Positions 1-64,000 of a stretch of DNA of 64,000 bases are shown in pieces. Numbering within the stretch: the stretch's first letter is position 1; every line of letters starts with the position of its first letter. The position numbers and the translations under genes were made by a program. The notes beneath the pieces are model-generated. The model made no database searches. It was not told the origin of the DNA and worked only from the letters and a program-made list of their open reading frames with translations. The DNA comes from an uncultured bacterium. GTDB lineage: Bacteria > Hydrogenedentota > Hydrogenedentia > Hydrogenedentales > JAEUWI01. The stretch lies in assembly GCA_963977445.1 (NCBI GenBank), contig CAXBPH010000004.1, positions 1,254-65,253 of the forward strand, given 5' to 3'.

Positions 1-2394
1 TCCGGCAGGCCGAGGTGGAGTAATCGCCAGGGAGCTGAGGGCGTCCCAATCGATATCCACCGCCGAAGGGTTGCCGAGGATGGCATAGATCGCACTTGCC
101 ACGGGGCCGACGTGCGTGCCCGCCTCAATGGCGTCCTGTCGCGATACGAATTCCCCCACCGCAGTGGCCGCCGGCAGGGTGGCAACCCACGCGGCCCAAA
201 GAGGGTCCGCCTCGGGGTAACGTAGCAACATCCGGTCGAGGCATTGGCGCGCGACGTCGGTGCTTCCCATGGTTTGGGAGATATGCACCAGTCGATGGGC
301 CAGGGTCGCGCGCAGTGGCGCACTCATGGGCTCCGCTTCGGATAAGTGAAACAGGAGGGTCTGGCGATAGGGGGCCATCACGTCTGCGGACCCGGTCGAT
401 GCCAGTTCCTCAAAGCGTGCCCAGTAGCGTTCCACACCAGGGTCCAGGGTGATGGCACGTCTCAGGGCCAAGACACTTTCCTCGTGCTCATCGGCCCGCT
501 GTGCGGACAACGCCATCACATATTCCATTTCTGGGTCGTGGGTTACGCCATGAAGGCGAGCCTTGGCAAAGGCTTCCATGGCCAAGCGGGCCTGCGTGCG
601 AGCAGACGCATCTTCCCCCTCGGGGAGGCCAAGCCAATATCGCCAACCCAGGACCGTGTAGGCATCACCGAGCTCAGGGCAAGCGCTGATAACACCCCGG
701 GCCAGTTCCTCTGCGCGGTTCAGCGTCGTTGTCCGCGCGGTACCCGTCACCGTGGAGGCTTGCTGGAGACAGGCCCGTGCCAGGCCCAGTTGGAGTCGCG
801 GCAGGTGGGGGTGGAGTCGCAGGGCCGACTCAAAAAATACCACGGCTTCCGCACCGTGGCCCTGGTCCAGGGCGAGGCTACCGAGGGCCATGGGGTGACG
901 GAAATCCCAGGGCGCCTTGCGTTGTGCTTCGAGAAAAAGTCGTTGGGCCGTGTTATCCAGTTGAAGGCGCTCATCAACGCTTATATCGCCATGTTCCGCC
1001 ATCCAGGCAAGGGCACCCTGACCTTGTTGATAGCGTCGTTCTGCCGTAAAATTCCACCAGGCTTCCAGACTATAGAATCCCACCAGGGCGACCAGGAGCA
1101 CGGCACCGACACGCATGGGAGGACCGGGACGTAGCCACCGTTCTGTGCCGTCGGCCTGCAGCCCAAGGAAGACCACGATAAGCGCGCCACTCACCGGAAC
1201 ATGGAGGTTGAATCCGAAGCACCCATCGACGGCGACGGCAAGCAGAGCGACCGGGAGGGTATAACGCAGTACGGCGCGTTCTGCGGGTCGGGCAAAGGGG
1301 GCATAGAGGCCATGGAGAAAAAGGAGGATCAGGAGAAAGAGGGCGGGGATGCCCCCTTCCACGGCAAACTCGAGCCATTCGTTGTGGACATGGTGATTGC
1401 GTTTGCCTTCGAGGGCATACCAGAGGGACTCAAAGGTACTCCACGTTGGTATGGAGAAGAACGTGTAATTGCCGGGCCCCACGCCGAGTAGCCAGTGGTC
1501 CAGAAATATGGCCGACGCGCCACCATAGGCGTGAAGGCGCAGTTGGAGCGAGTTGTCGAGAGGCAGCAGGGCGGGACGGAGCAGCACCACGGCCACGCCT
1601 GCCCCCAAGACCAGCGCCACCGCCACCAGACCAGTAAGCCACGCGGCACGGGGAGTCCAACGGCAACGAAGGCATAGGGTGACGCCGACAGCGAGAAGGC
1701 TTAACGCCAGTGCCACCACGCCCCCGCGCATGTGCGTGAGGTAGAGGTGGGTCATCAGGAGCAGCAGCACGGGAAGATAGACCAGCAGTACGTGGCGTTT
1801 GTTTTTTCGGTGCCAGGCATCGACGATGAGGCCACCACACAGCGTAATCGCAATCACCAGGGCGTGGCCCGCGAAATTGGGATGGCCATAGGTTGCCGGA
1901 AGTCCGCGATATTCTTCCCCCCGTTGCAGGGTCCAGGGAAAGGGGTCAATCCCCAGGTATTGGGCGATGCCATAAACGCTGGCAACGGCAACGGCACCGA
2001 CGATGACGCGGAAAAGATTGCGCAGGTGCCGGGGATGGGAAAATAATTGTTGTGCGTGGAGGGCCAGGGTGGCCGCTATCACCAGGGGAAGGAGGGCATG
2101 GAGACTGCGGGCGGGCGAGACAGAAAACAGGGCCGAAAGACTAAGCACCCCGAGAAGGGCGACCAACAAGGACGCCTGTATTCCCACCGGCCGAATGGAA
2201 AGGGTTTGGCGGACCGTGCCCACCGCCCAGACTCCGGTGATGAGCAGTGCCGCGCCTCCGCTTATCAATAGCTTTATGGGCGTCGCCGGATCTTCCGTAT
2301 AGGGATACAAACTCAGGACCAGCAGGACTATCCAGCTATAGAAGAGGCCCCGCATGACGCGGAAGCTGGGGTTGTCCGGTCCAGGAATGATCAT
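1..2394 (-). CDS. O-antigen ligase (Wzy_C) family membrane protein with a C-terminal TPR-repeat region. Partial: the 3' end lies beyond the window start.
   Basis: Manual translation of the minus strand from an ATG near 2394 gives one continuous ORF with no stop down to position 1 (MIIPGPDNPSFRVMRGLFYSWIVLLVLSL...). It has multiple TM segments and the O-antigen-ligase motif region '...HNEWLEFAVEGGIPALFLLILLFL...', followed by a helical TPR-like tail. It is missing from the ORF track only because it has no stop in the window. There is an in-frame TAA 19 codons upstream of the ATG. Confidence 0.7.
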   Translation of the reverse strand, partial: MIIPGPDNPSFRVMRGLFYSWIVLLVLSLYPYTEDPATPIKLLISGGAALLITGVWAVGTVRQTLSIRPVGIQASLLVALLGVLSLSALFSVSPARSLHALLPLVIAATLALHAQQLFSHPRHLRNLFRVIVGAVAVASVYGIAQYLGIDPFPWTLQRGEEYRGLPATYGHPNFAGHALVIAITLCGGLIVDAWHRKNKRHVLLVYLPVLLLLMTHLYLTHMRGGVVALALSLLAVGVTLCLRCRWTPRAAWLTGLVAVALVLGAGVAVVLLRPALLPLDNSLQLRLHAYGGASAIFLDHWLLGVGPGNYTFFSIPTWSTFESLWYALEGKRNHHVHNEWLEFAVEGGIPALFLLILLFLHGLYAPFARPAERAVLRYTLPVALLAVAVDGCFGFNLHVPVSGALIVVFLGLQADGTERWLRPGPPMRVGAVLLVALVGFYSLEAWWNFTAERRYQQGQGALAWMAEHGDISVDERLQLDNTAQRLFLEAQRKAPWDFRHPMALGSLALDQGHGAEAVVFFESALRLHPHLPRLQLGLARACLQQASTVTGTARTTTLNRAEELARGVISACPELGDAYTVLGWRYWLGLPEGEDASARTQARLAMEAFAKARLHGVTHDPEMEYVMALSAQRADEHEESVLALRRAITLDPGVERYWARFEELASTGSADVMAPYRQTLLFHLSEAEPMSAPLRATLAHRLVHISQTMGSTDVARQCLDRMLLRYPEADPLWAAWVATLPAATAVGEFVSRQDAIEAGTHVGPVASAIYAILGNPSAVDIDWDALSSLAITPPRPAG

Positions 2395-2727
2395 CGGGCG
2401 TATACCGTCTCCGGCTTTTCTGTGTAGGTTACGGTTCCAGGTTTTCTTGGTTAACAGCGCAGCAACGCCCCCTGCGTTGGGGGCCTGGTAGCCCATGGAG
2501 TGTACACTGCCCACGAGGAAAGAAAAAAGGGACGGTCGTGGAGTACGGTGATGGCACGCTCGCACCGAATTGCATAGCGACCTTCGTGGTGTAGAAAGTG
2601 CGCTCAGGTTTCACAGTTTGATCTAGTGGTGCAGATGCAATAGTATTCTTGGGGAGGGAGTAAGCGCGTTTCCAGCGATTTTTCCCGGTTGTTGTCGCAC
2701 AGTATCCGTGGAGGAGCCTGAACAAGC

Positions 2728-3963
2728 GTGCGGATACTATTTTTTTGCCAATACTTCACCCCGGAGATGGGGGCACCCGCTGCAAGGACGCACGAGCATG
2801 CGCGGCGTTGGGTTGAGCGGGGTCACGAGGTGACGGTCCTCTGCGGGCTACCCAACCATCCCGATGGCATTGTGCCCGAGGCCTATCGCGGCCATTGGCT
2901 GTATCGGGAAAACATCGACGGCATCAACGTCTTGCGCTGCTGGTTCTTTGTGGCACCCAACAAGGGTGTCTTCAAGCGCTGTGTCAGCTTTCTTTCCTTC
3001 ATGATGTCCGCCATATTTTTTGGCATAACATCCACAGGAAAATGTGATGTGGTCATCGGGACCACCCCGCAAATGCTCTGCGCCCTGGGCGGCTACATCG
3101 TGTCCGTCTTCAAACGTCGCCCCTTTATTCTGGAAGTGCGCGACTTGTGGCCCAAGCATATTATCGACCTGGGGACCATTACCAATCCCCTGATAATTCG
3201 TGGGCTTCAGGGACTGGAGTCGTTTTTGTATCGGCGCAGCAAGGCAATTGTTTCCGTCGCTGAAGCCTCCCGAAAATACATCGAAGACCGGGGCGTGGAT
3301 CCTGCGAAGCTGTACACCATTACCAACGGCATCGACGAGACTCTCTTTGTGCCCAAACCGAAAAATGGCCTGCGGACGGAATTCGGTTGGTCCGACAAAT
3401 TCGTTGTGCTCTACATCGGCACCCATGGTCTCTCTCAGGGGCTGGAGACCATACTCGACACGGCCGAACTTCTGGCAGGAGAGCCCCGGTATCATTTCGC
3501 TTTTGTCGGCTGTGGTGCCGAATGGGATACGCTCCGGGAAGCTGCTGCGGTGCGTGGACTCAAGAACATCGAGTTTCTTGCCCACCAGCAAAAAGCGCGC
3601 ATGCCCGATTTCTACGCAGCGGCCGATGTCTGCCTGGTGCCCCTGAAGAAGCGCGATGTTTTTCGCTACAACATTCCGTCGAAAATGTTTGAGATCATGG
3701 CCTGCGCACGCCCCATGATCCTCGGGGCTCATGGACAGTCTCGTCAACTACTCGAAGAGGCCAACGGGGGTCTGGCCGTCGAGCCGGAGGATGCAATCGC
3801 CTACCGGGATGCTATCCAGTACCTCGCCGAACACCCCGACCAAGCCGAAGTCTTTGGGGCCCGTGGGCGCGACCACGTTGTCGCCCACTACACGCGAAAC
3901 AGCAAGGCCGATGATTTTCTCGTTTGCCTGGAAGAAACGTTGGGCATTCGGCCACGGAAATGA
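2728..3963 (+). CDS. GT4-family glycosyltransferase (WcaI-like)
   Basis: 411-aa ORF with a GTG start and a GGAGG RBS about 13 nt upstream. N-terminus 'RILFFCQYFTPEMGA' and overall GT-B/GT4 architecture resemble WcaI-type glycosyltransferases. It is divergent from the O-antigen-ligase gene. Confidence 0.85.
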   Translation: MRILFFCQYFTPEMGAPAARTHEHARRWVERGHEVTVLCGLPNHPDGIVPEAYRGHWLYRENIDGINVLRCWFFVAPNKGVFKRCVSFLSFMMSAIFFGITSTGKCDVVIGTTPQMLCALGGYIVSVFKRRPFILEVRDLWPKHIIDLGTITNPLIIRGLQGLESFLYRRSKAIVSVAEASRKYIEDRGVDPAKLYTITNGIDETLFVPKPKNGLRTEFGWSDKFVVLYIGTHGLSQGLETILDTAELLAGEPRYHFAFVGCGAEWDTLREAAAVRGLKNIEFLAHQQKARMPDFYAAADVCLVPLKKRDVFRYNIPSKMFEIMACARPMILGAHGQSRQLLEEANGGLAVEPEDAIAYRDAIQYLAEHPDQAEVFGARGRDHVVAHYTRNSKADDFLVCLEETLGIRPRK

Positions 3964-4243
3964 TGGAGCCAGCGGGACACCATGGCTAAATAAGCGAAGG
4001 TAGACCTCGCTCAGATCCAGTTCCTTCGTTTCGACCGCGTGTGCAAGCGCTTAAAAAGGCCTACGTACGGGTGACTTGGCTACCATCGCTCAAAGCAGGC
4101 TTTGACAATTGGGAGCGCAGGCGGCCCGCCTGCCCGGGCCGAAGGCACGTTGTTTTTACGTCCTTGACGCAATGCCGACGCTCCAAGTCTGGAAGCTGGA
4201 AACCAAATGGCTTGGAAAGTATCTGAGATGAATCTTCGCTTAT

Positions 4244-4804
4244 CTAAAAGACGAAATTGGCGTCTACGTCATCCAAGCCCGGGGCATCGGCATCTTTCTG
4301 CGTAATGATGGCGGGTTCGATGGGCCAGACTATGCCGACCTTGGGGCAGCCATAATTCAGGGCGCGCTCGAAGTCCGGCGCATGATGGGTGGTGCACTTG
4401 TAGTGAACCAGACTGTCATCTTCCAAGGCGAGGAATCCATGGGCAAATCCGGCGGGCACCCAGAAGGACAAATGATTTTCCCCACTCAATTCGAGGCCGT
4501 GCCATTGGCCATAGGTCGGTGAACCCTTGCGCAGATCCACGGCAACGTCGTAGACCGAACCTTGCACGCATCGAACCAGTTTGCCCATGGCCTCCGGTTC
4601 AATCTGGTAGTGCAATCCCCGGAGGGTGCCTTTGGCGGACTTGCTCATGTTGTCTTGCATGAAGGCGGTGTCGAAACCCGCCTTGTGCCACATCATCTTG
4701 GAGTAGGTTTCTGAAAAGAATCCACGGTCATCGCCGATGACTCCAGTTTTTACAATGAGCAGCCCTTCAATGGGCGTAGTTTCGATGGTTACCGGCATGG
4801 GCAT
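4244..4804 (-). CDS. rmlC: dTDP-4-dehydrorhamnose 3,5-epimerase
   Basis: 186 aa with the cupin-fold RmlC signature (…GTLRGLHYQ…, HxxxxxF and conserved Y/K). ATG start. Confidence 0.9.
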   Translation of the reverse strand: MPMPVTIETTPIEGLLIVKTGVIGDDRGFFSETYSKMMWHKAGFDTAFMQDNMSKSAKGTLRGLHYQIEPEAMGKLVRCVQGSVYDVAVDLRKGSPTYGQWHGLELSGENHLSFWVPAGFAHGFLALEDDSLVHYKCTTHHAPDFERALNYGCPKVGIVWPIEPAIITQKDADAPGLDDVDANFVF

Positions 4805-4900
4805 GGGAAGAATTCCTTTGGATAGAGTTACTGCGAATCGCCATTCGGCGGGCCACCGACATGCTACAAGATCGACTGAATTGAATCAAGGTAATGGGGG

Positions 4901-5254
4901 TCATTCGCCCCGTTCGGGCCCATCAATCTGCCTGTCCGATTCGGGCGTACTGTACTTTTTGCGGAGGCGGATTTTCTCTGACTCTCTGTCGTAGATGGCC
5001 ACCGCCAGGGCCCACGCCCGGTCTTCCATCGTGTCCTGATCCATGGCTTGGGTATAAGAGTCTTCGCCTACATCGAGGATATATAAGGCCGAAAGGAGCT
5101 TTTGCGGCCGATATACGAGTAAGTACAAAATCCGCTCGAAAAGGGCTTCCAGCAGCAGTTGGCGATTGAGGTCATAGGGAGAAAGTCCGAGAGGCGCTAT
5201 CTTCCACTGTTCGACCAGGGCCGCTTCGGTGGCCTGTAAGATCGAGCCGTCCAT
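4901..5254 (-). CDS. hypothetical protein (117 aa), last gene of the STAS-kinase operon
   Basis: ORF starts 5 nt after the kinase stop on the same strand. No recognisable domain. Confidence 0.5.
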   Translation of the reverse strand: MDGSILQATEAALVEQWKIAPLGLSPYDLNRQLLLEALFERILYLLVYRPQKLLSALYILDVGEDSYTQAMDQDTMEDRAWALAVAIYDRESEKIRLRKKYSTPESDRQIDGPERGE

Positions 5255-5259
5255 CTCCC

Positions 5260-7263
5260 TTACTCGCTACGCTTACTCAATTGGGTCTCACGCATCCAGA
5301 ACCAGTACTCGTCCCGCTCCAGGTGCTTTTCCAATCGGCTGGGATGGCCCAGAAATTCGGCATACTGGGAAAACTTCTTTACGGTTGATGGGTCAGGAAC
5401 GGTACCCGCTGCTGCCAGTTCACCCAGCGTGAAGGACAACCACGCCATATCGGGCGCAAAATCAGGATACCCCGTTATATCGGGCCAGATAGCATTGGAC
5501 ACCTGCTGCAGGGGTTTCAAATTAACACCGGGAAGCAGATCGCCCAAGACGGTTTCCAACGCCAGCCGATCGTCCCGCCGGCCCCAGCCCACCGTGTCGG
5601 TTGGGTCCAGCCCATCAATTTTGGTCTGGAGATCCACCAATATGGATTCGTGCATCAGCTTCAGCAAGGCCCCCAGGGCGACAACATCACCCTGGGCGCG
5701 ATATATCTCTGCCCGAAGCAGGCGGGTCCGAAAGGTGTCACCATAAGCGGACAGGGCAGCCAAGGCGTCTTCGAAATTCTCCTGCGCACAGGCAACCCGA
5801 ACGACGGGCTCCAGGATTTGCTCCAAGGCGTCGGGGGCCTGTTTCAGATAGGCGTTGAGCACCACTTCCGCCCGACCATAATGGCCCTGACGCACCCACA
5901 AGTCGGTCAATCTTCGCACCGATTCAGAGCCCACCAAATCCCCTTTCAACCCCAGGGCTTTGGACAACTGCCGTTCCTCTTCGGCTTCATCATCGGTGCA
6001 GTGAAAATAGGAGGCCAGGGCCAGATGGAAGGCATAGGGACTTTCATCCTGGCCCTCCCGCAGTTTCCGCATGTGGATCGCCTGGTCATAGCCGTCCAAC
6101 AAGGTGATGGAGCGCATCTGCAACGCAATGTCCCGGGGCGTCGGATTGGGACACACGAGGGAAGTGGGCATCATGTCTAAGGCGTCCATCACACTGAGTA
6201 AGGCCACCGACAGGTCTTCATAGCTTTCCCATCGCTCTTCGGGCCGTTTGGCAAGACACTTCAGGATAATGCGTTCCAGCGCGGGCGGACAGATGTCGCC
6301 CACGGCGTTTCGAATCGACGGAACTTCCGCGGTCAGATGCTGTTGCTTCATGCGCACCAGCCGTTCCACGGTCGTGTCCCCCCGGACCAGGAAAGGGGGC
6401 ATGCCCGTGATGGCTTCATAGAGACAGCATCCCAGACCATAAATATCCGCGCGGAAGCTCACTTCGCTGGCGCGGAGAAATTGTTCCGGAGCCATATAGG
6501 CAGGTGTTCCAAAGATGGAGCCGATACGTGTTATATCCGTCGGCAGGTCCTCAAAAAAATCGGACTGAGATAGTTTTTCCAAGGTGTCGTCCGACATGGC
6601 CTTGGTGCGCACCAGGCCGAAATCCGTAATCTTCAATGTACCATCGGGCGCGATGAGCAGATTCTCTGGTTTGACGTCCCGGTGCACCAGCCCCGGCACG
6701 GCGCGGGTGGCGTGGATCATACCGGTGCAAAACTGGTGGCCCAAATCGAGCACATCGCGGGGGGAAAGGGGTCCTCGGTGTAATCGCTGAGAAAGGGAAT
6801 GCTCGTCGAGGTCATTTGACGGAACAAATTCAATAAAAAGGCAGGGGATGGCTTCGATAATATCCAGGCGCTGGGCGCACACCACATTGGGGTGGGTGCC
6901 GATGAGCATCCAGGTGCGGGCTTCACGGATGAAGCGCTGAAGTAGCTGGAGTTCGTGGCGGAAGCGCCGTTGGAGGGTTTTTACCGCGTAGGTGCGCCCA
7001 TGGTCGTCTTCCACGATATAGACGATACCCATGCCGCTGGTGCCGTGCCCCCCCCGAATATCCTTGATTTCAAAGCGGTCATCGAGACGATAGCCCAGGT
7101 GCCAGGCTTCTTCTAAATCGGGTACGGGCTCGCCCGTAATAAGTGTGGAAAGCGCGGCGGGGGTGGTTTTATCCGAATCCGGATCTTCGGCCATCAACGT
7201 ATCCCACAACTCAGGGCGGGATTTCAGAAAGGGTCGATGTTGTTCCGGGTTACTCGGTTGCAT
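5260..7263 (-). CDS. Hanks-type serine/threonine protein kinase with a roughly 350-aa C-terminal helical (TPR-like) domain. Cytoplasmic; no TM segment.
   Basis: Catalytic motifs HRDVKPENLLI, DFG and GTPAYMAPE are present. The track ORF begins at GTG 7269; the ATG at 7263 (MQPSNPEQ...) is the likelier start. Confidence 0.85.
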   Translation of the reverse strand: MQPSNPEQHRPFLKSRPELWDTLMAEDPDSDKTTPAALSTLITGEPVPDLEEAWHLGYRLDDRFEIKDIRGGHGTSGMGIVYIVEDDHGRTYAVKTLQRRFRHELQLLQRFIREARTWMLIGTHPNVVCAQRLDIIEAIPCLFIEFVPSNDLDEHSLSQRLHRGPLSPRDVLDLGHQFCTGMIHATRAVPGLVHRDVKPENLLIAPDGTLKITDFGLVRTKAMSDDTLEKLSQSDFFEDLPTDITRIGSIFGTPAYMAPEQFLRASEVSFRADIYGLGCCLYEAITGMPPFLVRGDTTVERLVRMKQQHLTAEVPSIRNAVGDICPPALERIILKCLAKRPEERWESYEDLSVALLSVMDALDMMPTSLVCPNPTPRDIALQMRSITLLDGYDQAIHMRKLREGQDESPYAFHLALASYFHCTDDEAEEERQLSKALGLKGDLVGSESVRRLTDLWVRQGHYGRAEVVLNAYLKQAPDALEQILEPVVRVACAQENFEDALAALSAYGDTFRTRLLRAEIYRAQGDVVALGALLKLMHESILVDLQTKIDGLDPTDTVGWGRRDDRLALETVLGDLLPGVNLKPLQQVSNAIWPDITGYPDFAPDMAWLSFTLGELAAAGTVPDPSTVKKFSQYAEFLGHPSRLEKHLERDEYWFWMRETQLSKRSE

Positions 7264-7272
7264 AACCACCTG

Positions 7273-7620
7273 CTACGTAGGTTCGTTGTCGAAGCCCTGC
7301 CGTGCGACCTCAATGTCGTCAAAAATATCGAACATTGCAGAAAAATTGCTGATTTCAAATACTTCGGCCACAAAAGGGCTCAGTTTGCAGAGTCGTAAGG
7401 GCCGCTGTTGTTTCTTCATGGCCTTGGATAACATCAGTAGAATCCGCAACCCGCTGCTGCTGATATATTCCACGCCGGCCATATCCACAATCACCCCAAC
7501 GGATTCTTCATGGAGCGTTTTGGTAAAAAACGCTTCCACTTCCGTCGTGGCCAACTCGTCCAAACGCCCCGTCAGGGAGATAATGGTTACTTGTTCCGTA
7601 GATTCCAGCGCTATTTGCAT
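7273..7620 (-). CDS. STAS-domain protein (anti-sigma-factor antagonist, SpoIIAA-like)
   Basis: 115 aa. The segment 'LTGRLDELATTEVEAF…VIVDMAGVEYISSSGLRILL' is typical of STAS domains, including a conserved Ser in the phosphorylatable position. Its stop lies a few nt upstream of the kinase start. Confidence 0.8.
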   Translation of the reverse strand: MQIALESTEQVTIISLTGRLDELATTEVEAFFTKTLHEESVGVIVDMAGVEYISSSGLRILLMLSKAMKKQQRPLRLCKLSPFVAEVFEISNFSAMFDIFDDIEVARQGFDNEPT

Positions 7621-8241
7621 GGGTGCTTAGTTCACTCCTGTGTATTCAACAACGTACCCCGTCAGTGTAGCGGATTTTCCTGCAGTTGGGCTACTTTTGT
7701 CTCAGTCTTTCCCCGGCTGGCGGCTTGGGAACCCTGAGTTCTGCGATTGCCGGCGCACCGACCGGATATTTCAAGTGCGCAATTGTAGCCTTGGGAGAAA
7801 TGATGTTGTACCATTTATTGTAGAAAGAAACGGCGACTTCGCAATTACTGCGAGCGGGGATAGTAACTATACGCTGGTTTTCGCCACACCTCGCCCCGGG
7901 GGCTTTTCAGACTCTTATGTATACGATATTTATATGGCAGGTGTTGGACCGGACGGCAATTGACTTGGGCGGAGGGCACGGGCCGTATAGTATCGTTTTG
8001 AGATCTTGGTGTAGTCTTTCGGGACCGTTTTTCGGAATCTATGCGGCCTACAATGGTTAGGGTGCGCCAATCGTCGCTCCAAGTGACTGCAATCAGGTCT
8101 CTTAGTCGCAAAAGGAAAAGTTGGCACGAATGGCGCTTATACCAACCTATGCGCAACGAAGCGCAGGGTCAGGAACGTGGGACAGCCCACGGATGCAGGA
8201 AGTCGAACAAGTTTCCCAAAAGGGAAACGGAGGAACACATC

Positions 8242-8460
8242 ATGAAAGACATCAAGGTAAACGATCTGGATGAAACGAAGAAGTCTGCCGAAGTGGAAAT
8301 GACCGAAGAAGAGTTGAATCAGGTGAAGGGTGGCGGATTGCTTCTTCCGGCGGTGCAGAAAGTGCGCGAAGCGGCGAGAAGCACCACCACAACCGCGAAG
8401 CTCGGCGACGGTTCGGTGCGCACCTTTAATGGTGCGCAGGGTGATGAAGGTAGCATGTAA
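8242..8460 (+). CDS. small (72 aa) double-glycine-leader peptide precursor (bacteriocin/RiPP-like), orphan
   Basis: Internal ATG at 8242 preceded by GGAGG with 9-nt spacing. The N-terminal 32 aa are acidic with no hydrophobic stretch and end 'TEEELNQVKGG', which matches the LSxxELxxIxGG leader consensus. A strong terminator follows. The upstream part of the longer track ORF (8041..) is not protein-like. Confidence 0.55.
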   Translation: MKDIKVNDLDETKKSAEVEMTEEELNQVKGGGLLLPAVQKVREAARSTTTTAKLGDGSVRTFNGAQGDEGSM

Positions 8461-8481
8461 TTAATAGCGCGGTCACCCGGT

Positions 8482-8533
8482 CGGACCTGCCCCGCCATGT
8501 CGAAGACGTGGCGGGGCAGGTCCGTCTGTTTTA
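8482..8533 (+). terminator. rho-independent terminator
   Basis: Perfect 16-bp GC-rich inverted repeat (cggacctgccccgcca / tggcggggcaggtccg) with an 11-nt loop, followed by tctgtttta. Confidence 0.6.
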
Positions 8534-8729
8534 GGGCGAAGGACTTTCGGGCAACGCACTACCCGCCACCTGTCACGACCATCAGAAACAGCGAAGCGGC
8601 CTAACGTAGGTTAGGCGTCTCGCCTGACCCGTCGTAAATCTATCTTTCCAATAGTAGCTTTGCTGTTGGCTTGACTACGCCGAGTTCCACGACTTAGCCC
8701 CTCGGTGGCGCTCCACGGACCAGAGCAGG

Positions 8730-9998
8730 CTATTCCACCGCCATCATATTTGACGAGACGATACAGCCACGGTCATCGGTGAGGTTGATGTAGTAGTGCG
8801 TGGTGCCTTCCGGCAGGGTTGACGATGCCGTCCCTGTAGCCGCATCGAGCATCGCGTCGACGGCTTCAAAAGGTACGACCAGATCGAGCCGCTTTGTGGA
8901 TTCTTTTTCGGCGTATTCAAAGGGGCCAACCATGGCGTAGAGGGTGGCGGCGGCCATGGGTTGCTGGCTTTCAAAATGGACCGTGACCTTTCGGTCTGCG
9001 TCGACTTCGGGTTGGTGGGTGATGCGTGCGAGTGGCGCGCCCGTGCCCTTGAGCAGGTGGTCCGCCGTCACGAAGATTTCGGGCACCATCTTCAGTTCCC
9101 AACCGGGGCCGTGGCCGTGGGGCATGCGGGGGTGAATGGAGAGGGTGGACTCCGGCCCGGCGCTGACGTGGGAGTGGGTTAACGTGTCAACGGAAAAGTG
9201 GGGGTCGTTGTCTCCATTTATCCAGACCATGGGCATGGGCGCGTTGGTGAAAAAGCGGGCCGGGTCCCAATATTTACGCTTCTCCAGGATCGCATCGTCC
9301 TTGGCACCCATGCGGTTGAAATAGCCTTTTGAATCGTAGAGATAACCGCAGCCATAGACGGGCGCGGCGAATACGAAGCGGTCGTCCAGCCCGCCGGTAA
9401 GGCTGCTGAGCACGCCGCCCCAACTGATGCCCGTCAGGCCGATGTGCTCGGCATCTACCGTGTCCAGCGAGCGAAGGAGGGAATTGGCCAGCATAATGTC
9501 GGCCACCGCGTGGTACATCCACTGTTCATTACGGGGCTTGTCCTGGTCGTCAAACATGCCGGTCCGTGCGGGGCCGCTGAAGGCATGACTTTCCCCGCCA
9601 CGCCAACCGTCGGGACCGGGCAGGCGGCCTTCGAGATCCATGGAAATGCTCGCGTAGCCCTGGTCATACCAGACCTGCACCCACTGGGGAAACGCCGTGC
9701 CACCGCCGCCGTGGGCGAGTACCATGCCAGGGAGCTTTTTGCCTGCCGGTGCTTCGGGAATGCCGAGGTAGGCGAAGACCCGCGTCGGTTTACCCATATA
9801 ATCGAGGCCATCATAATAAATCGCCTGGATGGGACCTTTGTCCAGCTCGGGAACGCGGTAGATCGTGGGCGTCTGGTAGACCGTGTCGCCGAATTGCTGG
9901 AGTAGCTCGGTGCGGGCGGCGGTGGAGTCCGCGTGGGCGTAGGTCGGGAGGCTAAGAAGAAGGACGGAGAGTGTTGCGACCAAGAGTTTTTTGTACAT
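8730..9998 (-). CDS. secreted alpha/beta-hydrolase, acetyl-xylan-esterase / dienelactone-hydrolase-like
   Basis: Signal peptide MYKKLLVATLSVLLLSLPTYAHA. GxSxG nucleophile elbow 'GISWGG' and downstream Asp/His. Confidence 0.8.
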   Translation of the reverse strand: MYKKLLVATLSVLLLSLPTYAHADSTAARTELLQQFGDTVYQTPTIYRVPELDKGPIQAIYYDGLDYMGKPTRVFAYLGIPEAPAGKKLPGMVLAHGGGGTAFPQWVQVWYDQGYASISMDLEGRLPGPDGWRGGESHAFSGPARTGMFDDQDKPRNEQWMYHAVADIMLANSLLRSLDTVDAEHIGLTGISWGGVLSSLTGGLDDRFVFAAPVYGCGYLYDSKGYFNRMGAKDDAILEKRKYWDPARFFTNAPMPMVWINGDNDPHFSVDTLTHSHVSAGPESTLSIHPRMPHGHGPGWELKMVPEIFVTADHLLKGTGAPLARITHQPEVDADRKVTVHFESQQPMAAATLYAMVGPFEYAEKESTKRLDLVVPFEAVDAMLDAATGTASSTLPEGTTHYYINLTDDRGCIVSSNMMAVE

Positions 9999-10274
9999 GA
10001 AGTATCGTGTCCTTTTACAAGGTAAACGGTTATTGCCAATGTGAACATTGAGGGGTGCCGTTTTTTCGGCCCATTCTGTCGTAATAGTGTATCGTCGGGG
10101 GTATCCGAAAGCATTGGCCCCATGAGTCAGCGATGGTCGTTGGCGGGGGGCGCTAGAGAAACCTCCGGCGACGGGAGATACGTCATCTTATCAGGCTTCG
10201 CGCTGCAGGAAATCGCTAATTGGTGCTGACTAGATGTTACCTGGTTGAAGTCCCTTCACCCACAAACTTCCCCC

Positions 10275-10451
10275 GCCTTGCTTCCGCCACGGCGGACGTT
10301 CCGCCTCCGTTTGAGGGTGGCACCCGTGGGGCATGAAGCTGATCTGGGGGTGGCGTTGATCAGTCGAAGTCTCTATACTACTAAAGTGTTTACTTTACAG
10401 CTCCCCCACGTTGCATCTGCCACAGGCGCACGTTCCGCCTCCCTTTGAGGG
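10275..10451. repeat. pair of ~37-nt imperfect direct repeats (about 10281-10317 and 10414-10451), each centred on the palindrome GGCGGAcgtTCCGCC
   Basis: cttccgccacggcggacgttccgcctccgtttgaggg versus catctgccacaggcgcacgttccgcctccctttgaggg. They lie in the intergenic region upstream of the esterase gene. Confidence 0.4.
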
Positions 10452-10613
10452 CCAACGGCGCGCCGCAGTTTGGTGACATAAATTACGTGTACGTGGCCAG
10501 CCAAGCGGGTGAATATTTCGTTTAAACGCTATGCGATATCGTTTTCGAATTCCATATCCCCTCAGAGCCTCTCTTTTTTGTGTTCTTTGCGTTCTCTGTG
10601 GTTAAAAATCCCC

Positions 10614-11993
10614 TTACGCCTTCCGGAGGTCACTGATATCGGTGGCAAAGCCTTCAATCGTGTTGTCCACCAGCTCCATGGCGCCCACCTCTTCGCCCAG
10701 TTTGATGCCAATCCGTTGTGCCGGACCCCGGCTCTCGGAAATTGTATTGCGAACGAGTGCGTTGTTGGCCGTCACGCCCTGCACGTCCACGGCGATGCCA
10801 CCATCACCGCCACTGTCGGCGATACGGTTGTTCTCGATGCGGTTGCCCTTGGCCGTGAAGCCTTCGCCCCGTTCGGGACGAAAGACCAGGCCATTAATAT
10901 GGCTGCCCTGTATATCATTGTCGATGACGAGGTTTTCATCATCGTGGTGGCCAATCGAGACGCCGTAGTTGTTTTCGGTGAGGCGATTGCCTTCGGCCAG
11001 GCCATATTTCACGCCCCAGCAGAAAAAGATGCCGATGTTCGAGCCCGAGACCGTGTTGTTGACCATGCGCGGCCGTTGGGAGCCCGATCCCGGATGGAGT
11101 CCCAGGTCGGCGTTGTTGTGAATCTCGCAGTCTTCCACGGAGACATCGTGGCAAATCTGGAAGCTGATGGCGTCGCCGTTGTAATTCCGCACATCGAGAT
11201 TCTTCAGCGCGATGTCACTGCAATCCTGAAACCACAAGGCCCCGGCATAGTTGCCGTTGATGTTTGCGTTGTTGTCCCGGTTGCCATCCAGGGCGATATT
11301 TTCCACCGCGAAACCCGACGTTTCTTCCGCCGTAATCATGGCAAAGCGGGAGGAGACGGTGGGGGTCATCATGGTCCAGAAATTTTTGCGCAGTGCCCGG
11401 TCGAGCTTGAAGCGATTACCGCTACGGGCCACCAGGGTGCGAGACAATACGTCGGTTCCATTGGTGCTGGGGTTTTTCGTTTCCAGAATGACGCCATCGC
11501 CCACCTGAAATCCATCGGCGTTCTCCAGGGTCACTTCCTGGTCAAACCAATCGGAATCCGCCGCCAGCACGGTCTCCTGAGAGGGCTCTTTGAACAGTAT
11601 CGAGTCTGTGCCACTGCCCAACAGGCGCACGCCCTTGCGGAGGAAAATAGAATTGCGCAGGCGGTAGGTGCCGGGCTGGACGTGAACGGTGCCGCCACCG
11701 AGACGAACCACATAGTCCACCGCCGCCTGTATGGCCTTGTCATTGTTGCCCACGATATCGGCCTTGTCGGGGCCGACGGTCAATGTGAGGGACTGGTCCC
11801 AATCGGGTTCATGGCGGGAGTCGCCCGACGTGGCCCGGGGGCTCTTCACCTCGGGCATGGGCGCGGCATGGGTGCGGGACGCTGCGAGCAAGGTTGCGGT
11901 TGCGCCACCCGCGGCCAGGAGAAGTTGTCTGCGACTGCAGGCGAAAGAGGGTTTGGGATTCATGGGTAGCTCCAATACCGGTAAACGGACCAA
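10614..11993 (-). CDS. secreted right-handed parallel beta-helix repeat protein (pectate-lyase fold) with a Tat signal
   Basis: SRRQLLLAAGGATATLLAA Tat-type signal. Repetitive N/G/D-rich beta-helix rungs (NNTVSGSNIGIFF…, ENNRIADSGGDGGIAV). Confidence 0.8.
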   Translation of the reverse strand: MVRLPVLELPMNPKPSFACSRRQLLLAAGGATATLLAASRTHAAPMPEVKSPRATSGDSRHEPDWDQSLTLTVGPDKADIVGNNDKAIQAAVDYVVRLGGGTVHVQPGTYRLRNSIFLRKGVRLLGSGTDSILFKEPSQETVLAADSDWFDQEVTLENADGFQVGDGVILETKNPSTNGTDVLSRTLVARSGNRFKLDRALRKNFWTMMTPTVSSRFAMITAEETSGFAVENIALDGNRDNNANINGNYAGALWFQDCSDIALKNLDVRNYNGDAISFQICHDVSVEDCEIHNNADLGLHPGSGSQRPRMVNNTVSGSNIGIFFCWGVKYGLAEGNRLTENNYGVSIGHHDDENLVIDNDIQGSHINGLVFRPERGEGFTAKGNRIENNRIADSGGDGGIAVDVQGVTANNALVRNTISESRGPAQRIGIKLGEEVGAMELVDNTIEGFATDISDLRKA

Positions 11994-12030
11994 AGCGTCA
12001 TGGTAGGCGAGGTCTCGCTACGATATCAAC

Positions 12031-12078
12031 GACATCTCCGTGGGCATCTCCGTCGGCATCTCCGTCGGCATCTCCGTC
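12031..12078. repeat. tandem repeat, 4 x 12 bp (gcatctccgtcg). A (GT)5 tract lies nearby at about 12128.
   Basis: Read directly in the intergenic region between arfB and the beta-helix gene. Confidence 0.6.
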
Positions 12079-12329
12079 GTGCCACGCGATCCGACAACGT
12101 CGGTCGAAGACTCGACGGAGGTGAGTTCGTGTGTGTGTGGGCGTGAGGAATGGAATGTTGTGACGCCTTCGTCTGTGTTCGACCGTTGTATGGAAACCGG
12201 GCACTCGCGCTGGCCCGCACCCATAAAGCCGCTCGTGCCCGCCTACGGCGCGTCTTCGACCTCCCGTCTGTATAGGTGGCACCCGTAGATTCTCTTGTTA
12301 GAATGCACTTCGGGCAAGCGCCCAAGGTG

Positions 12330-12749
12330 TCAATCGTCGTGGACGTTGCCGCGGGTGCGTTTGAGGTCGCCCCGTTTTTTCTTGCCCTCGATACGGCGCT
12401 CTTTTGCCGCGCGGGAGGGGCGGGTCTTCACCCGAAACTTCGGGCGGGTGGCGGCACCGCGAATCATGGCTACCAGTCGGGCCACGGCCTCTTCGCGATT
12501 GGCCTTCTGGCTGCGGGAGTCGGTGGCGCTGATGATGATGATACCCTCGTCCGTGATGCGCTTGTCCTTACCCTCCAGCAAACGGCGCCGCACGCTGTCG
12601 GGCAGGGACGGCGAATTTGCCGCGTCAAAGCGCAGTTGGACGCCGGTGGACGACGTGTTAACGTGTTGGCCACCGGGGCCGGAGCAGCGGATGAACTGCT
12701 CCGTTAGTTCCTCTTCACCGAGGCTGATCTGTTCTGTTACGTTTATCAT
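12330..12749 (-). CDS. arfB: alternative ribosome-rescue factor / peptidyl-tRNA hydrolase ArfB (YaeJ)
   Basis: 139 aa with the GGQ motif (SGPGGQHVNT) and a basic C-terminal tail (KKKRGDLKRTRG). Confidence 0.9.
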   Translation of the reverse strand: MINVTEQISLGEEELTEQFIRCSGPGGQHVNTSSTGVQLRFDAANSPSLPDSVRRRLLEGKDKRITDEGIIIISATDSRSQKANREEAVARLVAMIRGAATRPKFRVKTRPSRAAKERRIEGKKKRGDLKRTRGNVHDD

Positions 12750-12987
12750 TAGGTTCTATTCCAATGTCTTGTATCTATCGATGCTACCGTGCAGCAGGGG
12801 CATCCGTCCAGTTTTTCCGGATAAAACAGGCCGAGACAGGGATAGGTCCCGCCGGATCTTGAACATTCTTGTCACGGCGGCGCGTGTGTCGAGACGAGGG
12901 TATTGGTATGTGCTGAAGCCCGGACAGTTGAATCGGTCCCGGTGCAGGGGCCATGCTACGGCCTGCTAACACCCCAAGGAGTTTCCC

Positions 12988-15402
12988 GTGAAGTACTATC
13001 ATTGCTATGCATACCTGTTTGTCGCCGTTGTTTTCTTTTTTTCTCCTGTATTCGCCCAGACGGCCCATGAGAATATTGCCCTGGATCGTCCCTATACCTA
13101 CAGCGCGCCGCCAAGCTATGCCCTCTGCACCGACCCGGATGACCCCATCCAACTGACCGACGGCGTCGACACGGAGGGCTATTTCTGGACCCAACCGGGC
13201 ACGGTGGGTTGGGCCAATCAGTTGAACGTGACGGTCACCATAGATTTGGGCAGTGACGTTGCCATTCGGGGCGTGTCCCTCCGCACGGCCGCAGGCTCCG
13301 CGGGGGTTGCCTGGCCCAGTGGGATTCGCCTGTTCGTCGCGGGTGAAGATCAGCAGTTTCGCCTGGCCGGCGATCTCCTCGCCCTCAACGCGTCCCATGG
13401 TGAGCCCAGCCCCGAGCCTTATGCCGTTCATCGTTATTGGACCGATGCCATGGAGACCCACGGGCGCTACGTGGCCTTTGTGGTGACCAACCAGCCCTTT
13501 ACCTTCATTGATGAACTTGAGGTTTTCGCCGGGGATCCTGGCTGGCTGAGCGCACCCGTGCCAGGACGTCCCATCGAGGATATCGCCGAATACCTGAGCG
13601 AGAGTCAGACGTGGGACGGTATCGCCCGGCGTCTGCGGCTTGATGGCGCGGTGATTCGTGCCCGTGCCGAGGCAAAGGGTGTCTCCGAAGTACTGCGGGA
13701 TAGCATCCTGCAGGAGCTCGATGCGATTACCGTGGCCGCCCAGCCCGATTTTGATGCGGACTACAGCGATTTTCGCGCCATCCTCCCACTCAACCCATGG
13801 CACACCCGGCAGTTCGCCTGTCAGGCCCAGTTGTGGCGCGCGGCCGGACTGGCTGAAATCGTCCCATGGCAAAACGACCTGTGGGCCCCCCTCGACCACC
13901 TGGCGACACCTCCCAACGAGGGTACGCCGACGGTACAGGTGGCCATGATGGACAATGAGTATCGCGCCGCGTCGCTCAACCTGAGCAACACGACGGAGGA
14001 GACCCAGGAATTCCACGTTGATATCGAGGGCCTCCCCGGCGGCACCAATCCCGACTACATTACCATCCACGAGGTTATTTGGACGGATACGGCCTCGGGC
14101 GTTCCTGTTGCCAGTGCCCTGCCCGAAGCCAATCGCACCGACACAGGCTCCTGGGTGATTCAAGTACCCAGTGGCATGACGCGCCAACTCTGGTTTACCT
14201 TCTATCCTCAGGGCGTGGCACCCGGCACCTACCGTGGACATATCGCACTCCGGGGTGTCCAGTCCCAGGATGTGCCTTTGGAATTTATCTGCTATCCCCT
14301 GCGCTTTCCCGACAATCCCACCCTGAGTTTTGGTGGATGGGACTACACCGATGGGGAGCAAAACCGGGGAATTAATGCCAACAACCGGGATGCCGTCATC
14401 GCCGATCTTAAGGCCCACTATGTCGATAGCCCCTGGGCCACGGGTGGCGTCCTGCCCCAGGGCGTTCACGATGGGGAAGGTCACATGACGATGGCCCCCG
14501 ATACCGCCCGATTCGATGAATGGATCGGGCGCTGGCCCCAGGCCACCAACTACTGCATATTCCCGGCAGTAGGTGATCACTTCGGCGATTGGACCATGGA
14601 CACGCCGGCCTTCAAGACTGCGGTGGGGGAATGGGCACGTTTCTGGGCGACCCATGCCAAATCCAAAGGCATCGAGGCGCGCCGTCTGTGTGTGCTTCTC
14701 CTTGACGAGCCCCATGAACCCGCACAAGACCAGATTATCATTGCCTGGGCGACGGCCATCAACGAGGCGGGCGTGGACTTCACGATATGGGAAGATCCTA
14801 CCTACCAGGGCGTCAGCGACAGCCAGGCTGCCCTTGCCGAAGTATGCGATGTGCTCTGCCCCAACCGGCCCATCTTCCTGAAATCCAATGAGGCCTACCG
14901 CGACTTTTTTCGCGGGGAGCGAGATAAGGGTACGCGACTGGAGTTTTACTCCTGTTCCGGGCCCACGACACGCCTCGATCCCTACAGCTACTTTCGTCTC
15001 CAGGCCTGGTCCTGTTGGGTCGAAGGGGCGTCCGCCTCCTATTTCTGGGCCTTTGGCGACAATGCCGATGGTTCGTCGTGGAATGAATACGTTTTACCGC
15101 GCAACATCTACACCCTGACCTTTCTCGACGACACGTCAGTCACACCGGCCAAAATGCTGGAAGCGGCCCGGGAGGGGATAGAGGACTACGAATACTTTGT
15201 CATGCTCCAGCAGGCTATCGACGCCGCCCCACCGGGGGCAGCGCGAGATCAAGCCATTCGCGTACTCGCAGAAGTGCCGGGTGCCGTCCTCGCGGCGGGG
15301 GAATCGCCGAGTCTGATGTGGAATGAAGATTTGGACCGAAGCCTTGCCGACGCAGGTCGCATTCGGGTTCTGGATGCCCTGGTCGCCCTTTCCTCCTCTT
15401 GA
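12988..15402 (+). CDS. secreted protein with an N-terminal F5/8-type-C (discoidin/CBM32-like) domain and a large putative glycoside-hydrolase domain
   Basis: GTG start with a CAAGGAG RBS. Signal peptide MKYYHCYAYLFVAVVFFFSPVFAQ. The amino-acid composition is protein-like. Function is assigned at family level only. Confidence 0.7.
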   Translation: MKYYHCYAYLFVAVVFFFSPVFAQTAHENIALDRPYTYSAPPSYALCTDPDDPIQLTDGVDTEGYFWTQPGTVGWANQLNVTVTIDLGSDVAIRGVSLRTAAGSAGVAWPSGIRLFVAGEDQQFRLAGDLLALNASHGEPSPEPYAVHRYWTDAMETHGRYVAFVVTNQPFTFIDELEVFAGDPGWLSAPVPGRPIEDIAEYLSESQTWDGIARRLRLDGAVIRARAEAKGVSEVLRDSILQELDAITVAAQPDFDADYSDFRAILPLNPWHTRQFACQAQLWRAAGLAEIVPWQNDLWAPLDHLATPPNEGTPTVQVAMMDNEYRAASLNLSNTTEETQEFHVDIEGLPGGTNPDYITIHEVIWTDTASGVPVASALPEANRTDTGSWVIQVPSGMTRQLWFTFYPQGVAPGTYRGHIALRGVQSQDVPLEFICYPLRFPDNPTLSFGGWDYTDGEQNRGINANNRDAVIADLKAHYVDSPWATGGVLPQGVHDGEGHMTMAPDTARFDEWIGRWPQATNYCIFPAVGDHFGDWTMDTPAFKTAVGEWARFWATHAKSKGIEARRLCVLLLDEPHEPAQDQIIIAWATAINEAGVDFTIWEDPTYQGVSDSQAALAEVCDVLCPNRPIFLKSNEAYRDFFRGERDKGTRLEFYSCSGPTTRLDPYSYFRLQAWSCWVEGASASYFWAFGDNADGSSWNEYVLPRNIYTLTFLDDTSVTPAKMLEAAREGIEDYEYFVMLQQAIDAAPPGAARDQAIRVLAEVPGAVLAAGESPSLMWNEDLDRSLADAGRIRVLDALVALSSS

Positions 15403-15418
15403 GCAACACGACGCGCCC

Positions 15419-15841
15419 CTAACTGGAGCCCGCTTCCCGCATGGTAGCCTCCCGTAGAATATCAATAACCCCCTTGGGGGCCACCGCCATGATGGAAACA
15501 TCGAGTGGGGAGCGTCCATCATCATCTTCGACGAGGGCATGGGCACCCTGCTCCAGGAGGTAGGAGACCATGTCTGAGTCGCCCGATTCGGCGGCGTAGT
15601 GAAGCAACGTACGCCCGGAACTATCGACCGCTTTCGTGTACCGTGAATCCGATTCCACAGACGTCTTGATAAAGCCCAAGTCGCCCTTCCGCACGGCGTC
15701 TACGGCGATATCAAAGGGGTCACTGAGGCTCTGTTCCCCCGGGTCGATCTCGGGGGCGCGAAATTGTGAACAACCACAGAAGGTTGCGAGGACACACAGG
15801 GCAACTACAACTTGGGCCCGATAAAATGTCGAGTTGGACAT
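15419..15841 (-). CDS. ankyrin-repeat lipoprotein
   Basis: Internal ATG at 15841 preceded by AAGGAG. Lipobox LATFCGC. The ankyrin-repeat consensus 'GRTLLHYAAESGDSDMVSYLLEQGA' is present. Confidence 0.75.
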   Translation of the reverse strand: MSNSTFYRAQVVVALCVLATFCGCSQFRAPEIDPGEQSLSDPFDIAVDAVRKGDLGFIKTSVESDSRYTKAVDSSGRTLLHYAAESGDSDMVSYLLEQGAHALVEDDDGRSPLDVSIMAVAPKGVIDILREATMREAGSS

Positions 15842-15901
15842 AGAATTAAAACTCCTTTTAAGCCGCGAAACCAGCCCCCGCAACGGCGGAACGGACTGGC
15901 A

Positions 15902-15952
15902 ATAAAAATCGCGGGGTGCGGTCACGCCACCTTGGCATTCCGGCACCCCGCG
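15902..15952 (-). terminator. probable rho-independent terminator of the DUF1559 gene
   Basis: 10-bp inverted repeat cgcggggtgc / gcaccccgcg followed on the minus strand by AUUUUUAUU. Confidence 0.5.
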
Positions 15953-16006
15953 TTCATTTTCACATGCAATCGTCAGGTAACAGCGGTGTTACCGTCGTGA
16001 AAGCAA

Positions 16007-17143
16007 TCAGCCTGGCCAGCTCTGGCCCGGGAAGAGCGTGGAAGGCTTATAGGCGTATTCGTTGTTCACCCAGGTCGTGCTGGCACCCAGTTTGGCCCAT
16101 TCTACGTGGCCATCCATGAAAAGCACATTCTGTCCACCGGGAACGTGGTTGAAACGGCCCCAGGTGGCACCACCGCCGCCTTGGGATTCGTCATACATCG
16201 TTACGATGTTCGACTGGGCACTGGCTGACGCGGCCGCGTTGTTGATGTCGGTAATCAGGAAGCGCTCGATACCTTCACCCAGGCGGTTGAAACTCGCTCT
16301 GACGCCGGAGGGGAGGGTGACTGAGGTTGTGCTGTTACGCAGTTTCCACATCATGGGGGTTTGGTCAACGGCAGGCGCACCGGGCCATACGCCCGCAAGG
16401 TTGCCGGTGTTGAGCAGACGGCCAACGGCCTGGTAGTCGTCGACATTCTGGAACCAGTCGTCGTCCAGGGCGAATACCATGTATTTATAGGCCCGCATGT
16501 CGGTGAAGCCGGTCTTGACCAGGTCCGTGTGAGGATAGGGCGCGCAATACTGGGGGTTCACATCGCAGGCGTTGTAACAACGGGAGGAGTTGGAGCCGCA
16601 AACGGGAATTATTTCCGGTTCGCCGCCGGTCAGGCCAACCTTTCCGTAGCAGGGGTTGTCGGTTTCGTTGTTGGCAGTTGCCCAGGCGACGATGGAATCA
16701 TCGCACCCGCCCATCGTGTTCCGCGCCGAGCTCCAGTCCGTAGCAGAATAGACTCCGGTTCGCAGGGCCGACGGGCACTGGCCGATGAGCATGTCGGTCA
16801 GATATTCGGGGTACACCTCGGACCAACCGACGTAGACCGCCGTGCGTTTTGTGACGTTGTTGAAATTGTTTCCGCCATGGTCCAGGCTGCCATAAGGAAA
16901 TTTCTCGCCCTTACTTTCACCACTGAACATCTTCAGAATAATGCCCCACTGTTTGAGATTGTTCTGACAACTTGAGCGGCGTGCTGCTTCCCGCGCCCGG
17001 GCCAGCGCCGGCAGCAGAATCGCCGCGAGAATGCCAATGATGGCAATTACCACAAGTAACTCAATTAACGTAAAACCCTTCCGAGTATTTCTTTTAAATT
17101 CGATGTTCATAACGCTAGATCCCTTTTGGTATAAAAAGCTCAT
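16007..17143 (-). CDS. DUF1559 / 'H-X9-DG' protein with a prepilin-type N-terminal cleavage/methylation domain (type II-secretion pseudopilin-like). Typical of Planctomycetota.
   Basis: [44 protein letters not shown] near the N-terminus. The true start is probably the ATG at 17110 (MNIEFK…). Confidence 0.85.
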
Positions 17144-18235
17144 GAATGCGCAATGTATTTGGAAAAGGCTGAAATTGAGGTGAGGTTGTTACCGGTGTTT
17201 CTACAGCGTGTCTGTTCGAGATATAAAGATATAAAAATGACACGTCCCGCGAATGCGGCCGTACGGCCTGCCATGGGCAACGGTAACTCATGCCATAGGC
17301 ACTCTCCTTTCCCAATCCGGGCGGTGACAAAATGGTGGGCACTTGAATGTTCATCCAGGTTCCCCGAATAGGGAACCGGAGGGGCCCGCCGCACCGGTTC
17401 AGCCAAAAATTATTCCTCTACCCAACCCTACTTTGGCTGATGTGATATTCGCACATATCTATAAGCATGTCAATCGCTTTTTTTTGAAGGTTTTCGGCCT
17501 TGAAACTAAGTAGCTTTTCCTGCCGAAACGGCCCGATGTACAGGGAGAAAAAAGGCATCTGACGATCCGTAACCTCTTTAGGAGCTACCACTTAGTTTTA
17601 GGAGGGCAGATCACCATGTTCCTAGTGCAATCCCAGAGCATAGGGAGGCTGCCAGCGCTGCCGTGTCGTGACGTCGTGGCGGGAGCTTCCCGAAATGGGA
17701 ATGAGGCGCCGGAAAGCGTACCCCAGGTCGCCCAGGTTTATGGGATTGTCCGGATGACGGAAGTTGGACAATCGCATTAAATGCTCCCGCTGTAGACCGC
17801 GTCTCCCCGTTGCCGAACAGGATGGACGCCGGGGTGCCACCCGATCCGGTATTCCCGGTTCGGGTGTCTTGGGCCGCGACTGCCAGGTGGGTTCGCGGAA
17901 GACTTGGCGGTGGCCTTGTTCCAATGTAGAGATTGCGTTGAACTGCGCTACGGTGTCCTTCACGTCATTCTGACAAAGGTGTGGGTCAAGGCATACGAAG
18001 CCACTCTTGTCGGCGTGACCAATTCCGTGCGACTGCCCGGATGACGGAAGTCGGTGTGGTCAGCGGGCCGTCGGGGTGTGCTAAACTCCGGGCGGAACGA
18101 CAATTTGTCCATATTTTTTGAAGGCTGTGGGTGAATGCGTCAGGAATCCTGGAGACGTAAGATGGCCTGTTTTTGCCGTCCCAAGAGCTAACCGGGTCTG
18201 AGGCGAACTGTCAACACTACAAAGGACGATATCTG

Positions 18236-20617
18236 GTGACAAATCTGGTAGGCGATATTCATAACAAAACGTTTCGATTCTGGGCCGGTGCAGGAAAAAT
18301 TGCGACCATCCTATACTTCGCAACTCTTTCCCATCCATCCCAGGCCGCCGAAGTATCCGAGACCGGTTCCACCGAGGCCTTTGCCCAGGCGTTGGTCGAC
18401 ACCCTGCCCGTGGAGGAGCCCTATGCCTACCACAAGCGGCTCAACGAAACGCCCGTCCACCAGCCCAGTCGCAATACCAACGCCCAGCCCACCGACGATG
18501 AAATGTCCCTCCCTGCGACGGGATGGACCCTCATCCGGCGGGGGGACAGCCCGGCCCTGGTGGAGCATGCCGTCGCTGACTTTCAGGATTATCTGAAACA
18601 CTCCATGAACGTGGAGATTCAGGTGGCGCAGAAAGAAAGCCTTGCCGACTGGCAGCAGTGGGAACAAGCTATCATCGTCGGCACGAAAGCGGATTTCCCA
18701 GAACGGGGCGCGTCGCTCACGGGCCCGAAGGACTATGAAATAACGGCAACGGCGACCCAGATTACGGTCTGTGGTTTTGATGATAAGGGGGCCCTGTTCG
18801 GTCTCTACAACCTGGAGGCCCGCATGAACCTTCGGGAGGCCCCTTACCTTCCCGCCGACCTGAATACGGTCCGCCACAGTCTCCACGAGACCCGCATGGT
18901 CCAATCGTGGATGGGCTGGATGGAGTTCCCCGACACCGTACTTTCGCACATGGCCCACGACGGGTTCGACGCGGTATTTGCCTCGGTGTATACCAACCCC
19001 AATGGCGACCGGACTACGGCGGAGAACTCTACCGACTTCTACGCCCGCCTCATGCGTCGCATTCGCCACCAGGATCCCGCCCGGGTGCGCAGTCTGATTG
19101 ACCGGGCCAAGGTGCAGGGTATCAAGGTCTATACCCCCATAATTTATCAATACACCGGCACCCCCGAGAGCGAAGCCGACCTCCGCCGTCTCGTGCGCGA
19201 GATTCTCACCGAGTTTCCCGATATTGCGGGTTATGTTCTGCTGACGGAAGGCTTCTGGTACAACAAGTGGGGTGGTGGACACGGCGCGAGCAAAGAATAC
19301 ATTGAAGACTGGGCGCGAAACTGGACCTATGCTGTCGGCGTGGTGGCAGAAGAGTGTCACAAGGTCAATCCCGATATCGAAATACTCCCGTGGGAATATA
19401 ATATCGATTTTCGTCCCTCCAACGTGGAGACCAAGCGCTATTTCATTCAGCAGCTTCCCGAAGGGACCACACCCCTCCTCACCTGGGAAAATGGTAAGAG
19501 TTTTGAGATAGACGGCATGGAAGGCCACCTTCGTGACTACGGCATCAACGTGGTGGGGCCCGCCGAAGTGACGGATGCTCAGATTGACGAAGCGCGAAGC
19601 CGTGGCATGAAGGTCTACTCCAATGCCCAGACCTTTTCTTGTGGTGCCCAATTGCAGACCGTGCCCTACAACCCCTTTCCGCAGCAGTGGCACGCCCGCT
19701 ATGAAAAGCTGGCGGAATATAAGATTGATGGCACCCTGGAGAGTTGGTCTTCGGGCTACAACCCGAGTTTTATGACTGAGCTCCGTTCCTGGTATTGCTG
19801 GAGCGAGGCACCGCCCCTTAATGACCTGCTCCTGAAGATCGCTGCCCGGGATTTCGGCGCGGAGCATGCCGCCGATGTGGTGAAGGCGTGGGATCTCTTC
19901 AGTCAGGCCGTTCGTCTGCTCCCCGATACGGGACCCTACATGGGCACCACCAATGCCATCGGCAACCCCATCTTCTTTGAAAAGCCCCCGGCGCGGACGG
20001 CCACCTTCAACTATTCCTGGATGGATCAGGGGCAGTGGTCCAGCTACCTGGGTGCCGAGGTGAATCCCTATTGGCCCTACACGGTGACCCGCCTCGTGTT
20101 CCTGCCCGATTTCAACAACAATTATAATGCCGCGGAAAATTACGCCCGGGGCGTATCCGGAATTGAAGCGCCTGGGGAAATCGCCGTGCTTCCCGTCTTC
20201 TTGAAATACCTCCGCAAAACCACCGACCTCCTTGGTGAAGGACTGGTGCTCTACCGCAATGCGGCCCTGGCAAGCCCCGAAGACAAGCGCGCCGACGCAA
20301 TGCGCGAAGTCATCGTGGCCGAGCAAATGCACCGCATGCTCCTGAGCAGCCAGGCCATCCTCGGTTTCGAGCAACTGCGCCTTGAATTGTCAGCGGAGCA
20401 GGATAGTGAGAAGGCAACCGCCATGTTGGCAACGATGGAAGGTCTGGTGCGGGAAGAAATCGCCCGCACCGAACGGGCCGTCATCGCCGTGGATCGGGAC
20501 TCGCGCCTTGGCTTCCAGTTTGAGTGCGATTATGTCTATACGAATTATTCGTTGAACGAAAAGCTCGACATTCTTCGTGACACCCTGGAGCGCCAACTGC
20601 CTGCCGCCGCCCGGTAG
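18236..20617 (+). CDS. secreted putative glycoside hydrolase: GH20-like zincin-fold N-terminal domain followed by a TIM-barrel-like domain
   Basis: Long ORF with protein-like composition. Track start is TTG 18173; GTG 18236 gives a plausible signal peptide (…KIATILYFATLSHPSQA|AE). Segment 'ITVCGFDDKGALFGLYNLEARMNL' resembles beta-hexosaminidase-type N-domains. Confidence 0.65.
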   Translation: MTNLVGDIHNKTFRFWAGAGKIATILYFATLSHPSQAAEVSETGSTEAFAQALVDTLPVEEPYAYHKRLNETPVHQPSRNTNAQPTDDEMSLPATGWTLIRRGDSPALVEHAVADFQDYLKHSMNVEIQVAQKESLADWQQWEQAIIVGTKADFPERGASLTGPKDYEITATATQITVCGFDDKGALFGLYNLEARMNLREAPYLPADLNTVRHSLHETRMVQSWMGWMEFPDTVLSHMAHDGFDAVFASVYTNPNGDRTTAENSTDFYARLMRRIRHQDPARVRSLIDRAKVQGIKVYTPIIYQYTGTPESEADLRRLVREILTEFPDIAGYVLLTEGFWYNKWGGGHGASKEYIEDWARNWTYAVGVVAEECHKVNPDIEILPWEYNIDFRPSNVETKRYFIQQLPEGTTPLLTWENGKSFEIDGMEGHLRDYGINVVGPAEVTDAQIDEARSRGMKVYSNAQTFSCGAQLQTVPYNPFPQQWHARYEKLAEYKIDGTLESWSSGYNPSFMTELRSWYCWSEAPPLNDLLLKIAARDFGAEHAADVVKAWDLFSQAVRLLPDTGPYMGTTNAIGNPIFFEKPPARTATFNYSWMDQGQWSSYLGAEVNPYWPYTVTRLVFLPDFNNNYNAAENYARGVSGIEAPGEIAVLPVFLKYLRKTTDLLGEGLVLYRNAALASPEDKRADAMREVIVAEQMHRMLLSSQAILGFEQLRLELSAEQDSEKATAMLATMEGLVREEIARTERAVIAVDRDSRLGFQFECDYVYTNYSLNEKLDILRDTLERQLPAAAR

Positions 20618-20729
20618 CGCATAGTTCGGGCCGCAGGCGTTCAAAAACAGGGAGGGCGTAGTTTCTTCTGGATCCTGTTTGTCTAACATTTAGTGTTTTA
20701 ATACTTAGACGAAAGTGTTATAATCAACC

Positions 20730-21668
20730 ATGGTCTATGAAGAACCTCGACATCCTATCAATTTTGTTGCCCAACGAACGGGCCTCTCTACCCACGTTAT
20801 TCGGGTTTGGGAGCGGCGTTACGCGGCAATTGTCCCCAAGCGGTCCGACACCAATCGACGTTTGTATAGCGACGCCGATGTGGACCGTTTGAAGCTGCTC
20901 AACCGCGTTAAGGCCCAGGGGCAGTCCATTCGGCTCATTGCCCAAATGCCCAATGACGAGTTGAAACGCATGTTGACGGAGGTCGATGGTGACAAGCTGA
21001 GTCCCGACGCCGCCCTGGGCCTGGGTGAGCATCAGGACGTATTGCAGGAGCTCTTTGGCACCTGCAAAGAGGCCGTGCTGGGCATGGATGAGGAACGTCT
21101 CGCGAGGACCCTTTTGAACGCTAGTGTGCGGCTCCCCTTATTGGTCTTACTCGACCAACTGGTTGGGCCCTTGATGACCTGGGTAGGGGACCGCTGGCAT
21201 GATGGTTCTATACGGGTGGCCCACGAGCACATGGCCTCGGCCGCGATTCGCAGTTTCCTGGGTCGCATTAAACCGATTCGCCATACCGGTGAGGGCGCAC
21301 CCTGCATCGTCATCGCAACCCTCTCCGGCCAGGATCACGAAATTGGCGCCCTTATGGCCGCCACGATAGCGGCCAACGAAGGGTGGCGTGATCTCTATCT
21401 CGGCCCCGATCTTCCGGCGCAGGAAATTGCGCTGGCGGCCATGGAAGCCAACGCCAAAGCGGTCGCTGTCAGTATCGTATCGCCGGGAAACAATCCGGCC
21501 GTGATTCACGAGTTTCGAACCCTCCGCAACATCCTCGAAGAGCGTGTGCCCTTGCTGGTAGGTGGTGGGGGCGTGGCGCAGAATCGTCTGCATTACGAGC
21601 TCGACCATGTTTTCTGCTGCGCAGACCTTGCGGAATTTCAGACCCAATTACTCCGCGAAAACAGCTGA
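20730..21668 (+). CDS. carH: CarH/LitR-type light-responsive transcriptional regulator (MerR HTH plus a cobalamin-binding domain)
   Basis: N-terminal MerR HTH (INFVAQRTGLSTHVIRVWERRY). B12-binding 'GQDHEIGALMAA…LYLGPDLP', near-identical to Thermus CarH 'GERHEIGAMLAA…LYLGPDTP'. The photoreceptor-specific W-x9-EH motif is present (W HDGSIRVAH EH). Confidence 0.8.
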   Translation: MVYEEPRHPINFVAQRTGLSTHVIRVWERRYAAIVPKRSDTNRRLYSDADVDRLKLLNRVKAQGQSIRLIAQMPNDELKRMLTEVDGDKLSPDAALGLGEHQDVLQELFGTCKEAVLGMDEERLARTLLNASVRLPLLVLLDQLVGPLMTWVGDRWHDGSIRVAHEHMASAAIRSFLGRIKPIRHTGEGAPCIVIATLSGQDHEIGALMAATIAANEGWRDLYLGPDLPAQEIALAAMEANAKAVAVSIVSPGNNPAVIHEFRTLRNILEERVPLLVGGGGVAQNRLHYELDHVFCCADLAEFQTQLLRENS

Positions 21669-21908
21669 CTTCCGCCTGAACTTAGCTTCTGCCGCGCACT
21701 CCGGAATTACTTCGAGACTCAACCGTGTCCATGCGGTGATATCGAGTGGATCGGCAAACGAGGGCGGCACCATGGCAGGCGGGTCGAAGACGCTTTCCAG
21801 CGCTTTCGCCCCCCACGGCTGTCTTGAGACCAAAACGCTACAAAACGCATTATTTGGGTTCCGTAGCCGTGAAAGCCGTATACTACGAAGCGAAATGGAG
21901 TATGTGTA

Positions 21909-22457
21909 GTGAATCGACAAGTAATTCTGGTGGACGAAAATGATACCCCTATCGGTGAAGCCGATAAACTATCGGTGCACCGCTCCGGGGAACTACACCG
22001 CGCCTTTTCCGTTTTTCTCTTTGATCGCGATGGTCGATGGCTCCTTCAGCAGCGCCATCCCGATAAATACCACTCGGGTGGGCTCTGGACGAATACGTGT
22101 TGCAGTCATCCGGAACCGGGTAAGTCCACGGACGCAGAGGCCCGATCGCGGTTGCGTATGGAGATGGGTATCGACACGGCCCTGGAGCCGTCCTTTCAAT
22201 TCCACTATCGTGCCGAATTAGACGGCACGCTAATTGAGCACGAACTCGATCATGTATTCCTCGGTCACTTTGACGGGGTTCCCATGCCCAACGGCGAAGA
22301 AGTATGCGACTGGCGATGGGTAGAGACGTCAGACCTGCTGGAAGAGCTGAAGCAGACACCCGCTGCCTTCACCTACTGGTTTCGCCTTGTAGTGCCCCGG
22401 GTAATTCGCGCCGTGGCCGACACGCAGAAACACGCTCCGTTGGAAGAGACGGGCTAA
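21909..22457 (+). CDS. idi: isopentenyl-diphosphate delta-isomerase, type 1 (Nudix)
   Basis: GTG start. 'HRAFSVFLF…NTCCSHP…E' is the type-1 IDI signature (catalytic Cys and Glu). Confidence 0.9.
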   Translation: MNRQVILVDENDTPIGEADKLSVHRSGELHRAFSVFLFDRDGRWLLQQRHPDKYHSGGLWTNTCCSHPEPGKSTDAEARSRLRMEMGIDTALEPSFQFHYRAELDGTLIEHELDHVFLGHFDGVPMPNGEEVCDWRWVETSDLLEELKQTPAAFTYWFRLVVPRVIRAVADTQKHAPLEETG

Positions 22458-22620
22458 GCGATTACCGCCCGCCACATCGCACCGGCCAAAGAGTAACATG
22501 CCGATTCCTGCGCGCCATAGTCTCACCCTGTTGTATTGTTTGGGTATGATTAGGACGCTGGTGTAGACTGTCCATCGAACCACTCTATGGGACATCAACA
22601 CTACCGAAAAAGGAATCATT

Positions 22621-24300
22621 ATGAAGGCAGAACTAATTCGCGGGGTGCGCAGTGGGGTGCTGGCTGTCGCACTGCTCGTCGGACTCTCGTCATGCTATCC
22701 CAACGTGCTTATTTCGCGGTTTCAACTCATCAACCAGACGCCCTTTGAGATTACATTCTTTGCGGTTGCTGATTCGGAAGCAGGGATTGCCACGGCCGAA
22801 AACAGCCTGACCTCGCCCCTCACCGCGAATGCCGTTGCCGATCTCGACGTAGACCGTCCCGGCGGCTATTGGCTCAAAGGCGTCGCCAATGCCAACGGCA
22901 AATCCATAGAATTTATCCGTGGTCCCATTTCCATGACCAATGGCATTGTCGGGTGGACGTGGGGCATGTCGGGCGACACGATTGTCGTGGGTACCGAGCC
23001 ATCCTCACTCTATGCATCGACGACCCTGCCCATCCTGGTCATCGACACCAACGCGACGGCCATTCCAGACGAACCTAAAATCGATGCCACCCTCTATGTC
23101 ATCGACAATGAAGATGCAGCGGTCAATAGGCCCTCCACGACCGACGTGACCTTCAGCACACGTATTGGTATCGAGCGACGTGGGTATTCCACCCAGACCT
23201 TTCCCAAGGCTTCCTGGGGCTTCGAATCACGGGATGAAAACAACGAAGATACCAATGTGGAACTTCTGGGCATGCCCAGCGAAGAAGATTGGGTGCTCTA
23301 CGGCCCCTGGATGGATCGGAGCCTGATTCGTAACGTGTTTGGTTACGAAATCTGGGGTGCTCTGGGGTGGTATGCACCGCGCACCCGCTTTTGTGAAGTC
23401 TATCTGCGCGACGACCCCGCAGCGAGTCTGACCGATTCCTACGAGGGGCTCTATGTGCTCACAGAAAAGATTAAACGTGATGGTGATCGCGTCGATATCA
23501 AGAAACTGGGACCAGATGACAATGCCGAGCCCGAAATTACGGGTGGCTATCTCATGGAAATGCGCGAGCCCGACCGCCTGGACCCCGATGAAGTGGCCAT
23601 CCCCATTTCGGATGGCTTTGTGCTCACCCCCGTTTCGCCCAACAGCGCCCAGATAACGACGGAGCAAGTCACGTGGTTTACCAACCACATCACCGCCTTT
23701 GAGACGGCCCTCTTTGGTGAAAATTTCCGCGACCCGGAAACGGGTTACGCCGCCTACATTGATGTGGATTCCTTTATTGAGTACATGTTGCTCCAGGAAT
23801 ACTTCAAGAACCGCGACGCCTTCCATTCCAGTACCTTTCTCTACAAAGACCGGGAAGATGTCATTCACATGGGGCCCATCTGGGATCTGAATATCGCCAT
23901 GGGTTATTTCAGTTTTCAGGGTTTGCAAGAGACCAGCGGCTGGTTGTTGACGGGAGAGCGGAGCCGGATTTCTCGGAGCCCCTGGACCGCGCGTCTGCTG
24001 GAAGACCCCGACTTTGCCCAGCGCTATGCCGACCGGTGGAGTACGCTGCGCGCCGAGTTGCTCTCCGTAGGCAAAGTAAACAATCGAATCGATGCCATCG
24101 TGGCCCAGTTGGACACGGCACAGGCCCGGCAGTTCATCCGGTGGCCATCCCTGGGCATGACCTTGCTCCCCGACTTCAAGTTTCTCATGTTCACCGGCCC
24201 CCATCCCGACTCGTATCAAGGTGAAATCGACTATCTCAAGAGCTGGCTCTACGAGCGGGCGAATTGGATGGATGCGAATATCGGATTACTGGTACCGTAG
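22621..24300 (+). CDS. CotH-family (atypical kinase fold) lipoprotein
   Basis: Lipobox LVGLSSC. Segment '…AYIDVDSFIEYMLLQEYFKNRDAFHSSTFLYKD…' is typical of the CotH family. AAGGA RBS. Confidence 0.7.
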   Translation: MKAELIRGVRSGVLAVALLVGLSSCYPNVLISRFQLINQTPFEITFFAVADSEAGIATAENSLTSPLTANAVADLDVDRPGGYWLKGVANANGKSIEFIRGPISMTNGIVGWTWGMSGDTIVVGTEPSSLYASTTLPILVIDTNATAIPDEPKIDATLYVIDNEDAAVNRPSTTDVTFSTRIGIERRGYSTQTFPKASWGFESRDENNEDTNVELLGMPSEEDWVLYGPWMDRSLIRNVFGYEIWGALGWYAPRTRFCEVYLRDDPAASLTDSYEGLYVLTEKIKRDGDRVDIKKLGPDDNAEPEITGGYLMEMREPDRLDPDEVAIPISDGFVLTPVSPNSAQITTEQVTWFTNHITAFETALFGENFRDPETGYAAYIDVDSFIEYMLLQEYFKNRDAFHSSTFLYKDREDVIHMGPIWDLNIAMGYFSFQGLQETSGWLLTGERSRISRSPWTARLLEDPDFAQRYADRWSTLRAELLSVGKVNNRIDAIVAQLDTAQARQFIRWPSLGMTLLPDFKFLMFTGPHPDSYQGEIDYLKSWLYERANWMDANIGLLVP

Positions 24301-24328
24301 TCACCCACGAACAAACAACGATGCTACA

Positions 24329-24360
24329 AACAGCGCCCGCCATATTGGTCGGGCGCTGTT
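24329..24360 (+). terminator. stem-loop downstream of cotH (11-bp perfect stem, 10-nt loop, weak U-tract)
   Basis: aacagcgcccg…cgggcgctgtt. Confidence 0.4.
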
Positions 24361-24653
24361 GCTATATGGGGCGCGTCAGGGCAATCGCATCAAATACGTC
24401 CGGTGGATTTCCTTTCCCCTTTGTTCAAGAGTAAGGACGCCGGGGTGCCTTGGGCGTCGGTGGCACCCAATTTCCTGGCTTCATGGGCGCCAACAAAGAC
24501 GGACTCCGCCAAAACAAACTGAACCCATCAATCGTGCCGCGCGATCTGGTACTCCAGTTCGTGCGAAGGGGCTGTGGGACGTCGTTGACCACGCCGTTGG
24601 CCCCGTCTATACTCGGATTGTAATGAAGACTTCACCAACAGGAAGGATGGACC

Positions 24654-25148
24654 ATGGATAAGAAAACCGCTCCCCATCATCGCCGGGCGTTCATGACCGG
24701 CACCATTGCCAGCCTCGCGGGCGGCACCGCTGCCCTCGCCGCGACGTCAACCCACGCCGCGACCGATACCGTCGTGCGGACGGGACTCGATCCCGATGGT
24801 GCGCCGGCAGACGATTCGGGATACACACCGGGAATCGTCGCCTCGGGTGGCCAGAAGGTGGTCTTCGTCTCGGGCCAGGGTCCGGAGGACTACGGTGCTG
24901 ACATGGAGACCCAGATGCGCCAGACCTTCGACCGAATCGGCCGCGTACTCGCCGAGGCCGGTGCGGGCTGGGAACATGTGGTTATCCTCCGCTCCTTTTT
25001 TGTGGACATCGCGCGGGACTTGCCTGCCTACCGCGCCGTACGCAAGGAATATCTCAAGAAGCCCTATCCCGCGTCGACCGCCGTGGGCACGCCAGCCCTG
25101 GCCATTCCCGGGCTGCAAATTGAGATCGAGGCCGTGGCCATCATCTGA
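24654..25148 (+). CDS. RidA/YjgF family protein with a Tat signal peptide
   Basis: RRAFMTGTIASLAGGTAALAATSTHA twin-arginine signal. YjgF-like core (…VFVSGQGPED…RIGRVL…). Confidence 0.8.
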   Translation: MDKKTAPHHRRAFMTGTIASLAGGTAALAATSTHAATDTVVRTGLDPDGAPADDSGYTPGIVASGGQKVVFVSGQGPEDYGADMETQMRQTFDRIGRVLAEAGAGWEHVVILRSFFVDIARDLPAYRAVRKEYLKKPYPASTAVGTPALAIPGLQIEIEAVAII

Positions 25149-25412
25149 AAAAGCGCTCCCAATGGTCAAAGACAGGTTTAAGCGATAGCGGCCAGGCCGC
25201 CGGTAGGTTGGCCTTTGGCACCGATGCAATTGGGGTTGCCGTACCGCTATAAAGTTTTGAGGGCCAACGGCCCGGCAATATACCAGCATAGGGCGAAGCC
25301 CTATGTCGTGGGCCGATTCATGCATAGAGGGCTGAAAGCCCGTCCCATAGTGCATTGTCGCAAGCCGTATTGGCATTCACCATGGATGGTTGTCGCGTAA
25401 AAGTAACTGGCC

Positions 25413-26651
25413 TCACGGGGCCTTCGCGGGTAACAGAAAGAGACGACCTTCACCGGCACCGAGAGACAGCTGTAGGCCCTCCATGGCCGGACTGTCGTCG
25501 ATGACGGGGTGCATTTCGCCCGACACCTGATCGACTTCAATGACCGATTCCAGGGGGGCATCAAAGGTAACCGTGGGCCACGCCGTGTAGGCAAAGCGGT
25601 AGTTGTTCAGCAGCACCGCACGTCGGCCGTCGTTGTGGGTAAAGGCACCGACAAGGTAGTCCATCGTGGGGTCGACATTGTCCCGGCTGATATCCGTTAT
25701 GGGCAGTCCGGCCAATTTCTCCGCAGGCACATCACCGGCATCTTCCGAAACCCGGACCACGGCATCACTTTTTAATTCCATGAGGGTAGGCCCCAGGTGC
25801 TTCAATGCGCTGTTAATGCGCTGGGCTTCGCCATAGTGTCGGGTCTGCCGTCCGTCCCGCTGAATGATGGCCCCGCCTTTCGGGAATTCTCCACCCGCCG
25901 GTGTGTAATAGCAAAAATACAACACGCCTTTGGCACCATAGGCCAGCGACGAGTAAATCTGCCACCGAAGTTGTCCTTCCGTGGGGTCGGTATGATTCCC
26001 ATAGGGCATGGTGTTGAAGTAATTCCAGAAGGGTACCCCGGCCGCCTGCGAATGGGTACGGAGGGTGGCCAGATTTTCACAATAGCCTTCTCGTCCGTCC
26101 CGCGTGGGGTGAAACACGGGATAGTGGTCCATAGACAGGATATCCGGGGCCACGACTTCCATAAACTGGCGCACATGCTCGTCGTAGGTTTCCGTGCCCA
26201 GCTGTTCGGCATCGGCATAATTGGGAAAGAGATTCATATACCGCAATTTACCTGGTCGTGCTGCCGCGATGGCATCGGCGGTGGCCCGCAGGTCGGGAAA
26301 ATCGGTAGCGCTGGGTTCGTCACGAATGGAATAGCCCCATACCGCCGGGCTGTCGGGCAAGTCGGCGGGATTCTGGCCACGCGCGGACGCGATGAGTTTA
26401 AGGTCGAGTTTTTCACACAGGGCAACTTGTTGTGCCACGTCGCCGTTGCCAAAGCCGCCGATGACCACCGTGAAATTCGCCGCCGCCAATTCTTCATAGC
26501 GGGCCTCCGCGTTTTTGTCCAAGGGAGGATCAACCCAAAGGCCGATAGCGAAGCGATCCTGCACAAAGCCGGAATCGTCCGCCGCGGAAGCGCCCGGGGA
26601 GAGCATGGCGAGGGACAGCAAAAGAACAGGAAGGAATTTGGGGTACAACAT
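25413..26651 (-). CDS. secreted TIM-barrel glycoside-hydrolase-like protein (family unknown)
   Basis: Internal ATG at 26651 gives the signal peptide MLYPKFLPVLLLSLAMLSPGASA. The body is protein-like. The track ORF (to 26801) has a non-protein-like N-terminus. Confidence 0.6.
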   Translation of the reverse strand: MLYPKFLPVLLLSLAMLSPGASAADDSGFVQDRFAIGLWVDPPLDKNAEARYEELAAANFTVVIGGFGNGDVAQQVALCEKLDLKLIASARGQNPADLPDSPAVWGYSIRDEPSATDFPDLRATADAIAAARPGKLRYMNLFPNYADAEQLGTETYDEHVRQFMEVVAPDILSMDHYPVFHPTRDGREGYCENLATLRTHSQAAGVPFWNYFNTMPYGNHTDPTEGQLRWQIYSSLAYGAKGVLYFCYYTPAGGEFPKGGAIIQRDGRQTRHYGEAQRINSALKHLGPTLMELKSDAVVRVSEDAGDVPAEKLAGLPITDISRDNVDPTMDYLVGAFTHNDGRRAVLLNNYRFAYTAWPTVTFDAPLESVIEVDQVSGEMHPVIDDSPAMEGLQLSLGAGEGRLFLLPAKAP

Positions 26652-26773
26652 AAGTAGATCCAATACGTGGTCAATTTGAAGTGGGAGCGCCGAAAACCGG
26701 GGCGTTCCTATGTAGATGGATGGAGAACTAAGAAGTTTCAGGGAGTAATGTAAAACAAAACGAAACGTCGGGG

Positions 26774-28072
26774 CTACGTTGTCGCCCGCAGGTCGAAACA
26801 ACGCAACTCCCGTTCATTGCGAATATAGAGCCGACCCTGGGCCAGAATGGGCGGTGTCCAGATACGGCGGCTGGAGGCCCGGACCCGCGCCTTTTCCACA
26901 TAGGCCTCGGGATTCACTTCCACGAGCGCGAGGCGGCCCCGTTCACCGAGGGCCACAAGATTGCCCTCTGCCATGAAGAAAGAGGCCCGTCCAAGACCTT
27001 CGTCGGCGGTCCATTTTATCTTTCCCGTTTCAAATTCGATGCAGCGGAAGTTGGAGCCCCGCTCGTGCCGTCCGTCCATGCCATAGAGGTAACCGTCGTG
27101 ATAGACACTGGTGGCCCAATGGCTCTGCATGGCCGAAACATCCCGCCAGACTTCTTTCAACCCGTCGGGGCCCAGTTGCAAGACCACAGCACCGATTTCA
27201 TAGGCCCCCGAAAGAAATACCTTATCACCCACCAGCACGGGCGTGGCGGCGATAGCCGATTCGTACGTCGTGGAGCGGAAGGGATAACTGTAGCGAATCA
27301 CGCCTGTCTTGGTTTCCAGCACCAACAAGCCATCGGCCGTATGAAAGATGATCATGCGGGTTCCATGGAGGGTGGCAACGATGGGGGTGGAATAACTGGC
27401 CTGGTCTTTACCGGCTTTCCATACGGTTTCACCCGTTGCCGCATTGAAGGCCACCACGCCCGCCCCATCGGGACCACCCACATTCAGGAAAACCAAACCA
27501 TCGTCGACTACGGGTGCGGTACCGGCACCAAAGAAGCCCGGGGGAACCTTAAAGTCGGCATTTACGGTGCGTTGCCAGCGCCGTTCGCCTGTTTCAACAT
27601 CGACGCAGGTAAGCACGCCTTCCGCCCCGAAAGCATAAACGCTGTTTCCGTCGATGCAGGGAGAGGAGCGTGGGCCGCCGTTGTAGCCGTAGCTATCCAC
27701 ATAGTGGGTCGGATAACCATGGCGCCAATGTTGTGTTTTTCCCGTTTCCGCATCGACGCACTCCAGCACTTCTTCATCTTCGACGCGGTGAAACACGACC
27801 AGCCGTTTGTTGGCCACCACAGGGGGGCCGTAGCCATCGCCCACTTCCCGTTCCCAAACGAGGGGCGGTCCGTCTTCCGGCCACTCCTTGAGGAGCCCGG
27901 TTTCCCGAGAGATATTATTACGCGTGGGCCCAAGAAAGACGGGCCAGTCTTCCCGCACCACGGCGGTGCTCTCGTCGCCCAAGGCGCCACGGGTCATCAG
28001 CGGTAGCAGAGCGGCCGCGCCCAGAAAAGTTCGACGGGATAGTTGGGGAGCCTCAAAAAAATTTGGAGTCAC
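26774..28072 (-). CDS. PQQ-like beta-propeller repeat protein (BamB/YxaL-like) with a Tat signal
   Basis: GTG start. SRRTFLGAAALLPL Tat signal. Repeated '…G.V.A.DA.TG..W…' propeller blades. Confidence 0.8.
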   Translation of the reverse strand: MTPNFFEAPQLSRRTFLGAAALLPLMTRGALGDESTAVVREDWPVFLGPTRNNISRETGLLKEWPEDGPPLVWEREVGDGYGPPVVANKRLVVFHRVEDEEVLECVDAETGKTQHWRHGYPTHYVDSYGYNGGPRSSPCIDGNSVYAFGAEGVLTCVDVETGERRWQRTVNADFKVPPGFFGAGTAPVVDDGLVFLNVGGPDGAGVVAFNAATGETVWKAGKDQASYSTPIVATLHGTRMIIFHTADGLLVLETKTGVIRYSYPFRSTTYESAIAATPVLVGDKVFLSGAYEIGAVVLQLGPDGLKEVWRDVSAMQSHWATSVYHDGYLYGMDGRHERGSNFRCIEFETGKIKWTADEGLGRASFFMAEGNLVALGERGRLALVEVNPEAYVEKARVRASSRRIWTPPILAQGRLYIRNERELRCFDLRATT

Positions 28073-28187
28073 GGGCTATGCCTTTCGCACGTGCGGGCCA
28101 GTGCCCGCCGTGGGGTTTGTGAAGTAGGATTCCGGGGCCTCATGGTACGGCGGATCGGACCAGAGGCGCAAGCCCAGCACCCACGTG

Positions 28188-28350
28188 GACAGTTTACGAT
28201 TGCGACGTGTCGTTCGGCGTGGCAATCGTGTTGTTCATCAATCGGTGATGGTACCCAGTAGTACCACGGGGACAGTTTTCGATTGCGACGTGTCGTGCAG
28301 CATGGTAATCGTGTCGTCGATCAATCGGTAACTGTACCCAGACCCCTAGT
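28188..28350. repeat. tandem direct repeat, 2 x ~83 bp. Each copy contains the inverted repeat CGATTGC…GCAATCG.
   Basis: Copy 1 gacagtttacgattgcgacgtgtcgttcggcgtggcaatcgtg…; copy 2 gacagttttcgattgcgacgtgtcgtgcagcatggtaatcgtg…. Intergenic, upstream of the PQQ-propeller gene. Confidence 0.6.
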
Positions 28351-29605
28351 CTTTCGTCACGTTACGTTCTGAACAATGGGCCGCGAGCCGCTTCGCCAAG
28401 GCACCATACACCTGATCCGCCCCAAAGCGGTCCCGGGCGAAGTGCCACGCTTTCTTTTCGAGCTCATGGCGCTCCGCGGGCGACGCCAGCAGCCGCAGGA
28501 TGGATTTCGTCATGGCCGCTGCACTTTCTGCCACAACAAGGGGAAGTTCCGTCGGGTCGCCCAATCCACCGGTCCCGGCGAGGCTCGACACGACGGCACG
28601 ACCGTGGGCCAGGGCTTCCACGGTCTTTATCTTGAGTCCCGTACCATAGGGAACCGGATTCAGCACGATGGCCGCCCGGTGGTAGTAGGGCGCGAGGTCG
28701 GGAACCTGACCGAGCACCTGCACGCCGCCGTGTTGGCCTTTGATGGACTCGCCCACCCGTCCGCAGACGGTGAGGGTGGCTTCGGGGCAGGCCTTACGTA
28801 CTTTTGGCCACACATCGTCCAGTATGGACCGCAGGCCAAGCACGTTGGGGTCATAGCGATTGCCCACATAGAGCAGGTCACACGAGGTCGGGGGAGAGGG
28901 TTCATAGTCCGGTACGACGTGGGCATGCCCTGCCACAAGAACCTCGCAATCCGGGCACATGGATTCCAGGGTTGCCCCTTCCGCTTCCTGGATCGCCAGA
29001 AGCAGGTCCGCACGTTTCAGGGCCTGAATTTCCTCATTCCGGGTGCAGACCACGTGGTCCAGGTTGCCCCCCGCCGATCGGGCATTTTCACGTCGCGCGT
29101 GTTGGATGTCGATGGTGTCCAGAATGCGTAACGTGCCCGGCGGCATATGGTCGAGGGCGGGTGCCAGCCATGCATAGCTGACAATCGCCGCTACCGGTGG
29201 CTGCGCATAGGCGACCACCCCGGCATAGCGTTCCAGGGCGGGTCTGCGGTTCCGTGCCAGCATGTGCGACGCAGCACCGATTTTCCCACCCGTCACCCGC
29301 TGAAAGAAAGGCAGCCAGCATAGCTCGGGATCGAGTTTTCGGTAGAGGGCTTTTGCCTTGTCGCGCCGTGATGGGGGTAAGGATACCGCGACGTCATCGT
29401 CTCGGGACTCAATCCACAATCGGTCAACCCGGCCCTCCAGTTCCTCGTTGTGTTCGCCCTGGTCACCCGTGAGTAGCTCCACGGCGTAGCCCGCGTCACG
29501 AAGAAAGTCTATCAATGCCCAGGTGCGCGTAGCGCCACCGCCACCCACGGGAAGTAATCCGCCGGGATGTATCCACAGAATACGGGGGCGCTCCGACTCA
29601 ACCAT
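28346..29605 (-). CDS. GT4-family glycosyltransferase
   Basis: 419 aa with an ATG start. GT-B fold with a C-terminal EX7E-like region. Confidence 0.85.
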   Translation of the reverse strand: MVESERPRILWIHPGGLLPVGGGGATRTWALIDFLRDAGYAVELLTGDQGEHNEELEGRVDRLWIESRDDDVAVSLPPSRRDKAKALYRKLDPELCWLPFFQRVTGGKIGAASHMLARNRRPALERYAGVVAYAQPPVAAIVSYAWLAPALDHMPPGTLRILDTIDIQHARRENARSAGGNLDHVVCTRNEEIQALKRADLLLAIQEAEGATLESMCPDCEVLVAGHAHVVPDYEPSPPTSCDLLYVGNRYDPNVLGLRSILDDVWPKVRKACPEATLTVCGRVGESIKGQHGGVQVLGQVPDLAPYYHRAAIVLNPVPYGTGLKIKTVEALAHGRAVVSSLAGTGGLGDPTELPLVVAESAAAMTKSILRLLASPAERHELEKKAWHFARDRFGADQVYGALAKRLAAHCSERNVTKD

Positions 29606-29957
29606 TGCGCGCCACCAAATCTTCCAGGGCCTCCAGCGTCTGGCCGACCATGGCCTCCTCGCTGAAGGCGTTTACCCGGGCCTGTGCCGCCTGCGCCAGC
29701 GTTGCCATATGGTCGCGGTGGGTGAGGGCGTGCATCACCGTATCGCGCAAGGCAGCGATATCGTCGGGCGCACACAACAGCCCATGGACATCGTGGGTGA
29801 CCACTTCGGCAATCCCACTCGCATGGGTGCTCACGACGGGAAGGCCGGCGGCCATGGCTTCCAACAGCGAGAAGGGCTGGCCCTCAAATCGCGCGGGGTG
29901 AATATAGAGGTCTGCCCCCTGGAGGAGTGCGGGGATATCGTTTCGCCGTCCCAGCAA
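29598..29957 (-). pseudogene. C-terminal portion of a GT4 domain (…LLQGADLYIHPARFEGQPFSLLEAMAAGLPVVST…), out of frame with the upstream double-GT4 ORF
   Basis: Shifting one base near 30025 reads '…GRLSPQKGYDVL|SGDGPAKKALKQQL…LLGRRNDIPALL…'. About 20-25 aa that are normally present between 'KGxDxLL' and 'VGDGP' are missing. This suggests a deletion plus frameshift, or a sequencing error. Confidence 0.55.
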
Positions 29958-30021
29958 GGTTACATGGGAGGCAACGCCATAGGTGTCGAGTTGTTGCTTA
30001 AGGGCCTTCTTCGCGGGGCCA

Positions 30022-31845
30022 TCACCAGAGTACGTCGTAACCCTTCTGCGGGGAAAGCCGTCCGACGGTTACACAGAGGAGGGTGTCCGGCGGGAGTCCA
30101 AGCTCCTCTCGGAGTTGTTGGGCCCGAGCCGCCTTCTGGTCTGTGTCGCAGGAAAACCGTTCCAGCGAAACGCCATTCGGAATGGTGAGTATTTCCTTCT
30201 CTTCCATGGCGAAAGCCCGCGACAGCAGTCGGCGATTGGCCTGGGATACGGCCACATAGCGTTGGCCCCGAGCGCGCATCCAACGATGGAGAAGTCGTCG
30301 GAATGGGGAAAAGCGAAGGTCATCGCGAACCAACTGAAAGACCACCAGCGTCGGTGTGCGGAGACATGCGCAGGCAAAGAGGCTGACGAGTCCATATTGC
30401 ATGCCGCACAGTTGAAACAAGACCATCCGGGGCCGAACACGACGAAGGAGGCGGACCGTACGGGTAAATCGCTTATACAGGCGCGCCTGCCCCGATTTTG
30501 GACCGATATCGCAAATGTCGAGGGTGTGATGAAAGGCACCGACCCGGAAGTAGTCCTCGCTGAGGCTCTTTAAGGCCCGTTTTCCGGGAAAGGCCCCATG
30601 AACGTCGTAGCCAGCACGCACGGCTCCACCTGCAATGGCGACCGTATAATCTTCCGCACCACCACGGAGGGGCGAGGGGAAAAGTATGGCGATACGGCCT
30701 TTTTTCTTGACCTGGCCGGGCGTTTTTGCTAACCGGATACCATGAAAAGGCTCCCGGGGCGTCTGGGGTTTATCCGAAGGCCACGGCCGTGGTGCCTCTG
30801 CCATGGCTCGGTCCAACAAGGCGGTAAATTTTTCGACGTAGTTTTCCATCGAATAGGCGCGGGTCGTTTCGTGCGCCCGATGCCCCATAGTCTGGAGTCG
30901 CTCGGGATCGCGGGACAGGGTGTCGATGGCGGCCGCCATGGCCGTCATCCTGCCCACGGGCACGAGAAAGCCATTCTCACCCTCATTTATAATGCCCGCG
31001 ACGCCACTTTCGGTTTGGGTCACCACCGGCACGACGCCCTGTGCCATAGACTCCAGCATGCTGTTGCTTGTGCCTTCGAAGGACGAAGCTTGGACGAATA
31101 TATCCTGCTTCGCCCAGAAGGCAGCCATTTCCTCGGGCCGACGACGGGGCGCAAAGCGAACCCGTTTTTCCGGGTCCACGGCAGCCAGAGCGCTCCGCAA
31201 TTCGTCACGCTGACGCCCCGCGCCGATGATGGTAAAGCGAAAGTCCGTCCCGTTTTTGTACAGCTTTTCCACCAGGGGAACGAAGTCCATGACCCGCTTT
31301 TGCTCTTCCACGATGCGGCCCCCGTAGGCAATGCGTATAGGGGTTGTTTCGTAACTCCGCTCGAGGACGGGAGGAACCCATACGCCCGTGGGCAGGGTGT
31401 GTATGCCGTCTTGGTCTACGTGGAGATGCCGCGCCAGGGCGGCGGCACATGCGGGACTCACCGCCGCAAACTGGTTGATCATCGGGGCATACCAGCGCAA
31501 TGGCCTATAGTATTCTTCTTCCGAATCCGCCCGGCAAAATCCGATACAACGAAGCACCTGCCCTGCGGCGATGCGTTCGGCGCAGAGGGGGAAGAGATCC
31601 CATACAAAATTGGGAACAATGATGGCCTCATTGCAGGCGGTCAGTAAGGCCCGCGCCCGATCCTGGGTGGTGGCGTGGAGGTCAAAGGTGCCAATGCGAT
31701 TGCCCGTGTCGGTGCAGTTCAAGAGACGAATGCTGTAGCGCGGGTGGTCCGCGAAGGCGGTGCGCAGACGCAACGCCCACGAGGTTACCCCGCTGGCAAA
31801 GTCGCCAAGGGCAATGATAACTGGGATCTTCGGGGGAGACGGCAC
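30022..31845 (-). CDS. tandem double-GT4 glycosyltransferase: a complete first GT4 domain fused to the N-terminal half of a second GT4. Its continuation is frameshifted (see 29598..29957).
   Basis: The 1187-aa track ORF is protein-like only downstream of about 31860 (…KIPVIIALGDFASGVTSW… through …FEGTSNSMLESMAQGVVPVVT…, then a second '…GRIAILFPSPLRGGAEDY…GRLSPQKGYDVL'). Upstream it is antisense to gene 32011..33675. Candidate starts are GTG ~31845 or TTG ~31857. Confidence 0.65.
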   Translation of the reverse strand: MPSPPKIPVIIALGDFASGVTSWALRLRTAFADHPRYSIRLLNCTDTGNRIGTFDLHATTQDRARALLTACNEAIIVPNFVWDLFPLCAERIAAGQVLRCIGFCRADSEEEYYRPLRWYAPMINQFAAVSPACAAALARHLHVDQDGIHTLPTGVWVPPVLERSYETTPIRIAYGGRIVEEQKRVMDFVPLVEKLYKNGTDFRFTIIGAGRQRDELRSALAAVDPEKRVRFAPRRRPEEMAAFWAKQDIFVQASSFEGTSNSMLESMAQGVVPVVTQTESGVAGIINEGENGFLVPVGRMTAMAAAIDTLSRDPERLQTMGHRAHETTRAYSMENYVEKFTALLDRAMAEAPRPWPSDKPQTPREPFHGIRLAKTPGQVKKKGRIAILFPSPLRGGAEDYTVAIAGGAVRAGYDVHGAFPGKRALKSLSEDYFRVGAFHHTLDICDIGPKSGQARLYKRFTRTVRLLRRVRPRMVLFQLCGMQYGLVSLFACACLRTPTLVVFQLVRDDLRFSPFRRLLHRWMRARGQRYVAVSQANRRLLSRAFAMEEKEILTIPNGVSLERFSCDTDQKAARAQQLREELGLPPDTLLCVTVGRLSPQKGYDVLW

Positions 31846-32010
31846 GTGGTGTTCCAAGGTTGGTCCGACGAGCCCTATTATAGAAGGTGGCGGAAATTGA
31901 AGTAAACCTGTGGGGCATGTAGCGATAGGACTCGGCTTGGAACGTTTGTATTCGTTGTTCGTACCGTCATACACTGGAACCGGATTTGTGGGGCTCCGTC
32001 CCACGCACTT

Positions 32011-33675
32011 TTGGAAGATTTGTTGTTGCGTAATTTTACCTATAAAACGTGCCTGCTGGCGCTTGGAATGTCCTTTCTGGCCGCATGCGGTGGGAAGCAG
32101 AACCCCCAATCGGCCTGTCCGCCTCCCGGCAGCGTGGTCGTGCTCTCGGTTACGGCCCTGCCCGAAGATCCTCCGCCCAATCTGCTTTCCAACGGTGACT
32201 TTCATGAATGGTATGGCGGATTGAATTTCCCTTCCGATTTTCAGGCGCCAGTAAATGAAGCAAGTTCCACCACCGCCCGGGATATTATGCATGGCTACCT
32301 CGATACCCGGGGATACACGGCCCGCCAATCCTGGACCGCTGTAGACCTGGATGAAGCGCCGGCTGAACGGTTTGGAACGACGTGCGTCCTCCAACCCAAC
32401 CAGGACTATACCTTTGCCGTCGTGGCTTCGGCATCGCCGGGGATGGTCGCCCACATCAGCGCCTATGCCATCGACGATGGGGGAGCGGTAGGCCTCCTCG
32501 CGGGCAACCTCGTCGAGATCGACCAGGAAAAAGCCCAACGCTACACCGGGAAGTTTCGGACGGATCACCGGGTAAACGTTTTGTTGGTCAGTCAGGTGTC
32601 CCCCCTGGCCACCCTGCCGGGCACGGTCATCTGGTCCGAATGGGCGCTGCACGAGAACAACAACGCCCTTGACCAGTCGGAAGACATTCATCGACGACTC
32701 TGGGTGACGAACAGTCTGGCCCATGTACAACAGCAAACCGAACTCTACGGTGGCGTGGCAACCTGGTCGGAAAGTTTGCTGCCCCTCCATAAGAACCTGG
32801 ACCGCTTCTATCGAGAAACGGAAGGCCAGGAAGGCAGCGCGGTCCTGGGATATGACGAGTTCATTTTCCAGAAAGCGGATTTGGCCTATGCAAACAACGT
32901 GCGGGATTTCGTCCGGGAGAAGACCGAGCAGGGGATGGGTATACGGCCTGCCCTGACGGCACTGCTGCGCCTGGACCGAGCATTGAAAGGGCGGGGGAAA
33001 GACCTGATTATTCTGCCGCTCCCCGATCGGGTTCACCTTTATGTGGACAAAATAAATAAGCGTGCCCTCGAGTTGCCCCCTTCCTACTTGCCCCATACGC
33101 GCTTTGTCACCACCCTGTTGGAGCAGGGTGCCATCGCGGTAGACGTGGCCCCCCTCCTGTTCCATCGCCGCCATGAAGAGAACCCCGTCTACCATCGCGG
33201 TGATTTCGGAGTGTCCGCCTTTACATTGAGCGAAATCGCCGGGTATGTGGCCCCAATGATTCGTGACGCGGTTTCCATTCCCGAATCCGCTGCCGCCTTC
33301 AACGCAGTAACTGAAACCGTGCTCCTCCACCAGGGTGCCGTTCCCGCCCTGCCCAAGTCGCAACAATCGTTGATAGGGCCAGAAAGTAATTCCATCGAAA
33401 AAATCACGGACCCCGACGGAGCCTTGTTTGCTCCCGCGGCTACCAGCGCTGTGTTGGTCGTTGGCTCCATGTCCAATAACAACGCGGCCCGGGGTGCGTC
33501 GCTCGCCGCCTATCTTTCGGCGAAACTTGGAACACCCGTTTCTATTCTTGGGGCGAACCTGGAAGATCAGGAAGTGCCCCAGCACCTCTTGACGGCCAAT
33601 CCCCCCGAACTTGAGGCGGCCCAGGTGGTCCTTTACTGCTTTCCCGAATACGCCCTCGTGCGCCCGGGCTGGTAA
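32011..33675 (+). CDS. hypothetical lipoprotein (554 aa), divergent from the glycosyltransferase genes
   Basis: Lipobox LLALGMSFLAACGG. Protein-like composition throughout. No confident family assignment. Confidence 0.7.
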   Translation: MEDLLLRNFTYKTCLLALGMSFLAACGGKQNPQSACPPPGSVVVLSVTALPEDPPPNLLSNGDFHEWYGGLNFPSDFQAPVNEASSTTARDIMHGYLDTRGYTARQSWTAVDLDEAPAERFGTTCVLQPNQDYTFAVVASASPGMVAHISAYAIDDGGAVGLLAGNLVEIDQEKAQRYTGKFRTDHRVNVLLVSQVSPLATLPGTVIWSEWALHENNNALDQSEDIHRRLWVTNSLAHVQQQTELYGGVATWSESLLPLHKNLDRFYRETEGQEGSAVLGYDEFIFQKADLAYANNVRDFVREKTEQGMGIRPALTALLRLDRALKGRGKDLIILPLPDRVHLYVDKINKRALELPPSYLPHTRFVTTLLEQGAIAVDVAPLLFHRRHEENPVYHRGDFGVSAFTLSEIAGYVAPMIRDAVSIPESAAAFNAVTETVLLHQGAVPALPKSQQSLIGPESNSIEKITDPDGALFAPAATSAVLVVGSMSNNNAARGASLAAYLSAKLGTPVSILGANLEDQEVPQHLLTANPPELEAAQVVLYCFPEYALVRPGW

Positions 33676-33978
33676 GAAATAGTTCGTTTTGCCCCTGTTT
33701 CTTTCGTTGTTTTCACATCCGCCCGCCTGCCCTTTTTCATTCCCAAGCTGAGGTATGGATACTCTAATTCGGGTGAAGTTCGGGGGGCCACAGGGGCAAC
33801 GCGGCTCAATCCTCTATTCCTTCTCCGTCGCTAAGTCCTTGCTGCAATACATGATGCACCCTGTTTCATGAAATTGGCACGAACTATGCCATTACCATAG
33901 GCAATAACGTATGTGAGTGTCGCCGCCAGTACGCGTCGGGCTCGCACGGCATGGTGCACAACGAGAAGGAGTTTTGAC

Positions 33979-35448
<1,470 letters not shown>

Positions 35449-35481
35449 GTTTCAGCACCCTCCATATCTTCCTATAAAACA

Positions 35482-35525
35482 CCGACAGCGTCACCCACCG
35501 GGTGGCGCTGTCGGCGTATTTGTCT
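35482..35525 (+). terminator. rho-independent terminator after htrA
   Basis: 15-bp stem (ccgacagcgtcaccc / gggtggcgctgtcgg, one G·U pair) followed by cgtatttgtct. Confidence 0.55.
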
Positions 35526-35802
35526 AAAAATTGCAGGAATACTAACCAGGAAACGATATACCTTGAACAAATCCAGCCTGTTCGTTACGGCCTCGTATCC
35601 AAACTGCGATGAAAGGGGATAGTGCCGCTGGCATGACCACTATCTCCCCAAATAGTCTTTGACCATTGGGAGCGCAGGTCTCGGACGCGCCAAAGGAGGG
35701 CGGCTCGCCTGCATTACGTCGAAGACGTAAGGACGACGTGCCCTCGGTCCGTGACGGGCGATTAATCGTGTTGAAAGATGTCCAAAGTCAATTTTCGCTT
35801 AG

Positions 35803-36849
35803 TTAAACAATGGGGAGGTCCGTCACCGCTTCCTGCTGATAGGCCTGCTCGGCGAAAGACGCGAGTAAGAGCCGGTCTTCATTGCGGAGAGATGTGTCCC
35901 CCGAAACCGTCGCAATATTGACATCGAGGTCCTCGGCTACCGAAACACCGATGTTCAAGAGCTGTATGCGGTTGTCGTTCAGTACCCACCGAATCGCGGA
36001 GGCCGGCAATTTTTTCACGGCCTCGCGGTCATATTCGCTGACCAGCTTACCCGCGTTGTGGCCAAAGATACTGGCCCCCATGACTTTCATGGCGAGTATG
36101 CCCATATCCAGCTCGCTGGCCCGGGCGACGCAGCGCTCACGATTGGCCAGTGAACGATTGGAATGGCGCGTGTTGTACCCTTTGTGAAAATAGCCGAACT
36201 CGACCAGGAGCGAGTCAAAGCCGCCCGTATCGATAAGTTTGAACATTTCCTCGAAGCGCGAATGGCCCGTAAGTCCGACGAAGGAAAATAGCCCTTCGTC
36301 CCGCATTTTCACAAGCTCTTCGACAAAGGGCATACACCCCTCGTAGCCCTGACGCTCAATCACGGGGCCGTGAAGTTGCATACAGTCAATCTTGTCCATC
36401 TTCAACGTCGTCAGGGTCTGCTCCACACTCTTACGCACGTCATCGGCCGATCCCACCAGCACCTTGGAGGCAATATAGATTTCGTCCTTCACATCATGAA
36501 GGGCCTCTGAAAAAATCTTTTCGCTGTCACCATAGATGCGGGCCGTGTCGAAATACCGGAGGCCTTTTTCGTAGGCCGTCCGCACCATCTTCACCCGGGC
36601 CTCATAGGGGCCCGAAGCAATACCGTAGTACTCGTCTTCCTGCGTCATGAGAGGGGCACTGCCATAGGCGAGGACCGGCAATTCGAAGCCCGTCTTGCCA
36701 AAGCGACGGGTGGGCATGTTGCCCGTGCCAGCCACCTGCTTGCCTCCCGTTGGTGCCGCTACGCTGGCGCTGCTGGCCGCCAATACACCCGTTGCCAAGC
36801 CTGCTTGCAGGAAAGTACGGCGACCCATACCTGATTTGTTCGCGTCCAT
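35803..36849 (-). CDS. aldo/keto reductase with a Tat signal peptide
   Basis: Internal ATG at 36849 preceded by GGAGGA. 'MDANKSGMGRRTFLQAGLATGVLAASSASVAA'. AKR motifs (…LRYFDTARIYG…). Confidence 0.85.
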   Translation of the reverse strand: MDANKSGMGRRTFLQAGLATGVLAASSASVAAPTGGKQVAGTGNMPTRRFGKTGFELPVLAYGSAPLMTQEDEYYGIASGPYEARVKMVRTAYEKGLRYFDTARIYGDSEKIFSEALHDVKDEIYIASKVLVGSADDVRKSVEQTLTTLKMDKIDCMQLHGPVIERQGYEGCMPFVEELVKMRDEGLFSFVGLTGHSRFEEMFKLIDTGGFDSLLVEFGYFHKGYNTRHSNRSLANRERCVARASELDMGILAMKVMGASIFGHNAGKLVSEYDREAVKKLPASAIRWVLNDNRIQLLNIGVSVAEDLDVNIATVSGDTSLRNEDRLLLASFAEQAYQQEAVTDLPIV

Positions 36850-37060
36850 CTGGATTTCCTCCATGTTGTGGATTATGCCTTCCATCTTGGCATGAATTGC
36901 CGGGACGTGCAAGTTCGCCGGGACCGGGCAGCGTGCAAGTCCAACGGGCAGTGCAGGATATCCCATGCGTCGGTGTCATTGAGCGGGCCCCTCGTGATAC
37001 AATAATTCCTTTCCCGTACCCCCGCAGGGCCTCTCCATGTGACAGGAATCCCCCCATTCC

Positions 37061-38461
37061 ATGAAGAAATTTGACGATCAACTGGTGTCTGGAAGCATAC
37101 TCCGGTCCGTTTGGAAGTTGACCTGGCCAGCCGCCTCGCTGAATCTCGTCAACGGCGTTCACGGCCTGGTGGATCACATTCTGATCGGTCACTACATCCA
37201 GTCCGAGACGAACGCTGCCAACGCCGCCATTGGTGTGGCCTGGCAGGTCTTCCTGGTCTTTGTGGTGTTTATTGCTTCCGTGTTTCACGGCATGAACGTG
37301 CTGATTGCCCGGTATGCCGGAAAACAAGACCGCGAAAACATGAGCAAAGTGGCTTATGAATCTTTCTTGTCGGCCGTCATAATTCTCGTATTTATCGTGG
37401 CACCCATTGGCTACGTTATCGCACCCTATCTAATCGGTCTGGTTGATGCCGGTCCCGAGGTAGAATCCCACGCACTGCCCTACCTGCGGCTGCTCTTTAC
37501 CTGTGGCGCCCCCCTGTTTCTCATGTTTATGTTTACCGGTGCCTTTCAGGCGTCTGGCGATCCCAAAACGCCCCTGGTGTTGGGCATCCTCACAACGATT
37601 CTGAATGTTTGTATCAGCGTCGTCTTAATCACGGGCATGGGGCCTTTTCCTGCACTCGGTACCATCGGCGCGGGGCTGGGCACGGTGTTGGCCCCTTTTG
37701 TGAGCGTGGTCATATCCATCATTCTCGTGATGCGCCGGAAAATGATTTTACAGCCCCCGACCGAGTTTCGTTTGCTCCCAGACTTTTCCATCATGAAGAT
37801 CGTGGCCCGTATTGGGGTGCCCACGGGTATTCAGGGTGTACTGCTCAATCTTGGCGGCTTCGTCGTTATCATCTTCCTGGGCACCCTGGATGACACCATT
37901 TCCGCCTCGGCGATGGCGGCCTATACCATTTGCTATGCCCAATTGTTCTCTATTATTACCTGGACCTGTTTTGGCCTTCGTTCTGCGGCGGGAACCCTCA
38001 TGGGACAGAATATGGGTGCAGGAAATCCCCAGCGCGGTAAGCAGGCCGTTCGGGTTGCTGCGTTTTTTGGCGCAACCTGGGCCACGCTCATCGGCACCGT
38101 CTTCTGGATCTATCCGACTCAATTGCTTGGCCTCTTCGGTGCAACAGAAGGGCCCATCGTCGGGATAGGCGTTTCCCTCCTGGGCTTCTTATGTTTTTCC
38201 GGGTTTGTGCTGGCTATTACCCTCGCGCTGACCGGTGGCCTTCAGGGGGCCGGTGAAACGAAGATGCCCATGTATATCGCCTTTCTGACCCAGATCGTGT
38301 TGCTACTGGGGCTGTGCGCATTCTTCAAGTGGCAGGGGACCCTGACGCCCCAGCGGGTTTGGATGTCCATTTTCATCAGTCACTTTGCGCGTCTCATATT
38401 GACCTTGCTCGTATTCCGAACGGAAAAATGGGCGCATACGAATGTAGAGCTATCATCTTGA
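37061..38461 (+). CDS. MATE-family multidrug/oligosaccharide efflux transporter
   Basis: 466 aa with 12 predicted TM helices and a typical MATE N-terminus. Confidence 0.85.
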   Translation: MKKFDDQLVSGSILRSVWKLTWPAASLNLVNGVHGLVDHILIGHYIQSETNAANAAIGVAWQVFLVFVVFIASVFHGMNVLIARYAGKQDRENMSKVAYESFLSAVIILVFIVAPIGYVIAPYLIGLVDAGPEVESHALPYLRLLFTCGAPLFLMFMFTGAFQASGDPKTPLVLGILTTILNVCISVVLITGMGPFPALGTIGAGLGTVLAPFVSVVISIILVMRRKMILQPPTEFRLLPDFSIMKIVARIGVPTGIQGVLLNLGGFVVIIFLGTLDDTISASAMAAYTICYAQLFSIITWTCFGLRSAAGTLMGQNMGAGNPQRGKQAVRVAAFFGATWATLIGTVFWIYPTQLLGLFGATEGPIVGIGVSLLGFLCFSGFVLAITLALTGGLQGAGETKMPMYIAFLTQIVLLLGLCAFFKWQGTLTPQRVWMSIFISHFARLILTLLVFRTEKWAHTNVELSS

Positions 38462-38514
38462 CCGGAGTCGGAGGTGTGCGCGAACGCACGTCTCACCATG
38501 GAGCGTAACAAATC

Positions 38515-39861
38515 ATGAAGTTGGCGATTGTTGGTACGGGTTATGTTGGATTGGTCAGTGGAACCTGTTTCAGCGACATGGGCCATGACGTACTCTGTGT
38601 TGATATCGATGAGAAGAAGATTGACGCCCTGAATCGGGGGGAAATCCCGATCTACGAACCCGGCCTCGAAGAAATGGTTCGCATCAATGTGGAGCAAGGC
38701 CGCCTTTCTTTCACGACCGACATAAAACGCGCTGTGGAAGAGAGCCTGGTCATCTTCGTCGCCGTGGGCACGCCTCCGCAGGAAGACGGCACCGCCGACC
38801 TCCAATATGTTATCCGCGTGGCCCAATCGGTCGGAGAACATATCAATGGATACAAAATAATCGTCGACAAGTCCACGGTTCCCGTCGGCACTGCCCAGAA
38901 AGTGCGCGCGGCCACCCAGGAAGCCATGGAGGCACGTGGTGTTTCCCACGAATTCGACGTCGTATCGAATCCGGAGTTCCTCAAAGAGGGCGCGGCCATC
39001 GAAGACTTCATGAACCCCGATCGGGTCGTGATTGGCTGTGAAAATGTCCGCGTCAAGGCACTCATGGAAGAAATATACGCCAATTTCGCCCGCAACGGTC
39101 GGCCCATCCTCAGCATGTCCACCGCATCGGCAGAAATGACGAAATATGCCGCCAATGCCATGTTGGCGACCAAAATATCCTTCATGAATGAGGTCGCAGC
39201 GATTTGCGAAAAAGTTGGGGCCGATGTGGACGATGTGCGGCGGGGTATTGGCTCGGACAGCCGCATTGGCTACCGATTCATCTTCCCAGGCATCGGCTAT
39301 GGCGGTTCCTGTTTCCCGAAAGACGTCAAGGCACTGATTCAGACGGCAGCGGAGGTCGGCGTCGACGCGAAACTGTTGCCCCAGGTCGATCTCGTGAATG
39401 AAAAACAGAAGCGCGCCCTCCTGGAAAAGATGAGAACCTATTACCGCGGTCAATTCGAAGGCAAGCGCTTCGCCCTGTGGGGTCTGGCCTTCAAGCCCGA
39501 AACGGATGATGTGCGCGAGGCCCCGGCGTTGGTTATGGCCGAAGCCCTGCTCAAAGAAGGGGCCACCATTGTGGCCTACGATCCCAAGGCCCAGGCCCAG
39601 GCACGACTCTATCTCGGAGAGCACGAAAACATGCAGTACTCACCGCAGTATTATGACGCCGTCGAAGGGTGCGATGCCCTCATCGTCGCGACAGAATGGT
39701 CCTTCTTCCGCAACGTAGATATGGCGCGCCTGAAGGAAAGCATGCGGGCTCCCGTTGTCTTTGATGGCCGAAACGTCTATGCCCTTGCCCACATGGAAGC
39801 CATGGGCTTCGATTATTTCTCCATTGGCCGTGACCCCGTATTGGCCCATTCCGCTGGCTGA
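38515..39861 (+). CDS. ugd: UDP-glucose 6-dehydrogenase
   Basis: MKLAIVGTGYVGLVSGTCF… NAD-binding Rossmann fold, catalytic Cys (GGSCFPKD) and overall UDPGDH architecture. Confidence 0.92.
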   Translation: MKLAIVGTGYVGLVSGTCFSDMGHDVLCVDIDEKKIDALNRGEIPIYEPGLEEMVRINVEQGRLSFTTDIKRAVEESLVIFVAVGTPPQEDGTADLQYVIRVAQSVGEHINGYKIIVDKSTVPVGTAQKVRAATQEAMEARGVSHEFDVVSNPEFLKEGAAIEDFMNPDRVVIGCENVRVKALMEEIYANFARNGRPILSMSTASAEMTKYAANAMLATKISFMNEVAAICEKVGADVDDVRRGIGSDSRIGYRFIFPGIGYGGSCFPKDVKALIQTAAEVGVDAKLLPQVDLVNEKQKRALLEKMRTYYRGQFEGKRFALWGLAFKPETDDVREAPALVMAEALLKEGATIVAYDPKAQAQARLYLGEHENMQYSPQYYDAVEGCDALIVATEWSFFRNVDMARLKESMRAPVVFDGRNVYALAHMEAMGFDYFSIGRDPVLAHSAG

Positions 39862-40177
39862 TGACACCGTGGGCCAACGGATGCAATCTCATAAGAGACG
39901 GTGATTGCATGGGAATATGATCGCTTGTTTTGCATGCTGTGCTGCTGGAAAGGTAAGTGACGGCCTTCAAAAGCCTTAGCGAGCCCCACGCTATTGCAAA
40001 AAACCTCCTTTTTTCGTATCTGCTCTGGACTGTCAGCGTTATCTTGATGTACCATGGCTTGCGTGATCTTTTCGGGTCTCTTTCCCATCGCCCCGCACCC
40101 TGTGGGCGAAGGCGAGAGCGCACCATCGAAAGGACCGTTAGGACAACAGCCCCTGACAATGGAGGTGTAATGGACGT

Positions 40178-40888
40178 ATGAGTTCAACACAAACACTGGC
40201 CGGTCGACTAAGCACGACTGTCGGTAAAGAGCTGATCGTCGGCGTAACCGGCGTTCTTCTGGTAGGTTTTATCCTGGCCCATTTGGTGGGAAATCTACTG
40301 CTTATCGTGGGCCCCGAGGCCTTTAACCACTATGCAGCGCAGCTGAACAATCTGGGCGAATTGCTCTGGGTGGCCCGTATTGGTCTAATCGTCACCTTTG
40401 TCGCCCACATCAGCATGGCCATATCGCTTTCCCGTGCCAGCGCAGCGGCCCGGGGGACCCAGCGCTATGAGGTGGAGAAGTCGGTGGGTCGCAAAACGGC
40501 GGCAACCCGACTCATGCTCATCAGCGGTGTTACCATCCTTTGCTTCGTGCTCTTCCACATCTATGATTTCACCATTACCGGCGACCGGGAAGGTGACCGC
40601 TCCTTCATCGATGCCATCAGCGATACCGAAAGCATGGGTCTTTACGGCGTCGTCTTTAACTCCTTCGCCAATCCCCTTCGCTCCCTGTTTTACATCATCG
40701 CCGTTTGCGGCGTGGGTCTCCATCTGAGCCACGCCATTTCAAGTGTGGTTGTGACGTTGGGAATATTGACAGAGAAAAGCACCGACAAGGCCGAACTGGC
40801 CGCCAAAGTCATCGGCCTCATTGTTGCCGTTGGCTTTTCGTCCATTCCGCTTTATGTGTTGTTACGCGCCCACGTGATAGGAGTCTAG
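40178..40888 (+). CDS. sdhC: succinate dehydrogenase / fumarate reductase cytochrome b subunit (single-subunit type B anchor)
   Basis: 236 aa with 5 TM helices and conserved His ligands. First gene of sdhCAB. AATGGAGG RBS. Confidence 0.85.
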
Positions 40889-40892
40889 CCTT

Positions 40893-42802
<1,910 letters not shown>

Positions 42803-42803
<1 letters not shown>

Positions 42804-43564
42804 TGGCCGGAAATACCATTAACGTGACCTTGAAGGTCTGGCGTCAGGCAGACGAACACGCCCGTGGTGCCTTTGCATCCTACAGCGTAAAGAACATTTC
42901 GACCGACGCCTCTTTCCTCGAAATGCTGGATGTGGTGAATACCGGGCTCGAAAAAGAAGACAAAGAACCCATCGTATTCGACCACGACTGTCGCGAAGGT
43001 ATCTGCGGCATGTGTGGTGCTGTCGTCAATGGCGTTGCCCACGGACCCCAGTCCGCCACGACCCTGTGCCAGCTTCACATGCGCAAATTTAAGGACGGCG
43101 ACACCATCGTGCTCGAACCGTGGCGTTCGGCGGCCTTCCCGGTGATTAAAGACCTCGCCGTCGATCGTACTTCCTTCGACCGCATCATCCAGGCCGGCGG
43201 CTTTATTTCCGTGAAGACCGGTCAGGCCCCCGATGCCCATGCGATGCCCGTATCCAAGGTCAACGCCGACGCCGCCATGGATGCCGCCTCCTGCATTGGC
43301 TGCGGTGCCTGTGTCGCCGCCTGTCCTAACGCCTCCGCCAGTCTCTTCACGGCTGCCAAAATAATCCAGTTTGCCGAATTGCCCCAAGGCGACCCAGAGC
43401 GTCGGCGGCGCGTTATTGCCATGGTTGACCAGATGGACCACGAAGGTTTCGGAAGTTGCTCGAAACACTACGAGTGTGAAGCAGCCTGCCCGAAGGAAAT
43501 CAAAGTCGAAAATATCACCAAGATGAATCGAGAATATATGCGGGCGTTGGTCACCCGCGACTGA
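42803..43564 (+). CDS. sdhB: succinate dehydrogenase iron-sulfur subunit
   Basis: 2Fe-2S ([10 protein letters not shown]), 4Fe-4S and 3Fe-4S ([12 protein letters not shown] …C…) cysteine clusters. Confidence 0.92.
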
Positions 43565-43590
43565 GAGACCTGACAGCGAGTCCTACCCAA

Positions 43591-43622
43591 CCTGCGTGCA
43601 CCATGACACGCAGGTTTTTTTT
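43591..43622 (+). terminator. rho-independent terminator of sdhCAB
   Basis: cctgcgtg-caccatga-cacgcagg followed by T8. The ATG at 43603 of the track ORF lies inside the loop. Confidence 0.65.
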
Positions 43623-43824
43623 ATGCCCCGGTGTTTCGAATGACTGGGCGCACCCAGCGGGCCAACCCGGAACCAAAATTCGTCGGTGTCGAACGTACTA
43701 TACATTCGTGGGTCAGTATGCGCATAATAATGTCAGAGGTGTCGAAATTGCGTTTGCCTGGCAGCAAGGTAGTCACGGCGTAGTCGATTCCAGGCGGGGA
43801 GCCTTTGTCTTGTTGGTCAGTGGG

Positions 43825-45984
43825 TTGGAGACAGATAAGTATCACGTGCTCCGAGAGCTCGGACACGGCGGGATGGGTGTGGTCTATCTGGCGGAAGACC
43901 AACGGTTAAAACGCCAGGTTGCTCTGAAAGTCCTCTACGAGCATCTCAATCGAGATGCGGCCTTTGTGAAACGATTCCAGGAAGAAGCCCGCTCCGTTTC
44001 CTCCCTGCACCACCCCAACATCGTATGTGTCCATGGCCTGGAGCAGGCCAATAATGTCGTCGCCATCGACATGGAATACGTAGAGGGGGACTCCCTCGAC
44101 AAACTCATCCTATCCGCACAGATTAGTCCCCACACCGCCGTAGGGATAGCACGAGATGTGTTGAGCGGCCTGGTTACCTGCCACGACATTGGCATTGTCC
44201 ATCGCGATATTAAACCCAGCAATATCCTCATACATACGGAGGGTGTAGCCAAACTCACTGATTTTGGCCTCGCGACCGCCTACGCCTCCCACGTGGAAGA
44301 CTCCGTCCGGGGCAATGCATCGTCGGGCTTTTATATGGGTACGCCCCGATACATGCCCACCGCCGCCTGGGAGGGAGGCCGTCCACAGCCCTGTTGGGAT
44401 ATGTATTCCTTTGGGCTCGTCTTCTACGAAATGCTGACCGGGCGGATCGTGTTTGAGGGTGAAAGCCCGATGGCGATCGTGAAAAAACATTTTGCGGAGC
44501 CCGTTCCCGAGCTCAGCCACGTGCTCGACGTTGCCTCACCCCAGTTGGTCGCGGTGTTGGAAGCCATGCTCAAGGCGACCCATGGCGGTGAGCATGAGTT
44601 CAGCAGCCTCACGGCCCTCGCCGCACTAGAGGAGACGCCGGAGTGCCAGGAGCTCCGGGCAAGCAACAGCGCGACGACCCTGACCTTGCCGCCGCCGCGG
44701 CGAAGAAAAAGACCAACGCAGATCGCGACGACACGGCGTCGAAAAACGGTGGCCGGAATCGCAGCGGGACTTGTGCTAGCCTTTGTGCTTGTAGTGGCCT
44801 CCCGTTTCTTTCGCGATACGGAGCCACCACCCACGATTCCCGAGCCCGTCGTAGCCCCCGTGACAGAAGTCACCACACTGCAGACCATGAGCAACGGAAC
44901 CCTGTTTATGGAAGGTGAATTGGTCGATACCCTGGGCAATTTTATCCAAGGCTCCTGGTGCATTACGGTAAACGAAGATGGCGATCCGGATACGCTCATC
45001 GGCTTCACCGAACAGGGGCTATGGTTTGTCGAGACGAGCGAAAAAAAGAAAAGCAGTGCCTGGTTGATACGTGGTGGTTGGGCGCGAAACGTATCTGTCC
45101 AGCGGGGAAGCATTCAGTTTGGGAGTCTTACCGGCACCTTGTTGTGGAAAAAAGAACATGCGCCAATTTCCATGACCATGTCTATTGAGTGCAACAATAG
45201 TCGCACCAACGGAAAAACCCAATATAATCTTGCCCTGTGGCCCCAGGGCGAGGGTTTCCGCGCTACGGACTACAGCTATGCCCTCGAATCCAGCGGACCT
45301 CTGATGGCGCTGCTCTACAGCCAATTGCTTCCCCGCGACCTGGTATGGCCCGAACGAATCGAAGCCTTGTTACCCGCATTGTCTCCAGGACGGCTTTATG
45401 CCCCCTATGCCAGTACGGACGAAATAACAGTGGACGGTCTATTGAACGAAGCGATCTGGCGTGCTCAATACTTTGGCCCGTCGGGACCGATAGGGAGTCT
45501 GCCACCCCAGATGCCACCCCGGGGTGCCACGTTGCAAGTTCGATGGGATGGTGCTCAACTCGTGTTGGCCTCGCAGTTGACCCGGTCTGAACCCAACCCG
45601 CAATTTGAACTGTTCGTTATGCCCGTGTTGGAGCGTTCCCACGATCAGTCTCCACGCTACGATGTCACCATAAGCGAACAGGGTATCGTGCAACGTCGCT
45701 ATTTTGAAGGGAACCGTCAGCTTCCCTGGCAGTCCACCTGGAATTTCGACTGGCAGTGTCGCGTCGCTCCCAATGAAAAAGAAAACACGGTTGAGATCCT
45801 GATTCCACTGAATGACATGGAAGAAATAGCACGCCCGACAGCGGGAAAGCGGTGGCGCTTTAACGCCCAATGGACCCGTGAAGAAGCCGACGGAACCCGA
45901 ACGGTGGTCGCTCGCTGGGGTGATGAACAGTTCGAGCAAACGGAACATGGCGCGTTGATTATTTTCGAGGAGGAAACACCGTGA
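43825..45984 (+). CDS. transmembrane receptor-type Hanks Ser/Thr protein kinase (paralog 1) with an extracytoplasmic C-terminal domain
   Basis: Start is uncertain. TTG ~43825 gives M-ETDKYHVLRELGHGGMGVVYLAEDQRLKRQVALKVL, parallel to paralog 2. HRDIKPSNIL and GTPRYMP motifs are present, then a TM helix (VAGIAAGLVLAFVLVVA) followed by a roughly 390-aa external domain. Confidence 0.8.
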   Translation: METDKYHVLRELGHGGMGVVYLAEDQRLKRQVALKVLYEHLNRDAAFVKRFQEEARSVSSLHHPNIVCVHGLEQANNVVAIDMEYVEGDSLDKLILSAQISPHTAVGIARDVLSGLVTCHDIGIVHRDIKPSNILIHTEGVAKLTDFGLATAYASHVEDSVRGNASSGFYMGTPRYMPTAAWEGGRPQPCWDMYSFGLVFYEMLTGRIVFEGESPMAIVKKHFAEPVPELSHVLDVASPQLVAVLEAMLKATHGGEHEFSSLTALAALEETPECQELRASNSATTLTLPPPRRRKRPTQIATTRRRKTVAGIAAGLVLAFVLVVASRFFRDTEPPPTIPEPVVAPVTEVTTLQTMSNGTLFMEGELVDTLGNFIQGSWCITVNEDGDPDTLIGFTEQGLWFVETSEKKKSSAWLIRGGWARNVSVQRGSIQFGSLTGTLLWKKEHAPISMTMSIECNNSRTNGKTQYNLALWPQGEGFRATDYSYALESSGPLMALLYSQLLPRDLVWPERIEALLPALSPGRLYAPYASTDEITVDGLLNEAIWRAQYFGPSGPIGSLPPQMPPRGATLQVRWDGAQLVLASQLTRSEPNPQFELFVMPVLERSHDQSPRYDVTISEQGIVQRRYFEGNRQLPWQSTWNFDWQCRVAPNEKENTVEILIPLNDMEEIARPTAGKRWRFNAQWTREEADGTRTVVARWGDEQFEQTEHGALIIFEEETP

Positions 45985-48152
45985 CCGGAATGGAACGATC
46001 GTTTATCTGCCTTGTACTGGTCCTGTGCAGTGCAACGGCCAAGGCACAGGAAAGCGGTTTTAAACCCCTGTCTTCGAATCCGGAAGAGCTATACGTGTTC
46101 AAGGATTACCTCTATTTTACCGCGGAAGACGGGGAGCACGGCCGGGAATTATGGCGCATTTCCGTTCCCGATGGCCTTCCAGAGCTCATCAAAGACGCGA
46201 CTCCCGGGGCAGAAGGCAGCGAGCTCGACCATTTCTACGGCTTCAACGATACCTTGTATTTCCGACGCAAGGACCCGGTCTATGGCGGTGAGCTATGGTC
46301 GAGCGATGGGATACCCGGCGGGAAGACCGAACGGATAAAACGATTCAACGACGTACCCAGTGACGGAGGATTTTTTAGTGTCCTCGGCCATGTGGGGGAC
46401 ACCGTTCTGCTGGGTGTTGGTACGGATATCGGTAGTCGGAGTGTATGGCGCACCGACGGAACCACCGAGGGCACCACGGATTTTTTTGAGCGCAGTACGG
46501 GGTCGTTTCAATCTACCACGCAACTAGGAATGCAATGGGGAGAGAAGCTCTTGTTGGGGGCCTCGGGAAACAGCAATGACAAGTCGAACAGCGGTCTATG
46601 CATTACCGACGGCACCATGGAAGGGACAACGTACCTCACCCAGATGGACAAGGGTATCGCGCTCATAACCCGTCTCGGCGAGAAAGGTATCCTATTCACG
46701 GGAAAAACGGAAGAACTGGGGCAGGAACTCTGGTTTACGGCCGGGACGCCGGAGACTACCCGCCTGCTGAAAGACATTTACCCGGGGCCCGATTCATCCG
46801 ATGTCGCCGATGGCGTTTGTTACTACGATCCCCTCGGAAACCGTGAGCCTATCGCCTATTTCCGGGCGATCAACCCCGTATCCGGTGCAGAATTGTGGCA
46901 GTCGGACGGCACCCCCGAGGGCACCCGACTCGCATTCGATATTGCCCCCGGTACCGCCAGCAGTTCCCCCTACCAGTTGAGCACATCGTCGGACGGAATA
47001 TTTTTCAACGCGAACACCAAGGAAACGGGTACAGAACTGTTTTTTCTATCGCTGTCCGGCGAGCCTTCCTATGCCCTGGTCAAGGATATTAAGCCTGGTT
47101 TTCGATCGTCAGATCCCTATGCCCATCTGGTGCCCGGCGGAGGAGGTGCGCTCTATTTCAGCGCTGACGGAACCCTCGGTGAAGAGTTCTGGGTTTCCAG
47201 CGGGACCGAAGACACCACCCAGATGCTCGTGGATATGGTTGAAGGACCGGGAAGTTCTTTTCCGAACTATACGACGGCCATTGGCAGTTATATCGTTTTC
47301 GCGGCGACACACCCCATCTACGGTCGGGAACTCTGGTATACGTCCAAAAAAGACAGCGTCCATCTCTTATGCGATATCTATGCAGACCACAGTGAAAACC
47401 CTTCGTCTTCGCCCACCTGGCTTACCCCACTCGGCGATAGACTTCTTTTCGTGGCCGACGATGTGGCGCACGGCAGAGAGCTATGGGCCACAGAAGGGGC
47501 CGATGGAGACGCCGAGCTGGTGATGGATATCTATCCCGGTAGAATTGGAAGCCAGCCGGAAGAGCTTACCGTCGTCGGTGACCTCGTCTACTTCGCCGCC
47601 GACGCGCCCGAGACGGGGACAGAGCTCTATGTGAGCGATGGTACTCCGACCGGTACGTCCATGGTACAGGATATTTGTCCGAATGAGCTCAGCTCAGGAC
47701 CGAAGCATCTTTTCGCCTGGAGGGGGATCTTGTTGTTCAGCGCCTTCCGCCCCTATGACGGCGAAGAGTTGTGGGCCGTTTGGCCTGGAAGAAAGGTCGC
47801 TATTGTCGCCAATATTCGTCCGGGGAGTGAATCCAGTTTACCCTCGAACTTTGTTGCCTGGAAAGAACACGTTTACTTCCAGGCGAATGATGGTACCAAG
47901 GGCGCGGAGCTATGGCGAACCGATGGCACCAGAGAAGGAACCACACTGGTTGAAGATGTGGTCCCGGTACCCTATGAAAAGCTTTCGGTCACGTCCATGG
48001 TGCCCCTGCACAACCGCCTGTTTCTTTCTGCCCACACCGAGACCTTTGGGCATGAGCTCTGGTCCATCGACGAGGAGGGGAAGGGTTTCTCCCTGGTGGA
48101 TGATATAGCCACCCGAGCCCATACACGGATATTTAAAAAACACTCGAAATAA
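45981..48152 (+). CDS. secreted ELWxxDGT-repeat protein (paralog 1)
   Basis: Signal peptide. About 14 tandem ~48-aa repeats carrying 'G.ELW.SDGT..GT..V.DI.PG…SS.P'. Overlaps the kinase stop by 4 nt (ATGA). Confidence 0.8.
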   Translation: MTGMERSFICLVLVLCSATAKAQESGFKPLSSNPEELYVFKDYLYFTAEDGEHGRELWRISVPDGLPELIKDATPGAEGSELDHFYGFNDTLYFRRKDPVYGGELWSSDGIPGGKTERIKRFNDVPSDGGFFSVLGHVGDTVLLGVGTDIGSRSVWRTDGTTEGTTDFFERSTGSFQSTTQLGMQWGEKLLLGASGNSNDKSNSGLCITDGTMEGTTYLTQMDKGIALITRLGEKGILFTGKTEELGQELWFTAGTPETTRLLKDIYPGPDSSDVADGVCYYDPLGNREPIAYFRAINPVSGAELWQSDGTPEGTRLAFDIAPGTASSSPYQLSTSSDGIFFNANTKETGTELFFLSLSGEPSYALVKDIKPGFRSSDPYAHLVPGGGGALYFSADGTLGEEFWVSSGTEDTTQMLVDMVEGPGSSFPNYTTAIGSYIVFAATHPIYGRELWYTSKKDSVHLLCDIYADHSENPSSSPTWLTPLGDRLLFVADDVAHGRELWATEGADGDAELVMDIYPGRIGSQPEELTVVGDLVYFAADAPETGTELYVSDGTPTGTSMVQDICPNELSSGPKHLFAWRGILLFSAFRPYDGEELWAVWPGRKVAIVANIRPGSESSLPSNFVAWKEHVYFQANDGTKGAELWRTDGTREGTTLVEDVVPVPYEKLSVTSMVPLHNRLFLSAHTETFGHELWSIDEEGKGFSLVDDIATRAHTRIFKKHSK

Positions 48153-48256
48153 GCTACTGTACAGGTGAGATATAACGTTTCTTGATGGGGTATGCCGAAG
48201 AGACGAGTTCGGGAGGACTTGGAATTCTTCGAGCCGCCACTTGAGGTCGGGTTTCT

Positions 48257-50368
48257 ATGAATTCAATAGAGAGCGCACTCGAATCAGAAAAGTACCACGT
48301 TATTCGGGAATTGGGACGGGGGGGGATGGGTGTGGTCTACCTGGCCGAAGATCGCCTTCTCAAGCGCCAGGTTGCCTTGAAAGTTCTCTATGAACACCTC
48401 AACCGGGAGTCCACCTTCGTCGAGCGCTTCCAGGAGGAAGCCCGCTCCGTATCCACCTTGCACCATCCCAACATTGTCTGCGTTCACGGCCTCGAGCGCG
48501 CCAACGCGGTGGTTGCCATCGATATGGAGTATGTAGACGGTCAATCTCTTGATCGTATCGTGGCCGAGGGGCCCGTCTCACCCCACGTCGCAATAGCCAT
48601 TGCCCGGGATGTGTTGAGCGGCCTCGTGATATGCCATGACATTGGCCTGATCCACCGCGATATTAAGCCGAGCAACATTCTCATCCATCGTGATGGGACG
48701 GCAAAACTGACCGACTTTGGACTCGCAACAGCCTACGCAACGCACCTTGAAAGTACCGTCCGCGGGAACACCTCGTCCAACTTCTACATGGGCACACCCC
48801 GATATATGCCGGTGGCGGCGTGGGAGGGGGGAACTCCCTTACCCACATGGGACCTCTACTCCTTCGGCGTTGTTCTCTATGAGCTTCTTTCCGGTGAAGT
48901 GGCCTATCCGGGGGACAATCCCATGGCCATTATGAAGAAGCATCTTACTGAGCCCCTTCCCTCCCTGCGTACCGTTACCGAGGGCTTGTCTGGAGAACTC
49001 ACCGACATCGTCGATGGTCTGATTCAAGTCATACATGCCGAATCCCCCATGGACACAAACGAGTTTCTGGAGGCGTTACGGGGGACTCCCGAGTTTGCCG
49101 AGTTGAAGGAAAGCAATGCGGTCGCGACCGTGCCTGTGCCACGCCGTCGTTACCATCGGAAAAGTAATGTCCCAAGAGGGGGGCGTCGGAACTTCGCCTA
49201 TGGGGCGGTGCTCATGGCCGGCATCGCCCTCCTTAGCGTTGTCCTGTGGAATCGTGTCGAAGCACCCGTAGTCGACGACAATATTACGACCTTATTCCCC
49301 GTCTCCCAGGGCATACGGATTACTGCGAGTGCCGTTGGTGCAACTTCAGAAACCGAAGACTGGTTGATGAGCTTTGATACGGACGAAAATGAACTGACCA
49401 TCCTCGGCCATTCGGAAACGGTTCTGACGCACATGACAGCGACATCAACGGGCGACGGAAATTGGGCGCTTTCGGGAGGGTGGGCCCAAACCATTCTTCC
49501 CCAGTCGGGAAGCTTCCAGTTAGGTCCGGTGAATGGATTTCTTCATTGGGAGAATGGGGCCGATACCTTGCACGCCAATATTGAGCGCATTCGGGAGCGG
49601 GACTATGAGTCGAGCAAATTGTCCTTTGTAGGAAAAGTAACGTCTTCGAAGGCTCCGAACTACGAATTTTTCTATGCGCTGGAATCGAATACACACCTGC
49701 AATCCATGCTCTACAACGAGTTGATTCCCAGGGCGTCTTCCTGGGCCATGGGAATAGAGTCCATGTATCCCGCCCTGGAACACTCCCGATACGACATTCC
49801 CTTCACGCAAGATGAAGTTACGATCGACGGTATATTGGATGAGAAGGTGTGGAACAAACAATACTATCGACGTTCCGGAGGAGACATAGGCGACCTGAGT
49901 CCCTTTGCACCCAGAGTAGGACCCGTCCTGCAGGTTCGATGGGACGACACGGGTGTACGCATGGCCACACGACTGCCTTCCGCCCAACCAGACGCCATCT
50001 TTGAGATTGCGATACAGCCCGATTTCGAAATTTCCCTGCAGGAATCGGGGGTTTTTCAATATCGAATAGCCGCAGACAATACCAGCGCACTCCACTATCT
50101 TCAAGGTGGGGTGAACGAGCCCATAAACTATAGCTGGAATGGCGCCGCGAAAGTTGATAGCGACTCGCGGAGCGTGGAGATAGAAATTCCCCGAAGCATG
50201 CTCAGCGAGGAAGCGGCTGTTAATCATCACAGACGATGGCGGGTCAATGCACAGTGGTTTCTGGAGCTGCCCAATGGAGAACGGGAGATTTTGGCGCGTT
50301 GGGGCGACGAACGCATCACCGAACTGGCACATGGAGCGCTCTTTGTGTTTACACGTGACGTAAAATAA
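48257..50368 (+). CDS. transmembrane receptor-type Hanks Ser/Thr protein kinase (paralog 2)
   Basis: ATG start. The kinase domain is highly similar to 43825..45984 (EKYHVIRELGRGGMGVVYLAEDRLLKRQVALKVLYEHLNRE…). TM helix and an external domain ending '…ARWGDERITELAHGALFVFTRDVK'. Confidence 0.85.
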   Translation: MNSIESALESEKYHVIRELGRGGMGVVYLAEDRLLKRQVALKVLYEHLNRESTFVERFQEEARSVSTLHHPNIVCVHGLERANAVVAIDMEYVDGQSLDRIVAEGPVSPHVAIAIARDVLSGLVICHDIGLIHRDIKPSNILIHRDGTAKLTDFGLATAYATHLESTVRGNTSSNFYMGTPRYMPVAAWEGGTPLPTWDLYSFGVVLYELLSGEVAYPGDNPMAIMKKHLTEPLPSLRTVTEGLSGELTDIVDGLIQVIHAESPMDTNEFLEALRGTPEFAELKESNAVATVPVPRRRYHRKSNVPRGGRRNFAYGAVLMAGIALLSVVLWNRVEAPVVDDNITTLFPVSQGIRITASAVGATSETEDWLMSFDTDENELTILGHSETVLTHMTATSTGDGNWALSGGWAQTILPQSGSFQLGPVNGFLHWENGADTLHANIERIRERDYESSKLSFVGKVTSSKAPNYEFFYALESNTHLQSMLYNELIPRASSWAMGIESMYPALEHSRYDIPFTQDEVTIDGILDEKVWNKQYYRRSGGDIGDLSPFAPRVGPVLQVRWDDTGVRMATRLPSAQPDAIFEIAIQPDFEISLQESGVFQYRIAADNTSALHYLQGGVNEPINYSWNGAAKVDSDSRSVEIEIPRSMLSEEAAVNHHRRWRVNAQWFLELPNGEREILARWGDERITELAHGALFVFTRDVK

Positions 50369-50417
50369 ATCAAACAGGCGTCTCCATAGAAGTAAAGACG
50401 TCCAGGAGGCAATCGGT

Positions 50418-52592
50418 ATGCTCCGGATCAACTTAGGGAAGAGACTGTTTCGATTGGCGTCCCTTGTTGGGCTCGTGGTCGTAGCCGTGCCCGGTGTGGC
50501 GAAGCCCGGCATCTTCGAGCCCCTTTCCTCTAATCCCGAGGGGCTGACAGAGATGGGCGGTTTCGTCTATTTCAGTGCCGATGACGGACGTATAGGTCGG
50601 GAGTTATGGCGGACCGATCTGGAGGGCAATGCCAAGCCCATCAAGGATATTACGCCGGGGAAGGAAGGCTCAGATATCAGCCGCTTCCATGTCTTCAACG
50701 GTACCCTGTATTTTCGATATCGTCCAAAGGACGATGTCGCGGAACTCTGGCAAAGTGACGGCACCGCTCAAGGCACGAAGCGATTCATGCGGTTTGAGTA
50801 CGAGGGCCAGGACCAGGCCGATTCCGTAGCGGATATCGTGGGCAAGTCAGACACCCGATTCTTTATCGCAGTCGGGGAGGATGATAACAGCAAAACACTA
50901 TGGGAAAGTGACGGAACGGCTGCAGGTACCCGGCCGTTGCGCAACGAGGGCGGCCAGATAGCAAACCTTGGTGTGACGTATGAGGTCGGTGTCATCGATA
51001 ACGACGCCTACTTCTGCGGCGGGCGGGATCACAGGGGACTCCACTCTGTGAGACGGACCCTTGGTTCCATGGTGGTTACACTGATGGAGTCCTCGAATGA
51101 GGCGGGTGGATTCTTTGGCATGGACTCCGGTGCAGTGCTCTTTTCTGCGGGCACACCCGAAACCGGGAACGAGTTGTGGATTACCCGTGGAGACCAGGAA
51201 TCGACGGTACGGGTTAAGGATATTTATACGGGCACGGAATCCTCAGACCCCCAATACTTCCACCATTTTTTGCCAGAGAAAGAAAGTCTATTGCTCTTCG
51301 TCGCGACGGACGCCGAGACGGGACGGGAAATCTGGCAGACAGATGGCACGAAGGAAGGGACTACGCTCGTGTATGACGTGGTGCCAGGAGCGGGCTCTTC
51401 TAATCCGTATCATCTGTATTCCAAAGGGGGCGCACTCTACTTTATCGCCATAGACGAGAGTCGTGGCAAGGAAGTATGGGCGACCCAGTTTCCCGAGCCC
51501 CCTGTAGCATTGAGCGATGTGAATCCCGGACCACGAAGCAGTGAGCCCTATAACCTGCTTCTTCATCCACATTCTGGATTCTATTTCAGCGCCACGGATG
51601 GTGAGGGGGATGAGGAATTGTGGTTCATCTCGGACGCCCTCTTGCCAGCAGTCCGTGTTGCAGACATCAACCCGGGCCCCCAACCGTCCTATCCAGATTA
51701 TGCCGTGCTGGTCGGGGGAGAAATCGTCTTCGCCGCCACCAGTGCGGTGGAAGGGCGGGAGCTTTGGATAGTGCGCAGTGACCGTTCTCTGGAACTTCTC
51801 GCTGACATTCATACCGACGATAGCGTGAACCCCGCATCGAACCCCCGGGACCTCACGCCGACCGACTTTGGCCTCTTTTTCGTGGCCAATGACATCCGTA
51901 ACGGCGCAGAACTCTGGGTGACCGATGGAACGGACCGTGGAACGGTCATGGTTAAGGATATTTTTCCCGGTCGCGCCAGCAGCAATCCCCACGAGCTCAC
52001 CCCTTCGGGCGGACTACTTTATTTTGTGGCGGAGGATCCGATCGGGGGAATTCAACTCTGGCGTAGCGATGGTACGACGCTGGGGACCACGATGTGCCGT
52101 CAAATAGCGGACAGCGCGTCGGCAAGAGTGTCGGGTCTTACCGCCTTCAAGGATGGGGTTATATTTTGTGCCTACCGCCCCCTGGAAGGAGAGGAACTCT
52201 GGATTGTGCGCCCGGGGAAGGAACCCGACATTCTAAAAGACATCAATGGTGGTCCCGGCTCAAGTAAGCCCCGGGACCTGGTGTATTGGAAGGGGCACGT
52301 GTATTTCCATGCGGATGATGGCGTTCACGGGGAAGAGCTCTGGCGTACCGACGGCACCAAAGACGGAACAGTCATGGTCAAGGATGTGGTGAATGCCCCG
52401 GTCGAGCAGATTAGTGCCTTCTCCGGGGGCGTTGGAGACGAGTACTTCTATTTCGCCGCAGCCGTGAATGGCCAGGGAGCGGAACTCTGGCGACTCAGCC
52501 AGGATGGGACGGATCTTTCACTGGTGTCCGATATCGCTCGCCGTTCCGTCTATGATGTTCGCGGTTCGAATAGTCAGGTGCCGAAGCCGTAG
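50418..52592 (+). CDS. secreted ELWxxDGT-repeat protein (paralog 2)
   Basis: AGGAGG RBS. Signal peptide. Same repeat architecture ('FEPLSSNPEGL…GRELWRTD…AELWQSDGTAQGT…'). Confidence 0.8.
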   Translation: MLRINLGKRLFRLASLVGLVVVAVPGVAKPGIFEPLSSNPEGLTEMGGFVYFSADDGRIGRELWRTDLEGNAKPIKDITPGKEGSDISRFHVFNGTLYFRYRPKDDVAELWQSDGTAQGTKRFMRFEYEGQDQADSVADIVGKSDTRFFIAVGEDDNSKTLWESDGTAAGTRPLRNEGGQIANLGVTYEVGVIDNDAYFCGGRDHRGLHSVRRTLGSMVVTLMESSNEAGGFFGMDSGAVLFSAGTPETGNELWITRGDQESTVRVKDIYTGTESSDPQYFHHFLPEKESLLLFVATDAETGREIWQTDGTKEGTTLVYDVVPGAGSSNPYHLYSKGGALYFIAIDESRGKEVWATQFPEPPVALSDVNPGPRSSEPYNLLLHPHSGFYFSATDGEGDEELWFISDALLPAVRVADINPGPQPSYPDYAVLVGGEIVFAATSAVEGRELWIVRSDRSLELLADIHTDDSVNPASNPRDLTPTDFGLFFVANDIRNGAELWVTDGTDRGTVMVKDIFPGRASSNPHELTPSGGLLYFVAEDPIGGIQLWRSDGTTLGTTMCRQIADSASARVSGLTAFKDGVIFCAYRPLEGEELWIVRPGKEPDILKDINGGPGSSKPRDLVYWKGHVYFHADDGVHGEELWRTDGTKDGTVMVKDVVNAPVEQISAFSGGVGDEYFYFAAAVNGQGAELWRLSQDGTDLSLVSDIARRSVYDVRGSNSQVPKP

Positions 52593-52637
52593 TTCCGGGG
52601 CAGATCGGTTTTCATTCCTCGGCCACGGGGTTGGCGC

Positions 52638-53159
52638 CTACGGGTGCTTATCCTTATCAGGTCGCCAATCACCGGGTCCACGCATACGCTTGGATCCGCG
52701 CTTCTCAAAGTCGTCGACGATTTTCTGGTATTCTTTCTGCTGTTCGGGGGTCAGGATCGCCATCGTTTTTTGAATCGCTTCTTCATGGCGCACCCGTCGT
52801 TCCTCTGAAAGAGCATCTTTTTTCTCTTCGAGCGTACGATAGATGGCGTCAAACTGCGCTTGCTGGGCTTCCGTCAATAGGTTGCGTACCTCGTTGTCTC
52901 GCTCGTCATACATAGCGCGAATGCGTGCACGGGGGTCTTCCCCATCGCGTCCCGACGACTCCGGCGACCAGATGGCTTCCATCGTCTCCCGCTGTTCATC
53001 GGTCAGCTGAAGGGTGTGACTGAGCCAGGAGTCTTTTTCCCCGGGGCGGGGAGGGTGCTCACCCGTCAGGGTATAACCGGCCCAACCCGTCGCGATTCCT
53101 GCCACATAGGCCATACATAAGGCAATGGCAGCCAATACTTTGACGTTATTCATGTCCAT
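52638..53159 (-). CDS. periplasmic LTXXQ-motif protein (Spy/CpxP-like)
   Basis: Probable start is the ATG at ~53159 (MDMNNVKVLAAIALCMAYVAGIATGWA signal/anchor). Repeated LTDEQRETM / LTEAQQAQF / LTPEQQKEY motifs. Confidence 0.7.
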   Translation of the reverse strand: MDMNNVKVLAAIALCMAYVAGIATGWAGYTLTGEHPPRPGEKDSWLSHTLQLTDEQRETMEAIWSPESSGRDGEDPRARIRAMYDERDNEVRNLLTEAQQAQFDAIYRTLEEKKDALSEERRVRHEEAIQKTMAILTPEQQKEYQKIVDDFEKRGSKRMRGPGDWRPDKDKHP

Positions 53160-53619
53160 ACTCGCTGAGTAGACTTTCTTGCACGTGTATCGCCACGAGG
53201 GTGCGGGCGCTGAGATCGGCATACTCTTCATCTACCAGGGGAGAGGTGACAACATTCTCCTCCCACCGTGTCATCACCGCTGTATTGCCACCGGTGCCAA
53301 ATTGACTGTATCCGACCAGCATGAACGAGGTGACCAGCAGTACACTGGCCGCTGCAACAAGATTCCAGGCAATACGCCGGGAGCGTTGTAGCTGCTGCGC
53401 ACGTGCCCGCCAGACCATGGGGGTCGTCCGTGGACGGGGTGTCTCCCGGCTGTAGGCCAGGCGAAGGGCGCAGCTGACATTGGCCAGCCCGTCCAACGAT
53501 ATCTGGCACACCGGGCATTCCCCGAGATGGGCTTCGAAACCGGCGGCGTCCGCAGGATTCATCTCGCCGTCATAAAAGCGGTGTACTTGTTCCAGTGAAT
53601 AAGTTTTGCAGTTACTCAT
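53146..53619 (-). CDS. anti-sigma factor with an N-terminal zf-HC2 domain and a single TM helix
   Basis: HLGECPVCQ (HxxxCxxC). TM segment LVAAASVLLVTSFMLVGY. Overlaps the sigma-factor gene by 8 nt. Confidence 0.75.
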   Translation of the reverse strand: MSNCKTYSLEQVHRFYDGEMNPADAAGFEAHLGECPVCQISLDGLANVSCALRLAYSRETPRPRTTPMVWRARAQQLQRSRRIAWNLVAAASVLLVTSFMLVGYSQFGTGGNTAVMTRWEENVVTSPLVDEEYADLSARTLVAIHVQESLLSEYGHE

Positions 53620-54205
53620 GGCGTAACTCCATTCGTTTTTCTACGTTCTCGGGTAGGGTGGCACCATCATGGCCACCATACTCCTGAAATCGTTCCCGCA
53701 AAATGGCGCGGGCGCGAAACAGACGGGATTCTACGGTCCCTCGCGGTATTTTCAACGTTGACGCAATATCTTCATAAGAAAACCCTTCCAACTCACGCAA
53801 TACCAGCACCGAGCGATGGTCTGGACTCAGTGTATCGAGCATGGCGTGCACATCCAGGCGACGTTCATTACGCGCCGCTTCCACCGGCCGGCCATCGTGA
53901 GGCGTGGTGGAGGCATCATCAAGCGACTCGGTCTTGCGTATTCGTAAATAGCGGCGACGATGGTTGGATTGACGAAAAAGAATCGCCAGTAGCCACGTCT
54001 TAAAGGTCGAGCGCTTCTTGAAGCCCAGTACACCTTCAAAAGCAGCCAGAAATGTATCCTGCATCAGATCCTCTGCCTCTACGGCGGCATATCCCATCGA
54101 GCGGGCAACGCGATACACGTCCGGCGTGTACCGGTCAAACAACGCTCCAAGGGCATCCATATCGCCCGATGTAGCGCGCTCTACCAACTCGGATTCATCC
54201 AGCAA
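53612..54205 (-). CDS. ECF-type RNA polymerase sigma-70 factor
   Basis: TTG start. Region 2 ('…YRVARSMGYAAVEAEDLMQDTFLAAF…') and region 4 ('…YEDIASTLKIPRGTVESRLFRAR…'). Confidence 0.85.
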   Translation of the reverse strand: MLDESELVERATSGDMDALGALFDRYTPDVYRVARSMGYAAVEAEDLMQDTFLAAFEGVLGFKKRSTFKTWLLAILFRQSNHRRRYLRIRKTESLDDASTTPHDGRPVEAARNERRLDVHAMLDTLSPDHRSVLVLRELEGFSYEDIASTLKIPRGTVESRLFRARAILRERFQEYGGHDGATLPENVEKRMELRHE

Positions 54206-54284
54206 CTATTCGCCTCAGTAAACCTGACCAGAACGATTCGACAGCGTGCATTATGCACGGCACCGCAACAACAAAAACCGGCCA

Positions 54285-56225
54285 TCACGAAGGCGCGTCG
54301 GTTTCTGTCGCCGTAGCGCTTGTTGCTTCCGGTTCAGCTACCTCGGCATCCGTGCTCGCAACGTCGGATGGGGTTTCGTAAATTTCTTCCCAGTTTCCAT
54401 TCTCTTTGATATAGAGGATGCCCATGTCCCGCCAGAATTCCAGCCGGGCCAGGGTATGACCAATCAATGCGTTGGTCAGGTCATTCTGGGCACTCGTCAA
54501 GTCGTTTTGCGCGTCCACCAGGTTGATGGCCGTACCACGGCCCACCTCCGCCAGCACCTCCTGCTCACGCATACGTCTACGGTTCAATTCTACACTGTTT
54601 TCTGCAATCTCGTAGGCCAATTTTGCCTGCTCAAGTTGCCGTAAGCCCGATCGCACATCCAACTTGATGGAATCTTCGGATAAGGTATAGGAGCGGATGC
54701 TTCGTTCCTGGTCAATCAGGGCTGCCCGGAGTGCATTGCGCTCGGCTTTTCGGTCCAGCGGCAGATCCAGATCCAATCCTGCCGACCAGTCCAGACTGCG
54801 GACATCGAGCCGTTGAAAATTATCCTGCCCAATGGAGTCTATGTTGGCGGCAAGAATCAGGTCAAGACCCGGCTTTAGCGCGTCCGCCGCCACTTTTACC
54901 TGGCGGGCTTCGTCTTCGACCCGGTCCCGGGAAGTCAGGTAGTCAAGACGGGATACCAGCGCGACGTCAATGGCTTCTTCGGGCGTGATTTGAGGGTGAA
55001 CAATGCCCCGGTCCTCCAGCTCTACCAGCTCCGCATCGTCAAGCACCAGATGGGCATCTGTTGGGAGACCTAGTTCAATCTTAAATTGGTCGAGCACCTC
55101 CTGGTAGGACTGAACCGACGCGACCCAGCGATTGCGGTTATCCAACGAGGCCTGTTCCAGCCGGCCGAGGTCGGCCTGGGTGCTGCGGCCTTCGCGGGCA
55201 TGGGCCGTTTCACGCTTTACGCTGGTCAGGAAACTCTGATAGCTCTGCCAGTTGTTTCGGGTGATATCTTTGCGCTCAAGAACATTGTAGTAATCATTCA
55301 CCACGCGAACGATGAAAGTCTTTCTGAATCGTGTGTAATCCCGCAGTGCATAGAGCACATCCCGCTCGCCTTGTGTGAGGGATTCGGCGGCGATTTTCGC
55401 GCCACGCCCCGCAAGCAAGGGTTGGGAAAAACTGGCCGCCAGCGTAGAGGCCGTCGCCGTCGCCGGGTCTCCCGTAACAAAGCGGAGGAAGTTGGACGTG
55501 AGGGTCAGGGCAAAAAGTCCACCCCCTTTGAGCAACTGGCTCACGCCGATTTGTGTTTGTCCAGAAACGCTGCGGTCATGGGTGATTTCCGTCTGCGTGG
55601 AGTCCACACCGGCAAGTTCCGCGCCGCTTTCCAGCACGTTGGCATAGGCCGTGAGCAAGTCCGCCGAGGTGCCGGAGAGGGCGTCAATATCCGCAGCAAG
55701 GGTCCGGGCACCGCTTACGTTCTGTGCGATTTCCGAGGGGCCCGTGCCTACCGATGTGTTGCGTGCGTAATCACCCGACGCACCCGCAAAATAACGGGGT
55801 CCAAAGCGATAGCGATCCAAGGTCAGGGAAAGAGCGGAAAGATAAAGAATCTCCTTTTCATCCTGATAGGTCCGGCTGCCATGGACGGCAATTTCCAACG
55901 CTTTTTCCAGCGACAAGACATGATAACCGAGCTCTTCATCGGGATTCTCGGAAAAGGCCCGACCCGCCGTTTCGAGCAGGGGAAGGGCCTCCATGGGATC
56001 CGAAGCCAGGTCCTCGTCGATGGTGAACTCGGACTCCATACCCGGGACCGCCGGTGCCTTTGCATTCAGAATGCCATAGGATTCCTTGTCTGCCGCGTCC
56101 CGATAGTGGCCCGTGGCACAGCCCGTGAGGACCAGACAGGGCACCAGCAGCATGGAAAATAATCGAATCGGGAAAAGTGAATTCAACGCAACACTCCTTG
56201 TTACAGGGTAGAACTGATTACTCAT
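54285..56225 (-). CDS. TolC-family outer-membrane efflux lipoprotein
   Basis: Lipobox LVLTGC. Two-repeat coiled-coil/beta-barrel OMF architecture. Start chosen so as to overlap the permease stop by 8 nt (the track ORF extends to 56282). Confidence 0.8.
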   Translation of the reverse strand: MSNQFYPVTRSVALNSLFPIRLFSMLLVPCLVLTGCATGHYRDAADKESYGILNAKAPAVPGMESEFTIDEDLASDPMEALPLLETAGRAFSENPDEELGYHVLSLEKALEIAVHGSRTYQDEKEILYLSALSLTLDRYRFGPRYFAGASGDYARNTSVGTGPSEIAQNVSGARTLAADIDALSGTSADLLTAYANVLESGAELAGVDSTQTEITHDRSVSGQTQIGVSQLLKGGGLFALTLTSNFLRFVTGDPATATASTLAASFSQPLLAGRGAKIAAESLTQGERDVLYALRDYTRFRKTFIVRVVNDYYNVLERKDITRNNWQSYQSFLTSVKRETAHAREGRSTQADLGRLEQASLDNRNRWVASVQSYQEVLDQFKIELGLPTDAHLVLDDAELVELEDRGIVHPQITPEEAIDVALVSRLDYLTSRDRVEDEARQVKVAADALKPGLDLILAANIDSIGQDNFQRLDVRSLDWSAGLDLDLPLDRKAERNALRAALIDQERSIRSYTLSEDSIKLDVRSGLRQLEQAKLAYEIAENSVELNRRRMREQEVLAEVGRGTAINLVDAQNDLTSAQNDLTNALIGHTLARLEFWRDMGILYIKENGNWEEIYETPSDVASTDAEVAEPEATSATATETDAPS

Positions 56226-57495
56226 GGCGCAGCGCCGAGATAGGGTCGAGATTTGCCGCCCGAATCGCGGGATAGAGACCAAACACTATCCCGATCATCA
56301 CGCTGATACCGGCAGACAGTACGAGGCTACTCATCGTCACAATTGTCGGCATGCCCGCGAAATAGGTCACACCCATGGGAATGGCAAAGCCAATGACGAT
56401 ACCAATCAGGCCGCCCGCCACGGACAATACGACGGTTTCGATAAGGAACTGGAGAATGATCTGTGACCGACGGGCACCAATGGCCCGACGCACACCGATT
56501 TCCCGGGTACGTTCCGTGACCGATGCCAACATGATGTTCATGATGCCGATACCACCGACCAGCAAACTGATGGCAGCGATGGAGCCCAGCACAATGTTGA
56601 AGGTACGTTTCGTGGCCTCGGCCTGGCGCAGCAGCGTCAGGGGCACACTCATGTTAAAGTCTTTTTTCGTGTGGAAGCGTTCCAGCATCGTTTGAAGCGC
56701 CTTGGCCGTACCTTCCACTTCTTCATTGGTACGTACCGAAACGATCATCTGGTGGAGTTCCACCACCTCACGCTGATAGCTGCCGGTAGAGCGGATGGTG
56801 ACCATGTCCCCAAAACGTGATTTGGCCACGCTGATGGGGATATAAGCATCCACGTTTTCATCGAGAGACTGAATGTCGCCCGTGGAGGTGCCTTCACTGG
56901 CCACGATACCGATGACTTCGAAGTATTCCCCGCCCAATCGCAAGGACTGGCCAATGGTACTATTGGTCGCCAATAGCCGCCGTGCACCGAATTCGGTTAA
57001 GACAACCACATTTCCGAAATCGTCGTTATCCCGGGAAGTCATGGTCCGTCCCGCAATCAAGGGACGCTGCACCAGGTCAAACCACTCGGGGGCCGTTCCC
57101 ACCAGCCGAAGATCGAGGGCGGTATCGCCCAACCGGCCTTCCTTGCGGAGCGATTTCACCGGCACCACCGTGGTGACGGAGTCAAAGGTCCGGATGGTAC
57201 GGTCCACATCTTCATAAAGCAGGCCATACATGCTGGCCCGGCCGCGGCCACCCGCCTGGTTCTGACTGCCTTCTTCTTCGATGGGCTTCATGGAGTTAAT
57301 GATGATGTTGGTGCTGCCCAGTTTGCGGATGTCTTCCATGGCCTTGGCAGAAGCGCCTTCGCCAATGGACAACATGGCAATTACACTGGCCACACCAAAG
57401 ACCATGCCCAACATGGTGAGAAAGGAACGGAGTTTGTGCAACATCAGGTTTTTCACCCCGAGCACAATATTCTGAAACAGATAGAGCTTCGTCAT
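56218..57495 (-). CDS. ABC transporter permease of the MacB/FtsX type
   Basis: N-terminal TM, large periplasmic domain and a C-terminal FtsX-like 3-TM bundle. Confidence 0.85.
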   Translation of the reverse strand: MTKLYLFQNIVLGVKNLMLHKLRSFLTMLGMVFGVASVIAMLSIGEGASAKAMEDIRKLGSTNIIINSMKPIEEEGSQNQAGGRGRASMYGLLYEDVDRTIRTFDSVTTVVPVKSLRKEGRLGDTALDLRLVGTAPEWFDLVQRPLIAGRTMTSRDNDDFGNVVVLTEFGARRLLATNSTIGQSLRLGGEYFEVIGIVASEGTSTGDIQSLDENVDAYIPISVAKSRFGDMVTIRSTGSYQREVVELHQMIVSVRTNEEVEGTAKALQTMLERFHTKKDFNMSVPLTLLRQAEATKRTFNIVLGSIAAISLLVGGIGIMNIMLASVTERTREIGVRRAIGARRSQIILQFLIETVVLSVAGGLIGIVIGFAIPMGVTYFAGMPTIVTMSSLVLSAGISVMIGIVFGLYPAIRAANLDPISALRHE

Positions 57496-58232
57496 GGGCG
57501 CGTCGTTTCTATGTCTTCCACATTGCCATCTTTCATATGCACGATCACTTTGGCGTGCGCAGCGATATCGGGCTCGTGGGTCACCATGATCAACGTCTTT
57601 CCGGCATCGTTCAGTTTCTGCAGGATGTCCATAACCTGATCACCCGTCTTGGAGTCCAGGTTACCCGTGGGTTCGTCCGCGAGGATGAGTGATGGGTCAT
57701 TGGCCAGGGAGCGCGCAATGGCCACACGCTGCATTTGACCACCACTGAGTTCCGTCGGGCGATGGCCCAGGCGATCCGCCAGGCCCACTTCCCCCGCGAG
57801 GCGCTCGGCAACCTTCGCGCGCTCTTCGGGGTCAATCTGCTGATAGAACAGGGGGAGCTCAATATTCTCCTGAACGGTCAGCTGGGGGATGAGGTTGAAA
57901 CTCTGGAAAATAAACCCGATATATTTCAGGCGTAGATCACTGAGCTCATCGTCATCCAGGGTGCTGATATTCCGTTTTTCCAGCGAATAGACCCCCGTCG
58001 TAGGACGATCCAGGCACCCGATCAGGTTGAGCATAGTGCTTTTACCGCTACCACTCGAGCCCATGATGGCATAGAATCCACCCCGCTCGAAGTGCAGGTC
58101 CACACCGTCCAACGCTTTCACCACATTGTTACCCATGATGTAATGCTTGGTTACCGCATCCAGGGTGATGATGGAGTCCAACGATGATTCAAGAGCCACG
58201 GGATTGCTTGCGCTACTGAGACTGGCCGTCAC
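57492..58232 (-). CDS. ABC transporter ATP-binding protein (MacB/LolD family)
   Basis: Walker [10 protein letters not shown], signature [15 protein letters not shown], Walker [12 protein letters not shown]. Confidence 0.9.
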
Positions 58233-60174
58233 GATTACCTCTTTCCTGACGTCGCTTTTCCATTTCGGCGCGTTCTTCCGGGGTCATATTTTTCGTGCGC
58301 TCTTCACGCATTTTCGTTTTTTCTTCTTCCGACATGTTCTGGAAGCGTTCGCGCAACTTGGCCCGATCTTCTTCCGACATAGTCGCAGCGCCACCAGGAC
58401 CACCCGCGCCACCTTCACCGCCGCGGCCAGCACGCTCGCCACCGCCTTCACCGCCGCCACCCGGGGCACCTTCGCCACCACGACCGGAACGCTCGCGACC
58501 ACCTTCACCGCCTCCAGCTTCACCACCGCGACCACGACGTTCGCCGCCGCCATCACCGCCACGACCGGCACCTTCCGCACCGCCCTCGCGATTGCCGCGC
58601 GCCGGTGGCACGATTGCCGGCGACGCGACTTCCCGAGCATCAATGAAGCCGGTGTCCGCGTTACCTTCGACGCCACTATCCATAGAGGCAGAAGCCAGAT
58701 TCAGCGGTGGCGTCATCAGCACTTGCTCACCCGCAGTAAGCCCCGATGCAATCTGGAGCATGTTATTGTTGTCCAGGCCCATCTCCACAGTACGTTGTTC
58801 GTAGCTGCCATCACCCTCACTCACGAAGGCGGTCGGGGAGCCATTGACGATGAATACGGACTGAACGGGCACGTAGGTCGTGTTCTCGAAACGTGCGACC
58901 ATGATTTCCGCTTCACAGGTCATGCCGGTGCGCAAGGTGGGATTGGCCCCATCAATGTCGATTTCTGTGGGGTAGACTTTCAAATCGGGATTCATGTAGG
59001 CGCTCTGGGCATCAGGAAGGGGCGCAATCTTGGTGATGTGCCCCGTAAATACCTGATCAGGCAGGGCCTCGATCGTGATGCGCACGCCAAGACCGGGCTT
59101 GATCTTGTTCAAGTTAGATTCGTGTACCTGAACCTGGGCCATCATCTTGTTGGCTGTGGGTAGATAGATGAGCTCCTGCCGTTCCCGGACGCTCTGGCCT
59201 TCTTCCAGCGGCTCCTGACGACGCCAGCCGTCACCTTTAGCGGTGGTGGCGTAGATCGCCAGGCCTGCGGTTGGCGCATAGATTTTGGTCTTGGTAATTT
59301 GTTCGTCCAGCTTCGTCAGCTTATCCTTTTGCCGTCCGAATTCGGATTCACTGGCACGGAGTTTGGCTTCTGCCTGCACCACATCCGCGTTGGCCTTCAG
59401 CTTGGCCCGTTCCAAGGCGCGTTCCGATTCCTCAATCGCGCTCTTCAGTTCGGTCATTTTCCGCTCGTAGGTGTATTCCTTCAGCAGGTCCATCGCGGCT
59501 TCTGCAAGCTGCAAGTCGAGCTCGGCACGCTCCGCCTGGGCCTTGTGCTGATCAAATTCAATAGAGGTAAGAAACCCTTCATCCAGCAGGCGTTGCGACC
59601 CCTGGAGCTGCTCCCGCGTCTGGCTCTGGTCAGAGAGGCTCAGGGCAATCTTGGCGGCTGCTTCCTTGAGTGCCATGGGATAGTCACCATCGACATACTT
59701 CGTCAGGTCTTCCTTGGCGAACTGGAAGGCCAGCTGGGCGGCGGAAATGTCGCTCAGAGACTGGTTCTTCACCACCTCCAGATTTTCACGGGTGCTGATG
59801 TATTCCGCTTCTTTATTCTGAACCTGGATTTCCTGGTCAACCCGACCATCCACGAGCTGGCTCGCATCCAGTTCTACCAGGAGATCCCCTTCGTTTACTT
59901 CCGCACCTTCATCAATGAGAAAGATAATCTGGGCCTGGCCCTCGACTTCGTTCTTCAGAATGATCTGGTCTTTGGACTGAATCGTGCCTGCCTGGGTCAC
60001 GCTGATCGTGAGTGGGCCTTCACGCACCGTAAAAGAATCTGCCTTCTTCACCGAGCCCTCGGCAGTGTCGTAGCGCTGACCCGCTATGAAATAGAGCATC
60101 AGCGCCGCGCCGATGACGGCCAACAATAGTCCGATTTTGCGCTCTTTCGCGCGTGCAAGAAGTGAGGAGCTCAA
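58213..60174 (-). CDS. HlyD/MacA-family periplasmic adaptor (membrane-fusion protein) with a roughly 130-aa C-terminal Gly/Arg/Glu-repeat, highly charged extension
   Basis: TTG start. N-terminal TM anchor, coiled-coil and beta-barrel MFP core. The tail reads '…GGERRGRGGEAGGGEGGRERSGRGGEGAPGGGGEGGGERAGRGGEGG…MSEEDRAKLRERFQNMSEEEKTKMREERTKNMTPEERAEMEKRRQERG'. Confidence 0.8.
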   Translation of the reverse strand: MSSSLLARAKERKIGLLLAVIGAALMLYFIAGQRYDTAEGSVKKADSFTVREGPLTISVTQAGTIQSKDQIILKNEVEGQAQIIFLIDEGAEVNEGDLLVELDASQLVDGRVDQEIQVQNKEAEYISTRENLEVVKNQSLSDISAAQLAFQFAKEDLTKYVDGDYPMALKEAAAKIALSLSDQSQTREQLQGSQRLLDEGFLTSIEFDQHKAQAERAELDLQLAEAAMDLLKEYTYERKMTELKSAIEESERALERAKLKANADVVQAEAKLRASESEFGRQKDKLTKLDEQITKTKIYAPTAGLAIYATTAKGDGWRRQEPLEEGQSVRERQELIYLPTANKMMAQVQVHESNLNKIKPGLGVRITIEALPDQVFTGHITKIAPLPDAQSAYMNPDLKVYPTEIDIDGANPTLRTGMTCEAEIMVARFENTTYVPVQSVFIVNGSPTAFVSEGDGSYEQRTVEMGLDNNNMLQIASGLTAGEQVLMTPPLNLASASMDSGVEGNADTGFIDAREVASPAIVPPARGNREGGAEGAGRGGDGGGERRGRGGEAGGGEGGRERSGRGGEGAPGGGGEGGGERAGRGGEGGAGGPGGAATMSEEDRAKLRERFQNMSEEEKTKMREERTKNMTPEERAEMEKRRQERGNRDGQSQ

Positions 60175-60273
60175 TGTTCATATCCCTTTTATAAGGTTTT
60201 CCCCTCCGGTGCAGGTCAGCGTGACCTGCACCGAAAAGGGAGATTCTACATCTGTTTGTATCGTCAGAAGCGG

Positions 60274-61026
60274 TTAGTTGTTACCGCCGCCGGGCCGTCC
60301 TTCACCACCACGACGCTCACCACCACGACGCTCACCGCCGCGACCACCACCGCCACCACCGCCACCACCACCACGGGGACCCCGATCGGTTTCACTTTTC
60401 CAGCTCGCCTTCTGCTCCTCACTCAGGAGGGGGGCGAGCTTTTCGTCCAGGGCTTTCTTCGACTCGATCATTTTGGTGCGCATGGCCTCAAAATCGGCCT
60501 CATTGCCACGGCCCGGGCCCGTAGGGGTGCTTGAGGTTACGTAGGCCAACATATGGGCCATCGCTTCGGATTCTTTGGCCGGGTCCAGGCCAAATCCCAG
60601 GAGCAGCAGGGCCATGCGATCCCAGCCGCGGTTACGCCCTGCCAATACGGTGGCCGCTTCCGTGGCCTGCCCCGCGTCGAGGAAATCTTTCAGGGAGCTT
60701 TCCAGCGTGGCAACACGGGCTTCCTGAATCTTGCGCATGCCTTCCCAGTCACCCCGTTCCGCTCGCTCTGGAGGATTCTTCTTTTCATTGTCCAGGAAAG
60801 CCATGTAGGCAGTTCTCAGTGAGTTCGCTTTGGTATCGTCCAGCTTGAGGCTGGCCGCGACCGCCTTGACCTGGGCATCGCTCACCTTGGCCTGATCCTC
60901 TGGGGAGAGGTCGGGAGCGCGTTGGGGTTGGGCGACTGCCGCGAGGGTGAAAGACGTGCTGAGCATACCACCGAGAACGAGCACCCGAAATAACGTGCGA
61001 TTCCAAGTCATTACACGTGCATGCAT
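60274..61026 (-). CDS. secreted protein with LxxEQ-type helical motifs and a C-terminal Gly/Arg-rich tail (GPRGGGGGGGGGGRGGERRGGERRGGEGRPGGG)
   Basis: AAGGAG RBS. Signal peptide (…TLFRVLVLGGMLSTSFTLAAVAQP). It shares the GGERRGGE tail motif with the adjacent adaptor gene. Confidence 0.65.
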   Translation of the reverse strand: MHARVMTWNRTLFRVLVLGGMLSTSFTLAAVAQPQRAPDLSPEDQAKVSDAQVKAVAASLKLDDTKANSLRTAYMAFLDNEKKNPPERAERGDWEGMRKIQEARVATLESSLKDFLDAGQATEAATVLAGRNRGWDRMALLLLGFGLDPAKESEAMAHMLAYVTSSTPTGPGRGNEADFEAMRTKMIESKKALDEKLAPLLSEEQKASWKSETDRGPRGGGGGGGGGGRGGERRGGERRGGEGRPGGGNN

Positions 61027-61360
61027 AATTCATTTCTCCTTGAGCCGCCCGAGGGGCGGCCATGTGCCGATAGAATCGGGGCCCCGACAACGAGGCACCT
61101 GTTATGTAGTACCGTAAGGAGGGCATTTTCTTCCCTCGGCACAAGAAAAAGATTTGTTTAGATGCTCGAGGTGATCCGCTCGGGAGTGGCCTGGGGTAGG
61201 GGGGGATGTCTTTCTAACTATCCACCAGGCAATGGCTTAGAGTAGAGATGTGCCTTCACTCATTGGGCGACGTCCTTGCGCGTTGCGCTGGCGGTTTTCC
61301 GGCCACGGGCTGAAGGTGCGTTAATTTTGCTTCCAGCAGTGCCTGTGAAACAAAAAAGAG

Positions 61361-61394
61361 AGCACCACAGCGGTGGTGCTCTCTGAAGGGTAGG
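61361..61394 (-). terminator. rho-independent terminator of gyrA
   Basis: 12-bp perfect stem (agagagcaccac / gtggtgctctct) with loop agcg, followed on the minus strand by UUUUUUGUUU. Confidence 0.65.
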
Positions 61395-61407
61395 GATGAT
61401 TTAGGGC

Positions 61408-63951
61408 TTATTCGTCGGTGGCTTCTTCCGCGCCATCGTCGACCTGCTCATCGGTAGCTACGCTGGTATCGGTATCACCGGCCTCCGCCGCAGCTTCGTC
61501 CGCCATTTCGTCTTCTTTTTCTTCGGCCACGGCTTTCGCTACGGCACTGACCTTGGCCCCGGCCTGGGGCTTCATGACCGTCACCCCCTGGGTGTTGCGG
61601 CCAATGGTGCGGATGTCTTTAACCGAGGTGCGGATGACAATACCGTCTGTAGCGACCAGTACCAGTTCGTCCACATCGTCCACCGTCATCATGCTGACCA
61701 CGTTGCCATTGCGTTCCGTGGTCTTAATGTTGATGATGCCCGAGCCGCCCCGGTGTTGCAGGCGATATTCGCCGACCTTCGTGCGCTTTCCGAAGCCGTG
61801 CTCCGTCACGCTCAACACCGTGCGTTCATCCTGGGCCAGTGACATGCCGACCACGTAATCTTCTTCGGTCAAACGTATACCGATAACGCCGCGGGCCGTA
61901 CGTCCCATGGGGCGTGCGTCTTTTTCCGGGAATCGAATGGCCATGCCTTTGTAGGTGGCAATCAGCACATTGTCGTTACCCGACGTAAGCTGCACGTCAA
62001 TCAGTTCGTCACCCTTATTCAAATCGAGGGCGATAATACCTGTCGTGCGGGGATTGCTGTAGGCTTTCAGCGAGGTCTTTTTCACCGTGCCCTGACGGGT
62101 AACCATGAATACGAAGAGATTTTCATCCTGGAGATCGCGCACGGGGAGGAAGGTCGTTACAACCTCTTCACCGCCGAGATTCAACAGGTTGACCATGGCC
62201 CGGCCACGGGCCGTGCGGCTCATCTTGGGTAGTTCATGGACCTTACGCCAGTAGACCCGACCCAGGTTGGTAAAGAACAACATGTATTGGTGGGCCGAAG
62301 CGATGAAGAGGTCCTTGACGAAATCTTCGTCTTTCGTGTCCATGCCGGAAATACCACGACCACCGCGCTTTTGTTTGCGATAGGTGCTCACGGGCAGGCG
62401 CTTGATATAACCCTGATTCGATACGGTCACCACCATGTGCTCGTCGGCGATGAGGTCTTCAATATTGAATTCCCCTTCGTCTTCCACGATATCGGTGCGT
62501 CGTTCGTCACCGTGCTTGTCCCGCACGGCGGTGATTTCTTCGCGCACGACCGCCAGGATATTCTTCGTGCTGGAAAGAATCGTGCGATAGCCCTCAATTT
62601 CCTTGAGCAGCGCCGCATATTCTGCTTCCAGCTCTTCCCGTTCCAGGCCGGTCAGGCGACGGAGACGCATGGCCAGAATAGCATTGGCCTGAAGAATGGA
62701 GAATTCGAAGCGTTCGATAAGGCGGTCACGGGCTTCGTCGGAATCTTTGGACGCCCGAATGATCTTGATGATTTCATCGATGTTGTCGATGGCCTTAAGC
62801 AGCCCTTCGAGAATGTGCGCGCGGGCCTCTGCTTTATCCAGGAGGAAGCGGGTACGACGTTCCACAATCTCAGCGCGGTGCTCAATATAGTAGTGAATCA
62901 TTTCCGCCAGGTTGAGCACCTTGGGCGTATTGTTCACCAGCGAAAGGAAAATAATACTTGCCGTGGATTGCAACTGGGTGTGCTTGTAGAGCTGGTTTAA
63001 GACCACCTCCGGCTCTTCACCCTTGCGCAATTCGATGACGACACGCATCCCGTCCTTATCGGACTCGTCCCGCAGATCGGTAATGCCTTCCACCGTCTTG
63101 CTGCGCACCAGGTCGGCGATAGATTCAATCAGCCGAAGTTTATTTACCTGGTAAGGGATTTCCTGAATGATAATACTCTGCTTACCATTGCCGCCTTCAC
63201 GTTTTGATTCAACGGCGACCCGGCCACGGACCCTGACCCGACCCCGACCCGTGCGGTAGGCATCTTTGATGCCCTTACGGCCCAGGATCACGCCACCGGT
63301 CGGAAAGTCAGGACCCGAAACATACTTCATGAGGTCATCGGGTGTTGCCTCGGGATTGTCGATGCGGTGGATGACCGCATTACACACTTCCGTGAGGTTG
63401 TGGGGCGGACAACTCGTGGCCATACCCACGGCAATACCATAGGAGCCATTGACCAGCAGGTTGGGATAGGCCGAAGGGAGCACGGTTGGCTCCATAAGGC
63501 GATCATCGAAGGTCGGCTGCATGTCGACCGTCTCTTTGTCCAGATCAGACAGCAACTGGGCCGTGATGGATTCCATCCGGGCTTCCGTATACCGGTAAGC
63601 TGCCGCGTTGTCGCCGTCGATGGAACCGAAGTTACCCTGGCTGTCTACCAGCGGGTAGCGCATGTTCCAGGGCTGGGCCATGCGGACCAGCGCGTCATAC
63701 ACCGAAGAGTCGCCGTGGGGGTGATATTTACCCAGGGCTTCACCAACAATGTTGGCGCACTTACGAAAGGCGCGGCCTTTGGTGAGGCTCAGTTCCTGCA
63801 TCACGTAAAGAATGCGCCGGTGCACGGGCTTGAGTCCATCGCGCACGTCGGGCAGGGCCCGGCTCACGATAACGCTCATGGAATAATCCATGAACGAATT
63901 CTTCATTTCCTGCTCGATGGCTATCGGCTCAATTTTTTCTTCAGTACTCAT
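61408..63951 (-). CDS. gyrA: DNA gyrase subunit A
   Basis: 847 aa. Active-site and QRDR context '…AAYRYTEARM…', 'GDSSVYDALVRMAQ'. C-terminal beta-pinwheel region and an acidic tail. Confidence 0.95.
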   Translation of the reverse strand: MSTEEKIEPIAIEQEMKNSFMDYSMSVIVSRALPDVRDGLKPVHRRILYVMQELSLTKGRAFRKCANIVGEALGKYHPHGDSSVYDALVRMAQPWNMRYPLVDSQGNFGSIDGDNAAAYRYTEARMESITAQLLSDLDKETVDMQPTFDDRLMEPTVLPSAYPNLLVNGSYGIAVGMATSCPPHNLTEVCNAVIHRIDNPEATPDDLMKYVSGPDFPTGGVILGRKGIKDAYRTGRGRVRVRGRVAVESKREGGNGKQSIIIQEIPYQVNKLRLIESIADLVRSKTVEGITDLRDESDKDGMRVVIELRKGEEPEVVLNQLYKHTQLQSTASIIFLSLVNNTPKVLNLAEMIHYYIEHRAEIVERRTRFLLDKAEARAHILEGLLKAIDNIDEIIKIIRASKDSDEARDRLIERFEFSILQANAILAMRLRRLTGLEREELEAEYAALLKEIEGYRTILSSTKNILAVVREEITAVRDKHGDERRTDIVEDEGEFNIEDLIADEHMVVTVSNQGYIKRLPVSTYRKQKRGGRGISGMDTKDEDFVKDLFIASAHQYMLFFTNLGRVYWRKVHELPKMSRTARGRAMVNLLNLGGEEVVTTFLPVRDLQDENLFVFMVTRQGTVKKTSLKAYSNPRTTGIIALDLNKGDELIDVQLTSGNDNVLIATYKGMAIRFPEKDARPMGRTARGVIGIRLTEEDYVVGMSLAQDERTVLSVTEHGFGKRTKVGEYRLQHRGGSGIINIKTTERNGNVVSMMTVDDVDELVLVATDGIVIRTSVKDIRTIGRNTQGVTVMKPQAGAKVSAVAKAVAEEKEDEMADEAAAEAGDTDTSVATDEQVDDGAEEATDE

Positions 63952-64000
63952 TCCATGTCCTTACGGTCACGTTGCGCTGTACAAATAGCTATCCCAGCGA

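Follow-up and report, generated by a model that had tools for sequence, protein, structure and literature searches.

CarH serves as the model for B12-based photoreceptors and is an optogenetic part in wide use; to our knowledge, its characterisation has so far been confined to Thermus, Bacillus, Streptomyces and myxobacteria. Clusters of carotenoid (crt) genes can include idi, which encodes isopentenyl diphosphate (IPP) isomerase, as in the crtE-idi-crtXYIBZ cluster of Pantoea. The CarH of Thermus thermophilus (TtCarH; PDB 5C8D, 5C8E, 5C8F and 3WHP) joins a MerR winged helix to a four-helix bundle with a Wx9EH motif and to a Rossmann B12 domain whose lower ligand is a His, and it is autoregulated through three tandem 11-bp repeats with TnnACA cores that lie over a -35 region. 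The CarH proteins of Bacillus megaterium and of myxobacteria (M. xanthus, Cystobacter, Sorangium and Haliangium) are adenosylcobalamin (AdoCbl)-dependent repressors with Wx9EH, whose operators are tandem direct 11-bp repeats, in varying numbers of true and pseudo repeats, over -35 or -10 elements, and whose genes lie in or near carotenoid clusters, sometimes with genes for isoprenoid precursors such as HMGR (PMC9304148). The class II LitR proteins of Pseudomonas (PplR1 / PmlR2) instead use a palindromic TGTACA-N12-TGTACA operator over the -35 element and control general light-response genes, for example photolyase (PMC9758184).

The window analysed here is a 64-kb stretch of DNA from an uncultured marine Hydrogenedentota bacterium, in which an earlier note had described a 312-residue regulator with a MerR helix-turn-helix and a B12-binding domain. 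The open reading frame of this regulator (carH) occupies positions 20730-21668 on the + strand. Its first in-frame start codon is the ATG at 20730, and an alignment of homologues reveals that the N-terminus M-x-YEEPRHPINFV is kept from residue 1. The 312-aa product has the described architecture, with Pfam matches to MerR_1 (residues 11-73, E 2e-16), B12-binding_2 (residues 112-180) and B12-binding (residues 192-286; 33.3 bits, cutoff 32.1). Among solved structures, TtCarH is its best relative (3whp/5c8d, E 2e-25). Likewise, when an AlphaFold model of the protein (pLDDT 86.4) was compared with the PDB by Foldseek, the top 12 matches were full-length TtCarH chains (E 1e-15 to 6e-13), the best being 5c8d/5c8e/5c8f at E 1e-15, and the modelled B12-binding module superimposes on that of TtCarH with a TM score of ~0.8 and an rmsd of ~3 A. 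The equivalog NF052513 (TransRegCarH) is the best NCBIfam match, yet it scores 123.9 bits where 400 are needed. We treat this shortfall as the mark of a narrowly trained model and do not count it as evidence against family membership.

The residues expected to contact DNA and cofactor are all in place. Residues 25-31 (RVWERRY; 20802-20822, + strand) match the RxWERRY motif defined for the DNA-recognition helix (PMC9304148), with R25, W27, E28 and R30 invariant in our alignment of homologues (A1). The Wx9EH motif, predicted to cap the adenosyl group, reads WHDGSIRVAHEH (residues 156-167; 21195-21230, + strand). W156, E166 and H167 are invariant across the 20 homologues of A1 and align with W131, E141 and H142 of TtCarH, and in both proteins the Trp is followed by His (H157 in the window protein). 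The DxHxxG element, D202-H203-E204-I205-G206 (21333-21347, + strand), supplies the predicted lower axial cobalt ligand, H203, which aligns with His177 of TtCarH and begins the second hallmark, HEIGALMAA...LYLGPD; both hallmarks had been recognised in the earlier note. H203, G206, S248, G278 and G279 are also invariant across the 20 homologues, and the spacings of 41 and 27 in D202-x-H203-x2-G206, S248-I-V and G278-G279 fit the published CarH signature D/ExHx2G-x41-SxT/V-x22-27-GG (PMC9304148).

The resemblance to TtCarH extends to the MerR winged helix, the four-helix bundle and the Rossmann B12 domain, but the two proteins are only ~28% identical. D202 and D227 take the places of the Arg176-Asp201 salt-bridge pair in the TtCarH dimer; of the two glycines at the tetramer interface, one remains (G218) and the other is replaced by H185; and a ~30-residue low-confidence linker (pLDDT below 50 at residues 85-98) runs between the DNA-binding domain and the B12 module. 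PplR1 and PmlR2 share the MerR-type DNA-binding domain family and TGT...ACA half-sites with the window protein, but they have no Rossmann B12 domain and depend on a LOV partner, whereas the window protein has the full B12 module. On its sequence hallmarks and a predicted fold nearest to TtCarH, the protein is most probably a true photoreceptor-repressor of the CarH/class-I LitR type, as had been proposed, and an ordinary-looking member of the B12 light-sensor repressor family.

The promoter region of carH is AT-rich, as previously remarked, with a GC content of 0.39 at 20650-20749 compared to ~0.58 around it. Within it lies a predicted CarH operator, TGTCTA-N20-TAGACG (20680-20711, an inverted repeat on neither strand in particular), with half-sites at 20680-20685 and 20706-20711. 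The strict form of this pattern has its sole match in the 64-kb window at carH, where 0.07 matches are expected. Across 10 aligned Hydrogenedentota carH promoters (alignment A3) neither TGTCTA nor TAGAC varies, with nothing conserved upstream of them, and four further promoters (L089-L092) repeat the layout, bringing the related promoters to 14. Allowing up to one mismatch, 28 matches were found in 1.06 Mb of related loci, nearly all within ~1 kb of carH, and the element also adjoins carH in KSB1, Latescibacterota, Poribacteria and Zixibacteria. The half-site corresponds to the TnnACA core of the published 11-bp repeats (PMC9304148), TGTCTA being TAGACA read on the opposite strand.

The arrangement of these half-sites differs from that of described CarH operators. 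The invariant pair in the window is inverted rather than tandem, with half-sites 26 bp apart centre to centre, and the inner 11-bp repeats are degenerate; the three repeats of TtCarH and the published operators of B. megaterium and myxobacteria are tandem. The inverted operator can be written as TGTCTA-N19/20-TAGACA, often with 2+2 repeats, and in L053, L016 and L004 a central -35 element, TTGACA, is placed 11 bp from TAGACA.

Downstream of the operator is an extended -10 element, TGtTATAAT (20716-20724, + strand), whose TG, TAT and final T are invariant in A3. Its TATAAT (20719-20724) ends 5 nt ahead of the ATG at 20730. An extended -10 (TGnTATAAT) stands 5-6 nt ahead of the ATG in 14/14 related promoters, where L089-L092 carry TGnTATA(A/C/G)T, and likewise in L053. 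This conserved spacing favours the earlier proposal of a leaderless message, and carH mRNA probably starts at or beside the A of the ATG. Relative to that predicted start the operator spans approximately -50 to -19, covering the -35 region and spacer, and the layout common to the 14 promoters supports a carH that would be both leaderless and self-repressed. In a scan of the window for TATAAT-like -10 elements 4-7 nt before a start codon, carH was the sole strong case. One other, putative match to the -10/start-codon pattern lies at 8062.

A different operator had been suggested previously, namely an AGTGTT direct repeat (20692-20697 and 20714-20719, + strand; 22 bp start to start). We rejected this candidate. 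The repeat is no more than chance would produce, because a repeated 6-mer of one kind or another turns up in 57% of shuffled versions of this 90-bp stretch, and its columns are unconserved in A3, with the second copy overlapping the TGn of the extended -10.

The next gene, idi (21909-22457, + strand), has a GTG start and encodes a 182-aa type-1 IPP isomerase, confirming its earlier assignment. The protein scores above the cutoffs of NF002995 (165 bits; cutoff 127) and TIGR02150 (131.9 bits; cutoff 105.8). Its best PDB match is 3hyq (E 5e-28), with which its TNTCCSHP and EHE segments align at TNSVCGHP and ENE, the catalytic Cys and Glu segments. In the 240-bp spacer between carH and idi (21669-21908) are a -10-like element, TATACT (21879-21884), and, as ribosome-binding site, GGAG (21897-21900). 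No CarH operator was found in the spacer even with two mismatches allowed, and a search of the whole window at that stringency gave, beyond the carH site, five matches versus 6.4 expected, none of them upstream of idi. Searches for structured RNA or a riboswitch in the spacer found nothing (RNA fold z-score -0.72), and an Rfam search of the whole window returned no match. When compared with L082, a related locus with the same layout, only the last ~50 nt of the spacer align, and in this segment TGCTATATT and GGAG are at the same positions.

The spacer is also where related loci hold their carotenoid genes. In crt-bearing relatives, Hydrogenedentota metagenome-assembled genomes with a CarH identity of 74-79%, a five-gene cluster of crtD-like, crtB, crtI, crtE and crtY lies between carH and idi; L002, L004, L005 and L085 have this arrangement. 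A CarH-type operator is present at the idi promoter in three of these loci (L004, L005 and L085) and in four Poribacteria loci, where idi is the first gene of an operator-controlled crt operon (idi-x-lycopene cyclase-crtI-crtI-crtB). As in Pantoea, type-1 idi resides in or beside crt genes both in the Poribacteria operon and in the presumed ancestral Hydrogenedentota locus. These arrangements support the view that idi was historically part of the CarH regulon. The window, unlike the Pantoea cluster, TtCarH and the B. megaterium and myxobacterial systems, has no crt gene adjacent to carH or idi, and linkage of carH to carotenoid genes, although typical of the family, is not obligatory. As the earlier note had remarked, other crt genes are absent from the window: tblastn with 11 crt proteins of related loci gave none at E<=1e-3 in the 64 kb, and Pfam scans of ~30 other open reading frames revealed nothing related to carotenoids. 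A search for crt remnants at 21660-21915 by tblastn (E<=50) and sensitive blastn returned only noise (best E 0.05 against a 255-bp database).

Synteny between the window and L005 extends to either side, with an 804-aa gene upstream and idi-CotH downstream in common. The crt-less carH-idi layout recurs in L082, L089 and L090 (80% identity) and in L003, whereas L087 and L092 keep carH but also lack idi, and L091 retains only the crtD-like gene of the crt cluster. In identity matrices of both CarH and idi, crt-less loci are sisters of crt-bearing loci. By this comparison, the crt cluster and the idi operator have disappeared from the window lineage and, in separate events, from at least two others, and the adjacency of carH and idi looks like a relic left after loss of the five intervening crt genes. 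We rejected the L003 spacer as a clean deletion product; its similarity to L004 and L085 is limited to the 3' end of carH and the final ~22 nt ahead of idi. A metagenome scan with a single CarH protein recovered four loci.

We favour an explanation, to which we assign a probability of roughly 0.72, that combines a CarH photoreceptor-repressor, an operator on its own gene, a leaderless carH, a relic adjacency to idi and probable targets elsewhere. From the biochemistry of the family, CarH in the dark would bind AdoCbl, form an oligomer and occupy the predicted operator at 20680-20711, which overlaps the -35 region and spacer of carH's own extended -10 promoter and so would bring about self-repression. 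UV, blue or green light would cleave the Co-C bond, the oligomer would disassemble and the promoter would be freed to yield the leaderless transcript. Comparison of loci indicates that the ancestral Hydrogenedentota locus carried carH, then crtD-like-crtB-crtI-crtE-crtY on the opposite strand, then idi, with a second CarH operator on the idi promoter in the divergent region between crtY and idi. The lineage of the window would have lost the five crt genes together with that operator, leaving idi with its plain -10-like element and ribosome-binding site. With no operator of its own and the crt cluster gone, idi would have read-through from the carH promoter as its one possible route to a light response.

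A related proposal goes further, holding that CarH has been uncoupled from carotenogenesis, with the adjacent crt block lost at least three times independently while purifying selection continued to act on carH, its operator and its leaderless promoter, and now serves a different light regulon, perhaps including idi by read-through, through an inverted-operator geometry. We regard this as possible and put it forward tentatively. If it is true, the protein-DNA geometry differs from the tandem-repeat mode of the TtCarH-DNA crystal structure.

The earlier note had instead suggested that light-induced entry into carotenogenesis may take place at idi, and a version of this claim, in which carH and idi form a light-induced unit that feeds carotenoid precursors to crt genes elsewhere in the genome, deserves consideration. 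The two genes share a strand, and no terminator-like site is predicted between them on the + strand, either here or in L082 and L003. The pair is kept together in at least three crt-less lineages, and in crt-bearing relatives a CarH-type operator stands before idi, which in the four Poribacteria loci heads the crt operon. However, in the window no operator lies upstream of idi, which has a -10-like element and a ribosome-binding site of its own at the positions seen in L082; no crt genes occur within 64 kb; and L087 and L092 retain carH without idi. Furthermore, L003, a 7.9-Mb complete genome in which this layout recurs, shows no orthologous crtI in the protein collection: the listed members of the crtI cluster include those of its sisters L004 and L085 but none from L003. 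No Tara-sourced crtI was present among the best 120 crtI homologues listed. We consider a light-induced carH-idi unit rather unlikely. Of the overall interpretation given in the note, then, the CarH type of the regulator, the leaderless carH and the historical place of idi in the CarH regulon stand, while the AGTGTT operator and idi as an entry point do not.

A B12-binding domain by itself does not prove photoregulation, the dimer salt bridge of TtCarH is not conserved, and class II-V LitR (PMC9758184) and CarA (PMC9304148) show that modes independent of B12 exist in the family. The regulator might be a corrinoid sensor that responds to B12 and not to light, or else a repressor that, like CarA, works without B12 and depends on a partner anti-repressor. 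Either is very improbable, since the published criterion that separates CarH from CarA is an intact Wx9EH plus the lower-ligand His motif (PMC9304148), both of which are intact and invariant here, and since in relatives the linked genes are those for carotenoids, photolyase and DUF1722, all typical of light protection. Finally, it is hardly credible that carH is a decaying remnant without function whose conservation merely reflects recent crt loss, as repeated loss of the crt cluster around carH and the lack of any other visible operator-bearing target in the window might suggest, because carH is intact in every crt-less locus, its dN/dS for crt-less L003 versus crt-bearing L004 and L085 (0.058-0.061) compares with 0.066 for the crt-bearing pair L004/L085, the L082 lineage has diverged from the window at 20% of residues and yet has preserved all cofactor residues, the operator and the distance from the -10 to the ATG, and non-crt light-response genes appear to be regulated in distant members of the clade.

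In the favoured explanation, by contrast with decay, CarH would remain in use. Values of dN/dS for carH are 0.06-0.12 in all pairs, crt-less loci included, and because CarH is under purifying selection its present role is presumably to regulate its own gene together with light-response genes at other places in the genome. In distant clade members the operator adjoins photolyase, sigma-factor, fasciclin and DUF1722 genes, neighbours that resemble the regulon of PplR1 and PmlR2.

These findings extend the CarH family, on sequence evidence, to the uncultured marine phylum Hydrogenedentota, and the locus offers a testable operator and promoter with a predicted 32-bp inverted element, a predicted extended -10 and a predicted leaderless start. 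They also carry a lesson for annotation, in that CarH beside idi alone is no indication of light-induced carotenogenesis. Across the loci there is a natural series of carH-crt-idi, carH-idi, carH with only the crtD-like gene, and carH alone, in which the regulator outlives its classic target genes, and this series may help in asking which other genes B12 photoreceptors control.

The open reading frame at 20730-21668 (+) encodes a 312-aa protein with the Pfam domains MerR_1 (residues 11-73), B12-binding_2 (112-180) and B12-binding (192-286). Residues 156-167 read WHDGSIRVAHEH, and an HEIGA motif begins at residue 203. The top phmmer match among PDB sequences is CarH of Thermus thermophilus (TtCarH; 3whp/5c8d, E 2e-25), an AdoCbl-dependent photoreceptor-repressor. 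In the printed phmmer alignment, from which the offset for TtCarH numbering was worked out, W156, E166 and H167 align to W131, E141 and H142, and H203 aligns to the lower-ligand His177. These motif residues are the published criteria that separate CarH from CarA (PMC9304148). Across 20 homologues covering 41-100% identity, W156, E166, H167, H203, G206, S248, G278, G279 and the residues of RxWERRY are invariant. The 12 best PDB matches of the AlphaFold model (pLDDT 86.4) are all full-length TtCarH chains (E 1e-15), and the B12 module of the model superposes on that of TtCarH with a TM of about 0.8.

All sequence- and fold-level tests thus place the protein in the CarH/class I LitR group. It does not reach the NCBIfam CarH equivalog cutoff, which belongs to a narrowly trained model, and the salt bridge of the TtCarH dimer is not conserved. 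An identical protein (P0001) occurs among the Tara, NCBI, ENA and Logan records. The closest relatives (72-80% identity) come from Candidatus Hydrogenedentota/Hydrogenedentales MAGs, and further relatives (40-47%) from many uncultured phyla.

The next gene, idi (21909-22457, +), has a GTG start with GGAG 8 nt upstream. Its product is a type-1 IPP isomerase: the score exceeds the cutoff of both NCBIfam equivalogs, and 3hyq can be aligned with its catalytic segments. A search of all 64 kb found no carotenoid (crt) genes. Because domains and motifs, isomerase scores and the negative crt search agree, the earlier note's observation of a CarH regulator beside idi, with no other crt genes in the window, is confirmed.

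We compared 14 carH upstream regions, namely that of the window and those of related loci L001-L005, L082, L083, L085, L087 and L089-L092. All 14 share TGTCTA-N20-TAGAC(A/G)-N4-TGnTATA(A/C/G)T, followed after 5 or 6 nt by ATG, and nothing else. In the window the half-sites TGTCTA and TAGACG lie at 20680-20685 and 20706-20711, the extended -10 element TGtTATAAT at 20716-20724 and the start codon at 20730. The strict operator pattern matches once in the window against 0.07 expected. The related loci, 1.06 Mb in total, contain 28 matches with at most one mismatch. Almost all are within ~1 kb of carH, including those in KSB1/Deferribacteres, Latescibacterota, Zixibacteria and Poribacteria MAGs. 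We conclude that TGTCTA-N20-TAGAC(A/G) is the predicted CarH operator of this clade, placed where bound CarH would cover the -35 region and spacer.

In characterised CarH operators an 11-bp repeat has a TnnACA core, and the -35 element lies inside one repeat (PMC9304148). The window half-site corresponds to this core. In L053, L016, L004 and L085 the two half-sites enclose a TTGACA -35 element at a distance of exactly 11 bp from TAGACA, and several distant loci have a 2+2 arrangement such as TGTCTA-N5-TGTCTA-N9-TTGACA-N5-TAGACA. Whereas the Thermus and Bacillus operators are tandem, the conserved outer pair of the operator predicted here is inverted, so that the core motif matches the family while the orientation is unusual. 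What look like arrays of 2+2 or 3+1 repeats, in which TGTnnA repeats are followed by inverted TnnACA repeats, both with 11-bp spacing, occur at L016 3792-3845, L030 7179-7242, L056 4932-4973 and L021 7880-7921. This head-to-head design was not found described in the published account of CarH operators (PMC9304148).

The AGTGTT direct repeats (20692 and 20714) previously put forward as an operator can be set aside; they occur at chance level, are not conserved, and the second copy is the TGn of the extended -10 element. Two other operator-like matches were noted. In L085, carH and the crtD-like gene are separated by ~600 bp of non-coding DNA (9946-10538) with a one-mismatch TGTCTA-N20-TAGGCA at 10445-10476, a match that may be due to chance. 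In the window, the two-mismatch TGTCCA-N19-TAAACA at 35779-35809, overlapping the 3′ end of an aldo/keto reductase gene, is probably meaningless, since the count of two-mismatch matches equals the chance expectation.

The carH extended -10 element ends 5 nt upstream of the only possible start codon. No in-frame start lies between the preceding stop codon and this ATG, and the conserved N-terminus starts at residue 1. The 5-6-nt spacing holds in 14 of 14 promoters and recurs in L053, and the earlier prediction that carH mRNA would be leaderless is well supported by this conservation. Only one other TATAAT-like candidate precedes an ORF start in the window, at 8062, where the putative ORF 8041-8460 has TACAAT, 7 nt and a GTG opening 132 codons. 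The carH start is the only clear example of this pattern in the window.

The window is syntenic with related locus L005 (CarH identity 78% by alignment, 79% by tblastn), sharing an upstream 804-aa gene, carH, idi and a downstream CotH gene. In L005, as in L002, L004 and L085, five opposite-strand genes lie between carH and idi, encoding a crtD/I-like oxidase, phytoene synthase, phytoene desaturase, polyprenyl (GGPP) synthase and a CrtY-type lycopene cyclase, with idi divergent from this operon. The short divergent region of the crt-bearing relatives carries an operator of the carH type, TGTCAA-N19-TAGACG or CAGACA, that points toward idi, the -35 element being TTGACA or TAGACA. Four Poribacteria loci have carH diverging from an operon of idi, an unknown gene, lycopene cyclase, crtI, crtI, crtB and acyltransferase, with an operator between carH and this operon. 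CarH-type operators at these sites in relatives mark idi as an old member of the predicted CarH regulon.

In the window the crt block is absent, and carH and idi are separated by 240 bp of unrelated DNA. We found in this spacer no crt remnant, no operator even with two mismatches allowed, and no terminator or unusual RNA structure. Alignment with the corresponding L082 spacer is confined to the last ~50 nt, in which a -10-like element (TATACT in the window, TGCTATATT in L082) and GGAG are at matching positions. A light-induced idi as entry to carotenogenesis, as proposed earlier, describes the ancestral locus fairly; it is not supported for the window's organism.

Other relatives also lack the block. 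L082, L089 and L090 (80% identity) and L003 have carH-idi without crt, L087 and L092 have carH without crt or idi, and L091 retains carH with a crtD-like gene only. In L091 (83-2635; 78% CarH identity) the crtD-like oxidase is convergent with carH, with flagellar FlgK and FlgM directly after, a layout resembling a partly completed loss of the cluster. CarH and idi identity matrices agree in grouping L082 with crt-bearing L005, and L003 with crt-bearing L004 and L085, leaving the window as a third lineage. This grouping implies at least three losses of the crt block; for one cluster to have inserted repeatedly at a single site is much less parsimonious. The 90%-identity crtI cluster that holds the L085 and L004 sequences has no member from L003, a 7.9-Mb chromosome, which suggests real loss rather than relocation there. 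None of the 120 best crtI matches is Tara-sourced, which is weak evidence for real loss in the window's own genome.

Sequence comparison indicates that the AdoCbl-photoreceptor module of CarH is intact. By analogy with family biochemistry, AdoCbl-CarH oligomers on 20680-20711 would block the carH -35 region and spacer in the dark; in the light the Co-C bond would be cleaved, the oligomer would dissociate and leaderless carH mRNA would be made. With the idi-proximal second operator of the ancestral locus gone, idi would be transcribed from its own weak promoter. Judged from the sequence alone, read-through from carH is possible and would be the sole means by which light could induce idi.

Several other genes in the window were noted. 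The CotH kinase-family gene directly 3′ of idi (22621-24300; E 3e-59) keeps this position in L005, L082, L089 and L090, and no link between it and CarH was found. The region upstream of carH is bordered by genes for two ~810-aa proteins without Pfam domains (12988-15402 and 18173-20617); L005 has a homologue of the first (68% identity) in the corresponding place. The gene at 16007-17143 (-) encodes a 378-aa protein whose N-terminal segment is of the prepilin type. Such proteins form large paralogous families in Planctomycetes/Verrucomicrobia-like genomes, and its presence fits an environmental, non-model phylum. At 43603-52592 a Ser/Thr kinase (793 aa), a 723-aa protein without Pfam match, another Ser/Thr kinase (703 aa) and a 724-aa protein that weakly matches the PQQ_2 beta-propeller follow in a row that looks like a duplicated kinase-partner pair; one more kinase lies at 5260-7269 (-).

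The dN/dS of carH is 0.058-0.061 between crt-less L003 and crt-bearing L004 and L085, 0.066 within the crt-bearing pair L004/L085, and 0.084 between the window and L082, both crt-less. Operator and promoter geometry is kept in all crt-less loci. Homologues of crt genes lie within 8 kb in just 16 of 80 genome loci. In distant clade members the same operator type adjoins genes for DNA photolyase, a ~280-aa sigma-70-family factor (four loci), which recalls the LitR-LitS cascade of Streptomyces, fasciclin-domain proteins (three loci) and a DUF1722/2-thiouracil-desulfurase protein. These non-carotenoid neighbours lie at L007 8960-10321, L008 6799-7650 (-), L016 3895-4740, L022 351-1199 (-), L039 333-1166 (-), L030 7278-7850, L056 4319-4834 (-), L012 3689-4189 (-) and L053 6570-7532 (-), and further CarH targets may sit elsewhere in the window's genome. 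Given such neighbours and the limited crt linkage, this CarH clade looks like a general light-response regulator, which would explain why carH is kept in loci without crt.
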